Shown: positions 1 to 37,088 of the stretch, one piece after another
Position numbering within the stretch: the stretch's first letter is position 1
Layout of the letters: each line of letters begins with the position of its first letter
Origin: Escherichia phage T7
Reading direction: 5' to 3' (one strand)
Sequence record: OL964748.1
DNA: 37,088 nt
Made by a program: the position numbers and the translations under genes
The notes under the pieces: generated by a model
What the model was told of the DNA's origin: nothing
Database searches by the model: none
The model's input: the letters and a program-made list of their open reading frames with translations, nothing else

Positions 1-151
1 TCTCACAGTGTACGGACCTAAAGTTCCCCCATAGGGGTACCTAAAGCCCAGCCAATCACCTAAAGTCAATGACCTTGAGGGTTCCCTAAGGGTTGGGGAT
101 GACCCTTGGGTTTGTCTTTGGGTGTTACCTTGAGTGTCTCTCTGTGTCCCT
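1..151. repeat. Left terminal direct repeat of the T7 genome
   Basis: 1..151 is identical to 36938..37088 at the other end of the window; begins with the canonical T7 end TCTCACAGTGTACGG. Confidence 0.95.
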
Positions 152-160
152 ACCTGTTAC

Positions 161-360
161 AGTCTCCTAAAGTATCCTCCTAAAGTATCCTCCTAAAGTC
201 ACCTCCTAACGTCCATCCTAAAGCCAACACCTAAAGACCCATCAAGTCAACGCCTATCTTAAAGTTTAAACATAAAGACCAGACCTAAAGACCAGACCTA
301 AAGACACTACATAAAGACCAGACCTAAAGACGCCTTGTTGTTAGCCATAAAGTGATAACC
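161..360. repeat. Left-end short repeat array (CCTAAAG-containing 12-13 bp units)
   Basis: Repeated units ending in cctaaag/ctaaag visible directly (tatcctcctaaag x2, accagacctaaag x3, etc.); matches T7 left-end repeat region. Confidence 0.85.
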
Positions 361-364
361 TTTA

Positions 365-427
365 ATCATTGTCTTTATTAATACAATCATTGTCTTTATT
401 AATATAATCATTGTCTTTATTAATACA
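365..427. repeat. Perfect tandem triplication of a 21-bp AT-rich unit (atcattgtctttattaata[c/t]a) abutting phiOL
   Basis: Three head-to-tail copies at 365..385, 386..406, 407..427 (one c/t difference in copy 2); only copy 3 continues into the full promoter core. Confidence 0.9.
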
Positions 428-443
428 ACTCACTATAAGGAGA
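421..443 (+). promoter_or_regulatory. T7 RNA polymerase promoter phiOL
   Basis: taatacaactcactataaggaga, 17-mer core plus initiating region. Confidence 0.85.
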
Positions 444-494
444 GACAACTTAAAGAGACTTAAAAGATTAATTTAAAATTTATCAAAAAGAGTA

Positions 495-531
495 TTGACT
501 TAAAGTCTAACCTATAGGATACTTACAGCCA
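495..531 (+). promoter_or_regulatory. E. coli sigma70 early promoter A1
   Basis: -35 TTGACT (495..500), 17-bp spacer, -10 GATACT (518..523), start near 531 followed by atcgagagggacacggcgaa. Confidence 0.85.
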
Positions 532-642
532 TCGAGAGGGACACGGCGAATAGCCATCCCAATCGACACCGGGGTCAACCGGGCGCACAGTGCCTTCTAG
601 GTGACTTAAGCGCACCACGGCACATAAGGTGAAACAAAACGG

Positions 643-679
643 TTGACAACATGAAGTAAACACGGTACGATGTACCACA
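643..679 (+). promoter_or_regulatory. E. coli sigma70 early promoter A3
   Basis: -35 TTGACA (643..648), 17-bp spacer, -10 TACGAT (666..671); sequence matches T7 A3. Confidence 0.8.
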
Positions 680-853
680 TGAAACGACAGTGAGTCACCA
701 CACTGAAAGGTGATGCGGTCTAACGAAACCTGACCTAAGACGCTCTTTAACAATCTGGTAAATAGCTCTTGAGTGCATGACTAGCGGATAACTCAAGGGT
801 ATCGCAAGGTGCCCTTTATGATATTCACTAATAACTGCACGAGGTAACACAAG

Positions 854-1549
854 ATGGCTATGTCTAACATGACTTACAACAACGTTTTCGACCACGCTTA
901 CGAAATGCTGAAAGAAAACATCCGTTATGATGACATCCGTGACACTGATGACCTGCACGATGCTATTCACATGGCTGCCGATAATGCAGTTCCGCACTAC
1001 TACGCTGACATCTTTAGCGTAATGGCAAGTGAGGGCATTGACCTTGAGTTCGAAGACTCTGATCTGATGCCTGACACCAAGGACGTAATCCGCATCCTGC
1101 AAGCGCGTATCTATGAGCAATTAACGATTGACCTCTGGGAAGACGCAGAAGACTTGCTCAATGAATACTTGGAGGAAGTCGAGGAAGTCGCACGACAGAA
1201 AGAAATTGACCGCGCTAAGGCCCGTAAAGAACGTCACGAGGGGCGCTTAGAGGCACGCAGATTCAAACGTCGCAACCGCAAGGCACGTAAAGCACACAAA
1301 GCTAAGCGCGAAAGAATGCTTGCTGCGTGGCGATGGGCTGAACGTCAAGAACGGCGTAACCATGAGGTAGCTGTAGATGTACTAGGAAGAACCAATAACG
1401 CTATGCTCCGGGTCAACATGTCCTCTGGGGACTTTAAGGCGCTTGAGGAACGAATCGCGCTGCACTGGCGTAATGCTGACCGGATGGCTATCGCTAATGG
1501 TCTTACGCTCAACATTGATAAGCAACTTGACGCAATGTTAATGGGCTGA
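854..1549 (+). CDS. ocr: In-frame chimeric ORF: Ocr (gp0.3, anti-restriction DNA mimic) residues 1-111 fused to the C-terminal ~120 residues of gp0.7 (host-transcription shutoff region; kinase domain absent)
   Basis: 231-aa ORF; N-terminus [19 protein letters not shown]...[10 protein letters not shown] is Ocr; after E111 the sequence becomes basic ([18 protein letters not shown]...) and ends immediately upstream of the gene 1 leader, where gene 0.7 ends in T7. Confidence 0.85.
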
Positions 1550-1555
1550 TAGTCT

Positions 1556-1606
1556 TATCTTACAGGTCATCTGCGGGTGGCCTGAATAGGTACGATTTAC
1601 TAACTG
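1556..1606 (+). promoter_or_regulatory. RNase III processing site R1 / gene 1 leader (minor E. coli promoter C region)
   Basis: cttatcttacaggtcatctgcgggtggcctgaataggtacgatttac upstream of gene 1; matches T7 R1 region from memory. Confidence 0.5.
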
Positions 1607-1619
1607 GAAGAGGCACTAA

Positions 1620-4271
1620 ATGAACACGATTAACATCGCTAAGAACGACTTCTCTGACATCGAACTGGCTGCTATCCCGTTCAACACTCTGGCTGACCAT
1701 TACGGTGAGCGTTTAGCTCGCGAACAGTTGGCCCTTGAGCATGAGTCTTACGAGATGGGTGAAGCACGCTTCCGCAAGATGTTTGAGCGTCAACTTAAAG
1801 CTGGTGAGGTTGCGGATAACGCTGCCGCCAAGCCTCTCATCACTACCCTACTCCCTAAGATGATTGCACGCATCAACGACTGGTTTGAGGAAGTGAAAGC
1901 TAAGCGCGGCAAGCGCCAGACAGCCTTCCAGTTCCTGCAAGAAATCAAGCCGGAAGCCGTAGCGTACATCACCATTAAGACCACTCTGGCTTGCCTAACC
2001 AGTGCTGACAATACAACCGTTCAGGCTGTAGCAAGCGCAATCGGTCGGGCCATTGAGGACGAGGCTCGCTTCGGTCGTATCCGTGACCTTGAAGCTAAGC
2101 ACTTCAAGAAAAACGTTGAGGAACAACTCAACAAGCGCGTAGGGCACGTCTACAAGAAAGCATTTATGCGAGTTGTCGAGGCTGACATGCTCTCTAAGGG
2201 TCTACTCGGTGGCGAGGCGTGGTCTTCGTGGCATAAGGAAGACTCTATTCATGTAGGAGTACGCTGCATCGAGATGCTCATTGAGTCAACCGGAATGGTT
2301 AGCTTACACCGCCAAAATGCTGGCGTAGTAGGTCAAGACTCTGAGACTATCGAACTCGCACCTGAATACGCTGAGGCTATCGCAACCCGTGCAGGTGCGC
2401 TGGCTGGCATCTCTCCGATGTTCCAACCTTGCGTAGTTCCTCCTAAGCCGTGGACTGGCATTACTGGTGGTGGCTATTGGGCTAACGGTCGTCGTCCTCT
2501 GGCGCTGGTGCGTACTCACAGTAAGAAAGCACTGATGCGCTACGAAGACGTTTACATGCCTGAGGTGTACAAAGCGATTAACATTGCGCAAAACACCGCA
2601 TGGAAAATCAACAAGAAAGTCCTAGCGGTCGCCAACGTAATCACCAAGTGGAAGCATTGTCCGGTCGAGGACATCCCTGCGATTGAGCGTGAAGAACTCC
2701 CGATGAAACCGGAAGACATCGACATGAATCCTGAGGCTCTCACCGCGTGGAAACGTGCTGCCGCTGCTGTGTACCGCAAGGACAAGGCTCGCAAGTCTCG
2801 CCGTATCAGCCTTGAGTTCATGCTTGAGCAAGCCAATAAGTTTGCTAACCATAAGGCCATCTGGTTCCCTTACAACATGGACTGGCGCGGTCGTGTTTAC
2901 GCTGTGTCAATGTTCAACCCGCAAGGTAACGATATGACCAAAGGACTGCTTACGCTGGCGAAAGGTAAACCAATCGGTAAGGAAGGTTACTACTGGCTGA
3001 AAATCCACGGTGCAAACTGTGCGGGTGTCGATAAGGTTCCGTTCCCTGAGCGCATCAAGTTCATTGAGGAAAACCACGAGAACATCATGGCTTGCGCTAA
3101 GTCTCCACTGGAGAACACTTGGTGGGCTGAGCAAGATTCTCCGTTCTGCTTCCTTGCGTTCTGCTTTGAGTACGCTGGGGTACAGCACCACGGCCTGAGC
3201 TATAACTGCTCCCTTCCGCTGGCGTTTGACGGGTCTTGCTCTGGCATCCAGCACTTCTCCGCGATGCTCCGAGATGAGGTAGGTGGTCGCGCGGTTAACT
3301 TGCTTCCTAGTGAAACCGTTCAGGACATCTACGGGATTGTTGCTAAGAAAGTCAACGAGATTCTACAAGCAGACGCAATCAATGGGACCGATAACGAAGT
3401 AGTTACCGTGACCGATGAGAACACTGGTGAAATCTCTGAGAAAGTCAAGCTGGGCACTAAGGCACTGGCTGGTCAATGGCTGGCTTACGGTGTTACTCGC
3501 AGTGTGACTAAGCGTTCAGTCATGACGCTGGCTTACGGGTCCAAAGAGTTCGGCTTCCGTCAACAAGTGCTGGAAGATACCATTCAGCCAGCTATTGATT
3601 CCGGCAAGGGTCTGATGTTCACTCAGCCGAATCAGGCTGCTGGATACATGGCTAAGCTGATTTGGGAATCTGTGAGCGTGACGGTGGTAGCTGCGGTTGA
3701 AGCAATGAACTGGCTTAAGTCTGCTGCTAAGCTGCTGGCTGCTGAGGTCAAAGATAAGAAGACTGGAGAGATTCTTCGCAAGCGTTGCGCTGTGCATTGG
3801 GTAACTCCTGATGGTTTCCCTGTGTGGCAGGAATACAAGAAGCCTATTCAGACGCGCTTGAACCTGATGTTCCTCGGTCAGTTCCGCTTACAGCCTACCA
3901 TTAACACCAACAAAGATAGCGAGATTGATGCACACAAACAGGAGTCTGGTATCGCTCCTAACTTTGTACACAGCCAAGACGGTAGCCACCTTCGTAAGAC
4001 TGTAGTGTGGGCACACGAGAAGTACGGAATCGAATCTTTTGCACTGATTCACGACTCCTTCGGTACCATTCCGGCTGACGCTGCGAACCTGTTCAAAGCA
4101 GTGCGCGAAACTATGGTTGACACATATGAGTCTTGTGATGTACTGGCTGATTTCTACGACCAGTTCGCTGACCAGTTGCACGAGTCTCAATTGGACAAAA
4201 TGCCAGCACTTCCGGCTAAAGGTAACTTGAACCTCCGTGACATCTTAGAGTCGGACTTCGCGTTCGCGTAA
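1620..4271 (+). CDS. 1: T7 RNA polymerase (gene 1)
   Basis: 883-aa ORF starting MNTINIAKNDFSDIELAAIPFNTLADHYGERLAREQLALEHESYEMGEARFRKMFERQLKAGEVADNAAAKPLITTLLPKMIARINDWFEEVKAKRGKR..., ending ...LRDILESDFAFA. Confidence 0.98.
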   Translation: MNTINIAKNDFSDIELAAIPFNTLADHYGERLAREQLALEHESYEMGEARFRKMFERQLKAGEVADNAAAKPLITTLLPKMIARINDWFEEVKAKRGKRQTAFQFLQEIKPEAVAYITIKTTLACLTSADNTTVQAVASAIGRAIEDEARFGRIRDLEAKHFKKNVEEQLNKRVGHVYKKAFMRVVEADMLSKGLLGGEAWSSWHKEDSIHVGVRCIEMLIESTGMVSLHRQNAGVVGQDSETIELAPEYAEAIATRAGALAGISPMFQPCVVPPKPWTGITGGGYWANGRRPLALVRTHSKKALMRYEDVYMPEVYKAINIAQNTAWKINKKVLAVANVITKWKHCPVEDIPAIEREELPMKPEDIDMNPEALTAWKRAAAAVYRKDKARKSRRISLEFMLEQANKFANHKAIWFPYNMDWRGRVYAVSMFNPQGNDMTKGLLTLAKGKPIGKEGYYWLKIHGANCAGVDKVPFPERIKFIEENHENIMACAKSPLENTWWAEQDSPFCFLAFCFEYAGVQHHGLSYNCSLPLAFDGSCSGIQHFSAMLRDEVGGRAVNLLPSETVQDIYGIVAKKVNEILQADAINGTDNEVVTVTDENTGEISEKVKLGTKALAGQWLAYGVTRSVTKRSVMTLAYGSKEFGFRQQVLEDTIQPAIDSGKGLMFTQPNQAAGYMAKLIWESVSVTVVAAVEAMNWLKSAAKLLAAEVKDKKTGEILRKRCAVHWVTPDGFPVWQEYKKPIQTRLNLMFLGQFRLQPTINTNKDSEIDAHKQESGIAPNFVHSQDGSHLRKTVVWAHEKYGIESFALIHDSFGTIPADAANLFKAVRETMVDTYESCDVLADFYDQFADQLHESQLDKMPALPAKGNLNLRDILESDFAFA

Positions 4272-4279
4272 CGCCAAAT

Positions 4280-4302
4280 CAATACGACTCACTATAGGAG
4301 AA
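4280..4302 (+). promoter_or_regulatory. Single hybrid T7 promoter phi1.1A/phi1.1B (upstream flank of 1.1A, downstream of 1.1B)
   Basis: caatacgactcactataggagaacc lies 8 bp after the gene 1 stop; gene 1 stop to gene 1.1 start is 109 bp instead of 184 bp. Confidence 0.8.
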
Positions 4303-4380
4303 CCTTAAGGTTTAACTTTAAGACCCTTAAGTGTTAATTAGAGATTTAAATTAAAGAATTAATAAGAGAGGACTTTAAGT

Positions 4381-4509
4381 ATGCGTAACTTCGAAAAGAT
4401 GACCAAACGTTCTAACCGTAATGCTCGTGACTTCGAGGCAACCAAAGGTCGCAAGTTGAATAAGACTAAGCGTGACCGCTCTCACAAGCGTAGCTGGGAG
4501 GGTCAGTAA
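4381..4509 (+). CDS. 1.1: gene 1.1 protein (42 aa)
   Basis: MRNFEKMTKRSNRNARDFEATKGRKLNKTKRDRSHKRSWEGQ; below the ORF-track size cutoff, translated by hand. Confidence 0.85.
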   Translation: MRNFEKMTKRSNRNARDFEATKGRKLNKTKRDRSHKRSWEGQ

Positions 4510-4510
4510 G

Positions 4511-4768
4511 ATGGGACGTTTATATAGTGGTAATCTGGCAGCATTCAAGGCAGCAACAAACAAGCTGTTCCAGTTAGACTTAGCTGTCATTTATGATGAC
4601 TGGTATGATGCCTATACAAGAAAAGATTGCATACGGTTACGTATTGAGGACAGGAGTGGAAACCTGATTGATACTAGCACCTTCTACCACCACGACGAGG
4701 ACGTTCTGTTCAATATGTGTACTGATTGGTTGAACCATATGTATGACCAGTTGAAGGACTGGAAGTAA
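4511..4768 (+). CDS. 1.2: gene 1.2 protein (inhibitor of host dGTPase)
   Basis: Internal ATG at 4511 gives 85 aa MGRLYSGNLAAFKAATNKLFQLDLAVIYDDWYD...; the track ORF 4472..4768 is an upstream extension. Confidence 0.85.
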   Translation: MGRLYSGNLAAFKAATNKLFQLDLAVIYDDWYDAYTRKDCIRLRIEDRSGNLIDTSTFYHHDEDVLFNMCTDWLNHMYDQLKDWK

Positions 4769-4788
4769 TACGACTCAGTATAGGGACA
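4766..4788 (+). promoter_or_regulatory. T7 promoter phi1.3
   Basis: taatacgactcagtatagggaca, followed by the R1.3 hairpin region. Confidence 0.85.
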
Positions 4789-4848
4789 ATGCTTAAGGTC
4801 GCTCTCTAGGAGTGGCCTTAGTCATTTAACCAATAGGAGATAAACATT

Positions 4849-5928
4849 ATGATGAACATTAAGACTAACCCGTTTAAAGCCGTGTCTTTCGTAGAGTCTG
4901 CCATTAAGAAGGCTCTGGATAACGCTGGGTATCTTATCGCTGAAATCAAGTACGATGGTGTACGCGGGAACATCTGCGTAGACAATACTGCTAACAGTTA
5001 CTGGCTCTCTCGTGTATCTAAAACGATTCCGGCACTGGAGCACTTAAACGGGTTTGATGTTCGCTGGAAGCGTCTACTGAACGATGACCGTTGCTTCTAC
5101 AAAGATGGCTTTATGCTTGATGGGGAACTCATGGTCAAGGGCGTAGACTTTAACACAGGGTCCGGCCTACTGCGTACCAAATGGACTGACACGAAGAACC
5201 AAGAGTTCCATGAAGAGTTATTCGTTGAACCAATCCGTAAGAAAGATAAAGTTCCCTTTAAGCTGCACACTGGACACCTTCACATAAAACTGTACGCTAT
5301 CCTCCCGCTGCACATCGTGGAGTCTGGAGAAGACTGTGATGTCATGACGTTGCTCATGCAGGAACACGTTAAGAACATGCTGCCTCTGCTACAGGAATAC
5401 TTCCCTGAAATCGAATGGCAAGCGGCTGAATCTTACGAGGTCTACGATATGGTAGAACTACAGCAACTGTACGAGCAGAAGCGAGCAGAAGGCCATGAGG
5501 GTCTCATTGTGAAAGACCCGATGTGTATCTATAAGCGCGGTAAGAAATCTGGCTGGTGGAAAATGAAACCTGAGAACGAAGCTGACGGTATCATTCAGGG
5601 TCTGGTATGGGGTACAAAAGGTCTGGCTAATGAAGGTAAAGTGATTGGTTTTGAGGTGCTTCTTGAGAGTGGTCGTTTAGTTAACGCCACGAATATCTCT
5701 CGCGCCTTAATGGATGAGTTCACTGAGACAGTAAAAGAGGCCACCCTAAGTCAATGGGGATTCTTTAGCCCATACGGTATTGGCGACAACGATGCTTGTA
5801 CTATTAACCCTTACGATGGCTGGGCGTGTCAAATTAGCTACATGGAGGAAACACCTGATGGCTCTTTGCGGCACCCATCGTTCGTAATGTTCCGTGGCAC
5901 CGAGGACAACCCTCAAGAGAAAATGTAA
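4849..5928 (+). CDS. 1.3: ATP-dependent DNA ligase (gene 1.3)
   Basis: 359-aa ORF with the ligase adenylation motif context (IAEIKYDGVRG). Confidence 0.95.
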   Translation: MMNIKTNPFKAVSFVESAIKKALDNAGYLIAEIKYDGVRGNICVDNTANSYWLSRVSKTIPALEHLNGFDVRWKRLLNDDRCFYKDGFMLDGELMVKGVDFNTGSGLLRTKWTDTKNQEFHEELFVEPIRKKDKVPFKLHTGHLHIKLYAILPLHIVESGEDCDVMTLLMQEHVKNMLPLLQEYFPEIEWQAAESYEVYDMVELQQLYEQKRAEGHEGLIVKDPMCIYKRGKKSGWWKMKPENEADGIIQGLVWGTKGLANEGKVIGFEVLLESGRLVNATNISRALMDEFTETVKEATLSQWGFFSPYGIGDNDACTINPYDGWACQISYMEETPDGSLRHPSFVMFRGTEDNPQEKM

Positions 5929-5935
5929 TCACACT

Positions 5936-5967
5936 GGCTCACCTTCGGGTGGGCCTTTCTGCGTTTA
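5936..5967 (+). terminator. Early intrinsic terminator TE (for E. coli RNA polymerase)
   Basis: GC-rich hairpin ggctcacc-ttcg-ggtgggcc followed by tttctgcgttta. Confidence 0.85.
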
Positions 5968-5978
5968 TAAGGAGACAC

Positions 5979-6001
5979 TTTTACGACTCACTAAAGGAGG
6001 T
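5979..6001 (+). promoter_or_regulatory. T7 promoter phi1.5 with altered upstream edge (-16/-15 TT instead of AA)
   Basis: ttttacgactcactaaaggagg; core -14..+6 intact, -17..-15 region formed by the gene 1.4 deletion junction. Confidence 0.7.
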
Positions 6002-6008
6002 ACACACC

Positions 6009-6098
6009 ATGATGTACTTAATGCCATTACTCATCGTCATTGTAGGATGCCTTGCGCTCCACTGTAGCGATGATGATATGCCAGATGGTCACGCTTAA
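6009..6098 (+). CDS. 1.5: gene 1.5 protein (29 aa)
   Basis: MMYLMPLLIVIVGCLALHCSDDDMPDGHA; hand-translated. Confidence 0.75.
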   Translation: MMYLMPLLIVIVGCLALHCSDDDMPDGHA

Positions 6099-6118
6099 TA
6101 CGACTCACTAAAGGAGAC
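6096..6118 (+). promoter_or_regulatory. T7 promoter phi1.6
   Basis: taatacgactcactaaaggagac overlapping the gene 1.5 stop. Confidence 0.85.
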
Positions 6119-6123
6119 ACTAT

Positions 6124-6390
6124 ATGTTTCGACTTCATTACAACAAAAGCGTTAAGAATTTCACGGTTCGCCGTGCTGACCGTTCAATCGTATGTGCGAG
6201 CGAGCGCCGAGCTAAGATACCTCTTATTGGTAACACAGTTCCTTTGGCACCTAGCGTCCACATCATTATCACCCGTTGTGACTTTGAGAAAGCAATAGAC
6301 AAGAAACGTCCGGTTCTTAGTGTGGCAGTGACCCGCTTCCCGTTCGTCCGTCTGTTACTCAAACGAATCAAGGAGGTGTTACACCTGTAA
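6124..6390 (+). CDS. 1.6: gene 1.6 protein with altered C-terminus (ends ...KEVLHL)
   Basis: 88-aa ORF; 3' end and stop codon are created by the 1.6/1.7 junction deletion. Confidence 0.8.
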
Positions 6391-6406
6391 CAAAGGAGCT
6401 AACGAT

Positions 6407-6866
6407 ATGACCGAACGTGAACAAGAGATGATCATTAAGTTGATAGACAATAATGAAGGTCGCCCAGATGATTTGAATGGCTGCGGTATTCTCTGCTCCA
6501 ATGTCCCTTGCCACCTCTGCCCCGCAAATAACGATCAAAAGATAACCTTAGGTGAAATCCGAGCGATGGACCCACGTAAACCACATCTGAATAAACCTGA
6601 GGTAACTCCTACAGATGACCAGCCTTCCGCTGAGACAATCGAAGGTGTCACTAAGCCTTCCCACTACATGCTGTTTGACGACATTGAGGCTATCGAAGTG
6701 ATTGCTCGTTCAATGACCGTTGAGCAGTTCAAGGGATACTGCTTCGGTAACATCTTAAAGTACAGACTACGTGCTGGTAAGAAGTCAGAGTTAGCGTACT
6801 TAGAGAAAGACCTAGCGAAAGCAGACTTCTATAAAGAACTCTTTGAGAAACATAAGGATAAATGTT

Positions 6867-6874
<8 letters not shown>
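6407..6874 (+). CDS. 1.7: N-terminally truncated gene 1.7 protein (nucleotide kinase), residues ~42-196 of gp1.7
   Basis: 155-aa ORF MTEREQEMIIKLIDNNEGRPDDLNGCG... preceded by AAGGAG Shine-Dalgarno; the first ~41 codons of the 196-aa protein are absent. Confidence 0.8.
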
Positions 6875-7207
<333 letters not shown>

Positions 7208-7210
<3 letters not shown>

Positions 7211-7230
7211 TACGACTCACTATTAGGGAA
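7208..7230 (+). promoter_or_regulatory. T7 promoter phi2.5
   Basis: taatacgactcactattagggaa. Confidence 0.85.
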
Positions 7231-7275
7231 GACTCCCTCTGAGAAACCAAACGAAACCTAAAGGAGATTAACATT

Positions 7276-7974
7276 ATGGCTAAGAAGATTTTCACCTCTG
7301 CGCTGGGTACCGCTGAACCTTACGCTTACATCGCCAAGCCGGACTACGGCAACGAAGAGCGTGGCTTTGGGAACCCTCGTGGTGTCTATAAAGTTGACCT
7401 GACTATTCCCAACAAAGACCCGCGCTGCCAGCGTATGGTCGATGAAATCGTGAAGTGTCACGAAGAGGCTTATGCTGCTGCCGTTGAGGAATACGAAGCT
7501 AATCCACCTGCTGTAGCTCGTGGTAAGAAACCGCTGAAACCGTATGAGGGTGACATGCCGTTCTTCGATAACGGTGACGGTACGACTACCTTTAAGTTCA
7601 AATGCTACGCGTCTTTCCAAGACAAGAAGACCAAAGAGACCAAGCACATCAATCTTGTTGTGGTTGACTCAAAAGGTAAGAAGATGGAAGACGTTCCGAT
7701 TATCGGTGGTGGCTCTAAGCTGAAAGTTAAATATTCTCTGGTTCCATACAAGTGGAACACTGCTGTAGGTGCGAGCGTTAAGCTGCAACTGGAATCCGTG
7801 ATGCTGGTCGAACTGGCTACCTTTGGTGGCGGTGAAGACGATTGGGCTGACGAAGTTGAAGAGAACGGCTATGTTGCCTCTGGTTCTGCCAAAGCGAGCA
7901 AACCACGCGACGAAGAAAGCTGGGACGAAGACGACGAAGAGTCCGAGGAAGCAGACGAAGACGGAGACTTCTAA
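7276..7974 (+). CDS. 2.5: Single-stranded DNA-binding protein (gene 2.5)
   Basis: 232-aa ORF with acidic C-terminal tail ...DEDDEESEEADEDGDF. Confidence 0.95.
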   Translation: MAKKIFTSALGTAEPYAYIAKPDYGNEERGFGNPRGVYKVDLTIPNKDPRCQRMVDEIVKCHEEAYAAAVEEYEANPPAVARGKKPLKPYEGDMPFFDNGDGTTTFKFKCYASFQDKKTKETKHINLVVVDSKGKKMEDVPIIGGGSKLKVKYSLVPYKWNTAVGASVKLQLESVMLVELATFGGGEDDWADEVEENGYVASGSAKASKPRDEESWDEDDEESEEADEDGDF

Positions 7975-8394
7975 GTGGAACTGCGGGAGAAAATCCTTGA
8001 GCGAATCAAGGTGACTTCCTCTGGGTGTTGGGAGTGGCAGGGCGCTACGAACAATAAAGGGTACGGGCAGGTGTGGTGCAGCAATACCGGAAAGGTTGTC
8101 TACTGTCATCGCGTAATGTCTAATGCTCCGAAAGGTTCTACCGTCCTGCACTCCTGTGATAATCCATTATGTTGTAACCCTGAACACCTATCCATAGGAA
8201 CTCCAAAAGAGAACTCCACTGACATGGTAAATAAGGGTCGCTCACACAAGGGGTATAAACTTTCAGACGAAGACGTAATGGCAATCATGGAGTCCAGCGA
8301 GTCCAATGTATCCTTAGCTCGCACCTATGGTGTCTCCCAACAGACTATTTGTGATATACGCAAAGTGAGGCGACATGGCAGGTTACGGCGCTAA
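7975..8394 (+). CDS. 2.8: gene 2.8 protein, HNH-type endonuclease-like (GTG start)
   Basis: 139-aa ORF with HNH-like motif (CHRVMSNAP...HSCDNPLCCNPEHL); GTG start immediately after the 2.5 stop. Confidence 0.8.
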   Translation: MELREKILERIKVTSSGCWEWQGATNNKGYGQVWCSNTGKVVYCHRVMSNAPKGSTVLHSCDNPLCCNPEHLSIGTPKENSTDMVNKGRSHKGYKLSDEDVMAIMESSESNVSLARTYGVSQQTICDIRKVRRHGRLRR

Positions 8395-8824
8395 AGGAAT
8401 CCGAAAGGTTGGAGCGTTTCGCTCTGGCCTAGAGGACAAGGTTTCAAAGCAGTTGGAATCAAAAGGTATTAAATTCGAGTATGAAGAGTGGAAAGTGCCT
8501 TATGTAATTCCGGCGAGCAATCACACTTACACTCCAGACTTCTTACTTCCAAACGGTATATTCGTTGAGACAAAGGGTCTGTGGGAAAGCGATGATAGAA
8601 AGAAGCACTTATTAATTAGGGAGCAGCACCCCGAGCTAGACATCCGTATTGTCTTCTCAAGCTCACGTACTAAGTTATACAAAGATTCTCCAACGTCTTA
8701 TGGAGAGTTCTGCGAAAAGCATGGTATTAAGTTCGCTGATAAACTGATACCTGCTGAGTGGATAAAGGAACCCAAGAAGGAGGTCCCCTTTGATAGATTA
8801 AAAAGGAAAGGAGGAAAGAAATAA
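8375..8824 (+). CDS. 3: Endonuclease I (gene 3), Holliday junction resolvase
   Basis: 149-aa ORF MAGYGAKGIRKVGAFRSGLEDKVSKQLE... Confidence 0.95.
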   Translation: MAGYGAKGIRKVGAFRSGLEDKVSKQLESKGIKFEYEEWKVPYVIPASNHTYTPDFLLPNGIFVETKGLWESDDRKKHLLIREQHPELDIRIVFSSSRTKLYKDSPTSYGEFCEKHGIKFADKLIPAEWIKEPKKEVPFDRLKRKGGKK

Positions 8825-9279
8825 TGGCTCGTGTACAGTTTAAACAACGTGAATCTACTGACGCAATCTTTGTTCACTGCTCGGCTACCAAGCCAAGTCA
8901 GAATGTTGGTGTCCGTGAGATTCGCCAGTGGCACAAAGAGCAGGGTTGGCTCGATGTGGGATACCACTTTATCATCAAGCGAGACGGTACTGTGGAGGCA
9001 GGACGAGATGAGATGGCTGTAGGCTCTCACGCTAAGGGTTACAACCACAACTCTATCGGCGTCTGCCTTGTTGGTGGTATCGACGATAAAGGTAAGTTCG
9101 ACGCTAACTTTACGCCAGCCCAAATGCAATCCCTTCGCTCACTGCTTGTCACACTGCTGGCTAAGTACGAAGGCGCTGTGCTTCGCGCCCATCATGAGGT
9201 GGCGCCGAAGGCTTGCCCTTCGTTCGACCTTAAGCGTTGGTGGGAGAAGAACGAACTGGTCACTTCTGACCGTGGATAA
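8824..9279 (+). CDS. 3.5: T7 lysozyme (gene 3.5), N-acetylmuramoyl-L-alanine amidase and RNA polymerase inhibitor
   Basis: 151-aa ORF MARVQFKQRESTDAIFVHCSATKPSQNVGVREIRQWH... Confidence 0.95.
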   Translation: MARVQFKQRESTDAIFVHCSATKPSQNVGVREIRQWHKEQGWLDVGYHFIIKRDGTVEAGRDEMAVGSHAKGYNHNSIGVCLVGGIDDKGKFDANFTPAQMQSLRSLLVTLLAKYEGAVLRAHHEVAPKACPSFDLKRWWEKNELVTSDRG

Positions 9280-9280
9280 T

Positions 9281-9303
9281 TAATTGAACTCACTAAAGGG
9301 AGA
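9281..9303 (+). promoter_or_regulatory. T7 promoter phi3.8
   Basis: aattaattgaactcactaaagggaga. Confidence 0.8.
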
Positions 9304-9321
9304 TGTGGAGAGGCACTGTAA

Positions 9322-11106
<1,785 letters not shown>

Positions 11107-11164
11107 CAGGACTCTTGATGACTTTCCAGACGACTACGAGAAGTTTCGCTGGAGAGTCCCATTC

Positions 11165-11187
11165 TAATACGACTCACTAAAGGCCAC
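11165..11187 (+). promoter_or_regulatory. T7 promoter phi4.3
   Basis: taatacgactcactaaaggcc. Confidence 0.8.
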
Positions 11188-11305
11188 ACAGTCACGCGCT
11201 CTGGCGATTCGCTCCAACGAACTGGCTGACAGTGCATCCACTAAAGTTACCGAGGCTGCCCGTGTGGCAAACCAAGCTCAACAGCTTTCCAAATTCTTTG
11301 AGTAA
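11183..11305 (+). pseudogene. 4.3: 3' remnant of gene 4.3; ribosome-binding site, start codon and 5' coding region missing (100-bp deletion)
   Basis: Gene 4 stop to gene 4.5 start is 100 bp shorter than expected; remaining sequence runs from the promoter straight into ...KFFE-stop (TAA 11303..11305). Confidence 0.6.
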
Positions 11306-11324
11306 TCAAACAGGAGAAACCATT

Positions 11325-11594
11325 ATGTCTAACGTAGCTGAAACTATCCGTCTATCCGATACAGCTGACCAGTGGAACCGTCGAGTCCACATCAACGTTC
11401 GCAACGGTAAGGCGACTATGGTTTACCGCTGGAAGGACTCTAAGTCCTCTAAGAATCACACTCAGCGTATGACGTTGACAGATGAGCAAGCACTGCGTCT
11501 GGTCAATGCGCTTACCAAAGCTGCCGTGACAGCAATTCATGAAGCTGGTCGCGTCAATGAAGCTATGGCTATCCTCGACAAGATTGATAACTAA
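11325..11594 (+). CDS. 4.5: gene 4.5 protein (89 aa)
   Basis: MSNVAETIRLSDTADQWNRRVHINVRNGKATMVYRWKD...; the track ORF 11232..11594 is an upstream extension. Confidence 0.85.
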   Translation: MSNVAETIRLSDTADQWNRRVHINVRNGKATMVYRWKDSKSSKNHTQRMTLTDEQALRLVNALTKAAVTAIHEAGRVNEAMAILDKIDN

Positions 11595-11638
11595 GAGTGG
11601 TATCCTCAAGGTCGCCAAAGTGGTGGCCTTCATGAATA

Positions 11639-11661
11639 CTATTCAACTCACTATAGGAGAT
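11639..11661 (+). promoter_or_regulatory. T7 promoter phi4.7
   Basis: ctattcaactcactataggagat. Confidence 0.8.
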
Positions 11662-11667
11662 ATTACC

Positions 11668-11919
11668 ATGCGTGACCCTAAAGTTATCCAAGCAGAAATC
11701 GCTAAACTGGAAGCTGAACTGGAGGACGTTAAGTACCATGAAGCTAAGACTCGCTCCGCTGTTCACATCTTGAAGAACTTAGGCTGGACTTGGACAAGAC
11801 AGACTGGCTGGAAGAAACCAGAAGTTACCAAGCTGAGTCATAAGGTGTTCGATAAGGACACTATGACCCACATCAAGGCTGGTGATTGGGTTAAGGTTGA
11901 CATGGGAGTTGTAACATGA
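11668..11919 (+). CDS. 4.7: Truncated gene 4.7 (83 codons; internal 100-bp deletion causes frameshift and premature stop)
   Basis: ORF MRDPKVIQAEIAKLEAELEDVKYHEAKTRS...VKVDMGVVT-stop; expected ~135 aa; phi4.7 to gene 5 start is 100 bp shorter than expected. Confidence 0.7.
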   Translation: MRDPKVIQAEIAKLEAELEDVKYHEAKTRSAVHILKNLGWTWTRQTGWKKPEVTKLSHKVFDKDTMTHIKAGDWVKVDMGVVT

Positions 11920-11993
11920 TTCACACAGGTTTCTTGACAGTTGTTTCATATGAAGAGATTGTTAAGTCACGATAATCAATAGGAGAAATCAAT

Positions 11994-14108
11994 ATGATCG
12001 TTTCTGACATCGAAGCTAACGCCCTCTTAGAGAGCGTCACTAAGTTCCACTGCGGGGTTATCTACGACTACTCCACCGCTGAGTACGTAAGCTACCGTCC
12101 GAGTGACTTCGGTGCGTATCTGGATGCGCTGGAAGCCGAGGTTGCACGAGGCGGTCTTATTGTGTTCCACAACGGTCACAAGTATGACGTTCCTGCATTG
12201 ACCAAACTGGCAAAGTTGCAATTGAACCGAGAGTTCCACCTTCCTCGTGAGAACTGTATTGACACCCTTGTGTTGTCACGTTTGATTCATTCCAACCTCA
12301 AGGACACCGATATGGGTCTTCTGCGTTCCGGCAAGTTGCCCGGAAAACGCTTTGGGTCTCACGCTTTGGAGGCGTGGGGTTATCGCTTAGGCGAGATGAA
12401 GGGTGAATACAAAGACGACTTTAAGCGTATGCTTGAAGAGCAGGGTGAAGAATACGTTGACGGAATGGAGTGGTGGAACTTCAACGAAGAGATGATGGAC
12501 TATAACGTTCAGGACGTTGTGGTAACTAAAGCTCTCCTTGAGAAGCTACTCTCTGACAAACATTACTTCCCTCCTGAGATTGACTTTACGGACGTAGGAT
12601 ACACTACGTTCTGGTCAGAATCCCTTGAGGCCGTTGACATTGAACATCGTGCTGCATGGCTGCTCGCTAAACAAGAGCGCAACGGGTTCCCGTTTGACAC
12701 AAAAGCAATCGAAGAGTTGTACGTAGAGTTAGCTGCTCGCCGCTCTGAGTTGCTCCGTAAATTGACCGAAACGTTCGGCTCGTGGTATCAGCCTAAAGGT
12801 GGCACTGAGATGTTCTGCCATCCGCGAACAGGTAAGCCACTACCTAAATACCCTCGCATTAAGACACCTAAAGTTGGTGGTATCTTTAAGAAGCCTAAGA
12901 ACAAGGCACAGCGAGAAGGCCGTGAGCCTTGCGAACTTGATACCCGCGAGTACGTTGCTGGTGCTCCTTACACCCCAGTTGAACATGTTGTGTTTAACCC
13001 TTCGTCTCGTGACCACATTCAGAAGAAACTCCAAGAGGCTGGGTGGGTCCCGACCAAGTACACCGATAAGGGTGCTCCTGTGGTGGACGATGAGGTACTC
13101 GAAGGAGTACGTGTAGATGACCCTGAGAAGCAAGCCGCTATCGACCTCATTAAAGAGTACTTGATGATTCAGAAGCGAATCGGACAGTCTGCTGAGGGAG
13201 ACAAAGCATGGCTTCGTTATGTTGCTGAGGATGGTAAGATTCATGGTTCTGTTAACCCTAATGGAGCAGTTACGGGTCGTGCGACCCATGCGTTCCCAAA
13301 CCTTGCGCAAATTCCGGGTGTACGTTCTCCTTATGGAGAGCAGTGTCGCGCTGCTTTTGGCGCTGAGCACCATTTGGATGGGATAACTGGTAAGCCTTGG
13401 GTTCAGGCTGGCATCGACGCATCCGGTCTTGAGCTACGCTGCTTGGCTCACTTCATGGCTCGCTTTGATAACGGCGAGTACGCTCACGAGATTCTTAACG
13501 GCGACATCCACACTAAGAACCAGATAGCTGCTGAACTACCTACCCGAGATAACGCTAAGACGTTCATCTATGGGTTCCTCTATGGTGCTGGTGATGAGAA
13601 GATTGGACAGATTGTTGGTGCTGGTAAAGAGCGCGGTAAGGAACTCAAGAAGAAATTCCTTGAGAACACCCCCGCGATTGCAGCACTCCGCGAGTCTATC
13701 CAACAGACACTTGTCGAGTCCTCTCAATGGGTAGCTGGTGAGCAACAAGTCAAGTGGAAACGCCGCTGGATTAAAGGTCTGGATGGTCGTAAGGTACACG
13801 TTCGTAGTCCTCACGCTGCCTTGAATACCCTACTGCAATCTGCTGGTGCTCTCATCTGCAAACTGTGGATTATCAAGACCGAAGAGATGCTCGTAGAGAA
13901 AGGCTTGAAGCATGGCTGGGATGGGGACTTTGCGTACATGGCATGGGTACATGATGAAATCCAAGTAGGCTGCCGTACCGAAGAGATTGCTCAGGTGGTC
14001 ATTGAGACCGCACAAGAAGCGATGCGCTGGGTTGGAGACCACTGGAACTTCCGGTGTCTTCTGGATACCGAAGGTAAGATGGGTCCTAATTGGGCGATTT
14101 GCCACTGA
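11994..14108 (+). CDS. 5: DNA polymerase (gene 5), family A polymerase with 3'-5' exonuclease
   Basis: 704-aa [42 protein letters not shown]... Confidence 0.98.
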
Positions 14109-14123
14109 TACAGGAGGCTACTC

Positions 14124-14480
14124 ATGAACGAAAGACACTTAACAGGTGCTGCTTCTGAAATGCTAGTAGCCTACAAATTTACCAAAGCTGGGTACACTGT
14201 CTATTACCCTATGCTGACTCAGAGTAAAGAGGACTTGGTTGTATGTAAGGATGGTAAATTTAGTAAGGTTCAGGTTAAAACAGCCACAACGGTTCAAACC
14301 AACACAGGAGATGCCAAGCAGGTTAGGCTAGGTGGATGCGGTAGGTCCGAATATAAGGATGGAGACTTTGACATTCTTGCGGTTGTGGTTGACGAAGATG
14401 TGCTTATTTTCACATGGGACGAAGTAAAAGGTAAGACATCCATGTGTGTCGGCAAGAGAAACAAAGGCATAAAACTATAG
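14124..14480 (+). CDS. 5.3: gene 5.3 protein
   Basis: 118-aa ORF at the canonical position after gene 5. Confidence 0.85.
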   Translation: MNERHLTGAASEMLVAYKFTKAGYTVYYPMLTQSKEDLVVCKDGKFSKVQVKTATTVQTNTGDAKQVRLGGCGRSEYKDGDFDILAVVVDEDVLIFTWDEVKGKTSMCVGKRNKGIKL

Positions 14481-14491
14481 GAGAAATTATT

Positions 14492-14791
14492 ATGGCTATG
14501 ACAAAGAAATTTAAAGTGTCCTTCGACGTTACCGCAAAGATGTCGTCTGACGTTCAGGCAATCTTAGAGAAAGATATGCTGCATCTATGTAAGCAGGTCG
14601 GCTCAGGTGCGATTGTCCCCAATGGTAAACAGAAGGAAATGATTGTCCAGTTCCTGACACACGGTATGGAAGGATTGATGACATTCGTAGTACGTACATC
14701 ATTTCGTGAGGCCATTAAGGACATGCACGAAGAGTATGCAGATAAGGACTCTTTCAAACAATCTCCTGCAACAGTACGGGAGGTGTTCTGA
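14492..14791 (+). CDS. 5.5: gene 5.5 protein (H-NS-binding protein)
   Basis: 99 aa from MAMTKKFKVSFDVTAKMSSDVQAILEKD...; the track ORF starts upstream at 14444. Confidence 0.85.
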   Translation: MAMTKKFKVSFDVTAKMSSDVQAILEKDMLHLCKQVGSGAIVPNGKQKEMIVQFLTHGMEGLMTFVVRTSFREAIKDMHEEYADKDSFKQSPATVREVF

Positions 14792-15000
14792 TGTCTGACT
14801 ACCTGAAAGTGCTGCAAGCAATCAAAAGTTGCCCTAAGACTTTCCAGTCCAACTATGTACGGAACAATGCGAGCCTCGTAGCGGAGGCCGCTTCCCGTGG
14901 TCACATCTCGTGCCTGACTACTAGTGGACGTAACGGTGGCGCTTGGGAAATCACTGCTTCCGGTACTCGCTTTCTGAAACGAATGGGAGGATGTGTCTAA
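14791..15000 (+). CDS. 5.7: gene 5.7 protein
   Basis: 69-aa ORF MSDYLKVLQAIKSCPKTFQSNYVRNNASL... Confidence 0.85.
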   Translation: MSDYLKVLQAIKSCPKTFQSNYVRNNASLVAEAASRGHISCLTTSGRNGGAWEITASGTRFLKRMGGCV

Positions 15001-15158
15001 TGTCTCGTGACCTTGTGACTATTCCACGCGATGTGTGGAACGATATACAGGGCTACATCGACTCTCTGGAACGTGAGAACGATAGCCTTAAGAATCAACT
15101 AATGGAAGCTGACGAATACGTAGCGGAACTAGAGGAGAAACTTAATGGCACTTCTTGA
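15000..15158 (+). CDS. 5.9: gene 5.9 protein (RecBCD inhibitor)
   Basis: 52 aa MSRDLVTIPRDVWNDIQGYIDSLERENDSLKNQLMEADEYVAELEEKLNGTS; hand-translated. Confidence 0.8.
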   Translation: MSRDLVTIPRDVWNDIQGYIDSLERENDSLKNQLMEADEYVAELEEKLNGTS

Positions 15159-16047
15159 CCTTAAACAATTCTATGAGTTACGTGAAGGCTGCGACGACAA
15201 GGGTATCCTTGTGATGGACGGCGACTGGCTGGTCTTCCAAGCTATGAGTGCTGCTGAGTTTGATGCCTCTTGGGAGGAAGAGATTTGGCACCGATGCTGT
15301 GACCACGCTAAGGCCCGTCAGATTCTTGAGGATTCCATTAAGTCCTACGAGACCCGTAAGAAGGCTTGGGCAGGTGCTCCAATTGTCCTTGCGTTCACCG
15401 ATAGTGTTAACTGGCGTAAAGAACTGGTTGACCCGAACTATAAGGCTAATCGTAAGGCCGTGAAGAAACCTGTAGGGTACTTTGAGTTCCTTGATGCTCT
15501 CTTTGAGCGCGAAGAGTTCTATTGCATCCGTGAGCCTATGCTTGAGGGTGATGACGTTATGGGAGTTATTGCTTCCAATCCGTCTGCCTTCGGTGCTCGT
15601 AAGGCTGTAATCATCTCTTGCGATAAGGACTTTAAGACCATCCCTAACTGTGACTTCCTGTGGTGTACCACTGGTAACATCCTGACTCAGACCGAAGAGT
15701 CCGCTGACTGGTGGCACCTCTTCCAGACCATCAAGGGTGACATCACTGATGGTTACTCAGGGATTGCTGGATGGGGTGATACCGCCGAGGACTTCTTGAA
15801 TAACCCGTTCATAACCGAGCCTAAAACGTCTGTGCTTAAGTCCGGTAAGAACAAAGGCCAAGAGGTTACTAAATGGGTTAAACGCGACCCTGAGCCTCAT
15901 GAGACGCTTTGGGACTGCATTAAGTCCATTGGCGCGAAGGCTGGTATGACCGAAGAGGATATTATCAAGCAGGGCCAAATGGCTCGAATCCTACGGTTCA
16001 ACGAGTACAACTTTATTGACAAGGAGATTTACCTGTGGAGACCGTAG
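15145..16047 (+). CDS. 6: 5'-3' exonuclease (gene 6)
   Basis: 300-aa ORF MALLDLKQFYELREGCDDKGILVMDGDWLVFQAMS... Confidence 0.95.
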   Translation: MALLDLKQFYELREGCDDKGILVMDGDWLVFQAMSAAEFDASWEEEIWHRCCDHAKARQILEDSIKSYETRKKAWAGAPIVLAFTDSVNWRKELVDPNYKANRKAVKKPVGYFEFLDALFEREEFYCIREPMLEGDDVMGVIASNPSAFGARKAVIISCDKDFKTIPNCDFLWCTTGNILTQTEESADWWHLFQTIKGDITDGYSGIAGWGDTAEDFLNNPFITEPKTSVLKSGKNKGQEVTKWVKRDPEPHETLWDCIKSIGAKAGMTEEDIIKQGQMARILRFNEYNFIDKEIYLWRP

Positions 16048-16148
16048 CGTATATTGGTCTGGGTCTTTGTGTTCTCGGAGTGTGCCTCATTTCGTGGGGC
16101 CTTTGGGACTTAGCCAGAATAATCAAGTCGTTACACGACACTAAGTGA
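16035..16148 (+). CDS. 6.3: gene 6.3 protein (37 aa, GTG start)
   Basis: Short ORF overlapping the gene 6 end, hydrophobic (ETVAYIGLGLCVLGVCLISWGLWDLARIIK...); hand-translated. Confidence 0.6.
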   Translation: METVAYIGLGLCVLGVCLISWGLWDLARIIKSLHDTK

Positions 16149-16168
16149 TAAACTCAAGGTCCCTAAAT

Positions 16169-16191
16169 TAATACGACTCACTATAGGGAGA
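16169..16191 (+). promoter_or_regulatory. T7 promoter phi6.5
   Basis: taatacgactcactatagggaga, exact consensus. Confidence 0.9.
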
Positions 16192-16245
16192 TAGGGGCCT
16201 TTACGATTATTACTTTAAGATTTAACTCTAAGAGGAATCTTTATT

Positions 16246-16500
16246 ATGTTAACACCTATTAACCAATTACTTAAGAACCCTAACGATATTCCAGATGTAC
16301 CTCGTGCAACCGCTGAGTATCTACAGGTTCGATTCAACTATGCGTACCTCGAAGCGTCTGGTCATATAGGACTTATGCGTGCTAATGGTTGTAGTGAGGC
16401 CCACATCTTGGGTTTCATTCAGGGCCTACAGTATGCCTCTAACGTCATTGACGAGATTGAGTTACGCAAGGAACAACTAAGAGATGATGGGGAGGATTGA
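16246..16500 (+). CDS. 6.5: gene 6.5 protein
   Basis: 84-aa [30 protein letters not shown]... Confidence 0.85.
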
Positions 16501-16504
16501 CACT

Positions 16505-16771
16505 ATGTGTTTCTCACCGAAAATTAAAACTCCGAAGATGGATACCAATCAGATTCGAGCCGTTGAGCCAGCGCCTCTGACCCAAGAAGTGTCAAGCGTG
16601 GAGTTCGGTGGGTCTTCTGATGAGACGGATACCGAGGGCACCGAAGTGTCTGGACGCAAAGGCCTCAAGGTCGAACGTGATGATTCCGTAGCGAAGTCTA
16701 AAGCCAGCGGCAATGGCTCCGCTCGTATGAAATCTTCCATCCGTAAGTCCGCATTTGGAGGTAAGAAGTGA
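16505..16771 (+). CDS. 6.7: gene 6.7 protein (virion protein)
   Basis: 88 aa from MCFSPKIKTPKMDTNQIRAVEPAPLTQEV...; the track ORF starts upstream at 16484. Confidence 0.8.
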   Translation: MCFSPKIKTPKMDTNQIRAVEPAPLTQEVSSVEFGGSSDETDTEGTEVSGRKGLKVERDDSVAKSKASGNGSARMKSSIRKSAFGGKK

Positions 16772-17172
16772 TGTCTGAGTTCACATGTGTGGAGGCTAAG
16801 AGTCGCTTCCGTGCAATCCGGTGGACTGTGGAACACCTTGGGTTGCCTAAAGGATTCGAAGGACACTTTGTGGGCTACAGCCTCTACGTAGACGAAGTGA
16901 TGGACATGTCTGGTTGCCGTGAAGAGTACATTCTGGACTCTACCGGAAAACATGTAGCGTACTTCGCGTGGTGCGTAAGCTGTGACATTCACCACAAAGG
17001 AGACATTCTGGATGTAACGTCCGTTGTCATTAATCATGAGGCAGACTCTAAGGGCTTACAGCGATTCCTAGCGAAACGCTTTAAGTACCTTGCGGAACTC
17101 CACGATTGCGATTGGGTGTCTCGTTGTAAGCATGAAGGCGAGACAATGCGTGTATACTTTAAGGAGGTATAA
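16771..17172 (+). CDS. 7: gene 7 protein (host range / virion protein)
   Basis: 133-aa ORF MSEFTCVEAKSRFRAIRWTVEHLGL...; start overlaps the 6.7 stop (gtgATG). Confidence 0.85.
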   Translation: MSEFTCVEAKSRFRAIRWTVEHLGLPKGFEGHFVGYSLYVDEVMDMSGCREEYILDSTGKHVAYFAWCVSCDIHHKGDILDVTSVVINHEADSKGLQRFLAKRFKYLAELHDCDWVSRCKHEGETMRVYFKEV

Positions 17173-17175
17173 GTT

Positions 17176-17463
17176 ATGGGTAAGAAAGTTAAGAAGGCCG
17201 TGAAGAAAGTCACCAAGTCCGTTAAGGAAGGGGCTCGTCCGGTTAAACAGGTTGCTGGCGGTCTAGCTGGTCTGGCTGGTGGTACTGGTGAAGCACAGAT
17301 GGTGGAAGTACCACAAGCTGCCGCACAGATTGTTGACGTACCTGAGAAAGAGGTTTCCACTGAGGACGAAGCACAGACAGAAAGCGGACGCAAGAAAGCT
17401 CGTGCTGGCGGTAAGAAATCCTTGAGTGTAGCCCGTAGCTCCGGTGGCGGTATCAACATTTAA
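17176..17463 (+). CDS. 7.3: gene 7.3 protein (tail-associated), 95 aa (about 4 residues shorter than the reference as I recall it)
   Basis: MGKKVKKAVKKVTKSVKEGARPVKQVAGGLAGLAGG... Confidence 0.8.
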   Translation: MGKKVKKAVKKVTKSVKEGARPVKQVAGGLAGLAGGTGEAQMVEVPQAAAQIVDVPEKEVSTEDEAQTESGRKKARAGGKKSLSVARSSGGGINI

Positions 17464-17499
17464 TCAGGAGGTTATCCGTAAGACATGGAGACACATTTA

Positions 17500-19110
17500 A
17501 TGGCTGAGAAACGAACAGGACTTGCGGAGGATGGCGCAAAGTCTGTCTATGAGCGTTTAAAGAACGACCGTGCTCCCTATGAGACACGCGCTCAGAATTG
17601 CGCTCAATATACCATCCCATCATTGTTCCCTAAGGACTCCGATAACGCCTCTACAGATTATCAAACTCCGTGGCAAGCCGTGGGCGCTCGTGGTCTGAAC
17701 AATCTAGCCTCTAAGCTCATGCTGGCTCTATTCCCTATGCAGACTTGGATGCGACTTACTATATCTGAATATGAAGCAAAGCAGTTACTGAGCGACCCCG
17801 ATGGACTCGCTAAGGTCGATGAGGGCCTCTCGATGGTAGAGCGTATCATCATGAACTACATTGAGTCTAACAGTTACCGCGTGACTCTCTTTGAGGCTCT
17901 CAAACAGTTAGTCGTAGCTGGTAACGTCCTGCTGTACCTACCGGAACCGGAAGGGTCAAACTATAATCCCATGAAGCTGTACCGATTGTCTTCTTATGTG
18001 GTCCAACGAGACGCATTCGGCAACGTTCTGCAAATGGTGACTCGTGACCAGATAGCTTTTGGTGCTCTCCCTGAGGACATCCGTAAGGCTGTAGAAGGTC
18101 AAGGTGGTGAGAAGAAAGCTGATGAGACAATCGACGTGTACACTCACATCTATCTGGATGAGGACTCAGGTGAATACCTCCGATACGAAGAGGTCGAGGG
18201 TATGGAAGTCCAAGGCTCCGATGGGACTTATCCTAAAGAGGCTTGCCCATACATCCCGATTCGGATGGTCAGACTAGATGGTGAATCCTACGGTCGTTCG
18301 TACATTGAGGAATACTTAGGTGACTTACGGTCCCTTGAAAATCTCCAAGAGGCTATCGTCAAGATGTCCATGATTAGCTCTAAGGTTATCGGCTTAGTGA
18401 ATCCTGCTGGTATCACCCAGCCACGCCGACTGACCAAAGCTCAGACTGGTGACTTCGTTACTGGTCGTCCAGAAGACATCTCGTTCCTCCAACTGGAGAA
18501 GCAAGCAGACTTTACTGTAGCTAAAGCCGTAAGTGACGCTATCGAGGCTCGCCTTTCGTTTGCCTTTATGTTGAACTCTGCGGTTCAGCGTACAGGTGAA
18601 CGTGTGACCGCCGAAGAGATTCGGTATGTAGCTTCTGAACTTGAAGATACTTTAGGTGGTGTCTACTCTATCCTTTCTCAAGAATTACAATTGCCTCTGG
18701 TACGAGTGCTCTTGAAGCAACTACAAGCCACGCAACAGATTCCTGAGTTACCTAAGGAAGCCGTAGAGCCAACCATTAGTACAGGTCTGGAAGCAATTGG
18801 TCGAGGACAAGACCTTGATAAGCTGGAGCGGTGTGTCACTGCGTGGGCTGCACTGGCACCTATGCGGGACGACCCTGATATTAACCTTGCGATGATTAAG
18901 TTACGTATTGCCAACGCTATCGGTATTGACACTTCTGGTATTCTACTCACCGAAGAACAGAAGCAACAGAAGATGGCCCAACAGTCTATGCAAATGGGTA
19001 TGGATAATGGTGCTGCTGCGCTGGCTCAAGGTATGGCTGCACAAGCTACAGCTTCACCTGAGGCTATGGCTGCTGCCGCTGATTCCGTAGGTTTACAGCC
19101 GGGAATTTAA
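17500..19110 (+). CDS. 8: Head-tail connector / portal protein (gene 8)
   Basis: 536 aa from MAEKRTGLAEDGAKSVYERLKNDRAPYETRAQN...; the track ORF 17485..19110 is an upstream extension. Confidence 0.95.
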   Translation: MAEKRTGLAEDGAKSVYERLKNDRAPYETRAQNCAQYTIPSLFPKDSDNASTDYQTPWQAVGARGLNNLASKLMLALFPMQTWMRLTISEYEAKQLLSDPDGLAKVDEGLSMVERIIMNYIESNSYRVTLFEALKQLVVAGNVLLYLPEPEGSNYNPMKLYRLSSYVVQRDAFGNVLQMVTRDQIAFGALPEDIRKAVEGQGGEKKADETIDVYTHIYLDEDSGEYLRYEEVEGMEVQGSDGTYPKEACPYIPIRMVRLDGESYGRSYIEEYLGDLRSLENLQEAIVKMSMISSKVIGLVNPAGITQPRRLTKAQTGDFVTGRPEDISFLQLEKQADFTVAKAVSDAIEARLSFAFMLNSAVQRTGERVTAEEIRYVASELEDTLGGVYSILSQELQLPLVRVLLKQLQATQQIPELPKEAVEPTISTGLEAIGRGQDLDKLERCVTAWAALAPMRDDPDINLAMIKLRIANAIGIDTSGILLTEEQKQQKMAQQSMQMGMDNGAAALAQGMAAQATASPEAMAAAADSVGLQPGI

Positions 19111-19130
19111 TACGACTCACTATAGGGAGA
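19108..19130 (+). promoter_or_regulatory. T7 promoter phi9
   Basis: taatacgactcactatagggaga. Confidence 0.9.
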
Positions 19131-19209
19131 CCTCATCTTTGAAATGAGCGATGACAAGAGGTTGGAGTCCTCGGTCTTCCTGTAGTTCAACTTTAAGGAG
19201 ACAATAATA

Positions 19210-20133
19210 ATGGCTGAATCTAATGCAGACGTATATGCATCTTTTGGCGTGAACTCCGCTGTGATGTCTGGTGGTTCCGTTGAGGAACATGAGCAGAACA
19301 TGCTGGCTCTTGATGTTGCTGCCCGTGATGGCGATGATGCAATCGAGTTAGCGTCAGACGAAGTGGAAACAGAACGTGACCTGTATGACAACTCTGACCC
19401 GTTCGGTCAAGAGGATGACGAAGGCCGCATTCAGGTTCGTATCGGTGATGGCTCTGAGCCGACCGATGTGGACACTGGAGAAGAAGGCGTTGAGGGCACC
19501 GAAGGTTCCGAAGAGTTTACCCCACTGGGCGAGACTCCAGAAGAACTGGTAGCTGCCTCTGAGCAACTTGGTGAGCACGAAGAGGGCTTCCAAGAGATGA
19601 TTAACATTGCTGCTGAGCGTGGCATGAGTGTCGAGACCATTGAGGCTATCCAGCGTGAGTACGAGGAGAACGAAGAGTTGTCCGCCGAGTCCTACGCTAA
19701 GCTGGCTGAAATTGGCTACACGAAGGCTTTCATTGACTCGTATATCCGTGGTCAAGAAGCTCTGGTGGAGCAGTACGTAAACAGTGTCATTGAGTACGCT
19801 GGTGGTCGTGAACGTTTTGATGCACTGTATAACCACCTTGAGACGCACAACCCTGAGGCTGCACAGTCGCTGGATAATGCGTTGACCAATCGTGACTTAG
19901 CGACCGTTAAGGCTATCATCAACTTGGCTGGTGAGTCTCGCGCTAAGGCGTTCGGTCGTAAGCCAACTCGTAGTGTGACTAATCGTGCTATTCCGGCTAA
20001 ACCTCAGGCTACCAAGCGTGAAGGCTTTGCGGACCGTAGCGAGATGATTAAAGCTATGAGTGACCCTCGGTATCGCACAGATGCCAACTATCGTCGTCAA
20101 GTCGAACAGAAAGTAATCGATTCGAACTTCTGA
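19210..20133 (+). CDS. 9: Capsid assembly (scaffolding) protein (gene 9)
   Basis: 307-aa acidic ORF MAESNADVYASFGVNSAVMSGGSVEEHEQNMLALD... Confidence 0.95.
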   Translation: MAESNADVYASFGVNSAVMSGGSVEEHEQNMLALDVAARDGDDAIELASDEVETERDLYDNSDPFGQEDDEGRIQVRIGDGSEPTDVDTGEEGVEGTEGSEEFTPLGETPEELVAASEQLGEHEEGFQEMINIAAERGMSVETIEAIQREYEENEELSAESYAKLAEIGYTKAFIDSYIRGQEALVEQYVNSVIEYAGGRERFDALYNHLETHNPEAAQSLDNALTNRDLATVKAIINLAGESRAKAFGRKPTRSVTNRAIPAKPQATKREGFADRSEMIKAMSDPRYRTDANYRRQVEQKVIDSNF

Positions 20134-20146
20134 TAGACTTCGAAAT

Positions 20147-20169
20147 TAATACGACTCACTATAGGGAGA
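20147..20169 (+). promoter_or_regulatory. T7 promoter phi10 with the gene 10 leader and strong RBS
   Basis: taatacgactcactatagggagaccacaacggtttccctctagaaataattttgtttaactttaagaaggagatatacat ATG. Confidence 0.95.
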
Positions 20170-20226
20170 CCACAACGGTTTCCCTCTAGAAATAATTTTG
20201 TTTAACTTTAAGAAGGAGATATACAT

Positions 20227-21264
20227 ATGGCTAGCATGACTGGTGGACAGCAAATGGGTACTAACCAAGGTAAAGGTGTAGTTGCTGCTGGAGATAAACT
20301 GGCGTTGTTCTTGAAGGTATTTGGCGGTGAAGTCCTGACTGCGTTCGCTCGTACCTCCGTGACCACTTCTCGCCACATGGTACGTTCCATCTCCAGCGGT
20401 AAATCCGCTCAGTTCCCTGTTCTGGGTCGCACTCAGGCAGCGTATCTGGCTCCGGGCGAGAACCTCGACGATAAACGTAAGGACATCAAACACACCGAGA
20501 AGGTAATCACCATTGACGGTCTCCTGACGGCTGACGTTCTGATTTATGATATTGAGGACGCGATGAACCACTACGACGTTCGCTCTGAGTATACCTCTCA
20601 GTTGGGTGAATCTCTGGCGATGGCTGCGGATGGTGCGGTTCTGGCTGAGATTGCCGGTCTGTGTAACGTGGAAAGCAAATATAATGAGAACATCGAGGGC
20701 TTAGGTACTGCTACCGTAATTGAGACCACTCAGAACAAGGCCGCACTTACCGACCAAGTTGCGCTGGGTAAGGAGATTATTGCGGCTCTGACTAAGGCTC
20801 GTGCGGCTCTGACCAAGAACTATGTTCCGGCTGCTGACCGTGTGTTCTACTGTGACCCAGATAGCTACTCTGCGATTCTGGCAGCACTGATGCCGAACGC
20901 AGCAAACTACGCTGCTCTGATTGACCCTGAGAAGGGTTCTATCCGCAACGTTATGGGCTTTGAGGTTGTAGAAGTTCCGCACCTCACCGCTGGTGGTGCT
21001 GGTACCGCTCGTGAGGGCACTACTGGTCAGAAGCACGTCTTCCCTGCCAATAAAGGTGAGGGTAATGTCAAGGTTGCTAAGGACAACGTTATCGGCCTGT
21101 TCATGCACCGCTCTGCGGTAGGTACTGTTAAGCTGCGTGACTTGGCTCTGGAGCGCGCTCGCCGTGCTAACTTCCAAGCGGACCAGATTATCGCTAAGTA
21201 CGCAATGGGCCACGGTGGTCTTCGCCCAGAAGCTGCTGGTGCAGTGGTTTTCAAAGTGGAGTAA
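20227..21264 (+). CDS. 10: Major capsid protein 10A (gene 10)
   Basis: 345 aa MASMTGGQQMGTNQGKGVVAAGDKLALFLKVFGGEVLTAF...AGAVVFKVE. Confidence 0.98.
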   Translation: MASMTGGQQMGTNQGKGVVAAGDKLALFLKVFGGEVLTAFARTSVTTSRHMVRSISSGKSAQFPVLGRTQAAYLAPGENLDDKRKDIKHTEKVITIDGLLTADVLIYDIEDAMNHYDVRSEYTSQLGESLAMAADGAVLAEIAGLCNVESKYNENIEGLGTATVIETTQNKAALTDQVALGKEIIAALTKARAALTKNYVPAADRVFYCDPDSYSAILAALMPNAANYAALIDPEKGSIRNVMGFEVVEVPHLTAGGAGTAREGTTGQKHVFPANKGEGNVKVAKDNVIGLFMHRSAVGTVKLRDLALERARRANFQADQIIAKYAMGHGGLRPEAAGAVVFKVE

Positions 21265-21422
21265 TGCTGGGGGTGGCCTCAACGGTCGCTGCTAGTCCCG
21301 AAGAGGCGAGTGTTACTTCAACAGAAGAAACCTTAACGCCAGCACAGGAGGCCGCACGCACCCGCGCTGCTAACAAAGCCCGAAAGGAAGCTGAGTTGGC
21401 TGCTGCCACCGCTGAGCAATAA
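20227..21422 (+). CDS. 10: Minor capsid protein 10B produced by programmed -1 ribosomal frameshift near the end of 10A
   Basis: Slippery ggttttc at 21246..21252; the -1 frame continues to TAA at 21420..21422; known T7 gene 10 frameshift. Confidence 0.7.
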
Positions 21423-21470
21423 CTAGCATAACCCCTTGGGGCCTCTAAACGGGTCTTGAGGGGTTTTTTG
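21423..21470 (+). terminator. T-phi terminator for T7 RNA polymerase
   Basis: ctagcataaccccttggggcctctaaacgggtcttgaggggttttttg, hairpin plus U-tract. Confidence 0.95.
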
Positions 21471-21487
21471 CTGAAAGGAGGAACTAT

Positions 21488-22078
21488 ATGCGCTCATACG
21501 ATATGAACGTTGAGACTGCCGCTGAGTTATCAGCTGTGAACGACATTCTGGCGTCTATCGGTGAACCTCCGGTATCAACGCTGGAAGGTGACGCTAACGC
21601 AGATGCAGCGAACGCTCGGCGTATTCTCAACAAGATTAACCGACAGATTCAATCTCGTGGATGGACGTTCAACATTGAGGAAGGCATAACGCTACTACCT
21701 GATGTTTACTCCAACCTGATTGTATACAGTGACGACTATTTATCCCTAATGTCTACTTCCGGTCAATCCATCTACGTTAACCGAGGTGGCTATGTGTATG
21801 ACCGAACGAGTCAATCAGACCGCTTTGACTCTGGTATTACTGTGAACATTATTCGTCTCCGCGACTACGATGAGCTGCCTGAGTGCTTCCGTTACTGGAT
21901 TGTCACCAAGGCTTCCCGTCAGTTCAACAACCGATTCTTTGGGGAACCGGAAGTAGAGGGTGTACTCCAAGAAGAGGAAGATGAGGCTAGACGTCTCTGC
22001 ATGGAGTATGAGATGGACTACGGTGGGTACAATATGCTGGATGGAGATGCGTTCACTTCTGGTCTACTGACTCGCTAA
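21488..22078 (+). CDS. 11: Tail tubular protein A (gene 11)
   Basis: 196-aa [31 protein letters not shown]... Confidence 0.95.
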
Positions 22079-22101
22079 CATTAATAAATAAGGAGGCTCT
22101 A

Positions 22102-24486
22102 ATGGCACTCATTAGCCAATCAATCAAGAACTTGAAGGGTGGTATCAGCCAACAGCCTGACATCCTTCGTTATCCAGACCAAGGGTCACGCCAAGTTAAC
22201 GGTTGGTCTTCGGAGACCGAGGGCCTCCAAAAGCGTCCACCTCTTGTTTTCTTAAATACACTTGGAGACAACGGTGCGTTAGGTCAAGCTCCGTACATCC
22301 ACCTGATTAACCGAGATGAGCACGAACAGTATTACGCTGTGTTCACTGGTAGCGGAATCCGAGTGTTCGACCTTTCTGGTAACGAGAAGCAAGTTAGGTA
22401 TCCTAACGGTTCCAACTACATCAAGACCGCTAATCCACGTAACGACCTGCGAATGGTTACTGTAGCAGACTATACGTTCATCGTTAACCGTAACGTTGTT
22501 GCACAGAAGAACACAAAGTCTGTCAACTTACCGAATTACAACCCTAATCAAGACGGATTGATTAACGTTCGTGGTGGTCAGTATGGTAGGGAACTAATTG
22601 TACACATTAACGGTAAAGACGTTGCGAAGTATAAGATACCAGATGGTAGTCAACCTGAACACGTAAACAATACGGATGCCCAATGGTTAGCTGAAGAGTT
22701 AGCCAAGCAGATGCGCACTAACTTGTCTGATTGGACTGTAAATGTAGGGCAAGGGTTCATCCATGTGACCGCACCTAGTGGTCAACAGATTGACTCCTTC
22801 ACGACTAAAGATGGCTACGCAGACCAGTTGATTAACCCTGTGACCCACTACGCTCAGTCGTTCTCTAAGCTGCCACCTAATGCTCCTAACGGCTACATGG
22901 TGAAAATCGTAGGGGACGCCTCTAAGTCTGCCGACCAGTATTACGTTCGGTATGACGCTGAGCGGAAAGTTTGGACTGAGACTTTAGGTTGGAACACTGA
23001 GGACCAAGTTCTATGGGAAACCTTGCCACACGCTCTTGTGCGAGCCGCTGACGGTAATTTCGACTTCAAGTGGCTTGAGTGGTCTCCTAAGTCTTGTGGT
23101 GACGTTGACACCAACCCTTGGCCTTCTTTTGTTGGTTCAAGTATTAACGATGTGTTCTTCTTCCGTAACCGCTTAGGATTCCTTAGTGGGGAGAACATCA
23201 TATTGAGTCGTACAGCCAAATACTTCAACTTCTACCCTGCGTCCATTGCGAACCTTAGTGATGACGACCCTATAGACGTAGCTGTGAGTACCAACCGAAT
23301 AGCAATCCTTAAGTACGCCGTTCCGTTCTCAGAAGAGTTACTCATCTGGTCCGATGAAGCACAATTCGTCCTGACTGCCTCGGGTACTCTCACATCTAAG
23401 TCGGTTGAGTTGAACCTAACGACCCAGTTTGACGTACAGGACCGAGCGAGACCTTTTGGGATTGGGCGTAATGTCTACTTTGCTAGTCCGAGGTCCAGCT
23501 TCACGTCCATCCACAGGTACTACGCTGTGCAGGATGTCAGTTCCGTTAAGAATGCTGAGGACATTACATCACACGTTCCTAACTACATCCCTAATGGTGT
23601 GTTCAGTATTTGCGGAAGTGGTACGGAAAACTTCTGTTCGGTACTATCTCACGGGGACCCTAGTAAAATCTTCATGTACAAATTCCTGTACCTGAACGAA
23701 GAGTTAAGGCAACAGTCGTGGTCTCATTGGGACTTTGGGGAAAACGTACAGGTTCTAGCTTGTCAGAGTATCAGCTCAGATATGTATGTGATTCTTCGCA
23801 ATGAGTTCAATACGTTCCTAGCTAGAATCTCTTTCACTAAGAACGCCATTGACTTACAGGGAGAACCCTATCGTGCCTTTATGGACATGAAGATTCGATA
23901 CACGATTCCTAGTGGAACATACAACGATGACACATTCACTACCTCTATTCATATTCCAACAATTTATGGTGCAAACTTCGGGAGGGGCAAAATCACTGTA
24001 TTGGAGCCTGATGGTAAGATAACCGTGTTTGAGCAACCTACGGCTGGGTGGAATAGCGACCCTTGGCTGAGACTCAGCGGTAACTTGGAGGGACGCATGG
24101 TGTACATTGGGTTCAACATTAACTTCGTATATGAGTTCTCTAAGTTCCTCATCAAGCAGACTGCCGACGACGGGTCTACCTCCACGGAAGACATTGGGCG
24201 CTTACAGTTACGCCGAGCGTGGGTTAACTACGAGGACTCTGGTACGTTTGACATTTATGTTGAGAACCAATCGTCTAACTGGAAGTACACAATGGCTGGT
24301 GCCCGATTAGGCTCTAACACTCTGAGGGCTGGGAGACTGAACTTAGGGACCGGACAATATCGATTCCCTGTGGTTGGTAACGCCAAGTTCAACACTGTAT
24401 ACATCTTGTCAGATGAGACTACCCCTCTGAACATCATTGGGTGTGGCTGGGAAGGTAACTACTTACGGAGAAGTTCCGGTATTTAA
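22102..24486 (+). CDS. 12: Tail tubular protein B (gene 12)
   Basis: 794-aa ORF MALISQSIKNLKGGISQQPDILRYPDQGS... Confidence 0.95.
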   Translation: MALISQSIKNLKGGISQQPDILRYPDQGSRQVNGWSSETEGLQKRPPLVFLNTLGDNGALGQAPYIHLINRDEHEQYYAVFTGSGIRVFDLSGNEKQVRYPNGSNYIKTANPRNDLRMVTVADYTFIVNRNVVAQKNTKSVNLPNYNPNQDGLINVRGGQYGRELIVHINGKDVAKYKIPDGSQPEHVNNTDAQWLAEELAKQMRTNLSDWTVNVGQGFIHVTAPSGQQIDSFTTKDGYADQLINPVTHYAQSFSKLPPNAPNGYMVKIVGDASKSADQYYVRYDAERKVWTETLGWNTEDQVLWETLPHALVRAADGNFDFKWLEWSPKSCGDVDTNPWPSFVGSSINDVFFFRNRLGFLSGENIILSRTAKYFNFYPASIANLSDDDPIDVAVSTNRIAILKYAVPFSEELLIWSDEAQFVLTASGTLTSKSVELNLTTQFDVQDRARPFGIGRNVYFASPRSSFTSIHRYYAVQDVSSVKNAEDITSHVPNYIPNGVFSICGSGTENFCSVLSHGDPSKIFMYKFLYLNEELRQQSWSHWDFGENVQVLACQSISSDMYVILRNEFNTFLARISFTKNAIDLQGEPYRAFMDMKIRYTIPSGTYNDDTFTTSIHIPTIYGANFGRGKITVLEPDGKITVFEQPTAGWNSDPWLRLSGNLEGRMVYIGFNINFVYEFSKFLIKQTADDGSTSTEDIGRLQLRRAWVNYEDSGTFDIYVENQSSNWKYTMAGARLGSNTLRAGRLNLGTGQYRFPVVGNAKFNTVYILSDETTPLNIIGCGWEGNYLRRSSGI

Positions 24487-24516
24487 TTAAATATTCTCCC
24501 TGTGGTGGCTCGAAAT

Positions 24517-24539
24517 TAATACGACTCACTATAGGGAGA
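24517..24539 (+). promoter_or_regulatory. T7 promoter phi13
   Basis: taatacgactcactatagggaga. Confidence 0.9.
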
Positions 24540-24566
24540 ACAATACGACTACGGGAGGGTTTTCTT

Positions 24567-24983
24567 ATGATGACTATAAGACCTACTAAAAGTACAGACT
24601 TTGAGGTATTCACTCCGGCTCACCATGACATTCTTGAAGCTAAGGCTGCTGGTATTGAGCCGAGTTTCCCTGATGCTTCCGAGTGTGTCACGTTGAGCCT
24701 CTATGGGTTCCCTCTAGCTATCGGTGGTAACTGCGGGGACCAGTGCTGGTTCGTTACGAGCGACCAAGTGTGGCGACTTAGTGGAAAGGCTAAGCGAAAG
24801 TTCCGTAAGTTAATCATGGAGTATCGCGATAAGATGCTTGAGAAGTATGATACTCTTTGGAATTACGTATGGGTAGGCAATACGTCCCACATTCGTTTCC
24901 TCAAGACTATCGGTGCGGTATTCCATGAAGAGTACACACGAGATGGTCAATTTCAGTTATTTACAATCACGAAAGGAGGATAA
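24567..24983 (+). CDS. 13: Internal virion protein A (gene 13)
   Basis: 138-aa ORF MMTIRPTKSTDFEVFTPAHHDILEAK... Confidence 0.9.
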   Translation: MMTIRPTKSTDFEVFTPAHHDILEAKAAGIEPSFPDASECVTLSLYGFPLAIGGNCGDQCWFVTSDQVWRLSGKAKRKFRKLIMEYRDKMLEKYDTLWNYVWVGNTSHIRFLKTIGAVFHEEYTRDGQFQLFTITKGG

Positions 24984-24987
24984 CCAT

Positions 24988-25578
24988 ATGTGTTGGGCAG
25001 CCGCAATACCTATCGCTATATCTGGCGCTCAGGCTATCAGTGGTCAGAACGCTCAGGCCAAAATGATTGCCGCTCAGACCGCTGCTGGTCGTCGTCAAGC
25101 TATGGAAATCATGAGGCAGACGAACATCCAGAATGCTGACCTATCGTTGCAAGCTCGAAGTAAACTTGAGGAAGCGTCCGCCGAGTTGACCTCACAGAAC
25201 ATGCAGAAGGTCCAAGCTATTGGGTCTATCCGAGCGGCTATCGGAGAGAGTATGCTTGAAGGTTCCTCAATGGACCGCATTAAGCGAGTCACAGAAGGAC
25301 AGTTCATTCGGGAAGCCAATATGGTAACTGAGAACTATCGCCGTGACTACCAAGCAATCTTCGCACAGCAACTTGGTGGTACTCAAAGTGCTGCAAGTCA
25401 GATTGACGAAATCTATAAGAGCGAACAGAAACAGAAGAGTAAGCTACAGATGGTTCTGGACCCACTGGCTATCATGGGGTCTTCCGCTGCGAGTGCTTAC
25501 GCATCCGGTGCGTTCGACTCTAAGTCCACAACTAAGGCACCTATTGTTGCCGCTAAAGGAACCAAGACGGGGAGGTAA
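24988..25578 (+). CDS. 14: Internal core protein B (gene 14)
   Basis: 196 aa from MCWAAAIPIAISGAQAISGQNAQAKMIAAQ...; the track ORF 24913..25578 is an upstream extension. Confidence 0.9.
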   Translation: MCWAAAIPIAISGAQAISGQNAQAKMIAAQTAAGRRQAMEIMRQTNIQNADLSLQARSKLEEASAELTSQNMQKVQAIGSIRAAIGESMLEGSSMDRIKRVTEGQFIREANMVTENYRRDYQAIFAQQLGGTQSAASQIDEIYKSEQKQKSKLQMVLDPLAIMGSSAASAYASGAFDSKSTTKAPIVAAKGTKTGR

Positions 25579-25584
25579 TGAGCT

Positions 25585-27828
25585 ATGAGTAAAATTGAAT
25601 CTGCCCTTCAAGCGGCACAACCGGGACTCTCTCGGTTACATGGTGGTGCTGGAGGTATGGGCTATCGTGCAGCAACCACTCAGGCCGAACAGCCAAGGTC
25701 AAGCCTATTGGACACCATTGGTCGGTTCGCTAAGGCTGGTGCCGATATGTATACCGCTAAGGAACAACGAGCACGAGACCTAGCTGATGAACGCTCTAAC
25801 GAGATTATCCGTAAGCTGACCCCTGAGCAACGTCGAGAAGCTCTCAACAACGGGACCCTTCTGTATCAGGATGACCCATACGCTATGGAAGCACTCCGAG
25901 TCAAGACTGGTCGTAACGCTGCGTATCTTGTGGACGATGACGTTATGCAGAAGATAAAAGAGGGTGTCTTCCGTACTCGCGAAGAGATGGAAGAGTATCG
26001 CCATAGTCGCCTTCAAGAGGGCGCTAAGGTATACGCTGAGCAGTTCGGCATCGACCCTGAGGACGTTGATTATCAGCGTGGTTTCAACGGGGACATTACC
26101 GAGCGTAACATCTCGCTGTATGGTGCGCATGATAACTTCTTGAGCCAGCAAGCTCAGAAGGGCGCTATCATGAACAGCCGAGTGGAACTCAACGGTGTCC
26201 TTCAAGACCCTGATATGCTGCGTCGTCCAGACTCTGCTGACTTCTTTGAGAAGTATATCGACAACGGTCTGGTTACTGGCGCAATCCCATCTGATGCTCA
26301 AGCCACACAGCTTATAAGCCAAGCGTTCAGTGACGCTTCTAGCCGTGCTGGTGGTGCTGACTTCCTGATGCGAGTCGGTGACAAGAAGGTAACACTTAAC
26401 GGAGCCACTACGACTTACCGAGAGTTGATTGGTGAGGAACAGTGGAACGCTCTCATGGTCACAGCACAACGTTCTCAGTTTGAGACTGACGCGAAGCTGA
26501 ACGAGCAGTATCGCTTGAAGATTAACTCTGCGCTGAACCAAGAGGACCCAAGGACAGCTTGGGAGATGCTTCAAGGTATCAAGGCTGAACTAGATAAGGT
26601 CCAACCTGATGAGCAGATGACACCACAACGTGAGTGGCTAATCTCCGCACAGGAACAAGTTCAGAATCAGATGAACGCATGGACGAAAGCTCAGGCCAAG
26701 GCTCTGGACGATTCCATGAAGTCAATGAACAAACTTGACGTAATCGACAAGCAATTCCAGAAGCGAATCAACGGTGAGTGGGTCTCAACGGATTTTAAGG
26801 ATATGCCAGTCAACGAGAACACTGGTGAGTTCAAGCATAGCGATATGGTTAACTACGCCAATAAGAAGCTCGCTGAGATTGACAGTATGGACATTCCAGA
26901 CGGTGCCAAGGATGCTATGAAGTTGAAGTACCTTCAAGCGGACTCTAAGGACGGAGCATTCCGTACAGCCATCGGAACCATGGTCACTGACGCTGGTCAA
27001 GAGTGGTCTGCCGCTGTGATTAACGGTAAGTTACCAGAACGAACCCCAGCTATGGATGCTCTGCGCAGAATCCGCAATGCTGACCCTCAGTTGATTGCTG
27101 CGCTATACCCAGACCAAGCTGAGCTATTCCTGACGATGGACATGATGGACAAGCAGGGTATTGACCCTCAGGTTATTCTTGATGCCGACCGACTGACTGT
27201 TAAGCGGTCCAAAGAGCAACGCTTTGAGGATGATAAAGCATTCGAGTCTGCACTGAATGCATCTAAGGCTCCTGAGATTGCCCGTATGCCAGCGTCACTG
27301 CGCGAATCTGCACGTAAGATTTATGACTCCGTTAAGTATCGCTCGGGGAACGAAAGCATGGCTATGGAGCAGATGACCAAGTTCCTTAAGGAATCTACCT
27401 ACACGTTCACTGGTGATGATGTTGACGGTGATACCGTTGGTGTGATTCCTAAGAATATGATGCAGGTTAACTCTGACCCGAAATCATGGGAGCAAGGTCG
27501 GGATATTCTGGAGGAAGCACGTAAGGGAATCATTGCGAGCAACCCTTGGATAACCAATAAGCAACTGACCATGTATTCTCAAGGTGACTCCATTTACCTT
27601 ATGGACACCACAGGTCAAGTCAGAGTCCGATACGACAAAGAGTTACTCTCGAAGGTCTGGAGTGAGAACCAGAAGAAACTCGAAGAGAAAGCTCGTGAGA
27701 AGGCTCTGGCTGATGTGAACAAGCGAGCACCTATAGTTGCCGCTACGAAGGCCCGTGAAGCTGCTGCTAAACGAGTCCGAGAGAAACGTAAACAGACTCC
27801 TAAGTTCATCTACGGACGTAAGGAGTAA
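25585..27828 (+). CDS. 15: Internal core protein C (gene 15)
   Basis: 747-aa ORF MSKIESALQAAQPGLSRLHGGAGGMGYRAA... Confidence 0.95.
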   Translation: MSKIESALQAAQPGLSRLHGGAGGMGYRAATTQAEQPRSSLLDTIGRFAKAGADMYTAKEQRARDLADERSNEIIRKLTPEQRREALNNGTLLYQDDPYAMEALRVKTGRNAAYLVDDDVMQKIKEGVFRTREEMEEYRHSRLQEGAKVYAEQFGIDPEDVDYQRGFNGDITERNISLYGAHDNFLSQQAQKGAIMNSRVELNGVLQDPDMLRRPDSADFFEKYIDNGLVTGAIPSDAQATQLISQAFSDASSRAGGADFLMRVGDKKVTLNGATTTYRELIGEEQWNALMVTAQRSQFETDAKLNEQYRLKINSALNQEDPRTAWEMLQGIKAELDKVQPDEQMTPQREWLISAQEQVQNQMNAWTKAQAKALDDSMKSMNKLDVIDKQFQKRINGEWVSTDFKDMPVNENTGEFKHSDMVNYANKKLAEIDSMDIPDGAKDAMKLKYLQADSKDGAFRTAIGTMVTDAGQEWSAAVINGKLPERTPAMDALRRIRNADPQLIAALYPDQAELFLTMDMMDKQGIDPQVILDADRLTVKRSKEQRFEDDKAFESALNASKAPEIARMPASLRESARKIYDSVKYRSGNESMAMEQMTKFLKESTYTFTGDDVDGDTVGVIPKNMMQVNSDPKSWEQGRDILEEARKGIIASNPWITNKQLTMYSQGDSIYLMDTTGQVRVRYDKELLSKVWSENQKKLEEKAREKALADVNKRAPIVAATKAREAAAKRVREKRKQTPKFIYGRKE

Positions 27829-27854
27829 CTAAAGGCTACATAAGGAGGCCCTAA

Positions 27855-30800
27855 ATGGATAAGTACGATAAGAACGTACCAAGTGATTATGATGGTCTGT
27901 TCCAAAAGGCTGCTGATGCCAACGGGGTCTCTTATGACCTTTTACGTAAAGTCGCTTGGACAGAATCACGATTTGTGCCTACAGCAAAATCTAAGACTGG
28001 ACCATTAGGCATGATGCAATTTACCAAGGCAACCGCTAAGGCCCTCGGTCTGCGAGTTACCGATGGTCCAGACGACGACCGACTGAACCCTGAGTTAGCT
28101 ATTAATGCTGCCGCTAAGCAACTTGCAGGTCTGGTAGGGAAGTTTGATGGCGATGAACTCAAAGCTGCCCTTGCGTACAACCAAGGCGAGGGACGCTTGG
28201 GTAATCCACAACTTGAGGCGTACTCTAAGGGAGACTTCGCATCAATCTCTGAGGAGGGACGTAACTACATGCGTAACCTTCTGGATGTTGCTAAGTCACC
28301 TATGGCTGGACAGTTGGAAACTTTTGGTGGCATAACCCCAAAGGGTAAAGGCATTCCGGCTGAGGTAGGATTGGCTGGAATTGGTCACAAGCAGAAAGTA
28401 ACACAGGAACTTCCTGAGTCCACAAGTTTTGACGTTAAGGGTATCGAACAGGAGGCTACGGCGAAACCATTCGCCAAGGACTTTTGGGAGACCCACGGAG
28501 AAACACTTGACGAGTACAACAGTCGTTCAACCTTCTTCGGATTCAAAAATGCTGCCGAAGCTGAACTCTCCAACTCAGTAGCTGGGATGGCTTTCCGTGC
28601 TGGTCGTCTCGATAATGGTTTTGATGTGTTTAAAGACACCATTACGCCGACTCGCTGGAACTCTCACATCTGGACTCCAGAGGAGTTAGAGAAGATTCGA
28701 ACAGAGGTTAAGAACCCTGCGTACATCAACGTTGTAACTGGTGGTTCCCCTGAGAACCTCGATGACCTCATTAAATTGGCTAACGAGAACTTTGAGAATG
28801 ACTCCCGCGCTGCCGAGGCTGGCCTAGGTGCCAAACTGAGTGCTGGTATTATTGGTGCTGGTGTGGACCCGCTTAGCTATGTTCCTATGGTCGGTGTCAC
28901 TGGTAAGGGCTTTAAGTTAATCAATAAGGCTCTTGTAGTTGGTGCCGAAAGTGCTGCTCTGAACGTTGCATCCGAAGGTCTCCGTACCTCCGTAGCTGGT
29001 GGTGACGCAGACTATGCGGGTGCTGCCTTAGGTGGCTTTGTGTTTGGCGCAGGCATGTCTGCAATCAGTGACGCTGTAGCTGCTGGACTGAAACGCAGTA
29101 AACCAGAAGCTGAGTTCGACAATGAGTTCATCGGTCCTATGATGCGATTGGAAGCCCGTGAGACAGCACGAAACGCCAACTCTGCGGACCTCTCTCGGAT
29201 GAACACTGAGAACATGAAGTTTGAAGGTGAACATAATGGTGTCCCTTATGAGGACTTACCAACAGAGAGAGGTGCCGTGGTGTTACATGATGGCTCCGTT
29301 CTAAGTGCAAGCAACCCAATCAACCCTAAGACTCTAAAAGAGTTCTCCGAGGTTGACCCTGAGAAGGCTGCGCGAGGAATCAAACTGGCTGGGTTCACCG
29401 AGATTGGCTTGAAGACCTTGGGGTCTGACGATGCTGACATCCGTAGAGTGGCTATCGACCTCGTTCGCTCTCCTACTGGTATGCAGTCTGGTGCCTCAGG
29501 TAAGTTCGGTGCAACAGCTTCTGACATCCATGAGAGACTTCATGGTACTGACCAGCGTACTTATAATGACTTGTACAAAGCAATGTCTGACGCTATGAAA
29601 GACCCTGAGTTCTCTACTGGCGGCGCTAAGATGTCCCGTGAAGAAACTCGATACACTATCTACCGTAGAGCGGCACTAGCTATTGAGCGTCCAGAACTAC
29701 AGAAGGCACTCACTCCGTCTGAGAGAATCGTTATGGACATCATTAAGCGTCACTTTGACACCAAGCGTGAACTTATGGAAAACCCAGCAATATTCGGTAA
29801 CACAAAGGCTGTGAGTATCTTCCCTGAGAGTCGCCACAAAGGTACTTACGTTCCTCACGTATATGACCGTCATGCCAAGGCGCTGATGATTCAACGCTAC
29901 GGTGCCGAAGGTTTGCAGGAAGGGATTGCCCGCTCATGGATGAACAGCTACGTCTCCAGACCTGAGGTCAAGGCCAGAGTCGATGAGATGCTTAAGGAAT
30001 TACACGGGGTGAAGGAAGTAACACCAGAGATGGTAGAGAAGTACGCTATGGATAAGGCTTATGGTATCTCCCACTCAGACCAGTTCACCAACAGTTCCAT
30101 AATAGAAGAGAACATTGAGGGCTTAGTAGGTATCGAGAATAACTCATTCCTTGAGGCACGTAACTTGTTTGATTCGGACCTATCCATCACTATGCCAGAC
30201 GGACAGCAATTCTCAGTGAATGACCTAAGGGACTTCGATATGTTCCGCATCATGCCCGCGTATGACCGCCGTGTCAATAGTGACATCGCCATCATGGGGT
30301 CTACTGGTAAAACCACTAAGGAACTTAAGGATGAGATTTTGGCTCTCAAAGCGAAAGCTGAGGGAGACGGTAAGAAGACTGGCGAGGTACATGCTTTAAT
30401 GGATACCGTTAAGATTCTTACTGGTCGTGCTAGACGCAATCAGGACACTGTGTGGGAAACCTCACTGCGTGCCATCAATGACCTAGGGTTCTTCGCTAAG
30501 AACGCCTACATGGGTGCTCAGAACATTACGGAGATTGCTGGGATGATTGTCACTGGTAACGTTCGTGCTCTAGGGCATGGTATCCCAATTCTGCGTGATA
30601 CACTCTACAAGTCTAAACCAGTTTCAGCTAAGGAACTCAAGGAACTCCATGCGTCTCTGTTCGGGAAGGAGGTGGACCAGTTGATTCGGCCTAAACGTGC
30701 TGACATTGTGCAGCGCCTAAGGGAAGCAACTGATACCGGACCTGCCGTGGCGAACATCGTAGGGACCTTGAAGTATTCAACACAGGAACTGGCTGCTCGC

Positions 30801-31811
30801 TCTCCGTGGACTAAGCTACTGGACGGAACCACTAACTACCTTCTGGATGCTGCGCGTCAAGGTATGCTTGGGGATGTTATTAGTGCCACCCTAACAGGTA
30901 AGACTACCCGCTGGGAGAAAGAAGGCTTCCTTCGTGGTGCCTCCGTAACTCCTGAGCAGATGGCTGGCATCAAGTCTCTCATCAAGGAACATATGGTACG
31001 CGGTGAGGACGGGAAGTTTACCGTTAAGGACAAGCAAGCGTTCTCTATGGACCCACGGGCTATGGACTTATGGAGACTGGCTGACAAGGTAGCTGATGAG
31101 GCAATGCTGCGTCCACATAAGGTGTCCTTACAGGATTCCCATGCGTTCGGAGCACTAGGTAAGATGGTTATGCAGTTTAAGTCTTTCACTATCAAGTCCC
31201 TTAACTCTAAGTTCCTGCGAACCTTCTATGATGGATACAAGAACAACCGAGCGATTGACGCTGCGCTGAGCATCATCACCTCTATGGGTCTCGCTGGTGG
31301 TTTCTATGCTATGGCTGCACACGTCAGAGCATACGCTCTGCCTAAGGAGAAACGTAAGGAGTACTTGGAGCGTGCACTGGACCCAACCATGATTGCCCAC
31401 GCTGCGTTATCTCGTAGTTCTCAATTGGGTGTTCCTTTGGCTATGGTTGACCTAGTTGGTGGTGTTTTAGGGTTCGAGTCCTCCAAGATGGCTCGCTCTA
31501 CGATTCTACCTAAGGACACCGTGAAGGAACGTGACCCAAACAAACCGTACACCTCTAGAGAGGTAATGGGCGCTATGGGTTCAAACCTTCTGGAACAGAT
31601 GCCTTCGGCTGGCTTTGTGGCTAACGTAGGGGCTACCTTAATGAATGCTGCTGGCGTGGTCAACTCACCTAATAAAGCAACCGAGCAGGACTTCATGACT
31701 GGTCTTATGAACTCCACAAAAGAGTTAGTACCGAACGACCCATTGACTCAACAGCTTGTGTTGAAGATTTATGAGGCGAACGGTGTTAACTTGAGGGAGC
31801 GTAGGAAATAA
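27855..31811 (+). CDS. 16: Internal core protein D (gene 16) with N-terminal lytic transglycosylase domain
   Basis: 1318-aa ORF; N-terminal region has a transglycosylase-like motif (TESRFVPTAKSKTGPLGMMQF). Confidence 0.95.
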   Translation: MDKYDKNVPSDYDGLFQKAADANGVSYDLLRKVAWTESRFVPTAKSKTGPLGMMQFTKATAKALGLRVTDGPDDDRLNPELAINAAAKQLAGLVGKFDGDELKAALAYNQGEGRLGNPQLEAYSKGDFASISEEGRNYMRNLLDVAKSPMAGQLETFGGITPKGKGIPAEVGLAGIGHKQKVTQELPESTSFDVKGIEQEATAKPFAKDFWETHGETLDEYNSRSTFFGFKNAAEAELSNSVAGMAFRAGRLDNGFDVFKDTITPTRWNSHIWTPEELEKIRTEVKNPAYINVVTGGSPENLDDLIKLANENFENDSRAAEAGLGAKLSAGIIGAGVDPLSYVPMVGVTGKGFKLINKALVVGAESAALNVASEGLRTSVAGGDADYAGAALGGFVFGAGMSAISDAVAAGLKRSKPEAEFDNEFIGPMMRLEARETARNANSADLSRMNTENMKFEGEHNGVPYEDLPTERGAVVLHDGSVLSASNPINPKTLKEFSEVDPEKAARGIKLAGFTEIGLKTLGSDDADIRRVAIDLVRSPTGMQSGASGKFGATASDIHERLHGTDQRTYNDLYKAMSDAMKDPEFSTGGAKMSREETRYTIYRRAALAIERPELQKALTPSERIVMDIIKRHFDTKRELMENPAIFGNTKAVSIFPESRHKGTYVPHVYDRHAKALMIQRYGAEGLQEGIARSWMNSYVSRPEVKARVDEMLKELHGVKEVTPEMVEKYAMDKAYGISHSDQFTNSSIIEENIEGLVGIENNSFLEARNLFDSDLSITMPDGQQFSVNDLRDFDMFRIMPAYDRRVNSDIAIMGSTGKTTKELKDEILALKAKAEGDGKKTGEVHALMDTVKILTGRARRNQDTVWETSLRAINDLGFFAKNAYMGAQNITEIAGMIVTGNVRALGHGIPILRDTLYKSKPVSAKELKELHASLFGKEVDQLIRPKRADIVQRLREATDTGPAVANIVGTLKYSTQELAARSPWTKLLDGTTNYLLDAARQGMLGDVISATLTGKTTRWEKEGFLRGASVTPEQMAGIKSLIKEHMVRGEDGKFTVKDKQAFSMDPRAMDLWRLADKVADEAMLRPHKVSLQDSHAFGALGKMVMQFKSFTIKSLNSKFLRTFYDGYKNNRAIDAALSIITSMGLAGGFYAMAAHVRAYALPKEKRKEYLERALDPTMIAHAALSRSSQLGVPLAMVDLVGGVLGFESSKMARSTILPKDTVKERDPNKPYTSREVMGAMGSNLLEQMPSAGFVANVGATLMNAAGVVNSPNKATEQDFMTGLMNSTKELVPNDPLTQQLVLKIYEANGVNLRERRK

Positions 31812-31831
31812 TACGACTCACTATAGGGAGA
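31809..31831 (+). promoter_or_regulatory. T7 promoter phi17
   Basis: taatacgactcactatagggaga. Confidence 0.9.
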
Positions 31832-31883
31832 GGCGAAATAATCTTCTCCCTGTAGTCTCTTAGATTTACTTTAAGGAGGTCAA

Positions 31884-33545
31884 ATGGCTAACGTAATTAA
31901 AACCGTTTTGACTTACCAGTTAGATGGCTCCAATCGTGATTTTAATATCCCGTTTGAGTATCTAGCCCGTAAGTTCGTAGTGGTAACTCTTATTGGTGTA
32001 GACCGAAAGGTCCTTACGATTAATACAGACTATCGCTTTGCTACACGTACTACTATCTCTCTGACAAAGGCTTGGGGTCCAGCCGATGGCTACACGACCA
32101 TCGAGTTACGTCGAGTAACCTCCACTACCGACCGATTGGTTGACTTTACGGATGGTTCAATCCTCCGCGCGTATGACCTTAACGTCGCTCAGATTCAAAC
32201 GATGCACGTAGCGGAAGAGGCCCGTGACCTCACTACGGATACTATCGGTGTCAATAACGATGGTCACTTGGATGCTCGTGGTCGTCGAATTGTGAACCTA
32301 GCGAACGCCGTGGATGACCGCGATGCTGTTCCGTTTGGTCAACTAAAGACCATGGACCAGAACTCATGGCAAGCACGTAATGAAGCCTTACAGTTCCGTA
32401 ATGAGGCTGAGACTTTCAGAAACCAAGCGGAGGGCTTTAAGAACGAGTCCAGTACCAACGCTACGAACACAAAGCAGTGGCGCGATGAGACCAAGGGTTT
32501 CCGAGACGAAGCCAAGCGGTTCGAGAATACGGCTGGTCAATACGCTACATCTGCTGGGAACTCTGCTTCCGCTGCGCATCAATCTGAGGTAAACGCTGAG
32601 AACTCTGCCACAGCATCCGCTAACTCTGCTCATTTGGCAGAACAGCAAGCAGACCGTGCGGAACGTGAGGCAGACAAGCTGGAAAATTACAATGGATTGG
32701 CTGGTGCAATTGATAAGGTAGATGGAACCAATGTGTACTGGAAAGGAAATATTCACGCTAACGGGCGCCTTTACATGACCACAAACGGTTTTGACTGTGG
32801 CCAGTATCAACAGTTCTTTGGTGGTGTCACTAATCGTTACTCTGTCATGGAGTGGGGAGATGAGAACGGATGGCTGATGTATGTTCAACGTAGAGAGTGG
32901 ACAACAGCGATAGGCGGTAACATCCAGTTAGTAGTAAACGGACAGATCATCACCCAAGGTGGAGCCATGACCGGTCAGCTAAAATTGCAGAATGGGCATG
33001 TTCTTCAATTAGAGTCCGCATCCGACAAGGCGCACTATATTCTATCTAAAGATGGTAACAGGAATAACTGGTACATTGGTAGAGGGTCAGATAACAACAA
33101 TGACTGTACCTTCCACTCCTATGTACATGGTACGACCTTAACACTCAAGCAGGACTATGCAGTAGTTAACAAACACTTCCACGTAGGTCAGGCCGTTGTG
33201 GCCACTGATGGTAATATTCAAGGTACTAAGTGGGGAGGTAAATGGCTGGATGCTTACCTACGTGACAGCTTCGTTGCGAAGTCCAAGGCGTGGACTCAGG
33301 TGTGGTCTGGTAGTGCTGGCGGGGGGGTAAGTGTGACTGTTTCACAGGATCTCCGCTTCCGCAATATCTGGATTAAGTGTGCCAACAACTCTTGGAACTT
33401 CTTCCGTACTGGCCCCGATGGAATCTACTTCATAGCCTCTGATGGTGGATGGTTACGATTCCAAATACACTCCAACGGTCTCGGATTCAAGAATATTGCA
33501 GACAGTCGTTCAGTACCTAATGCAATCATGGTGGAGAACGAGTAA
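31884..33545 (+). CDS. 17: Tail fibre protein (gene 17)
   Basis: 553-aa ORF MANVIKTVLTYQLDGSNRDFNIPFEYLARKFVVVTLIG... Confidence 0.95.
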   Translation: MANVIKTVLTYQLDGSNRDFNIPFEYLARKFVVVTLIGVDRKVLTINTDYRFATRTTISLTKAWGPADGYTTIELRRVTSTTDRLVDFTDGSILRAYDLNVAQIQTMHVAEEARDLTTDTIGVNNDGHLDARGRRIVNLANAVDDRDAVPFGQLKTMDQNSWQARNEALQFRNEAETFRNQAEGFKNESSTNATNTKQWRDETKGFRDEAKRFENTAGQYATSAGNSASAAHQSEVNAENSATASANSAHLAEQQADRAEREADKLENYNGLAGAIDKVDGTNVYWKGNIHANGRLYMTTNGFDCGQYQQFFGGVTNRYSVMEWGDENGWLMYVQRREWTTAIGGNIQLVVNGQIITQGGAMTGQLKLQNGHVLQLESASDKAHYILSKDGNRNNWYIGRGSDNNNDCTFHSYVHGTTLTLKQDYAVVNKHFHVGQAVVATDGNIQGTKWGGKWLDAYLRDSFVAKSKAWTQVWSGSAGGGVSVTVSQDLRFRNIWIKCANNSWNFFRTGPDGIYFIASDGGWLRFQIHSNGLGFKNIADSRSVPNAIMVENE

Positions 33546-33603
33546 TTGGTAAATCACAAGGAAAGACGTGTAGTCCACGGATGGACTCTCAAGGAGGTAC
33601 AAG

Positions 33604-33807
33604 GTGCTATCATTAGACTTTAACAACGAATTGATTAAGGCTGCTCCAATTGTTGGGACGGGTGTAGCAGATGTTAGTGCTCGACTGTTCTTTGGGTTAA
33701 GCCTTAACGAATGGTTCTACGTTGCTGCTATCGCCTACACAGTGGTTCAGATTGGTGCCAAGGTAGTCGATAAGATGATTGACTGGAAGAAAGCCAATAA
33801 GGAGTGA
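33604..33807 (+). CDS. 17.5: Holin (gene 17.5)
   Basis: 67-aa ORF with a hydrophobic transmembrane segment (WFYVAAIAYTVVQIGAKVV) and a charged C-terminus. Confidence 0.85.
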   Translation: MLSLDFNNELIKAAPIVGTGVADVSARLFFGLSLNEWFYVAAIAYTVVQIGAKVVDKMIDWKKANKE

Positions 33808-33812
33808 TATGT

Positions 33813-34082
33813 ATGGAAAAGGATAAGAGCCTTATTACATTCTTAGAGATGTTGGACACTGCGATGGCTCAGCGTATGCTTGCGGACCTTTCGGACCATG
33901 AGCGTCGCTCTCCGCAACTCTATAATGCTATTAACAAACTGTTAGACCGCCACAAGTTCCAGATTGGTAAGTTGCAGCCGGATGTTCACATCTTAGGTGG
34001 CCTTGCTGGTGCTCTTGAAGAGTACAAAGAGAAAGTCGGTGATAACGGTCTTACGGATGATGATATTTACACATTACAGTGA
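33813..34082 (+). CDS. 18: Terminase small subunit (gene 18)
   Basis: 89 aa from MEKDKSLITFLEMLDTAMAQRMLADL...; the track ORF starts upstream at 33804. Confidence 0.9.
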   Translation: MEKDKSLITFLEMLDTAMAQRMLADLSDHERRSPQLYNAINKLLDRHKFQIGKLQPDVHILGGLAGALEEYKEKVGDNGLTDDDIYTLQ

Positions 34083-34176
34083 TATACTCAAGGCCACTAC
34101 AGATAGTGGTCTTTATGGATGTCATTGTCTATACGAGATGCTCCTACGTGAAATCTGAAAGTTAACGGGAGGCATT

Positions 34177-34608
34177 ATGCTAGAATTTTTACGTAAGCTA
34201 ATCCCTTGGGTTCTCGCTGGGATGCTATTCGGGTTAGGATGGCATCTAGGGTCAGACTCAATGGACGCTAAATGGAAACAGGAGGTACACAATGAGTACG
34301 TTAAGAGAGTTGAGGCTGCGAAGAGCACTCAAAGAGCAATCGATGCGGTATCTGCTAAGTATCAAGAAGACCTTGCCGCGCTGGAAGGGAGCACTGATAG
34401 GATTATTTCTGATTTGCGTAGCGACAATAAGCGGTTGCGCGTCAGAGTCAAAACTACCGGAACCTCCGATGGTCAGTGTGGATTCGAGCCTGATGGTCGA
34501 GCCGAACTTGACGACCGAGATGCTAAACGTATTCTCGCAGTGACCCAGAAGGGTGACGCATGGATTCGTGCGTTACAGGATACTATTCGTGAACTGCAAC
34601 GTAAGTAG
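34177..34608 (+). CDS. 18.5: gene 18.5 protein (Rz-like inner-membrane spanin)
   Basis: 143-aa ORF with N-terminal transmembrane helix (WVLAGMLFGLGW) and a coiled-coil-like remainder. Confidence 0.85.
   Translation: MLEFLRKLIPWVLAGMLFGLGWHLGSDSMDAKWKQEVHNEYVKRVEAAKSTQRAIDAVSAKYQEDLAALEGSTDRIISDLRSDNKRLRVRVKTTGTSDGQCGFEPDGRAELDDRDAKRILAVTQKGDAWIRALQDTIRELQRK
34292..34543 (+). CDS. 18.7: gene 18.7 protein (Rz1-like outer-membrane lipoprotein spanin, embedded in 18.5 in another frame)
   Basis: 83-aa ORF inside 18.5 with a lipobox-like sequence (ATISGCASES); typical Rz/Rz1 embedded architecture. Confidence 0.7.
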   Translation: MSTLRELRLRRALKEQSMRYLLSIKKTLPRWKGALIGLFLICVATISGCASESKLPEPPMVSVDSSLMVEPNLTTEMLNVFSQ

Positions 34609-34629
34609 GAAATCAAGTAAGGAGGCAAT

Positions 34630-36390
34630 GTGTCTACTCAATCCAATCGTAATGCGCTCGTAGTGGCGCAACTGAAAGGAGACTTCGTGGCGTTCCTATT
34701 CGTCTTATGGAAGGCGCTAAACCTACCGGTGCCCACTAAGTGTCAGATTGACATGGCTAAGGTGCTGGCGAATGGAGACAACAAGAAGTTCATCTTACAG
34801 GCTTTCCGTGGTATCGGTAAGTCGTTCATCACATGTGCGTTCGTTGTGTGGTCCTTATGGAGAGACCCTCAGTTGAAGATACTTATCGTATCAGCCTCTA
34901 AGGAGCGTGCAGACGCTAACTCCATCTTTATTAAGAACATCATTGACCTGCTGCCATTCCTATCTGAGTTAAAGCCAAGACCCGGACAGCGTGACTCGGT
35001 AATCAGCTTTGATGTAGGCCCAGCCAATCCTGACCACTCTCCTAGTGTGAAATCAGTAGGTATCACTGGTCAGTTAACTGGTAGCCGTGCTGACATTATC
35101 ATTGCGGATGACGTTGAGATTCCGTCTAACAGCGCAACTATGGGTGCCCGTGAGAAGCTATGGACTCTGGTTCAGGAGTTCGCTGCGTTACTTAAACCGC
35201 TGCCTTCCTCTCGCGTTATCTACCTTGGTACACCTCAGACAGAGATGACTCTCTATAAGGAACTTGAGGATAACCGTGGGTACACAACCATTATCTGGCC
35301 TGCTCTGTACCCAAGGACACGTGAAGAGAACCTCTATTACTCACAGCGTCTTGCTCCTATGTTACGCGCTGAGTACGATGAGAACCCTGAGGCACTTGCT
35401 GGGACTCCAACAGACCCAGTGCGCTTTGACCGTGATGACCTGCGCGAGCGTGAGTTGGAATACGGTAAGGCTGGCTTTACGCTACAGTTCATGCTTAACC
35501 CTAACCTTAGTGATGCCGAGAAGTACCCGCTGAGGCTTCGTGACGCTATCGTAGCGGCCTTAGACTTAGAGAAGGCCCCAATGCATTACCAGTGGCTTCC
35601 GAACCGTCAGAACATCATTGAGGACCTTCCTAACGTTGGCCTTAAGGGTGATGACCTGCATACGTACCACGATTGTTCCAACAACTCAGGTCAGTACCAA
35701 CAGAAGATTCTGGTCATTGACCCTAGTGGTCGCGGTAAGGACGAAACAGGTTACGCTGTGCTGTACACACTGAACGGTTACATCTACCTTATGGAAGCTG
35801 GAGGTTTCCGTGATGGCTACTCCGATAAGACCCTTGAGTTACTCGCTAAGAAGGCAAAGCAATGGGGAGTCCAGACGGTTGTCTACGAGAGTAACTTCGG
35901 TGACGGTATGTTCGGTAAGGTATTCAGTCCTATCCTTCTTAAACACCACAACTGTGCGATGGAAGAGATTCGTGCCCGTGGTATGAAAGAGATGCGTATT
36001 TGCGATACCCTTGAGCCAGTCATGCAGACTCACCGCCTTGTAATTCGTGATGAGGTCATTAGGGCCGACTACCAGTCCGCTCGTGACGTAGACGGTAAGC
36101 ATGACGTTAAGTACTCGTTGTTCTACCAGATGACCCGTATCACTCGTGAGAAAGGCGCTCTGGCTCATGATGACCGCTTGGATGCCCTTGCGTTAGGCAT
36201 TGAGTATCTCCGTGAGTCCATGCAGTTGGATTCCGTTAAGGTCGAGGGTGAAGTACTTGCTGACTTCCTTGAGGAACACATGATGCGTCCTACGGTTGCT
36301 GCTACGCATATCATTGAGATGTCTGTGGGAGGAGTTGATGTGTACTCTGAGGACGATGAGGGTTACGGTACGTCTTTCATTGAGTGGTGA
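34630..36390 (+). CDS. 19: Terminase large subunit / DNA maturase (gene 19)
   Basis: 586-aa [27 protein letters not shown]... with Walker-A-like AFRGIGKSF; start appears to be GTG at 34630. Confidence 0.93.
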
Positions 36391-36471
36391 TTTATGCATT
36401 AGGACTGCATAGGGATGCACTATAGACCACGGATGGTCAGTTCTTTAAGTTACTGAAAAGACACGATAAAT

Positions 36472-36494
36472 TAATACGACTCACTATAGGGAGA
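36472..36494 (+). promoter_or_regulatory. T7 promoter phiOR
   Basis: taatacgactcactatagggaga. Confidence 0.9.
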
Positions 36495-36648
36495 GGAGGG
36501 ACGAAAGGTTACTATATAGATACTGAATGAATACTTATAGAGTGCATAAAGTATGCATAATGGTGTACCTAGAGTGACCTCTAAGAATGGTGATTATATT
36601 GTATTAGTATCACCTTAACTTAAGGACCAACATAAAGGGAGGAGACTC

Positions 36649-36798
36649 ATGTTCCGCTTATTGTTGAACCTACTGCGGCATAGAGTCACCTACCGATTTC
36701 TTGTGGTACTTTGTGCTGCCCTTGGGTACGCATCTCTTACTGGAGACCTCAGTTCACTGGAGTCTGTCGTTTGCTCTATACTCACTTGTAGCGATTAG
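36649..36798 (+). CDS. 19.5: gene 19.5 protein (49 aa)
   Basis: MFRLLLNLLRHRVTYRFLVVLCAALGYASLTGDLSSLESVVCSILTCSD; hand-translated. Confidence 0.7.
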   Translation: MFRLLLNLLRHRVTYRFLVVLCAALGYASLTGDLSSLESVVCSILTCSD

Positions 36799-36937
36799 GG
36801 TCTTCCTGACCGACTGATGGCTCATCTATACCTAAAGATAGGCCATCCTATCAGTGTCACCTAAAGAGGGTCTTAGAGAGGGCCTATGGAGTTCCTATAG
36901 GGTCCTTTAAAATATACCATAAAAATCTGAGTGACTA
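36799..36937. repeat. Right-end non-coding region with CCTAAAG-type short repeats, before the right terminal repeat (packaging-signal region)
   Basis: cctaaag motifs visible directly; region is ~100 bp shorter than I expect for T7. Confidence 0.6.
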
Positions 36938-37088
36938 TCTCACAGTGTACGGACCTAAAGTTCCCCCATAGGGGTACCTAAAGCCCAGCCAATCACCTAA
37001 AGTCAATGACCTTGAGGGTTCCCTAAGGGTTGGGGATGACCCTTGGGTTTGTCTTTGGGTGTTACCTTGAGTGTCTCTCTGTGTCCCT
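36938..37088. repeat. Right terminal direct repeat
   Basis: Identical to 1..151. Confidence 0.95.

Follow-up and report, generated by a model that had tools for sequence, protein, structure and literature searches.

Early transcription of bacteriophage T7 by the host RNA polymerase is served by three major promoters at the left genome end, A1, A2 and A3. The T7 genome of GenBank record OL964748.1, which is the stretch of DNA analysed here over its full length of 37,088 nucleotides (the window), raises the question whether A2 has been lost from this set and, if so, by what kind of event, in which lineage, and with what consequence for the phage.

Wild-type T7 record V01146 (39,937 bp; annotated starts of A1, A2 and A3 at 498, 626 and 750) was used as the reference throughout. 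On whole-genome BLAST, OL964748.1 proved to be a mutant T7 genome, nearly complete and with terminal repeats of 151 bp, split by about ten deletions into blocks collinear with the reference. It is a laboratory mutant and not a natural variant. Its first 1.5 kb have the sequence of the T7 left end, and by megablast, T7 records were identical (100%) to window positions 400–900.

Deletion junction and remaining early promoters

Positions 405–582 of the window aligned with wild-type (wt) positions 372–549 at 100% identity, and positions 574–1185 with wt 645–1256 with one mismatch, sited in gene 0.3. The two BLAST blocks overlap by exactly nine bases, GTCAACCGG, at 574–582 (plus strand, as for A1, A3, the first early ORF and promoter C below), and block overlap, alignment and repeat analysis of the wild type together mark this site as a deletion junction with a single surviving repeat copy. 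Wild-type T7 holds GTCAACCGG at 541–549 and 645–653, and again at a distant site at 3836, and in the window the junction copy is accompanied only by the distant one, at 2285. The bases flanking the two neighbouring wild-type copies differ (G...A versus C...G in the alignment), and the repeat is therefore exactly 9 bp long. Missing from the window are 104 bp, corresponding to wt 550–653 or, equivalently, wt 541–644, which include the A2 start (wt 626) and the A2 hexamers TTGACA-18-TAAGAT at wt 589–618. One repeat copy was kept, no bases were inserted or substituted, and the sequence around the junction matched the wild type at 100%. The 9-bp identity at the junction is not due to chance: for a random junction its probability is about 4e-6 (4^-9), and GTCAACCGG is expected 0.23 times per 37 kb.

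The original prediction had the 9-mer present twice in the wild type, flanking A2, and had proposed that A2 was lost from the early region by one repeat-mediated event that took out 104 bp. Both repeat copies were located where this account places them, and the reference alignment, which had been suggested as the check, returned neither A2 nor the wild-type spacing. The further wording that exactly the A2 promoter was removed stands in so far as the lost segment includes no other annotated element, with the caveat that it spans from about -76/-85 to about +27/+18 of A2. According to the V01146 annotation, wt 541–653 is non-coding and the first CDS begins at wt 925; in the wild type, gene 0.3 begins 272 bp downstream of the right-hand GTCAACCGG copy.

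A promoter scan of the wild type returned three sites (462–490, 589–618 and 714–742), and the identical scan of the window returned two only, 495–523 and 643–671, so that of the wild-type set with starts at wt 498, 626 and 750, A1 and A3 are present and A2 is absent. Both remaining promoters are base-identical to the wild type. The intact A1 promoter (495–531) has its -35 hexamer TTGACT at 495–500, its -10 hexamer GATACT at 518–523 and a start A at 531 (ATCGAGAGGG...), within the block that is 100% identical to wt 372–549. The intact A3 promoter (643–679) has TTGACA at 643–648, TACGAT at 666–671 and a start A at 679 (ATGAAACGACAG...), within the block aligned with wt 645–1256. The interval between the two starts (531–679) is shortened to 148 bp versus 252 bp in the wild type (498 to 750), in agreement with the predicted spacing of ~148 bp instead of ~252 bp, and the distance from A1 +1 to the A3 -35 hexamer is 112 bp.

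It had also been expected that A1 and A3 alone would serve early transcription. This is correct for the major promoters, but the minor E. coli promoter C is retained as well, with its mapped start (wt 3113, V01146 annotation) at window position 1562, in the block 1173–4297 that corresponds to wt 2724–5848, and with no nearby substitutions. Promoter C is located directly upstream of gene 1 (T7 RNA polymerase, 1620–4271). Minor promoter B (wt 1514) was lost via another deletion of 1480 bp between 13-bp repeats AGGAAGTCGAGGA, which removes genes 0.4–0.6, the kinase domain and promoter B, and which is an event separate from the A2 loss. The first early ORF (854–1549, junction at 1173–1185) is consequently an in-frame fusion of genes 0.3 and 0.7, in which residues 1–110 of Ocr (gp0.3) with substitution G70D are followed by 121 C-terminal residues from gp0.7, which include W314R and F318S; in OL964749, the coordinates 854–1549 are annotated as ‘protein kinase’. 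This 0.3::0.7 junction is a recurrent allele, because the identical 1480-bp junction is carried by MZ375236 (transfer 20) and PV223880 (from another laboratory), which are unrelated records that retain A2. Between A1 and the start of gene 1 there are 1089 bp in the window versus 2673 bp in the wild type.

A genome-reduced laboratory lineage

Among 50,697 phage records, a 37-mer across the A2 junction matched two only, OL964749 (T7_1t2, 37,063 bp) and OL964750 (T7_1t3, 37,455 bp), and a 31-mer across the junction had no match in the viral contigs of IMG/VR; within these two collections, the allele was not found outside the lineage of OL964748.1 and these two records. The two GenBank clones T7_1t2 and T7_1t3 would correspond, judging by the accession series, the ‘t’ clone names, the adjacent seszw record, the genome size and the signature deletions, to clones T7_100_t2 and T7_100_t3 of Yuan et al. 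2022 (PMC9825161), and OL964748.1 is most likely their third sibling, i.e. T7_100_t1. The accession that follows these two, OL964751, holds a mutant of Salmonella phage seszw, also used in the same study, and a full-text literature search for OL964740, OL964741, OL964749 and OL964750 returned no mention of these accessions.

The study (Yuan et al., NAR 2022) applied iterative CRISPR/Cas9 genome reduction (CiPGr) to T7 and seszw, with cassettes that have 50-bp arms, are directed at predicted genes, and take out a whole gene or a segment of exactly 100 bp within one, during passaging for many transfers on hosts expressing SpCas9 and a spacer library (PMC9825161). The ‘t’ clones were picked after an eight-transfer competition of pooled mutant populations on the plain host; for T7_100_t2, a genome reduction of 7.1%, host killing 10% faster than that of the wild type, and a fitness 0.9 doublings/h below the wild type, by which it was beaten in direct competition, were reported (PMC9825161). 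With its 37,063 bp, OL964749 is 7.2% shorter than the wild type, in agreement with this reduction.

The signature of this study was identified in the window as 100-bp deletions of wt 8163–8262, about 13343–13442, 14172–14271 and 39565–39664, which affect the 1.6/1.7 boundary (gene 1.7), the gene 4.3 start, gene 4.7, and non-coding DNA to the right of gene 19.5. In addition, gene 1.4 was removed exactly (wt 7608–7763, 156 bp), and most of gene 7.7 is gone (wt 19848–20216, 369 bp). In the alignment to the wild type, junctions of the CiPGr type are at 5981/5982, 6380/6381, about 11183, 11912/11913, 17476/17477 and 36824/36825. An apparent deletion in gene 4.3 with 10-bp microhomology and two SNPs was rejected as an alignment artefact, the event being a plain designed deletion of 100 bp. 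The clone, which is attributed to the cassette-100 library, also holds deletions of the whole-gene type, which suggests library mixing or recombination between libraries.

The A2 loss shares with these designed deletions, of which the window has at least six, the study lineage and the genome. A designed edit was nevertheless ruled out as its source. The CiPGr deletions comprise exactly 100 bp or one whole annotated gene and have no homology at the junction, and the 50-bp arms need no microhomology; the A2 deletion has a size of 104 bp, is bounded by a 9-bp repeat and is sited in non-coding DNA (wt 541–653), whereas the cassettes were aimed at predicted protein-coding genes. On these grounds the A2 deletion was not designed. 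Undesigned losses of ‘large fragments’ are named by the authors for gp0.3–0.6, gp4.3–4.7 and gp19.5, together with point mutations, and gp0.3 is outside their removable set (PMC9825161); the main text of that paper has no mention of A2 or of promoters.

OL964748.1, OL964749 and OL964750 differ elsewhere, i.e. in a 75-bp loss at phi1.1A/B, in a 100-bp segment at window 14283–14382, in gene 7.7, and in having three versus four copies of a 21-bp repeat. Other left-end changes that are unique to these three genomes accompany the A2 loss in all of them, and this sharing points to one origin of the A2 deletion, after which the remaining genome recombined. The A2 loss is one allele in a CRISPR-reduced, heavily passaged lineage, which has about ten further deletions and some 35 to 40 point changes.

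Several of the other changes are also situated at the left end. The 21-bp unit AATCATTGTCTTTATTAATAC is present at 364–428 in 3.1 tandem copies, versus one copy in the wild type and four in OL964750, directly upstream of the T7 promoter phiOL, of which it overlaps the first bases, and adjoining the left-end replication and packaging signals. A 41-mer across the repeat boundary was found in OL964749 and OL964750 only, and the array is unstable, since its copy number varies between the siblings. The terminal repeat (1–151 and 36938–37088) has 151 bp versus 160 bp in the wild type; one G was lost from a run of five, and an 8-bp deletion (wt 72–79, CCTTCGGT) destroys the palindrome GTCAACCTTCGGTTGAC. 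These changes are alike at both genome ends and are shared with OL964749 and OL964750, and not with other CiPGr clones. Around the minor promoter A0 (wt 224), which is directed leftward, positions 152–236 show T>C at wt 163, a rearranged array of CCTAAAG-type heptamers and 13-mers with one unit gained and one lost, and T>A within wt GCCTACACC.

Further to the right, T7 RNA polymerase has substitutions P100Q (window 1918) and Q184R (window 2170), and gene 7.3 has a 12-bp in-frame deletion (wt 19579–19590, window 17219/17220). Missense changes in proteins of the virion and of DNA ejection are clustered over 25640–32523, comprising gp15 R19H, gp16 G809S, N990D, K1158R and A1193V, and gp17 N158D and K214E; gp17 N158D was reported also by the CiPGr authors and in a study of T7 evolution under UV.

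Origin of the deletion

The preferred reading, for which we estimate a probability of about 0.85, is that A2 was lost through an undesigned deletion between 9-bp direct repeats in the laboratory T7 lineage, and that the allele, being near-neutral or slightly beneficial, rose in frequency with the left-end haplotype. In an ancestor of the lineage, the deletion would have joined the two GTCAACCGG copies around A2, leaving one, either by slipped mispairing in replication or by annealing of resected ends, as proposed from the structure of the product. The anatomy of the junction is that of a classic T7 deletion between short direct repeats. This is a long-established mechanism in T7, and spontaneous early-region deletions between such repeats were reportedly described by Studier et al. 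in 1979, Pierce, Kong and Masker in 1991, and Cunningham et al. in 1997.

Three other undesigned deletions with alike anatomy were identified in OL964748.1, having 13-bp, 17-bp and 9-bp repeats. Besides the 0.3::0.7 fusion with its 13-bp repeats, 75 bp were lost at phi1.1A/phi1.1B between 17-bp identical cores AATACGACTCACTATAG, giving one fused promoter at 4281–4297, which is present in OL964748.1 and absent from OL964749 and OL964750. As in the A2 loss, a set of tandem promoters was cut by one via direct-repeat recombination, but unlike in the A2 loss these are promoters of the phage polymerase, the recombination took place inside the consensus, and a hybrid promoter was left. In gene 3.8, 277 bp were lost between 9-bp repeats AAAGGGAGA (wt 11177–11185 and 11454–11462, window 9295–9303), and the phi3.8 promoter start region was thereby joined to the interior of gene 3.8.

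Homologies of 7–10 bp have been described at deletions in T7 evolution lines (PMC8923235), and such deletions are known from further published evolution lines (PMC6042481). The evolved holin-deleted T7 genome MZ318362 has a deletion of 2168 bp (wt 579–2746) between 11-bp repeats AAGTCGCACGA (MZ318362.1 568–578), which takes A2, A3 and genes 0.3–0.7 and leaves A1 and C. The right-hand repeats of this deletion and of the 1480-bp allele adjoin each other, which makes wt 2724–2746 a deletion hotspot. The A2 loss is similar to these known early-region deletions in removing one uninterrupted segment from the non-essential left 3 kb with one repeat copy kept, in a viable phage and after serial passage, and its 9-bp repeat is within the 7–17 bp range of known T7 deletion repeats. 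The recurrent alleles, i.e. the 1.48-kb 0.3::0.7 fusion, a 2.1-kb 0.3::1 fusion and the 2168-bp deletion of MZ318362, remove genes, whereas the A2 allele removes only 104 bp, no coding sequence, and just one of the three major promoters. A close counterpart is D111, a viable phage and classic in vitro transcription template in which A1 is the only major early promoter; the 579–2746 deletion of MZ318362 may be the D111 allele or a similar one. Deletions of the D111 type share with the A2 allele the loss of A2, the retention of A1 and viability, but A3 and early genes are lost as well, and in the window A3 and the 0.3 start are untouched.

Two structural explanations were rejected. When wt 541–653 was folded as single-stranded DNA, z-scores of -0.63 and -0.35 were obtained for the two strands, and with no unusual structure hairpin-promoted slippage was discarded. 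That the repeats stem from an ancient tandem duplication is unsupported, because the -90 to +40 units of A1, A2 and A3 have in common only a 17-bp core of A2 and A3, and because the two wild-type copies of GTCAACCGG differ in their distance to the -35 box. The 17-bp core is in itself a longer direct repeat, with a spacing of 125 bp in the wild type, and longer repeats are said, after Pierce et al. 1991, to recombine more readily. The hybrid junction that would be predicted from it was present in none of the 50,697 phage records. Use of the 9-bp pair and not the 17-bp pair is compatible with a single stochastic event, and equally with selection or a targeted break, and was given little weight.

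A targeted break would be the starting point if the deletion had been provoked by Cas9, with a spacer directing a cut between the repeats, repair by 9-bp annealing, and selection for the loss of the protospacer as a CRISPR escape. Double-strand breaks between direct repeats reportedly stimulate T7 deletions of this type, according to Kong and Masker in 1994, NGG motifs are present on both strands of the deleted 104 bp, and a Cas9 break would account for the use of the shorter repeat pair. The lineage had passed many transfers on hosts with SpCas9 and a spacer library, and the CiPGr authors attributed some of the undesigned losses to CRISPR-escape mutations (PMC9825161). We nevertheless consider this origin improbable: the spacers were aimed at predicted genes, and from the right-hand repeat to the nearest of these, gene 0.3, the distance is 272 bp. 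Moreover, an efficiently cut site should give repeated escapes, whereas the deletion was found in this lineage only, versus roughly 100 T7 genomes (mostly CiPGr mutants of the MZ3752xx and OL9647xx series) in which the A2 segment is present with ≥99% identity. The same set of genomes bears on the scarcely credible alternative that A2 is present in the phage and was collapsed from the assembly. All three genomes with the junction are assemblies from one laboratory and pipeline, but about 90 other genomes of that pipeline retain A2, and the junction is common to three separately assembled genomes that differ elsewhere. Moreover, a 9-bp repeat is far below assembly k-mer length and cannot collapse 104 bp of unique sequence.

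An undesigned deletion between direct repeats being the preferred reading, there are two ways in which the allele may have risen, and hitch-hiking and selection fit the single-origin data equally well. That the deletion itself was positively selected appears rather unlikely. It would have acted through better early expression or genome entry, for example by less promoter interference downstream of A1, or by matching the left end to the short early region and to the altered gp16. In favour of this, all three carriers come from a competition that enriched fast killers, the allele travels with other unique left-end changes, four gp16 substitutions and gp15 R19H, and the whole early region is short, as seen in the A1 to gene 1 distance. 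Gp16 governs the ejection of T7 DNA. Opposed to it are the single origin with no parallel recurrence of the deletion, the conservation of A2 across T7-like phages, and the loss of T7_100_t2 to the wild type in direct competition (PMC9825161). More doubtful still is the wider proposal that, in a genome-reduced phage, the A2 loss belongs to a set of jointly selected changes which remodel the module for genome entry and early expression. The other members of the set could be the 151-bp terminal repeat, in which the palindrome is broken, the tripled 21-bp unit before phiOL, the short early region, and the gp15 and gp16 substitutions. If true, it would imply that the number and spacing of the three left-end promoters are adjusted to how long the early region is and to the apparatus of DNA ejection.

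Expected consequences for early transcription and genome reduction

[quoted passage not shown] At 112 bp from the A1 start to the A3 -35 hexamer, A1 and A3 would be far enough apart for joint occupancy, and all early transcripts would still cross the unchanged leader and the gene 0.3 start, giving unchanged mature messages. Total early initiation is expected to fall modestly, with a left end shorter by 104 bp. The major promoters lie within the first ~850 bp to ~1 kb of the genome, a segment that enters the cell without transcription, after which host RNA polymerase pulls in the next ~6 kb of T7 DNA (PMC6042481; PMC11863960); A1 and A3 of the window are still well inside the transcription-independent segment.

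A large functional effect of the A2 loss is unlikely, because A1, A3 and C remain and because T7 without A2 and A3, or without the whole early promoter block, is viable. The larger early-region loss in MZ318362, with neither A2 nor A3, is an example of such tolerance, and phage-engineering work has already demonstrated that the whole promoter block can be replaced by a single promoter: T7 with A0–A3 and 0.3–0.7 swapped for one short promoter forms plaques like the wild type (bioRxiv 10.1101/2021.08.23.457391). The clone of OL964748.1 is presumably viable itself and the A2 region dispensable. The window keeps every wild-type gene outside the listed deletions, which fall in genes reported as removable in the study, and OL964749 and OL964750 are plaque-purified clones. 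In nature A2 is presumably of value, as suggested by conservation of the A2 segment in 373 records of T7-like phages.

The A2 loss is thus genuine but unremarkable, a laboratory allele that belongs to a well-known class of T7 mutations and comes from a published and deposited lineage. Being a loss of A2 only, it makes one clean and small addition to the long list of repeat-mediated deletions in this phage, and it illustrates that gene-centred analyses of genome reduction can miss regulatory losses that were not designed. The allele could also serve as a natural reagent for the question why T7-like phages have kept three strong promoters in tandem, be it for redundancy, for the rate of genome entry, or in connection with promoter interference.

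What the first reader, a model, noticed from the sequence alone, without database searches (positions are those of the whole stretch)
854..1549. In-frame chimera of anti-restriction protein Ocr and the C-terminal region of gp0.7
The ORF reads as Ocr through E111, losing only the last 6 acidic residues, then continues in frame as a basic region ending exactly where gene 0.7 ends. Genes 0.4, 0.5, 0.6 and the protein kinase domain of 0.7 are absent. The junction sits in a tandem gaggaagtc-gaggaagtc at about 1172..1189, consistent with recombination at a short GAGGAA repeat. The product could plausibly keep both Ocr DNA-mimic activity and the separable C-terminal host-shutoff function of gp0.7 in one polypeptide under the early promoters.
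Basis: partly seen in the sequence, partly recalled or inferred. Interest (0 to 1): 0.6.

Follow-up and report, generated by a model that had tools for sequence, protein, structure and literature searches.

The report
Known T7 Ocr–gp0.7 deletion fusion
The ORF is a real in-frame fusion of phage T7's anti-restriction protein Ocr to the tail end of its kinase gene, but it is the long-known "H1" laboratory deletion of T7, already sequenced and tested, so it is ordinary.

Summary
Window 854..1549 is a 231-aa ORF made of Ocr residues 1-111 followed by gp0.7 residues 240-359. It ends at the native gene 0.7 stop codon. Genes 0.4, 0.5, 0.6 and the kinase domain are absent from the whole window.

The window is a laboratory T7 mutant, closest to GenBank OL964749 "clone T7_1t2". 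Its exact 100-bp and whole-gene deletions match the published CRISPR genome-reduction design called CiPGr.

The junction is a 1480-bp deletion between two copies of a 13-bp direct repeat, AGGAAGTCGAGGA, at wild-type 1244-1256 and 2724-2736. This is Studier's H1 deletion, published as the "0.3-0.7 fusion". It arises spontaneously and repeatedly during passage in rich medium. Isaev et al. 2020 showed that the fusion phage still overcomes EcoKI but only partly overcomes BREX.

What is specific to this window is three missense changes in the ORF:
- Ocr G70D, at a glycine invariant in 16 homologues.
- gp0.7 W314R.
- gp0.7 F318S.

Whether this particular copy is still active is therefore open. Host shut-off by the fused C-terminal domain has not been tested in anything I found. 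Two Yersinia phages, YpP-Y and phiA1122, carry similar in-frame fusions.

Verdict: already known, low interest.

The parts
854..1549 (+). 0.3-0.7 fusion ORF, 231 aa plus stop
   Evidence: Pfam ocr E=1.7e-62 over residues 3-103. PHROG 2568 (ocr-like) over residues 1-128, and PHROG 2828 (kinase family) matching only profile positions 233-366 of 366.
854..1186 (+). Ocr-derived part, codons 1-111 (wild-type 925-1257); net charge -24
   Evidence: matches PDB 1s7z over residues 1-115.
1173..1185 (+). Single remaining copy of the 13-bp direct repeat AGGAAGTCGAGGA, which is the deletion junction
   Evidence: The two BLAST blocks overlap at window 1173-1185; repeat extent.
1187..1549 (+). gp0.7 C-terminal shut-off/DNA-binding domain, codons 240-359 plus native stop (wild-type 2738-3100); net charge +16
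   Evidence: Domain defined as residues 243-359 in PMC13645617.
1062..1062 (+). G->A (wild-type 1133), Ocr G70D
   Evidence: G70 is invariant in 16 Ocr homologues of 50-80% identity.
1409..1409 (+). T->C (wild-type 2960), gp0.7 W314R (fusion residue 186)
   Evidence: My reading of the 29-sequence alignment at this position is mostly W, with a few F and one C.
1422..1422 (+). T->C (wild-type 2973), gp0.7 F318S (fusion residue 190)
   Evidence: The position varies among homologues: F, L, P, Q, T.
495..523 (+). Early E. coli promoter A1 (TTGACT-17-GATACT), retained
   Evidence: block identical to wild-type 372-549; wild-type annotation.
643..671 (+). Early E. coli promoter A3 (TTGACA-17-TACGAT), retained
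574..582 (+). Junction of a second repeat-mediated deletion that removes promoter A2 (wild-type ~550-644), at the 9-bp repeat GTCAACCGG
   Evidence: Overlap of the BLAST blocks; sequences.
1620..4271 (+). Gene 1 (T7 RNA polymerase), now 1480 bp closer to the left genome end

Best explanation
This is the classical spontaneous early-region deletion of phage T7, known as Studier's H1 and published as the '0.3-0.7 fusion' (deleted bases given as 1257-2736 or 1256-2735). Here it sits in a laboratory T7 lineage that was also subjected to CRISPR/Cas9 genome reduction. Misalignment or annealing between two 13-bp direct repeats, one at the 3' end of gene 0.3 and one in the middle of gene 0.7, removed 1480 bp. 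The repeats lie in the same codon phase, so the result is one 231-aa ORF: Ocr 1-111 plus gp0.7 240-359. It is still transcribed from early promoters A1 and A3 and uses the gene 0.3 ribosome-binding site. Shown elsewhere for the same protein: it still neutralises the type I restriction enzyme EcoKI and is weakened against BREX. Shown elsewhere for phages with the deletion: it is repeatedly selected in rich medium, where gp0.7 is deleterious. Inferred: loss of the kinase, and earlier entry and expression of gene 1, give the growth advantage. Also inferred: the basic DNA-binding tail probably interferes in part with the acidic DNA-mimic head. The three substitutions in this copy are later events of unknown effect.
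For: The junction and repeat were mapped against NC_001604. The identical junction occurs in five T7 mutant records (MZ375235/236/238, OL964749/750) and, minus one base, in four PV22388x records. Isaev et al. 2020 describe exactly this deletion: the flanking repeat (reported there as 12 bp, AGGAAGTCGAGG), a 231-aa ORF, the name H1, spontaneous origin, and the EcoKI and BREX phenotypes (PMC7261183). Heineman & Brown 2012 list '1257-2736 0.3-0.7 fusion' in their lab-adapted T7 (PMC3470554). Cole et al. 2021 saw a deletion of this locus fix during pre-adaptation, in a register 9 bp away, and cite Cunningham 1997 (PMC8923235). gp0.7 is deleterious in rich medium (PMC2680503). The window's exact 100-bp deletions (wild-type 8163-8262, 14172-14271, 39565-39664), its exact removal of the gene 1.4 CDS and its near-complete removal of gene 7.7 match the CiPGr cassette-100 and cassette-gene design. 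That paper reports an undesigned loss of 'gp0.3-0.6' and found gp0.3 not removable on MG1655 (PMC9825161).
Against: Nothing contradicts the identification. Open points: I could not read the CiPGr accession table, so attributing the window to that study rests on the deletion pattern and on the clone names of the nearest records. Whether the deletion was already in the starting stock, arose spontaneously, or was favoured by Cas9 cuts inside 0.4-0.7 cannot be told from sequence. G70D at an invariant Ocr residue means the published phenotypes may not carry over to this copy.
Confidence: 0.93

Rival explanations
1. The deletion was made on purpose by a designed CRISPR repair template in the genome-reduction experiment, and is not a repeat-mediated event.
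For: The same genome carries designed deletions of exactly 100 bp and of whole genes, and the library targeted every gene (PMC9825161).
Against: The designed edits remove 100 bp or one gene using 50-bp arms. This one removes 1480 bp across five genes, ends inside a native 13-bp repeat, and is base-for-base the deletion seen in unrelated laboratories without CRISPR. The authors state that loss of the large fragment 'gp0.3-0.6' was not part of the design. Cas9 cutting may still have selected for it.
Confidence: 0.04
2. The fusion ORF in this window is a decaying relic. The chimera is made, but G70D and W314R have inactivated one or both halves, so it does nothing useful.
For: Three of three substitutions in the ORF are missense. 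The density is about four times the genome average (3 in 696 bp against 36 in ~36.6 kb; Poisson P=0.03). G70 is invariant in 16 Ocr homologues, and position 314 is aromatic in nearly all of 29 gp0.7 homologues, never Arg. The substitutions accumulate stepwise across sibling clones: none in MZ375235, one in OL964750, three in OL964749 and here. A phage passaged on a single host strain becomes modified by that host and no longer needs Ocr (established knowledge of type I systems).
Against: The reading frame is intact with no stop codon or frameshift. By contrast, the PV22388x records do have a 1-nt frameshift at the junction. The CiPGr study never recovered gp0.3 knockouts on EcoKI+ MG1655. According to its abstract, PMC4872106 dissected Ocr's mimicry by altering its acidic residues; my recollection that Ocr proved highly tolerant of such changes is from memory, not read here.
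Confidence: 0.25
3. The chimera is a selected new function. Joining the DNA mimic to the basic DNA-binding domain is itself advantageous, for example because the acidic Ocr surface detoxifies the shut-off domain, or because the tail brings Ocr to DNA-bound enzymes.
For: Independent in-frame Ocr-gp0.7C fusions exist at three different junctions: T7 H1 (EEVEE|V), YpP-Y (LEEV|A) and phiA1122 (LEE|R). The two halves have opposite charge, -24 and +16. The isolated shut-off domain is toxic and binds DNA.
Against: The fusion is worse than free Ocr against BREX, and selection on BREX+ cells readily yields stop codons that cut off the gp0.7 part. Being in frame follows from the repeats encoding the same Glu-Glu-Val or Leu-Glu-Glu motif in the same phase. 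Other early-region deletions with different endpoints are also selected, for example a gene 0.3-gene 1 fusion (PMC6042481). That points to loss of DNA or of gp0.7, not to gain of a chimera.
Confidence: 0.08
4. Assembly artefact: reads collapsed across the repeat and there is no real deletion.
For: None beyond the presence of a repeat at the junction.
Against: A 13-bp repeat is far shorter than a sequencing read. The same junction is found in several independently assembled genomes and in Sanger-era literature. The genome length (37,088 bp) is accounted for by the sum of the mapped deletions.
Confidence: 0.01

Closest known systems
T7 deletion H1 of Studier, the '0.3-0.7 fusion' phage (Isaev et al. 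2020, NAR, PMC7261183; Cunningham et al. 1997; Heineman & Brown 2012)
   Same: Same endpoints (wild-type 1257-2736, ambiguous within the repeat), same flanking repeat, same 231-aa in-frame ORF, and same loss of 0.4, 0.5, 0.6 and the kinase domain.
   Different: This copy has three extra missense changes (Ocr G70D; gp0.7 W314R and F318S). It sits in a genome that also lacks promoter A2 and carries engineered deletions.
T7 Ocr (gp0.3), DNA-mimic inhibitor of type I restriction and BREX (PDB 1s7z; Pfam PF08684)
   Same: Residues 1-111 of 117 are present, with the full Pfam domain and strong acidity.
   Different: The last six residues are replaced by 120 basic residues from gp0.7, and the invariant Gly70 is Asp.
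T7 gp0.7 (T7K), protein kinase with a C-terminal shut-off/DNA-binding domain
   Same: Residues 240-359 are present, which covers the whole shut-off domain (243-359).
   Different: There is no kinase domain at all, so the GenBank label 'protein kinase' on sibling records is misleading. Two substitutions lie in the C-terminal part.
Ocr-gp0.7C fusions of Yersinia phages YpP-Y (228 aa) and phiA1122 (140 aa)
   Same: Both are in-frame fusions of Ocr to a C-terminal piece of gp0.7, created at GAGGAA-containing microhomologies, with loss of 0.4-0.6 and the kinase.
   Different: The junctions differ. YpP-Y uses the register 9 bp away (GAGGAAGTCG, LEEV|ARQ), which equals the 1489-bp variant reported for T7 by Cole et al. 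2021. phiA1122 joins at CTTGAGGAA and keeps only about the last 32 residues of gp0.7.

Membership tests
T7 H1 deletion / 0.3-0.7 fusion | Deletion of wild-type ~1257-2736 between the AGGAAGTCGAGG(A) direct repeats | tested here: met
   13-bp repeat at 1244-1256 and 2724-2736, 1480 bp missing.
T7 H1 deletion / 0.3-0.7 fusion | In-frame 231-aa ORF made of the Ocr N-terminus (110-111 aa) plus the gp0.7 C-terminus (120-121 aa) | tested here: met
T7 H1 deletion / 0.3-0.7 fusion | Complete loss of genes 0.4, 0.5 and 0.6 and of the kinase domain | tested here: met
   no tblastn hit and no shared 20-mer anywhere in the window.
T7 H1 deletion / 0.3-0.7 fusion | Phenotype: overcomes EcoKI, only partly overcomes BREX | not testable with these tools
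   Published for the unsubstituted fusion (PMC7261183). This copy has G70D.
Ocr DNA mimic (PF08684) | Full-length match to the family profile above the curated cut-off | tested here: met
   208.6 bits against a cut-off of 25, profile positions 1-101 of 101. PDB 1s7z, E=2e-67.
Ocr DNA mimic (PF08684) | Strongly acidic surface, the basis of the DNA mimicry | tested here: met
   30 Asp+Glu against 6 Lys+Arg in residues 1-111; pI 4.05.
Ocr DNA mimic (PF08684) | Conserved core motif [14 protein letters not shown] intact (a conserved feature, not a formal definition of the family) | tested here: inconclusive
   G70 is invariant in 16 homologues and is Asp here. The effect on fold is unknown.
T7 gp0.7 protein kinase (T7K) | Kinase domain (residues 1-242) | tested here: not met
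   only positions 233-366 of the PHROG 2828 profile are matched. It is not a kinase.
T7 gp0.7 protein kinase (T7K) | C-terminal shut-off/DNA-binding domain (residues 243-359) | tested here: met
   118 of 120 residues identical to gp0.7 240-359. Domain limits from PMC13645617.
T7 gp0.7 protein kinase (T7K) | Host transcription shut-off activity of the fused domain | not testable with these tools
   I found no published test of the fusion. Isaev et al. say only that it 'might be important'.

The most novel reading that the evidence does not exclude
The repeated, independent retention of an in-frame gp0.7 C-terminal piece on Ocr (T7 H1, the 9-bp-shifted T7/YpP-Y variant, and phiA1122) is selected and not incidental. 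On this reading, the acidic DNA mimic and the basic DNA-binding tail form a self-masking pair that detoxifies the shut-off domain or tunes Ocr's target range, and the G70D, W314R and F318S changes in this lineage are adaptive tuning of that pair.
Probability: 0.07. Interest if true: 0.35.

Novelty: already known. Interest (0 to 1): 0.08.

Why it matters
It matters mainly as a caution. Many laboratory "wild-type" T7 stocks and deposited T7 genomes carry this deletion. It changes their sensitivity to BREX and removes the broadly acting anti-defence kinase. Automatic annotation then labels the fusion ORF "protein kinase" although no kinase domain is left. Anyone using such genomes to study phage defence or gene essentiality should recognise it. 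For discovery purposes it adds nothing new beyond one more sequenced instance carrying three extra substitutions.

Tried and rejected
1. Cas9 escape. I asked whether the three substitutions in the ORF are Cas9 escape mutations. G1133A does destroy a TGG PAM, and T2960C and T2973C both fall inside one possible 20-nt protospacer next to a TGG. Genome-wide, however, the 36 substitutions are not enriched in GG/CC dinucleotides (9 of 36 against 19.6% expected, P=0.26) or in PAM-proximal positions (25 of 36 against 65%). The spacer list could not be read. The idea is left as speculation.

2. Accession numbers. Searching the literature for MZ375235, OL964749 and related numbers found nothing. The link to the CiPGr paper is therefore inferred from the deletion design and the clone names.

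3. Papers not held. I tried to read Bull et al. 2012 and Garcia et al. 2003 (the phiA1122 genome paper); neither is in the library.

4. Structure prediction. I considered predicting the fusion's structure to look for docking of the basic helix on Ocr. I did not run it. With only two natural fusion sequences there is no co-variation between the halves, and the tool reports no inter-domain error, so the result could not support or refute anything.

5. Search for the exact protein. The large protein search did not return the exact 231-aa T7 fusion, only the YpP-Y and phiA1122 versions. The nucleotide collections did contain it.

Full report
WHAT THE WINDOW IS

The 37,088-bp window is a complete genome of a laboratory mutant of phage T7.
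- Its first 2 kb are 100% identical to GenBank OL964749.1, "Mutant Escherichia phage T7 clone T7_1t2".
- The whole window differs from that record only by a few substitutions, a 58-bp deletion between the phi1.1A and phi1.1B promoters, and one 100-bp block.
- Against the T7 reference NC_001604 it shows 36 substitutions and about a dozen deletions.
- Three of those deletions are exactly 100 bp: wild-type 8163-8262, 14172-14271 and 39565-39664.
- One removes exactly the gene 1.4 coding sequence (7608-7763).
- One removes gene 7.7 from its start codon to 24 nt before gene 8.

This pattern matches the "cassette-100" and "cassette-gene" design of the CRISPR/Cas9 iterative phage genome reduction experiment (CiPGr) of Yuan et al. 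2022, done on E. coli MG1655 (PMC9825161). I could not read the accession table of that paper, so this provenance is an inference.

THE OBSERVATION

Window 854..1549 on the + strand is an ATG-initiated ORF of 231 codons.
- Residues 1-111 are T7 Ocr with one change, G70D.
- Residues 112-231 are gp0.7 residues 240-359 with two changes, W314R and F318S.
- The TGA stop is the native gene 0.7 stop.
- Pfam finds the complete ocr domain (E=1.7e-62).
- PHROGs finds the ocr-like family over residues 1-128, and only the last third (profile positions 233-366 of 366) of the T7 kinase family.
- gp0.4, gp0.5, gp0.6A and gp0.7 residues 1-239 have no tblastn match anywhere in the window. No 20-mer of wild-type 1257-2723 is present.

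THE JUNCTION

Wild-type T7 reads TTGGAGGAAGTCGAGGAGTAC at the end of gene 0.3 and TCAAGGAAGTCGAGGAAGTCGCAC in gene 0.7. The two share a perfect 13-bp direct repeat, AGGAAGTCGAGGA, at 1244-1256 and 2724-2736, and both copies are in the same codon phase. The window keeps one copy (1173-1185) and lacks the 1480 bp between them.

IT IS ALREADY KNOWN

Isaev et al. 2020 (PMC7261183) describe this exact lesion:
- a deletion of positions 1256-2735, flanked by what they report as 12-bp repeats AGGAAGTCGAGG;
- "deletion H1 of Studier";
- spontaneous origin during cultivation in rich medium;
- loss of genes 0.4-0.6, and an in-frame 231-aa "0.3-0.7 fusion".

Other papers report the same or a nearby event.
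- Heineman & Brown 2012 list "1257-2736, 0.3-0.7 fusion" in their lab-adapted T7 (PMC3470554).
- Cole et al. 2021 saw a deletion of this locus fix during pre-adaptation. They give a 1,489-bp length with GAGGAAGTCG homology, which is the register 9 bp away. They cite Cunningham et al. 1997 and others for earlier reports (PMC8923235).
- The CiPGr authors themselves report an undesigned loss of a large fragment "gp0.3-0.6".

In the phage collection, the identical junction occurs in MZ375235, MZ375236, MZ375238, OL964749 and OL964750. With one base fewer, which shifts the frame, it occurs in PV223880-PV223883.

HOW IT WORKS

Shown here:
- The ORF keeps the gene 0.3 start region and sits behind intact A1 (495-523) and A3 (643-671) promoters. 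Promoter A2 has been lost through a separate deletion between 9-bp repeats.
- The sequence from the stop codon to gene 1 is wild type.

Shown by others, for the same protein without this window's substitutions:
- The fusion phage lyses and plates normally on EcoKI+ cells, where a gene 0.3 deletion mutant drops about 1000-fold.
- It is about 100-fold restricted by BREX, against about 10-fold for wild type.
- Escape mutants on BREX+ cells carry stop codons at the start of the gp0.7 part. The tail therefore hinders the Ocr head against BREX.

Shown by others for the free C-terminal domain (PMC13645617):
- Residues 243-359 bind DNA.
- The domain is toxic.
- It can shut off host transcription without the kinase domain.

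Inferred:
- The Ocr part has net charge -24 and the tail +16, so partial self-masking of a DNA mimic by a DNA-binding tail is a reasonable explanation for the BREX defect.
- The selective advantage of the deletion probably comes from losing the kinase and from bringing gene 1 1480 bp closer to the entering genome end. This rests on established knowledge that T7 genome entry is coupled to transcription.

I found no test of shut-off by the fused protein.

WHAT IS SPECIFIC TO THIS COPY

Three substitutions fall in the 696-bp ORF, and all are missense. That is about four times the genome-wide density (Poisson P=0.03).
- G70 is invariant in 16 Ocr homologues of 50-80% identity.
- Position 314 of gp0.7 is aromatic in nearly all of 29 homologues and is never Arg.
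- Position 318 is variable.

The changes accumulate across sibling clones: none in MZ375235, W314R alone in OL964750, and all three in OL964749 and in this window. They might be Cas9 escape changes, because G1133A destroys a TGG PAM. A genome-wide test gave no enrichment, however. Whether this copy still works is open. I put about 25% on the ORF being functionally impaired.

RELATED NATURAL CASES

- Yersinia phage YpP-Y encodes a 228-aa Ocr-gp0.7C fusion with the junction LEEV|ARQ.
- phiA1122 encodes a 140-aa "protein 0.3" that is Ocr 1-108 joined at CTTGAGGAA to about the last 32 residues of gp0.7.

Repeat-mediated in-frame fusion at this locus is thus recurrent across the T7 group. The simplest reading is that acidic Glu-Glu-Val and Leu-Glu-Glu motifs give in-phase microhomologies. 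A selected chimera remains a low-probability alternative.

VERDICT

The feature is a well-documented laboratory deletion, so it is already known and of low interest.

Noticed in passing
window 364-428: A 21-bp unit (AATCATTGTCTTTATTAATAC) just upstream of, and overlapping, the 5' end of the phiOL T7 promoter is present in 3 tandem copies. Wild type and MZ375235 have 1 copy and the sibling clone OL964750 has 4, so the copy number is changing within this lineage. Its function is unknown.
   Followed up: partly
window 548-582 (wild-type ~550-644 missing): Early promoter A2 is deleted between 9-bp direct repeats GTCAACCGG. A1 and A3 remain.
   Followed up: partly
window 1-151 and 36938-37088: The terminal repeat is 151 bp instead of 160 bp. 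The same 1-bp loss (one G) and 8-bp loss (CCTTCGGT) occur at both ends, so the change is real and has been copied to both repeats.
   Followed up: partly
window 164-240: The array of 13-bp CCTAAAG-type repeats next to the left terminal repeat has gained one unit (CTCCTAAAGTATC) and lost another (around wild-type 231-243) relative to T7.
   Followed up: no
window 5981/5982, 6380/6381, 11912/11913, 17476/17477, 36824/36825: Scarless deletions of exactly 100 bp (wild-type 8163-8262, 14172-14271, 39565-39664), of exactly the gene 1.4 coding sequence (7608-7763) and of most of gene 7.7 (19848-20216). This is the signature of designed CRISPR repair templates (CiPGr, PMC9825161).
   Followed up: yes
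window 4281-4297, 9295-9303, 11181-11190: Further undesigned deletions at short repeats: 58 bp between the phi1.1A and phi1.1B promoters (17-bp overlap), 268 bp in gene 3.8 (9-bp overlap) and 90 bp in gene 4.3 (10-bp overlap).
   Followed up: no
L005 (PV223881.1) 1181-1340: Four 'recombinant T7-B-G' records carry the same junction minus one base (GAGG-AGTCG). This shifts the frame after the Ocr part, so the gp0.7 tail is not translated, and the ORF is left unannotated there.
   Followed up: partly
L004 (NC_047939.1 YpP-Y) 2245-2931; L009 (NC_004777.1 phiA1122) 601-1023: Yersinia pestis phages carry their own in-frame Ocr-gp0.7 C-terminal fusions (228 aa and 140 aa) at different microhomologies. 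One is annotated 'serine-threonine kinase' although it has no kinase domain.
   Followed up: partly
L001 (OL964749.1) 854-1549; L002 (MZ375235.1) 925-1620: GenBank labels the fusion ORF 'protein kinase'. Only the non-catalytic C-terminal domain of gp0.7 is present and the N-terminal half is Ocr, so the product name is misleading.
   Followed up: yes

What the first reader, a model, noticed from the sequence alone, without database searches (positions are those of the whole stretch)
4272..4380. phi1.1A and phi1.1B collapsed into one hybrid promoter, deleting RNase III site R1.1 inside the primary replication-origin region
Wild-type T7 has two promoters about 75 bp apart between genes 1 and 1.1, with the R1.1 hairpin between them and an AT-rich region downstream; together these form the primary origin. 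Here there is one promoter whose upstream flank (caatacg, 8 bp after the gene 1 stop) is phi1.1A-like and whose downstream sequence (ggagaaccttaaggtttaac) is phi1.1B-like, and the interval is 75 bp short. This looks like homologous recombination between the two promoter cores. The AT-rich segment (about 4333..4378) is retained, so origin function may persist with a single promoter.
Basis: partly seen in the sequence, partly recalled or inferred. Interest (0 to 1): 0.5.

Follow-up and report, generated by a model that had tools for sequence, protein, structure and literature searches.

The report
T7 origin promoters fused by deletion
In this laboratory T7 mutant, a clean 75-bp deletion between two identical 17-bp promoter cores has fused the two origin promoters into one and removed an RNA-processing hairpin; this is a real but ordinary kind of phage deletion in a region already known to tolerate loss.

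Summary
The window is a complete, genome-reduced laboratory T7. Its siblings are GenBank clones T7_1t2 and T7_1t3, and its exact 100-bp and whole-gene deletions match the CiPGr CRISPR genome-reduction design.

Window 4200-4520 equals wild-type T7 minus exactly 75 bp, plus one C>A at 4362. The deletion endpoints lie in the 17-bp direct repeat AATACGACTCACTATAG shared by phi1.1A and phi1.1B, and one copy remains (4281-4297).

The result is a single promoter (4280-4302, +1 at 4297). It carries the phi1.1A upstream flank (-17 C) and the phi1.1B transcribed sequence. The R1.1 RNase III hairpin is absent from the whole window. The AT-rich tract (4333-4378, 80% AT) and gene 1.1 are intact.

Both sibling clones and 171 phage records keep the two-promoter layout. 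The junction was not found in any collection searched.

The best explanation is a spontaneous direct-repeat deletion (single-strand annealing or replication slippage), unique to this clone and probably tolerated. Viable T7 constructs lacking phi1.1A, or lacking phi1.1B plus the AT tract, already exist, and T7 grows without RNase III. Whether the origin still fires here was not tested. Interest is low: a new allele of a known kind.

The parts
1620..4271 (+). Gene 1 (T7 RNA polymerase, 883 aa). Carries P100Q and Q184R relative to wild type, both shared with the sibling clones.
   Evidence: ORF list, sibling annotation, variant tables.
4272..4279 (+). 8-nt spacer (cgccaaat) between the gene 1 stop and the promoter. 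Identical to the wild-type phi1.1A upstream flank.
4280..4302 (+). Single hybrid class II T7 promoter, -17 to +6, CAATACGACTCACTATA|GGAGAA, with +1 at 4297. Position -17 C and everything upstream come from phi1.1A. The +2 to +6 sequence and everything downstream come from phi1.1B.
   Evidence: Promoter scan, core search, side-by-side comparison with both parent promoters.
4281..4297 (.). Deletion junction: the one retained copy of the 17-bp direct repeat AATACGACTCACTATAG. The crossover lies somewhere within it. The 75 bp lost are one repeat copy plus the 58-nt unique spacer that holds RNase III site R1.1.
   Evidence: BLAST segments overlap by 17 nt at this point, alignment, exact reconstruction.
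4303..4380 (+). Retained AT-rich tract of the primary origin region, which is also the gene 1.1 leader and ribosome-binding site. It is 74% AT overall and 80% AT in 4333-4378. Identical to wild type except at position 4362.
   Evidence: Origin annotation in the related phage R record.
4362..4362 (+). C>A substitution (WT 5988) inside the AT-rich tract, 19 nt upstream of the gene 1.1 ATG. Shared with OL964749 and OL964750, so it predates the 75-bp deletion.
4381..4509 (+). Gene 1.1 (42 aa), intact and identical to wild type.
   Evidence: Wild-type annotation.
4511..4768 (+). Gene 1.2 (dGTPase inhibitor), intact with one synonymous change. It is followed by phi1.3, whose +1 is at 4783.
   Evidence: Coordinate offset of 1626 from the wild-type annotation.

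Best explanation
This is a real, spontaneous 75-bp deletion that arose in one clone of a laboratory genome-reduced T7 line. It formed between the 17-bp direct repeats that make up the cores of promoters phi1.1A and phi1.1B.

How it formed (inferred): either single-strand annealing after resection of a break, or template slippage during replication.

What it left (shown): one promoter whose recognition core (-16 to +1) is identical to both parents. It has the phi1.1A upstream flank, and its transcript has the same sequence as a phi1.1B transcript.

Expected consequences (inferred):
- T7 RNA polymerase still starts at 4297 and transcribes into the intact AT-rich tract. The region can therefore still prime rightward DNA synthesis and express genes 1.1-1.3, from one promoter instead of two.
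- Early E. coli RNA polymerase transcripts are no longer cut between genes 1 and 1.1, so gene 1 mRNA stays joined to the 1.1-1.2 message until R1.3.
- The change is tolerated and is most likely neutral or of small effect.
For: Exact 75-bp gap with 17-bp repeat endpoints and no filler sequence.

One promoter core and no R1.1 in the interval. The hairpin is present in the deleted wild-type stretch. The AT tract and gene 1.1 are intact.

Sibling clones OL964749 and OL964750 share nearly all other deletions and SNPs but keep both promoters. The event is therefore recent and private to this clone.

Three other deletions in the same genome also have repeat endpoints of 9, 13 and 9 bp, so this mechanism was active in the lineage.

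Literature:
- T7 deletion mutants arise at direct repeats (Studier 1979 and Kong & Masker 1994, as cited in PMC5630979).
- Single-strand annealing between direct repeats deletes one repeat and the spacer (PMC11611040).
- T7 promoters have recombined with each other in evolved lines (PMC3737178).

Tolerance:
- T7 delta-1 lacks phi1.1A and its authors attach no significance to that (PMC6171733).
- The 'T7_mini' record PP384394 lacks phi1.1B, the AT tract and genes 1.1-1.8.
- Secondary origins serve when the primary origins are deleted (PMC8373140).
- T7 grows in hosts that lack RNase III (PMC6938266).
Against: No reads were available, so an assembly or consensus error cannot be formally excluded.

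Nothing here measures promoter activity, replication initiation or RNA processing in this clone.

The two-promoter/R1.1 layout is kept in 171 related records. That argues it has some selective value in nature, so 'neutral' may be too generous.

The assignment of the window to the CiPGr study and to clone T7_1t1 is inferred, not read from a record. It rests on the deletion pattern, the sibling names and the absence of OL964748 from the collection.
Confidence: 0.85

Rival explanations
1. Assembly or consensus artefact. The phage actually has both promoters, and the short-read de novo assembly collapsed the repeat.
For: If the window belongs to the CiPGr study (itself an inference), its genome was assembled de novo from short reads with SOAPdenovo2, as that study did for its mutants. 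The two copies share a repeat. One low-quality chimeric record (PSP2-22, UNVERIFIED_ORG) shows a similar collapse plus a 4-bp loss.
Against: The exact repeat is only 17 bp, shorter than usual assembly k-mers. More than 100 T7 mutant records, including the two sibling clones (probably from the same study), keep both promoters. The six identical 23-bp class III promoters in this window are placed correctly.
Confidence: 0.06
2. A designed CRISPR/HR edit from the genome-reduction library, not a spontaneous event.
For: The genome carries designed edits: exact 100-bp deletions and an exact whole-gene 1.4 deletion. The method is described in PMC9825161.
Against: Designed cassettes remove 100 bp or a whole gene. 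This deletion is 75 bp and intergenic, its endpoints sit exactly on a natural 17-bp repeat, and both siblings from the same selection lack it.
Confidence: 0.03
3. The deletion is real but adaptive. It was selected because halving class II promoter dose at this site, or removing R1.1 and thereby changing gene 1 mRNA fate, improves growth in this reduced genome, which carries RNA polymerase P100Q/Q184R.
For: The clone came from a selection for fast host killing (inferred assignment). A second of the five changes private to this window hits a promoter: G>A at -11 of phi4.7. The sibling OL964749 has private changes at +2 of phi10 and +6 of phi13. P100 lies in the polymerase loop that reads the AT-rich upstream part of the promoter (my own knowledge).
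Against: Only one of three sibling plaques has the deletion. The study's best T7 mutant was still less fit than wild type. A 17-bp repeat only 58 bp from its partner is expected to delete often, so hitch-hiking is enough to explain it. Natural relatives conserve the two-promoter layout.
Confidence: 0.12
4. The deletion is real but disables the primary origin, and replication in this clone starts at secondary origins such as phiOR or phi6.5.
For: Secondary origins take over when the primary origins are deleted (PMC8373140). Tandem promoters initiated replication better than single ones in a cell-free system (PMC12796468).
Against: A promoter with an intact core and the complete AT-rich tract remain. 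From my recollection of Fuller & Richardson 1985 and Rabkin & Richardson 1988, one promoter plus the AT-rich region supports initiation.
Confidence: 0.12

Closest known systems
Wild-type T7 primary origin region (phi1.1A - R1.1 - phi1.1B - AT-rich tract, WT 5831-6006)
   Same: Same location between genes 1 and 1.1. Same rightward class II promoter core, identical AT-rich tract (apart from one base) and identical gene 1.1.
   Different: One promoter instead of two. The 58-nt spacer with RNase III site R1.1 is gone. The promoter is a chimera of phi1.1A upstream and phi1.1B downstream sequence.
Classical T7 direct-repeat deletions (Studier et al. 1979; Kong & Masker 1994, cited in PMC5630979)
   Same: Endpoints lie in short perfect direct repeats, one copy is retained and there is no filler. 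The same signature is seen at three other deletions in this genome.
   Different: Here the repeats are functional promoter cores, so the deletion rebuilds a working-looking promoter. I found no earlier report of this particular allele.
T7 delta-1 (Bull/Ellington/Molineux strains), which lacks gene 1 and phi1.1A
   Same: Leaves a single promoter (phi1.1B) in front of the AT-rich tract. Its authors treat the loss of phi1.1A as unimportant (PMC6171733).
   Different: That deletion is engineered, also removes gene 1, and needs polymerase supplied in trans. I did not read whether R1.1 is retained there.
T7_mini (PP384394.1), a recombinant minimised T7
   Same: A T7 genome record (35,807 bp) described as a recombinant clone, with this region disrupted and R1.1 truncated.
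   Different: It is the mirror image: it keeps phi1.1A and loses phi1.1B, the AT-rich tract and genes 1.1-1.8.
Promoter-to-promoter recombination in evolved T7 (T7:LME; Springman 2005, PMC3737178)
   Same: T7 promoter sequences act as the homology for rearrangement.
   Different: That event was a reciprocal exchange of multi-kilobase segments between distant promoters, not a 75-bp local deletion.
Serratia phage vB_SmaP-UFV01 (MT543041), a natural variant of the same intergenic region
   Same: A phi1.1A-like promoter follows the gene 1 stop, and a phi1.1B plus AT tract identical to T7 precedes gene 1.1.
   Different: The spacer is expanded by a 477-bp HNH homing endonuclease gene instead of being deleted. 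Two promoters are kept.

Membership tests
T7 RNA polymerase promoter (class II) | 23-bp match to the -17..+6 consensus TAATACGACTCACTATAGGGAGA, with the conserved core -16..+1 | tested here: met
   4280-4302 CAATACGACTCACTATAGGAGAA matches 19 of 23 positions. The core -16..+1 is identical to phi1.1A and phi1.1B. The -17 C is the natural phi1.1A base.
T7 RNA polymerase promoter (class II) | Initiation by T7 RNA polymerase at +1 G | not testable with these tools
   Needs a transcription assay.
T7 primary origin of replication | Two tandem rightward T7 promoters (phi1.1A and phi1.1B) | tested here: not met
   Only one promoter lies between gene 1 and gene 1.1.
T7 primary origin of replication | AT-rich tract immediately downstream of the promoter(s), between genes 1 and 1.1 | tested here: met
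   4303-4380 is 74% AT and 4333-4378 is 80% AT, identical to wild type apart from C>A at 4362.
T7 primary origin of replication | DNA synthesis actually starts here in infection | not testable with these tools
   Needs initiation mapping.
RNase III processing site R1.1 | The R1.1 irregular hairpin between genes 1 and 1.1 | tested here: not met
   No match to the R1.1 sequence in the window at up to 3 mismatches. Folding of 4240-4330 and of 4297-4380 was not significantly more stable than shuffled sequence (z = -1.84 and -0.62), whereas the deleted wild-type stretch folds at z = -2.7. Rfam holds no family for it.
Direct-repeat deletion (single-strand annealing or slippage) | Perfect direct repeat at both endpoints in the parent, one copy retained, no inserted bases | tested here: met
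   17-bp AATACGACTCACTATAG at WT 5832-5848 and 5907-5923, with a single copy at window 4281-4297.
Direct-repeat deletion (single-strand annealing or slippage) | A close relative still carries the undeleted arrangement | tested here: met
   OL964749 and OL964750 share the backbone mutations but keep both promoters.
Direct-repeat deletion (single-strand annealing or slippage) | Dependence on a double-strand break, or on T7 exonuclease (gp6) and the annealing protein gp2.5 | not testable with these tools
   Genetic test needed. Six possible SpCas9 cut sites exist in the spacer, but no evidence shows that any was targeted.
CiPGr designed deletion | Removes exactly 100 bp or one whole gene, as set by 50-bp homology arms | tested here: not met
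   The deletion is 75 bp, intergenic and bounded by repeats.

The most novel reading that the evidence does not exclude
The collapse is not a passenger but part of a selected re-tuning of T7 transcription in these genome-reduced lines. The lines carry polymerase changes P100Q and Q184R. They then repeatedly alter promoters:
- phi1.1A/B fused and phi4.7 changed at -11 in this clone.
- phi10 changed at +2 and phi13 at +6 in a sibling.
- The upstream half of phiOL amplified 3-4 fold in all three clones.

On this reading, losing phi1.1A and R1.1 raises fitness by changing class II output or gene 1 mRNA fate.
Probability: 0.1. Interest if true: 0.4.

Novelty: new member of a known kind. Interest (0 to 1): 0.2.

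Why it matters
If confirmed on the physical phage, this clone is a ready-made natural test of two textbook elements. It would show whether one promoter plus the AT-rich tract is enough for the T7 primary origin in a whole phage, and whether R1.1, the standard RNase III substrate, matters for gene 1 and gene 1.1 expression in vivo. It also warns genome designers that the 17-23-bp T7 promoter repeats are deletion hot spots. Both elements are already known to be dispensable, so the result would refine existing understanding without changing it.

Tried and rejected
- Full-text search for accession OL964749 found nothing.
- The CiPGr paper's supplementary tables are not held. I therefore could not confirm the accession list or see whether the authors recorded this deletion. 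The main text does not discuss promoters or origins of T7.
- OL964748, the likely identity of the window, is not in the phage collection, so the assignment stays an inference.
- Romano 1981 (PMC319735) and Kong & Masker 1994 (PMC196806) are not held. I did not try to retrieve Rabkin & Richardson 1988. The statement that one promoter plus the AT-rich region is sufficient therefore rests on my memory.
- An Rfam scan of the wild-type region and the window gave no family, so R1.1 could not be tested with a curated model.
- Junction searches in INPHARED phages, IMG/VR, JGI metagenomes and GTDB genomes were all empty.
- I considered a Cas9-induced break as the trigger. Possible cut sites exist in the spacer, but the library targets genes, and a cut in gene 1.1 would not lie between the repeats. 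This stays speculation.
- I considered C5988A as a CRISPR escape. It lies 7 nt from an AGG PAM, but the protospacer is upstream of gene 1.1. Unresolved.

Full report
**What the window is.** The 37,088-bp window begins with the T7 left end and carries a terminal repeat (window 1-151 matches 36,938-37,088), so it is a complete T7 genome. Against wild-type T7 (V01146, 39,937 bp) it is about 99.8% identical in the aligned segments but lacks ten stretches:
- WT 550-644
- WT 1257-2723, which fuses gene 0.3 to gene 0.7
- WT 5849-5906 plus one repeat copy (the finding)
- WT 7608-7763, exactly gene 1.4
- WT 8163-8262
- WT 11186-11453
- WT 13350-13439
- WT 14172-14271
- WT 19848-20216
- WT 39565-39664

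Several of these are exactly 100 bp or one exact gene. That matches the design of the CRISPR/Cas9 iterative genome-reduction method CiPGr, which uses 'cassette-100' and 'cassette-gene' edits (PMC9825161).

The closest records are 'Mutant Escherichia phage T7 clone T7_1t2' (OL964749) and 'T7_1t3' (OL964750). The neighbouring accession OL964748 is missing from the collection. The CiPGr paper picked three plaques per library after eight transfers that selected for fast killing, and reports a T7 mutant reduced by 7.1%; the window is reduced by 7.13%. I infer that the window is the third sibling (T7_1t1), but I could not read this from any record.

**The observation.** The alignment of window 4240-4400 with wild type and OL964749 has a single 75-column gap. 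A script confirmed that window 4200-4520 equals wild type with WT 5849-5923 (equivalently 5832-5906) removed, plus C>A at window 4362. The two placements are equivalent because the 17-mer AATACGACTCACTATAG occurs at both ends (WT 5832-5848 and 5907-5923). The window keeps one copy, at 4281-4297.

Written from -22 to +6, the three promoters are:
- phi1.1A: CAAAT CAATACGACTCACTATA|GAGGGA
- phi1.1B: CCGGT TAATACGACTCACTATA|GGAGAA
- window: CAAAT CAATACGACTCACTATA|GGAGAA

Only one promoter core lies between 4272 and 4380, and the R1.1 sequence is absent from the entire window. The deleted wild-type stretch folds into the expected irregular hairpin (-22.1 kcal/mol, z = -2.7), and a related record annotates R1.1 between the promoters. 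The AT-rich tract (4333-4378, 80% AT against 51.5% for the genome) and gene 1.1 (4381-4509) are intact.

**How unusual it is.** A query built so that only a true junction gives full coverage found no such record among 50,697 phage genomes; the best coverage was 92%, in a phage with a different flank. Exact and slightly degenerate junction patterns were absent from IMG/VR, JGI metagenomes and GTDB genomes.

The wild-type arrangement is covered at 80% or more in one piece by 171 records. These include natural relatives such as Yersinia phages R and Y and coliphage 13a, where phi1.1A, R1.1, phi1.1B and the origin are annotated. Both sibling clones share the window's backbone, including gene 1 P100Q and Q184R and the C5988A change, but keep both promoters. 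The deletion is therefore a late event private to this clone.

**How it arose.** Three other deletions in this genome also end in perfect repeats: GTCAACCGG (9 bp), AGGAAGTCGAGGA (13 bp) and AAAGGGAGA (9 bp). The promoter repeat is the longest of the set, at 17 bp with only 58 bp between the copies.

T7 deletion mutants have long been known to form at direct repeats (Studier 1979 and Kong & Masker 1994, cited in PMC5630979). Annealing of resected ends between direct repeats removes one repeat and the spacer (PMC11611040). T7 promoters have acted as recombination homology in evolved lines (PMC3737178).

A designed edit is unlikely, because the library removes 100 bp or whole genes and this deletion is 75 bp and intergenic.

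An assembly artefact is also unlikely. The repeat is shorter than usual k-mers, more than 100 T7 mutant records, including the two sibling clones, keep both promoters, and the six identical 23-bp late promoters are resolved in this window. Without reads, however, an artefact cannot be excluded.

**What it probably does.** These steps are inferred.
- The promoter core is unchanged and -17 C is the native phi1.1A base, so the promoter should work. Its transcript has the same sequence as a phi1.1B transcript.
- The AT-rich tract where RNA primers are handed to T7 DNA polymerase is intact. From my recollection of Fuller & Richardson 1985 and Rabkin & Richardson 1988, one promoter plus this tract supports initiation.
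- Early host-polymerase transcripts lose the R1.1 cut, so gene 1 mRNA should stay joined to the 1.1-1.2 message.

Tolerance is well supported. T7 delta-1 lacks phi1.1A (PMC6171733). T7_mini lacks phi1.1B, the AT tract and genes 1.1-1.8. Secondary origins substitute for the primary origins (PMC8373140). T7 grows without RNase III (PMC6938266).

A cell-free study found that tandem promoters initiate replication better than single ones (PMC12796468). Together with the conservation in natural relatives, this suggests a modest cost is possible.

**Comparison and verdict.** The feature works like a trimmed T7 primary origin with a class II promoter. It fails the two-promoter and R1.1 criteria of the wild-type element. 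It meets every sequence criterion of a direct-repeat deletion.

It is a new allele of a well-known kind, in a laboratory strain, in a region known to be dispensable, so interest is low. The most novel reading still open is that it belongs to a selected re-tuning of promoters in lines with an altered polymerase. Other promoter-proximal changes in these clones hint at this, but nothing tests it.

Noticed in passing
window 364-428: A 21-bp unit, AATCATTGTCTTTATTAATAC, overlaps the upstream end of promoter phiOL. It is single-copy in wild-type T7 but present in 3 tandem copies here and in OL964749, and in 4 copies in OL964750.
   Followed up: partly
window 11645 (WT 13904): A G>A change private to this window at position -11 of promoter phi4.7 (TCGACTCACTATAG becomes TCAACTCACTATAG). 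From my own knowledge this is a key recognition base. It is the second of the five changes private to this clone that hits a class II promoter.
   Followed up: partly
window 1918 and 2170 (gene 1 codons 100 and 184): T7 RNA polymerase carries P100Q and Q184R, shared by all three sibling clones. From my own knowledge, residue 100 lies in the AT-rich recognition loop that reads promoter positions -17 to -13.
   Followed up: no
window 574-582, 1173-1185 and 9295-9303: Three further deletions are bounded by perfect direct repeats. A 104-bp deletion removes E. coli promoter A2 (repeat GTCAACCGG). A 1480-bp deletion fuses gene 0.3 to gene 0.7 in frame, giving a 231-aa ORF at 854-1549 (repeat AGGAAGTCGAGGA). 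A 277-bp deletion runs from the phi3.8 start into gene 3.8 (repeat AAAGGGAGA).
   Followed up: partly
window 5979-6001: The exact deletion of gene 1.4 changes the first three bases of promoter phi1.5 (TAATACG... becomes TTTTACG...), so the designed edit clips a promoter.
   Followed up: no
window 1-151 and 36938-37088; also 150-240: The terminal repeat is 151 bp instead of 160 bp: one G and an 8-bp stretch are missing at both ends. The short-repeat array at 150-240 carries a cluster of about a dozen substitutions and single-base indels relative to wild type. The repeat sequence itself (window 1-151) matches OL964749 exactly; the 150-240 cluster was not compared site by site with the siblings.
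   Followed up: no
window 17220 (WT 19579-19590): A 12-bp in-frame deletion in gene 7.3, shared by all three sibling clones.
   Followed up: no
L008 (ON886116.1, Salmonella phage PSP2-22, UNVERIFIED_ORG), locus about 430-470: This chimeric, unverified record shows a similar collapse of phi1.1A and phi1.1B into one promoter-like sequence. It also lacks 4 bp of the core (TTAATA----TCACTATAGG), and its gene 1.1 is joined to unrelated DNA. This is either an independent event or an assembly problem.
   Followed up: partly
L006 (MT543041.1, Serratia phage vB_SmaP-UFV01), locus 730-1206: In this natural T7 relative, a 477-bp HNH homing endonuclease gene sits between the phi1.1A-like and phi1.1B promoters, where T7 has R1.1.
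   Followed up: partly
window 4362 (WT 5988): The C>A change in the AT-rich origin tract lies 7 nt from an AGG PAM (protospacer WT 5975-5994). It could be a Cas9 escape mutation, or a change affecting the gene 1.1 leader. It is shared by all three siblings.
   Followed up: partly

Follow-up and report, generated by a model that had tools for sequence, protein, structure and literature searches.

The window, by which we mean the whole stretch of 37,088 bp that was analysed, lacks gene 1.4 of phage T7 from start codon to stop codon, and the upstream edge of promoter phi1.5 is altered at the site of the loss. It is very likely that gene 1.4 was cut from start to stop by a Cas9/template design of the CiPGr type, that phi1.5 was clipped by this design and that the promoter is moderately weakened. 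The deletion, its limits, the promoter change and the identity of the junction with that of deposited mutants could be read directly in this analysis. The deletion is already known, being part of a published and deposited mutant series. As a man-made deletion in a published genome-reduced T7 series it carries little biological weight, and it marks the window as an engineered genome.

Extent of the gene 1.4 deletion

Alignment of window positions 5900-6130 with wild-type T7 (NC_001604) revealed a single gap of exactly 156 bp, which confirms the statement of the preliminary description that gene 1.4 is missing over this length. The absent bases are wild-type (WT) positions 7608-7763, that is, the annotated gene 1.4 coding sequence from ATG through TAA, and the ends proposed earlier thus match the annotated ones. 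The junction lies at 5981..5982 (plus strand), where AAGGAGACACTTT is joined to TACGACTCACTAAAGGAGG; in the wild type, the same site reads CACTTT, then ATGTTTAAG...AACTGG, then TAA, then TACGACTC, and the absent part runs from ATGTTTAAG to AACTGGTAA. The position of the gap is unique, as it can slide 0 bp to the left or right, and hence there is no microhomology. Between the window and the reference, no substitution is found within approximately 270 bp of the junction.

Upstream of the junction, the terminator TE for E. coli RNA polymerase (5936..5968, plus strand) is the same as in the wild type around the annotated TE site at 7588. It consists of a hairpin (5936-5955) with an 8-bp stem and a UUCG loop, folding at -15.4 kcal/mol, followed by a T-rich tail (5956-5968); a generic terminator scan did not call it, the tail having too few T. 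About 11 bp separate the end of the T-tract from position -17 of phi1.5, which is the spacing between TE and phi1.5 that had been described for this site, and the reference does place gene 1.4 between TE and phi1.5 with its stop codon inside the promoter. The leader of gene 1.4 remains as an orphan (5969..5981, plus strand) in the alignment, comprising the Shine-Dalgarno sequence AAGGAG (5969-5974) and the spacer ACACTTT, while the start codon is gone. In a scan of the junction, no new sigma-70-like promoter was seen, and the sole new open reading frame (ORF) there is an in-frame GTG extension of gene 1.5 without a ribosome-binding site.

The lost product, gp1.4, is a hydrophobic protein of 51 residues (Pfam DUF5464, phrog_17655) and was detected by tblastn in only 46 phage records. 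A literature search on the function of gene 1.4 gave nothing useful, and the PhageMaP preprint held nothing on this gene.

Altered upstream edge of phi1.5

With the phi1.5 start annotated at 7778 in the wild type, the gene 1.4 TAA (7761-7763) falls at -17 to -15 of the promoter, as the preliminary description had stated. In the window, phi1.5 (-17 to +6, 5979..6001, plus strand, with +1 at G5996) reads TTTTACGACTCACTAAAGGAGGT, in which TTTTA replaces TAATA at -17 to -13. The altered sequence, TTTTACGACTCACTAAAGGAGG, carries A-to-T changes at -16 and at -15, and the letters of the window therefore agree with the TT for AA reported before; position -17 stays T by coincidence. On the other hand, the stretch from -14 to +6 is the same as in the wild type, the core from -12 to +2 agrees with CGACTCACTATAGG, and +1 is 13 bp ahead of the gene 1.5 ATG. 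Although the consensus TAATA at -17 to -13 is lost from phi1.5 of the window, TTTTA is still A/T at all five positions, because the three bases just ahead of the gene 1.4 ATG are, by chance, TTT.

Comparison with the natural T7 promoters places this edge in context. All 17 have A at -15 and 16 of them have A at -16, phi4.7 (CTATT...) having T at the latter position. As T at -15 is absent from the 17 natural promoters, phi1.5 of the window lies outside natural variation at -15. Downstream, gene 1.5 (6009..6098, plus strand; 29 aa; phrog_12128, E = 9.6e-23) is intact, and its TAA forms -17 to -15 of phi1.6. The latter promoter (6096..6118, plus strand) is unaltered, reads TAATACGACTCACTAAAGGAGAC, lies 117 bp downstream of phi1.5 and provides redundancy for genes 1.6 onward.

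Origin of the deletion

A 48-bp probe with the junction at its centre, either side being too short to seed a match to the wild type, was matched at 100% in 63 phage records, all of them T7 and belonging to the MZ3752xx and OL9647xx series. The titles of the junction records examined are 'Mutant Escherichia phage T7 clone' T7_1t2, T7_260L, T7_270S and T7_290S, and accession numbers next to these belong to 'Mutant Salmonella phage seszw' clones, seszw being a phage also used in Yuan et al. 2022. Outside the mutant series, the AAGGAGACACTTTTACGACTC junction was found in no record of the phage collection searched. Both T7 and seszw, along with names for clones in the T7_300L style, appear in Yuan et al. 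2022 (PMC9825161; Nucleic Acids Res 50:13183), which, in the part consulted, presents a CRISPR/Cas9 genome reduction. According to the same part of that paper, two kinds of template were made for each targeted gene, 'cassette-gene' for the entire gene and 'cassette-100' for 100 bp, with 50-bp homology arms, and the fittest T7 isolate, T7_100_t2, was 7.1% shorter and 0.9 doublings per hour less fit than the wild type.

The window as a whole is 7.13% shorter than NC_001604 (37,088 bp versus 39,937 bp), and whole-length comparison with the wild type shows that, besides a rearranged left end and 34 substitutions, it carries ten deletions and an in-frame one of 12 bp, while a 2-kb stretch around the gene 1.4 site is 99.9-100% identical to Escherichia phage T7. 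Whole-gene deletions (1.4 and 7.7, the latter beginning at the GTG start codon of its gene) are found in this one genome together with four others, each of exactly 100 bp (WT 8163-8262, 13340-13439, 14172-14271 and 39565-39664).

From these data we infer a Cas9/template mechanism at the gene 1.4 junction. Cas9 would have cut within gene 1.4, and a plasmid template of the 'cassette-gene' kind, with two 50-bp arms abutting the annotated start and stop codons, would have repaired the break and thereby taken out WT 7608-7763 exactly. The TAA of TAATACGACTC is also the gene 1.4 stop, and a design led by the annotation would have swapped phi1.5 positions -16 and -15 for the TT that precedes the ATG, leaving the promoter core (-14 to +6), TE, gene 1.5 and phi1.6 untouched. 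As the element from -17 to -13 would still be all A/T (TTTTA), a moderate loss of phi1.5 activity, about two- to four-fold in vitro, would be expected. The tie between the junction and one specific cassette is circumstantial.

Some features of the published design count against this explanation. The authors state, in the part of PMC9825161 consulted, that 'likely regulatory elements' were avoided, yet the gene 1.4 design touches a promoter. In addition, the cassette-gene and cassette-100 libraries are described there as separate, whereas the window combines both types of deletion; mixed populations, cross-contamination of the libraries or a special design for short genes are possible reasons for this co-occurrence. 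As far as the consulted portion of its main text goes, PMC9825161 does not name gene 1.4, does not mention phage promoters and does not discuss promoter clipping.

The excision had earlier been judged so clean that it looked designed, and this judgement is borne out by the lack of microhomology, the 63 mutant records and the fit to the published whole-gene design. A spontaneous deletion, whether mediated by repeats or arising as a CRISPR escape, would have to hit both limits of gene 1.4 by accident, which we regard as very improbable. Repeat-flanked deletions do occur in the same genome (WT 541-644 with 9 bp, 1244-2723 with 13 bp, 5832-5906 with a 17-bp promoter repeat and 11177-11453 with 9 bp), and undesigned losses are reported in the part of PMC9825161 consulted. 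At the gene 1.4 junction, however, the repeat is 0 bp long and the gap opens with the A of the ATG and closes with the final A of the TAA, and the presence of the same junction in 63 records also speaks against a spontaneous loss. This candidate was rejected on the contrast between the repeat-free junction and the repeats of 9-17 bp at the four other deletions.

It is scarcely conceivable that the absence of gene 1.4 reflects a natural allele which came into the window by descent or recombination from a relative of T7, for instance 13a or phiA1122. In favour of such an origin, both of these phages are without the gene and have phi1.5 within about 10 bp of TE, and tblastn detected gp1.4 in no more than the 46 phage records mentioned above. 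In 13a and phiA1122, the TE tail GCGTTTA runs directly into ATACGACTC, TAATA is intact and there is no orphan ribosome-binding site. The window, in contrast, retains an additional 13 bp (TAAGGAGACACTT) and shows TTTT at the promoter edge; its flanks match T7 at 100%, but several bases close by are different in 13a and phiA1122. The 13 extra bp and the TTTT edge, in place of a TE tail joined to intact TAATACGACTC, led to the rejection of an allele of this type.

Predicted strength of the clipped promoter

The contact between the loop of T7 RNA polymerase and the promoter at -17 to -13 is made in the minor groove. The loop in question is the AT-rich recognition loop, whose contact with -17 to -13 is summarised in the consulted part of a preprint. 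In vitro promoter values were taken from the part of S2 File of Komura et al. 2018 that was used here, in which the consensus has a mean of 169. In these data, -2A, the natural state of phi1.5, has a relative activity of 0.88; -16T and -15T have values of 114.5 and 115.7, respectively, each corresponding to a relative activity of 0.68; and the relative activity drops to 0.14 for -16G, 0.08 for -16C, and 0.04 for both -15C and -15G. In other sequence backgrounds of the same set, -16T ranges from 0.47 to 0.77 and -15T from 0.31 to 0.60.

Multiplying the single effects of -16T and -15T computed from these values gives 0.39-0.46. For the TT double change, the measured variant TTTTGCGACTCACTAAAGG (TTTTGCG...AAAGG) leads indirectly to a value of 0.25; all of these figures derive from single-barcode in vitro measurements with another initially transcribed sequence. 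The -16T/-15T double variant, also on the phi1.5 background, was not in the part of the Komura et al. 2018 set examined. In the consulted part of a preprint, replacement of TAATA by TATAT had little effect and CGCGG nearly abolished activity, which implies that A/T composition outweighs the exact sequence. Taken together, these values lead us to infer that the clipped phi1.5 would be two- to four-fold weaker in vitro and not inactive. The weakening that had been suspected is therefore plausible, and it is probably modest in size.

The phenotype of the edge change is likewise expected to be small, because phi1.6, 117 bp downstream, is intact and the upstream T7 promoters probably read through. 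T7 RNA polymerase starting from phi1.1 and phi1.3 passes through TE, and there are therefore other sources of transcript for gene 1.5 and the genes downstream. The junction is unchanged in clones sampled across the whole transfer series. In the late clones T7_260L, T7_270S and T7_290S, a further 117 bp have been lost by recombination between phi1.5 and phi1.6, and gene 1.5 is gone; the fusion is seen at 640-770 of MZ375283.1 and also in the two other late clones. The hybrid promoter of these three clones has the TTTT edge and is the only promoter directly before gene 1.6, and the clones are viable. The viable fusion clones and the persistent junction argue against a severe defect; persistence of the junction is not proof of neutrality, because Cas9 selects for the deletion.

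A designed deletion in which the clipped phi1.5 is functionally important, with class II transcription of genes 1.5-1.8 substantially lowered or replication affected and a measurable share in the fitness loss of the mutants, is also to be considered, and we hold it to be unlikely. The near-invariant A at -15 (17 of 17) and -16 (16 of 17) of the natural promoters would fit such a role, as would the 7- to 25-fold loss of activity with G or C at -16 or -15 and the single indirect estimate of 0.25 for the double change, both from the part of the promoter data used here; T7_100_t2, at 0.9 doublings per hour below the wild type in the consulted part of PMC9825161, did lose fitness. On the other hand, a single A-to-T change keeps about 68% of activity in the same data, A/T content outweighs exact sequence according to the preprint, and the fitness loss could stem from many other lesions in the mutants. 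The intact phi1.6, the read-through of TE by T7 RNA polymerase, the maintenance of the junction through the transfer series and the retention of the TTTT edge even after the fusion with phi1.6 all speak against an important role. A designed deletion with a moderately weakened phi1.5 is the preferred reading.

The overlap between stop codon and promoter is not peculiar to phi1.5. Genome-wide in NC_001604, 7 of the 17 T7 promoters have the TAA of the gene upstream as their positions -17 to -15, namely, at 1.2/phi1.3, 1.4/phi1.5, 1.5/phi1.6, 2/phi2.5, 4.2/phi4.3, 8/phi9 and 16/phi17. In view of these shared TAA codons, removing an ORF together with its start and stop codons is not neutral for regulation in T7. 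Start-to-stop deletion designs in this phage carry a general hazard of clipping the next promoter, and the fitness costs of such deletions can combine gene loss with promoter damage. A broader proposition, that start-to-stop designs systematically harm T7 promoters and that part of the fitness cost blamed on gene loss is regulatory damage, seems doubtful to us. If it were true, the clipped phi1.5 would be measurably weaker, and in the phi1.6-fusion clones such a promoter would be the sole one just upstream of genes 1.6-1.8.

Other lesions of the genome

Several other promoters of the window are affected. At 4280-4302, phi1.1A and phi1.1B, which belong to the primary replication origin, are fused to a hybrid, CAATACGACTCACTATAGGAGAA, by a 75-bp deletion (WT 5832-5906) over a 17-bp repeat; the fusion junction was found in no phage record of the collection searched. 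At 11165-11187, a 100-bp deletion (WT 13340-13439) starts from the +1 region of phi4.3, so that the promoter reads TAATACGACTCACTAAAGGCCAC, its initially transcribed sequence is altered, and the ribosome-binding site and start codon of gene 4.3 are lost. In phi4.7 (CTATTCAACTCACTATAGGAGAT), a G-to-A substitution at 11645 affects position -11, a specificity-loop contact; the natural phiOL also has A there. At 9281-9303, phi3.8 is kept and joined inside gene 3.8 by a 277-bp deletion (WT 11177-11453) over the 9-bp repeat AAAGGGAGA, which looks like a spontaneous or CRISPR-escape event and not a designed one.

The left end is rearranged in several ways. Within positions 1-600, the terminal repeat has lost 8 bp near position 70, one more short repeat unit is present near 185-215, and about three tandem copies of the approximately 22-bp sequence TAATCATTGTCTTTATTAATACAA lie at about 362-425, just upstream of phiOL. 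A 104-bp deletion over a 9-bp repeat takes out the region of the E. coli promoter A2. At 1173-1185, a 1,480-bp deletion (WT 1244-2723) over the 13-bp repeat AGGAAGTCGAGGA runs from the end of gene 0.3 to early gene 0.7; this is a classic repeat-mediated deletion of the early region, and an undesigned loss of gp0.3-0.6 is mentioned in the consulted part of PMC9825161. The deletions of WT 541-644, 1244-2723, 5832-5906 and 11177-11453, which have direct repeats of 9-17 bp, look spontaneous.

Two further lesions lie within genes. At 6380-6381, an exact 100-bp deletion (WT 8163-8262) extends across the stop codon of gene 1.6 and the start of gene 1.7. The ORF of gene 1.6 now runs to 6390 and encodes 88 aa, versus 86, with a changed C-terminus, and gene 1.7 is left without its start. 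The 12-bp in-frame deletion falls in gene 7.3 at 17219-17227 (approximately WT 19586-19597) and is flanked by the short direct repeats GTTAAG.

Comparison with known systems

The closest record to the window is OL964749.1 (T7_1t2), with 99.9% identity, the same other deletions and two indel differences. The window has the phi1.1A/phi1.1B fusion and retains 100 bp of gene 5.3, both of which are lacking in T7_1t2. The window is a sibling clone of OL964749.1 and agrees completely with no record of the collection searched. With the CiPGr mutants in general (MZ375237-MZ375294 and OL964739-OL964750), the gene 1.4 junction is identical over 48 bp, and the deletion types of the window fit their cassette-gene and cassette-100 designs. 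With respect to promoter strength, the Komura et al. 2018 variants, in the part of the set used here, place the -16T and -15T singles at about 0.68 of consensus, and -16T is natural in phi4.7.

Phage 13a (EU734174) and Yersinia phage phiA1122 (AY247822) share the order of TE, phi1.5, gene 1.5 and phi1.6 with the window and likewise have no gene 1.4. Their junction, GCGTTTAATACGACTC, has the consensus TAATA, whereas the window keeps a 13-bp leader and has TTTTA. Relative to 13a (285-385) and phiA1122 (215-320), gene 1.4 of T7 and its ribosome-binding site form a 169-bp insertion between the TE tail and TAATA. The leftover 13-bp leader and the TTTT edge of the window are as expected from an annotation-guided start-to-stop excision.

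That the stop codon of gene 1.4 lies within phi1.5 had been recognised before, as the design of T7.1 shows (Chan, Kosuri and Endy 2005; DQ100054). According to its GenBank record, T7.1 was likewise engineered around this overlap. T7.1 keeps gene 1.4 and doubles GTTAACTGGTAA, which parts the gene from the phi1.5 element with both left as they were and preserves the native upstream edge of the promoter, whereas the CiPGr design dropped the shared TAA.

Follow-up and report, generated by a model that had tools for sequence, protein, structure and literature searches.

Exactly 100 bp absent from the gene 1.6/1.7 junction of a phage T7 genome: a probable designed Cas9 deletion that leaves the ORF for the 17-kDa form of gp1.7

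How a bacteriophage T7 genome came to lack exactly 100 bp at the boundary of genes 1.6 and 1.7, and what can still be made from the two genes, are the questions raised by the window analysed here, the whole 37,088 nt stretch of Escherichia phage T7 DNA in record OL964748.1. Both alignment of window positions 5900-7100 and whole-genome blastn against wild-type T7 (NC_001604, the coordinates of which are marked WT below) place the absent segment at WT 8163-8262. A four-way alignment around the two genes contains a single gap of exactly 100 columns, the size that the initial annotation had given. As the ends of the deleted segment share no base with the retained flanks, the placement of this gap is unambiguous. 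The aligned region includes the end of the ligase gene, the terminator TE, phi1.5, gene 1.5, phi1.6 and genes 1.6, 1.7, 1.8 and 2; the annotated position of phi1.6, WT 7895, corresponds to window 6113 (an offset of 1782). A scan of the junction for sigma-70 promoters and terminators returned nothing above shuffled sequences.

6096-6118, + strand: T7 promoter phi1.6 (TAATACGACTCACTAAAGGAGAC), intact, driving genes 1.6 and 1.7
6380-6381, no strand: deletion junction, between T (6380) and A (6381), with 0 nt of microhomology

Wild-type gene 1.6 (WT 7906-8166) encodes an 86 aa protein ending KEVF, with its TGA overlapping the ATG of gene 1.7 (WT 8166-8756, 196 aa) in an ATGA arrangement. The deletion begins at the last base of gene 1.6 codon 86 and consists of the 3 nt preceding the gene 1.7 ATG and 97 nt of gene 1.7 counted from that ATG, which take in codons 1-32 and a single base of codon 33. 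The native start of gene 1.7 therefore lies inside the missing segment, as had been proposed, while codons 33-41 are retained in the DNA but no longer translated. Gene 1.6 now runs on through TTA CAC CTG TAA, the wild-type ACC TGT AAC being read as CAC CTG TAA in its frame, and its product ends KEVLHL, in agreement with the initial annotation; the accompanying suggestion that the stop was created at the junction proved wrong, as the TAA pre-exists out of frame 8 nt to the right. That annotation was right, however, to start the surviving gene 1.7 ORF at Met42, behind a Shine-Dalgarno sequence of its own.

6124-6390, + strand: gene 1.6 variant, 88 aa, with G52C (window 6277) and the C-terminal F86 changed to L-H-L
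6388-6390, + strand: TAA, the new gene 1.6 stop, formerly an out-of-frame triplet within gene 1.7 codons 34-36
6393-6398, + strand: Shine-Dalgarno AAGGAG of the internal gene 1.7 start, with an 8-nt spacer to the ATG at 6407
6407-6874, + strand: 5'-truncated gene 1.7, encoding WT residues 42-196 (155 aa; calculated mass 17.7 kDa), with DUF3310 at residues 81-143 of the product

The altered gp1.6 points to the source of the genome. In a collection of 15 billion proteins, the exact 88 aa sequence occurs solely under UJQ71061.1, UJQ71103.1 and UJQ71145.1 (T71t1_7, T71t2_7 and T71t3_7, of clones T7_1t1, T7_1t2 and T7_1t3), and both T71t1_7 and T71t1_8 exist as recorded protein names. The window is most likely clone T7_1t1, a sister of T7_1t2 (OL964749) and T7_1t3 (OL964750). 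Both sisters share with it the 8163-8262 junction, the 88 aa gp1.6, the 155 aa gp1.7, both gene 1.6 substitutions, and the 1.4, 4.3, 4.7, 3.8, 0.3-0.7 and right-end deletions. By contrast, gene 5.3 is intact in the window, whereas WT 16642-16741 is missing from T7_1t2 and T7_1t3; an additional 75-bp deletion, between phi1.1A and phi1.1B, is found in the window and not in the sisters; and a 21-bp repeat close to phiOL varies in copy number between the clones, which also differ by a few substitutions. Relative to the 37,063 bp of T7_1t2, the window gains 100 bp through its intact gene 5.3 and loses 75 bp between phi1.1A and phi1.1B, which adds up to its 37,088 bp and suits a third sibling. When 50,697 phage records were searched by megablast, T7 was matched at 99.8-99.9% identity, with OL964749 and OL964750 aligning across the junction in a single piece and wild-type T7 records in three; a 70-bp probe spanning the junction did not discriminate between them by megablast, since its half-matches in wild-type records were joined into one place.

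The reduction of the window genome amounts to 7.13%, and a value of 7.1% is quoted for T7_100_t2 in a study of phage genome reduction by a method named CiPGr (Yuan et al., NAR 2022, PMC9825161). In this procedure, 200-bp cassettes are synthesized on chips, each combining a 20-bp spacer with a homology template of 100 bp made up of 50-bp arms. Each gene is targeted both by a 'cassette-100', designed to delete 100 bp, and by a 'cassette-gene', designed to remove the gene entirely; the phage are then passaged on cells containing Cas9, lambda-Red and the plasmid library (PMC9825161). In the authors' tally, gp1.7 falls among the genes 'deleted or disrupted' and gp1.6 among those 'not detected' as removable (PMC9825161), which fits an edit targeted to gene 1.7. 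Within the missing segment, a candidate protospacer, ACCCGCCAGTACAAGCAACT, with PAM GGG, is located at WT 8203-8222 (gene 1.7 codons 13-19, 37 nt into the gene), and is centred exactly, in a 40+20+40 arrangement. The position of this target within gene 1.7 marks the edit as one made by a gene 1.7 cassette, although ACCCGCCAGTACAAGCAACT is assigned as the putative spacer from the geometry of the deletion rather than from the authors' list.

The same geometry recurs elsewhere. A + strand 20-mer followed by NGG is centred 40/40 in four out of four unambiguous exact 100-bp deletions, three of them in the window (WT 8163-8262, 14172-14271 and 39565-39664) and one carried by the sisters (WT 16642-16741). 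A + strand protospacer is so centred in only 6.1% of the 100-bp intervals of T7, and four out of four would thus be expected by chance with P ~1.4e-5. A fifth 100-bp deletion, WT 13341-13440, can be placed in four ways (3 nt of ambiguity, within WT 13340-13443), and in one of them a minus-strand site lies at its centre.

The events at the gene 1.6/1.7 boundary can be reconstructed on this basis. Cas9 would have cut the protospacer ACCCGCCAGTACAAGCAACT at WT 8203-8222, and the break would have been repaired from a plasmid-borne template with an arm of 50 bp on each side, joining ...AAGGAGGTGTT to ACACCTGTAAC... (WT 8162 to 8263) and removing the protospacer along with 40 bp to each side. The edited phage, having lost the target, would escape further cutting and be selected.

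6331-6380, + strand: left 50 bp, equal to WT 8113-8162, the putative left homology arm (arm length from PMC9825161)
6381-6430, + strand: right 50 bp, equal to WT 8263-8312, the putative right homology arm (arm length from PMC9825161)

In total, the window differs from NC_001604 by eleven deletions or rearrangements and 36 substitutions. The deletions are of three kinds: flush and exactly 100 bp; flush and removing a whole ORF (genes 1.4 and 7.7); or flanked by direct repeats of 9-17 bp.

11912/11913: 100-bp deletion in gene 4.7 (WT 14172-14271), protospacer and NGG centred 40/40
36824/36825: 100-bp deletion at the right end (WT 39565-39664), centred 40/40, where NC_001604 has no annotated gene
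about 11180-11183: 100-bp deletion of phi4.3 and the start of gene 4.3 (WT 13341-13440)
5981/5982: gene 1.4 deletion (WT 7608-7763), 156 bp, flush, exactly ATG through TAA
17476/17477: gene 7.7 deletion (WT 19848-20216), 369 bp, flush, from the ATG to 24 nt before the end
573/574: repeat-flanked deletion (WT 541-644), 9-bp repeat GTCAACCGG
1172/1173: repeat-flanked deletion (WT 1244-2723), 13-bp repeat
4280/4281: repeat-flanked deletion (WT 5832-5906), between the 17-bp cores of phi1.1A and phi1.1B, in the window only
9294/9295: repeat-flanked deletion in gene 3.8 (WT 11177-11453), 9-bp repeat AAAGGGAGA

T7 readily recombines between short direct repeats, and the four repeat-flanked deletions look like products of such spontaneous recombination rather than templated edits. 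The presence in the same genome of these losses (WT 541-644, 1244-2723, 5832-5906 and 11177-11453), each with direct repeats of 9-17 bp, lends some credence to the idea that the gene 1.6/1.7 gap arose likewise, or represents a natural polymorphism between strains. Yet this junction has 0 nt of repeat, the loss is of exactly 100 bp centred on a Cas9 target in the manner of the other 100-bp deletions, and the joined sequence occurs only in the clones of one engineering study, a search of IMG/VR having found no instance of it; a spontaneous origin is accordingly very unlikely. That the gap is an error of assembly or sequencing is scarcely credible: nothing specific speaks for it, the junction is shared by two separately deposited clone genomes that differ from the window elsewhere, and the gap fits the CiPGr experimental design. 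The absence of these 100 bp is almost certainly due to a designed CRISPR-Cas9 deletion in a published genome-reduced phage T7, an origin that the initial annotation overlooked.

The other changes in the genome provide further context. Excision of gene 1.4, which is also seen in T7_30L and the sister clones, means that phi1.5 now starts TTTTACGACTCACTAAAGGAG rather than TAATACG, as the gene 1.4 TAA constituted the first three bases of this promoter. The gene 7.7 deletion, present in T7_1t2 and absent from T7_1t3, retains the sequence immediately upstream of gene 8. Both whole-ORF deletions are of the cassette-gene type, though the clone names suggest a cassette-100 library. The WT 1244-2723 deletion puts codons 1-106 of gene 0.3 in frame with the C-terminal portion of gene 0.7, and the resulting ORF is annotated as 'protein kinase' (854-1549) in a sister record. 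In gene 7.3, a 12-bp in-frame deletion is found at window 17220 (WT 19579-19590), the sister records annotating a correspondingly shorter ORF. Gene 1.8 ends in TAA rather than TGA at window 7012 (WT 8894), 4 nt ahead of the gene 2 ATG, a substitution common to the window and the sisters. The terminal repeat (1-151 and 36938-37088) is 151 bp long rather than 160 bp, both copies having 1-bp (WT 34) and 8-bp (WT 71-78) deletions, and several clustered differences at WT 196-235, within arrays of 13-bp repeats, may derive from the parental stock or from assembly. A 21-bp unit close to the left end is present once in wild-type T7, three times in T7_1t2 and four times in T7_1t3.

364-428: three tandem copies of the 21-bp unit AATCATTGTCTTTATTAATAC, just upstream of phiOL

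G>T and C>A are common among the 36 substitutions, of which 11 fall in a GG or CC usable as an NGG PAM, against the 20% of positions expected. In gene 1.6, which the CiPGr study failed to delete, G8059T destroys a TGG PAM, probably as an escape mutation from Cas9. The second substitution in this gene (G8034T, window 6252) is synonymous. As for the new C-terminus of gp1.6, the protospacer with 40 bp on either side overruns the start of gene 1.7 by 3 nt, removing the ATGA overlap, and the tail change is therefore collateral to the centring of the deletion on the protospacer and not on the gene. Separately, Pfam assigns gp1.6 to PF06726, 'Bladder cancer-related protein BC10', with 82 bits, and the same precomputed label is attached to wild gp1.6 homologues (for example L007, positions 867-1127); BLASTP of gp1.6 against an approximate human BLCAP sequence detected no similarity (E = 1.8), and the label looks misleading for the phage proteins.

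6277, + strand: G>T substitution (WT 8059; G8059T, gp1.6 G52C), destroying the TGG PAM of the gene 1.6 protospacer WT 8038-8057

There remains the question of what the truncated gene 1.7 encodes. The annotated reference protein is 196 aa long, as the initial annotation had assumed, and a short form starting MTEREQ is recorded as a second product beside it: an exact-sequence look-up matched the 155 aa product without a single difference to GenBank ADE21720.1, 'nucleotide kinase gp1.7 17-kDa [Escherichia phage T7]', and the form beginning at Met42 is therefore already on record as a product of the wild-type gene. From this identity it follows that the allele probably makes the short isoform only and is not null. 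The 17- and 22-kDa forms, according to what Tran et al. are said to have described in J Biol Chem in 2012, co-purify as an approximately 12-mer and have nearly identical kinase activity. DUF3310 (PF11753), which occupies wild-type residues 122-184, is unchanged in the 155 aa product, scoring 82.1 bits against a Pfam gathering cut-off of 24. In alignments of 20 and 49 sequences, all invariant gp1.7 columns are at or after wild-type residue 50, and Met42 is nearly invariant among homologues of the long form. The RNA around the Met42 start is weakly structured, with folding energies of -4.7 (wild type) and -6.7 (mutant) kcal/mol that are no better than those of shuffled sequences. A search of solved structures for gp1.7 relatives found none that was related.

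In the proposed scheme, only the 17-kDa isoform would be translated, from phi1.5 and phi1.6 transcripts via its own Shine-Dalgarno sequence; ribosomes terminating at the new gene 1.6 stop, 16 nt upstream, might assist initiation at Met42, and the product would keep its kinase activity. An allele with the same engineered origin could instead be functionally null, if the internal start were poorly used once uncoupled from the native start, or if the 155 aa protein were unstable or inactive. This appears unlikely, but has several observations on its side. The authors count gp1.7 among their deleted or disrupted genes (PMC9825161). The PHROG 'nucleotide kinase' profile spans wild-type residues 20-196, so around 22 family-conserved residues (GCIACLEKDDRYPHTCNKGAN) are lost, residues 20-41, including a C21-x2-C24 ... 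H33-x-C35 motif. An AlphaFold2 model of a 197 aa homologue, built from the 49-sequence alignment, is of low confidence (mean pLDDT 53) and, although its only 10-residue blocks averaging at least 70 pLDDT are within residues 41-100, such a model cannot show that the core folds independently. Against a null allele stand the deposition of the exact 155 aa sequence as the 17-kDa kinase form (ADE21720.1), the location of DUF3310 and of every invariant alignment residue downstream of Met42, the well-spaced Shine-Dalgarno sequence in weakly structured RNA, the native length of about 155 aa in K1F-type phages, and wild relatives that keep the ORF intact behind a frameshift. The ADE21720.1 identity, the complete DUF3310 and the K1F-type relatives of around 155 aa thus strengthen the earlier proposal that production of a truncated kinase may continue.

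Removal of the 22-kDa protein with retention of the 17-kDa form, rather than a null allele, is consequently the most likely outcome as judged from the sequence; production of an active 17-kDa kinase from this genome seems probable. For the reading as a whole, a cassette-100 edit of gene 1.7 that keeps the 17-kDa form, we estimate a probability of about 0.9.

The deletion is therefore already known, being a deliberate edit in a deposited phage that leaves a described isoform. With somewhat less assurance than its retained activity, the allele can be viewed as an accidental clean separation of isoforms, that is, a T7 with the 17-kDa but not the 22-kDa gp1.7. Were this so, the scoring of gp1.7 as 'disrupted' by CiPGr would not mean that kinase function is lost, and the phage could be used to probe the N-terminal 41 residues (CxxC...HxC), for instance through dideoxythymidine sensitivity or triggering of Avs5, a defence protein reported to be responsive to gp1.7 (PMC11897194). 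Where a gene has an internal start, losing 100 bp from its 5' end need not knock it out; because such a start can survive the disruption, cassette-based calls of essentiality or removability can overstate functional loss. Deletions centred on protospacers can also change a neighbouring gene. Gene 1.7 is dispensable under laboratory conditions (PMC9712115), and beyond bookkeeping and this methodological point its deletion has little significance.

A number of other forms of gene 1.7 can be compared with this allele. Tran et al. reportedly described, in 2008, a complete deletion of gene 1.7 from T7, which made the phage resistant to dideoxythymidine, to which the wild type is sensitive. Complete deletions, such as the Cas13a-selected T7 delta-gp1.7 (PMC9712115), resemble the window in being engineered lesions of a gene that is nonessential in the laboratory, but they remove the coding sequence, whereas the present allele leaves 155 aa bearing the domain, with a start of their own. 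The product itself matches the 17-kDa form of ADE21720.1 in its length of 155 aa, its MTEREQ start and its origin at Met42 of the 196 aa protein; wild-type T7 makes this form alongside the 22-kDa form from one gene, while the window cannot make the latter. Across 1,034 gp1.7 homologues, lengths fall into classes of approximately 197, 180 and 155 aa. K1F and its relatives belong to the 155 aa class and, like the gp1.7 of the window, have DUF3310 and four cysteines at wild-type positions 67, 71, 76 and 79; in K1F itself the native protein has 155 aa, and its start codon overlaps the stop of gene 1.6. These short proteins are natural, start MTTYD and did not arise through this deletion, in contrast to that of the window. 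A closer parallel is found in three wild T7 relatives of the 180 aa class, L007 (1127-1201), L008 and L009, from three sequencing runs, in which two inserted bases (CA) within a CACACAC run shift the reading frame of the N-terminal portion of gene 1.7 (MSGCIACLEKDDRYPHTHL, then a stop), giving a 19-codon ORF followed by an intact 155 aa ORF from the equivalent of Met42. This frameshift is a natural counterpart of the engineered gene 1.7 allele.

Follow-up and report, generated by a model that had tools for sequence, protein, structure and literature searches.

Two described systems come closest to the locus considered here. The first is the collection of genome-reduced T7 mutants produced by CiPGr (Yuan, Shi, Jiang and Ma, Nucleic Acids Res 2022; PMC9825161). 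As set out in the accessible part of that paper, a CiPGr cassette is 200 nt long and combines a 20-nt spacer with a repair template bearing two arms of 50 bp; 'cassette-100' removes a 100-bp fragment and 'cassette-gene' removes a whole gene, with the cassettes directed at genes and likely regulatory elements avoided. The same text describes the later mixing of populations from both libraries, sequenced isolates that include T7_100_t2 (7.1% reduced), and undesigned losses including a large 'gp19.5' fragment, some of them attributed to escape mutations. The second system is a group of T7 mutants affected in the M-hairpin, which the available text of PMC2680503 places adjacent to gene 19.5. The M-hairpin deletions cited there (Kim and Chung, Virology 1996; Kim, Kim and Chung, Virology 1997) gave viable phages with small plaques, late lysis and impaired concatemer processing.

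A single 100-bp gap after gene 19.5

The window, by which we mean the whole stretch of DNA analysed (37,088 bp, 7.13% shorter than wild-type T7), was aligned to the right end of the T7 reference NC_001604, where the last base of gene 19.5 is 39538 and the first of the right terminal repeat is 39778. Between the gene 19.5 stop and the repeat lie 139 bp in the window (36799-36937) and 239 bp in T7 (39539-39777). A first-pass annotation of the sequence had put these distances at about 139 and 239 bp; both figures are exact, and the reference spacing is the longer one. The difference is one gap of exactly 100 bp, T7 39565-39664 being absent, and pairwise and multiple alignments both place it at the junction 36824/36825. 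The placement is fixed, with zero shift possible in either direction, and thus the junction has no microhomology. Gap size and placement are deterministic results of the alignment, for which chance is not an issue. From T7 38918 to 39564, the window shows no difference from T7. The features of the right end, with the left copy of the terminal repeat, are as follows (window coordinates; strand given where one applies).

36472..36494, plus strand: promoter phiOR, TAATACGACTCACTATAGGGAGA, with +1 at 36489 = T7 39229 (NC_001604 annotation, alignment offset 2740)
36649..36798, plus strand: gene 19.5, an intact 49-aa ORF identical to T7 39389-39538
36775..36824: 50 bp left of the junction, putative CiPGr left homology arm, T7 39515-39564, identical to T7 with no SNPs
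36824..36825: deletion junction, T7 39565-39664 absent in the alignment
36825..36874: 50 bp right of the junction, putative right homology arm, T7 39665-39714, identical to T7
36878..36937: retained block adjoining the terminal repeat, T7 39718-39777, a second island of conservation in the spacer
36938..37088: right terminal repeat, 151 bp against 160 bp in the alignment to T7
1..151: left terminal repeat, an exact copy of 36938-37088 with the same 8-bp and 1-bp deletions

The missing 100 bp contains an inverted repeat (39568-39608), the protospacer CCCTATAGAGTCAAGTCCTA (39605-39624) with the PAM AGG, and three degenerate heptamer repeats. The first-pass annotation had described this region as containing short repeats and sequences implicated in concatemer processing, and both descriptions agree with what is absent: the stretch holds the heptamers CCTAAGG, CATAAAG and CCTAAGG, and it is part of the region associated with the processing of concatemers. 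The right 50-bp flank (36825-36874) holds both retained perfect copies of ACCTAAAG. Transcription from phiOR runs through gene 19.5 and the spacer, and ORFs within the spacer are only 22-44 aa long; small minus-strand ORFs are called here in some automated annotations of relatives. The retained block at 36878-36937 is a candidate for the terminase recognition or cleavage context. We also considered the deleted segment itself as an essential pac or cleavage signal and rejected this, since the segment ends 113 bp from the repeat, the block at T7 39718-39777 and the repeat boundary are retained, and siblings with this or larger deletions have been deposited as complete mutant genomes.

Origin of the deletion and of the genome

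In a database search, the right end of the window matches in one piece only OL964749 and OL964750 ('Mutant Escherichia phage T7 clone T7_1t2' and 'T7_1t3'), and the junction 36824/36825 is identical in both. The differences between the window and OL964749 over the whole genome come to one 75-bp and one 100-bp deletion, two single-base indels and about 19 SNPs. Judged by its sequence, the window is a sibling clone of OL964749 and OL964750. The clone names, the design and the degree of reduction point to the study of Yuan et al. (2022) as the source of these two records; the clone accession numbers were not found in the literature text searched. Compared with NC_001604, the window carries four deletions of exactly 100 bp (T7 8163-8262, 13340-13449 with ambiguous placement, 14172-14271 and 39565-39664). 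The changes outside the right end are listed by window position.

~574-582: 104-bp deletion with loss of the E. coli promoter A2, between GTCAACCGG direct repeats, spontaneous type
~1173-1185: 1480-bp deletion from gene 0.3 into gene 0.7, between AGGAAGTCGAGGA direct repeats, spontaneous type
~4281-4297: 75-bp deletion between promoters phi1.1A and phi1.1B, direct repeats, spontaneous type
5981/5982: gene 1.4, ORF-exact removal of 156 bp, T7 7608-7763, designed edit
6380/6381: gene 1.7, 100-bp deletion, T7 8163-8262, designed edit
~9295-9303: 277-bp deletion of phi3.8/gene 3.8, between AAAGGGAGA direct repeats, spontaneous type
~11181-11190: gene 4.3, 100-bp deletion, T7 13340-13449 (ambiguous), designed edit
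11912/11913: gene 4.7, 100-bp deletion, T7 14172-14271, designed edit
17219: gene 7.3, 12-bp in-frame deletion, T7 19579-19590
17476/17477: gene 7.7, 369 bp removed, leaving the last 24 bp of the gene, up to 24 bp before gene 8, T7 19848-20216, designed edit

The three 100-bp deletions with unambiguous placement (T7 8163-8262, 14172-14271 and 39565-39664) share one layout, namely 40 bp, a 20-nt protospacer, NGG and 37 bp. In all three, the 20-mer starts at offset 40 and the NGG opens the last 40 bp; in the deletion beside gene 19.5, the 20-mer is CCCTATAGAGTCAAGTCCTA at T7 39605-39624 and the PAM is AGG. The fourth deletion, whose placement is ambiguous by 10 bp, fits the same layout at 13344-13443. 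This layout is met by chance at 6.1% of T7 positions (0.061 per site), which gives about 2e-4 for three out of three. Together with the round length, a junction free of microhomology and 50-bp flanks identical to T7, the shared layout leads us to regard the deletion as engineered and directed by a cassette-100 template. The 50-bp length at which the flanks are assigned as putative homology arms is taken from the available text of PMC9825161, and a genome that has edits of both cassette types is in keeping with the library mixing described in that text.

The explanation that best accounts for all of these results jointly, and that we hold to be very probably correct, is that the 100-bp gap is a CiPGr cassette-100 edit in a genome-reduced T7, removing the putative M-hairpin and keeping gene 19.5. 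A plasmid-borne guide with the spacer CCCTATAGAGTCAAGTCCTA and the PAM AGG would direct Cas9 to cut the phage at T7 39605-39624, and a co-encoded template with two 50-bp arms would repair the break, removing the protospacer and 40 bp on each side (39565-39664). The interest that the first-pass annotation saw in the deletion is accordingly not borne out, the gap being a designed CRISPR-Cas9/homologous-recombination edit in a published genome-reduced T7 and not a natural or spontaneous loss. A different rule was also examined, in which the left breakpoint is itself a Cas9 cut. This breakpoint does coincide with the predicted cut of the protospacer 39548-39567/AGG, but the rule fails for the other 100-bp deletions, and we prefer the 40+20+40 rule because it fits all of them.

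One observation counts against the designed-edit account. The protospacer CCCTATAGAGTCAAGTCCTA lies 67 bp downstream of the gene 19.5 stop, in non-coding DNA outside every CDS of NC_001604, whereas the cassettes described in the accessible part of PMC9825161 are directed at genes. A hidden ORF as the target of the cassette was also sought, and the protospacer lies in no ORF annotated in NC_001604.

We weighed three other explanations of the gap. Deletions by slippage between short direct repeats often arise in T7 during serial passage, and this genome has several that are flanked by direct repeats (104 bp at GTCAACCGG, 1480 bp at AGGAAGTCGAGGA and 75 bp at phi1.1A/B); sibling clones have even lost 189 bp at this very place between ATAGAGTCA repeats. 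However, a slippage origin sits badly with a junction that has no microhomology, with a length of exactly 100 bp and with an NGG protospacer whose offset is exactly 40, like that of the other 100-bp deletions, and we regard it as highly improbable. Slightly less credible again is an untemplated CRISPR escape, in which Cas9 cut nearby and end-joining happened to drop 100 bp: the undesigned losses in the available text of PMC9825161, including the large 'gp19.5' fragment, show that such events were ascribed to escape mutations in some cases, but escape deletions among these clones occur at microhomology and are of irregular size (189 bp), and the 40/20/40 geometry and the round length match a template design. 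The least credible explanation is a natural strain polymorphism or an assembly artefact by collapse of short repeats, for although the region holds degenerate direct repeats (for example, a 22-nt pair with 82% identity and 37 bp spacing), such a collapse would remove 37 bp and not 100 bp, the same junction is present in two further clone genomes that were deposited separately, and the flanks lie exactly 100 bp apart in about 89 natural and laboratory relatives (101 bp in one record), with the segment lacking in no aligned natural phage.

The window also differs from T7 by about 45 scattered substitutions, with an excess of G>T and C>A transversions (about 13), and many of its differences from OL964749 are T>G. 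This pattern could reflect the mutational bias of long passage or sequencing error. Both copies of the terminal repeat lack the 8 bp CCTTCGGT (T7 39848-39855; sites after window 69 and 37006) and one G of a G5 run (T7 39811; sites after window 33 and 36970). The sequence CCTTCGGT forms the apex of the perfect palindrome GTCAACC-TTCG-GGTTGAC (T7 66-82 and 39843-39859). The palindrome is kept in natural relatives, of which Bas103 and IME390 carry a compensatory C-G to T-A change, and the window shares the 8-bp loss only with OL964749 and OL964750. A different 18 bp (GGGTTGGGGATGACCCTT, T7 39876-39893, between GGGTT repeats) is lost in T7_110S, 210S, 270S, 5t2 and 80L; this loss removes a second small palindrome, AAGGGT...ACCCTT, and is not strictly coupled to lesions of the hairpin. 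At the left end, a 21-bp unit, AATCATTGTCTTTATTAATAC, occurs in about three tandem copies at window 364-428, just upstream of phiOL; compared with T7, this array amounts to an insertion of 42 bp in the AT-rich region next to the left-end promoter. The left-end short-repeat array at window 164-236 is reshuffled relative to T7, with the 13-bp unit CCTAAAGTATCCT gained, CCTAAAGCCTACA lost and the net length unchanged, and it appears in a simple alignment as a cluster of 'SNPs' at T7 196-235.

The removed inverted repeat and its conservation

The element that the designed cassette-100 deletion takes away is the inverted repeat AGGGATTCAGCGGTATGAT-TGC-ATCACACCACTTCATCCCT at T7 39568-39586/39590-39608, which is 41 nt long and has 19-nt arms with 79% complementarity and the loop TGC. 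It starts 30 bp past the gene 19.5 stop and lies entirely inside the deleted 100 bp, where it is followed by TATAGAGTCAA and then by the degenerate end-region heptamers, all of which are deleted with it. As ssDNA, the 41-mer has a folding energy of -6.7 kcal/mol (z -3.85 against shuffled sequences). Chung, Nardone and Hinkle reportedly described, in 1990, a hairpin end about 190 bp to the left of the terminal repeat, and the centre of the inverted repeat (39588) is 190 bp to the left of the repeat start (39778). From its position adjacent to gene 19.5 and this figure of about 190 bp, we identify the inverted repeat at T7 39568-39608 as the likely T7 'M-hairpin'. No coordinates for the M-hairpin were found in the accessible literature, and a term search of the available text of PMC9825161 returned no mention of the element. 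The Rfam search of the T7 right end gave nothing meaningful, the best match being a yeast snoRNA with an E value of 0.69.

The deletion itself creates an inverted repeat at the junction (36816-36830/36833-36847), which we considered as a substitute for the M-hairpin and rejected. Its folding energy of -4.7 kcal/mol is equalled or exceeded in 17.6% of random 100-bp deletions of T7, and the inverted repeat made at the junction is consistent with chance.

The inverted repeat is unchanged in the natural T7-like phages Bas103, Salmonella 3A_8767, IME390 and ESh1, while the adjoining gene 19.5 varies. In the T3 group (T3, phiYeO3-12, 536_P3, Klebsiella 066044 and mtp14, and Erwinia ZCEA1), the 41-mer has 10 differences from that of T7. 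Eight of these 10 fall in four compensatory pairs (from T7 to the T3 group, A-T to G-C, G-C to T-A, G-C to A-T and A-T to G-C), the other two are unpaired and none breaks a pair, and the predicted fold of the T3-group 41-mer has a dot-bracket structure identical to that of T7. In Przondovirus, the basal stem AGGGAT/ATCCCT is preserved, while the apical stem is different and longer. The motif is also present in 70 T7-like contigs of IMG/VR, with the variation within each type mostly in the loop. Along the spacer, the proportion of invariant columns among 10 phages of two genera is highest in the inverted repeat (76%), compared with 19% in the middle 53 bp and 63% in the 60-bp block at the repeat. 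The inverted repeat is foldable, conserved and covarying, and these comparisons indicate a hairpin structure under selection and argue that the removed element is functional. That the hairpin has been conserved in three Studiervirinae genera, with compensatory changes, argues for a genuine structural role in the maturation of concatemers.

T7 concatemers have a single copy of the terminal repeat at each junction (PMC10438801). Each packaged genome therefore requires the synthesis of a second copy. Chung and Hinkle's model reportedly has the displaced strand fold back at the M inverted repeat and prime synthesis across the terminal repeat before the terminase cut. Deletion of the hairpin would remove that primer and would leave the terminase genes, the block adjoining the repeat and the repeat itself in place, and a phage without the hairpin would rely on a hairpin-independent route. 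If the hairpin does have this priming role, and if the clone behaves like the earlier M-hairpin deletions, we would expect a viable phage with less efficient concatemer processing. A fitness effect cannot be assigned to this deletion alone because the genome has about 12 other indels and about 45 SNPs. The first-pass annotation had made the functional interest of the deletion depend on a viable phage; viability itself can be presumed, since the window belongs to a family of plaque-purified clones, several of which were deposited with this or larger deletions.

Hairpin lesions in sibling clones and comparison with known mutants

Four distinct lesions of the 41-nt hairpin are found in deposited CiPGr clones, namely the designed 100-bp deletion, a 189-bp deletion, the substitution T39591C and the triple substitution A39572G+A39590T+C39592G. 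T39591C occurs in 12 clones (including MZ375247) and the triple substitution in two (MZ375239 and OL964740). All of the point changes break predicted stem pairs, and the apex changes (39590-39592) lie outside every canonical SpCas9 protospacer. The 189-bp deletion is found in T7_110S, T7_210S and T7_270S (MZ375254, MZ375274 and MZ375286), between ATAGAGTCA direct repeats at T7 39416 and 39605, and it is probably the event that the accessible part of PMC9825161 records as an undesigned loss of a large 'gp19.5' fragment. Among the natural phages examined, no allele with a hairpin lesion was found. The number of independent hairpin events is limited by the shared ancestry of the clones.

Two side observations concern these clones. 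With A39590T+C39592G, CATCAC becomes CTTGAC and matches the reverse complement of GTCAAG further downstream, a change that has the look of a templated quasi-palindrome mutation. In T7_210S and T7_270S, a further 8 and 24 bp, respectively, of the retained spacer have been lost.

Two palindromes inside the terminal repeat have also been deleted, in different lineages. We examined a strict coupling of hairpin lesions with terminal-repeat deletions and rejected it: both were present in all seven clones examined first, but MZ375243, MZ375251, MZ375253 and MZ375239 combine hairpin SNPs with an intact repeat, and the association is confounded by the shared ancestry of the clones. We consider it rather unlikely that the CiPGr regime or a reduced genome favours loss of the hairpin instead of just tolerating it. 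Were this so, hairpin-forming elements at the concatemer junction of T7 would carry a conditional cost, and the published 'gp19.5' signal could partly reflect an effect of a cis element.

The deletion in the window is thus already known on both counts, as an engineered and published edit and as the loss of an element already reported to be non-essential. The second count also bears on the first-pass annotation, which had presented the loss as noteworthy: if the removed element is the M-hairpin, its dispensability had been reported before (Kim and Chung, 1996; Kim et al., 1997, as cited in the available text of PMC2680503). The edit is likely counted under 'gene 19.5', and it keeps this ORF and removes a conserved, putatively cis-acting hairpin. 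Edits scored as 'gp19.5' may be knockouts of a cis element, and the phenotypes of such clones are not to be ascribed to gp19.5.

Compared with the CiPGr cassette-100 design, the window shows the same loss of exactly 100 bp with an SpCas9 20-nt protospacer and NGG at its centre and a clean junction, the same company of further 100-bp and whole-gene deletions in the genome, and the same junction as T7_1t2 and T7_1t3. It differs in that the target here is outside annotated genes, and the window is set apart from both siblings by 75-bp and 100-bp indels and about 19 SNPs. The 189-bp deletion of T7_110S, T7_210S and T7_270S likewise removes the inverted repeat and is tolerated, but that loss is spontaneous, extends over most of gene 19.5 and spares the heptamer repeats that are missing from the window. 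The T7 mutants lacking gene 19.5 and the 'm' or M-hairpin region, as cited in the available text of PMC2680503 (Kim and Chung, 1996; Kim et al., 1997), share with the window the loss of the inverted repeat adjacent to gene 19.5 in a viable phage, whereas in the window gene 19.5 is intact and only the candidate cis element and 59 bp of flanking repeats have been lost.
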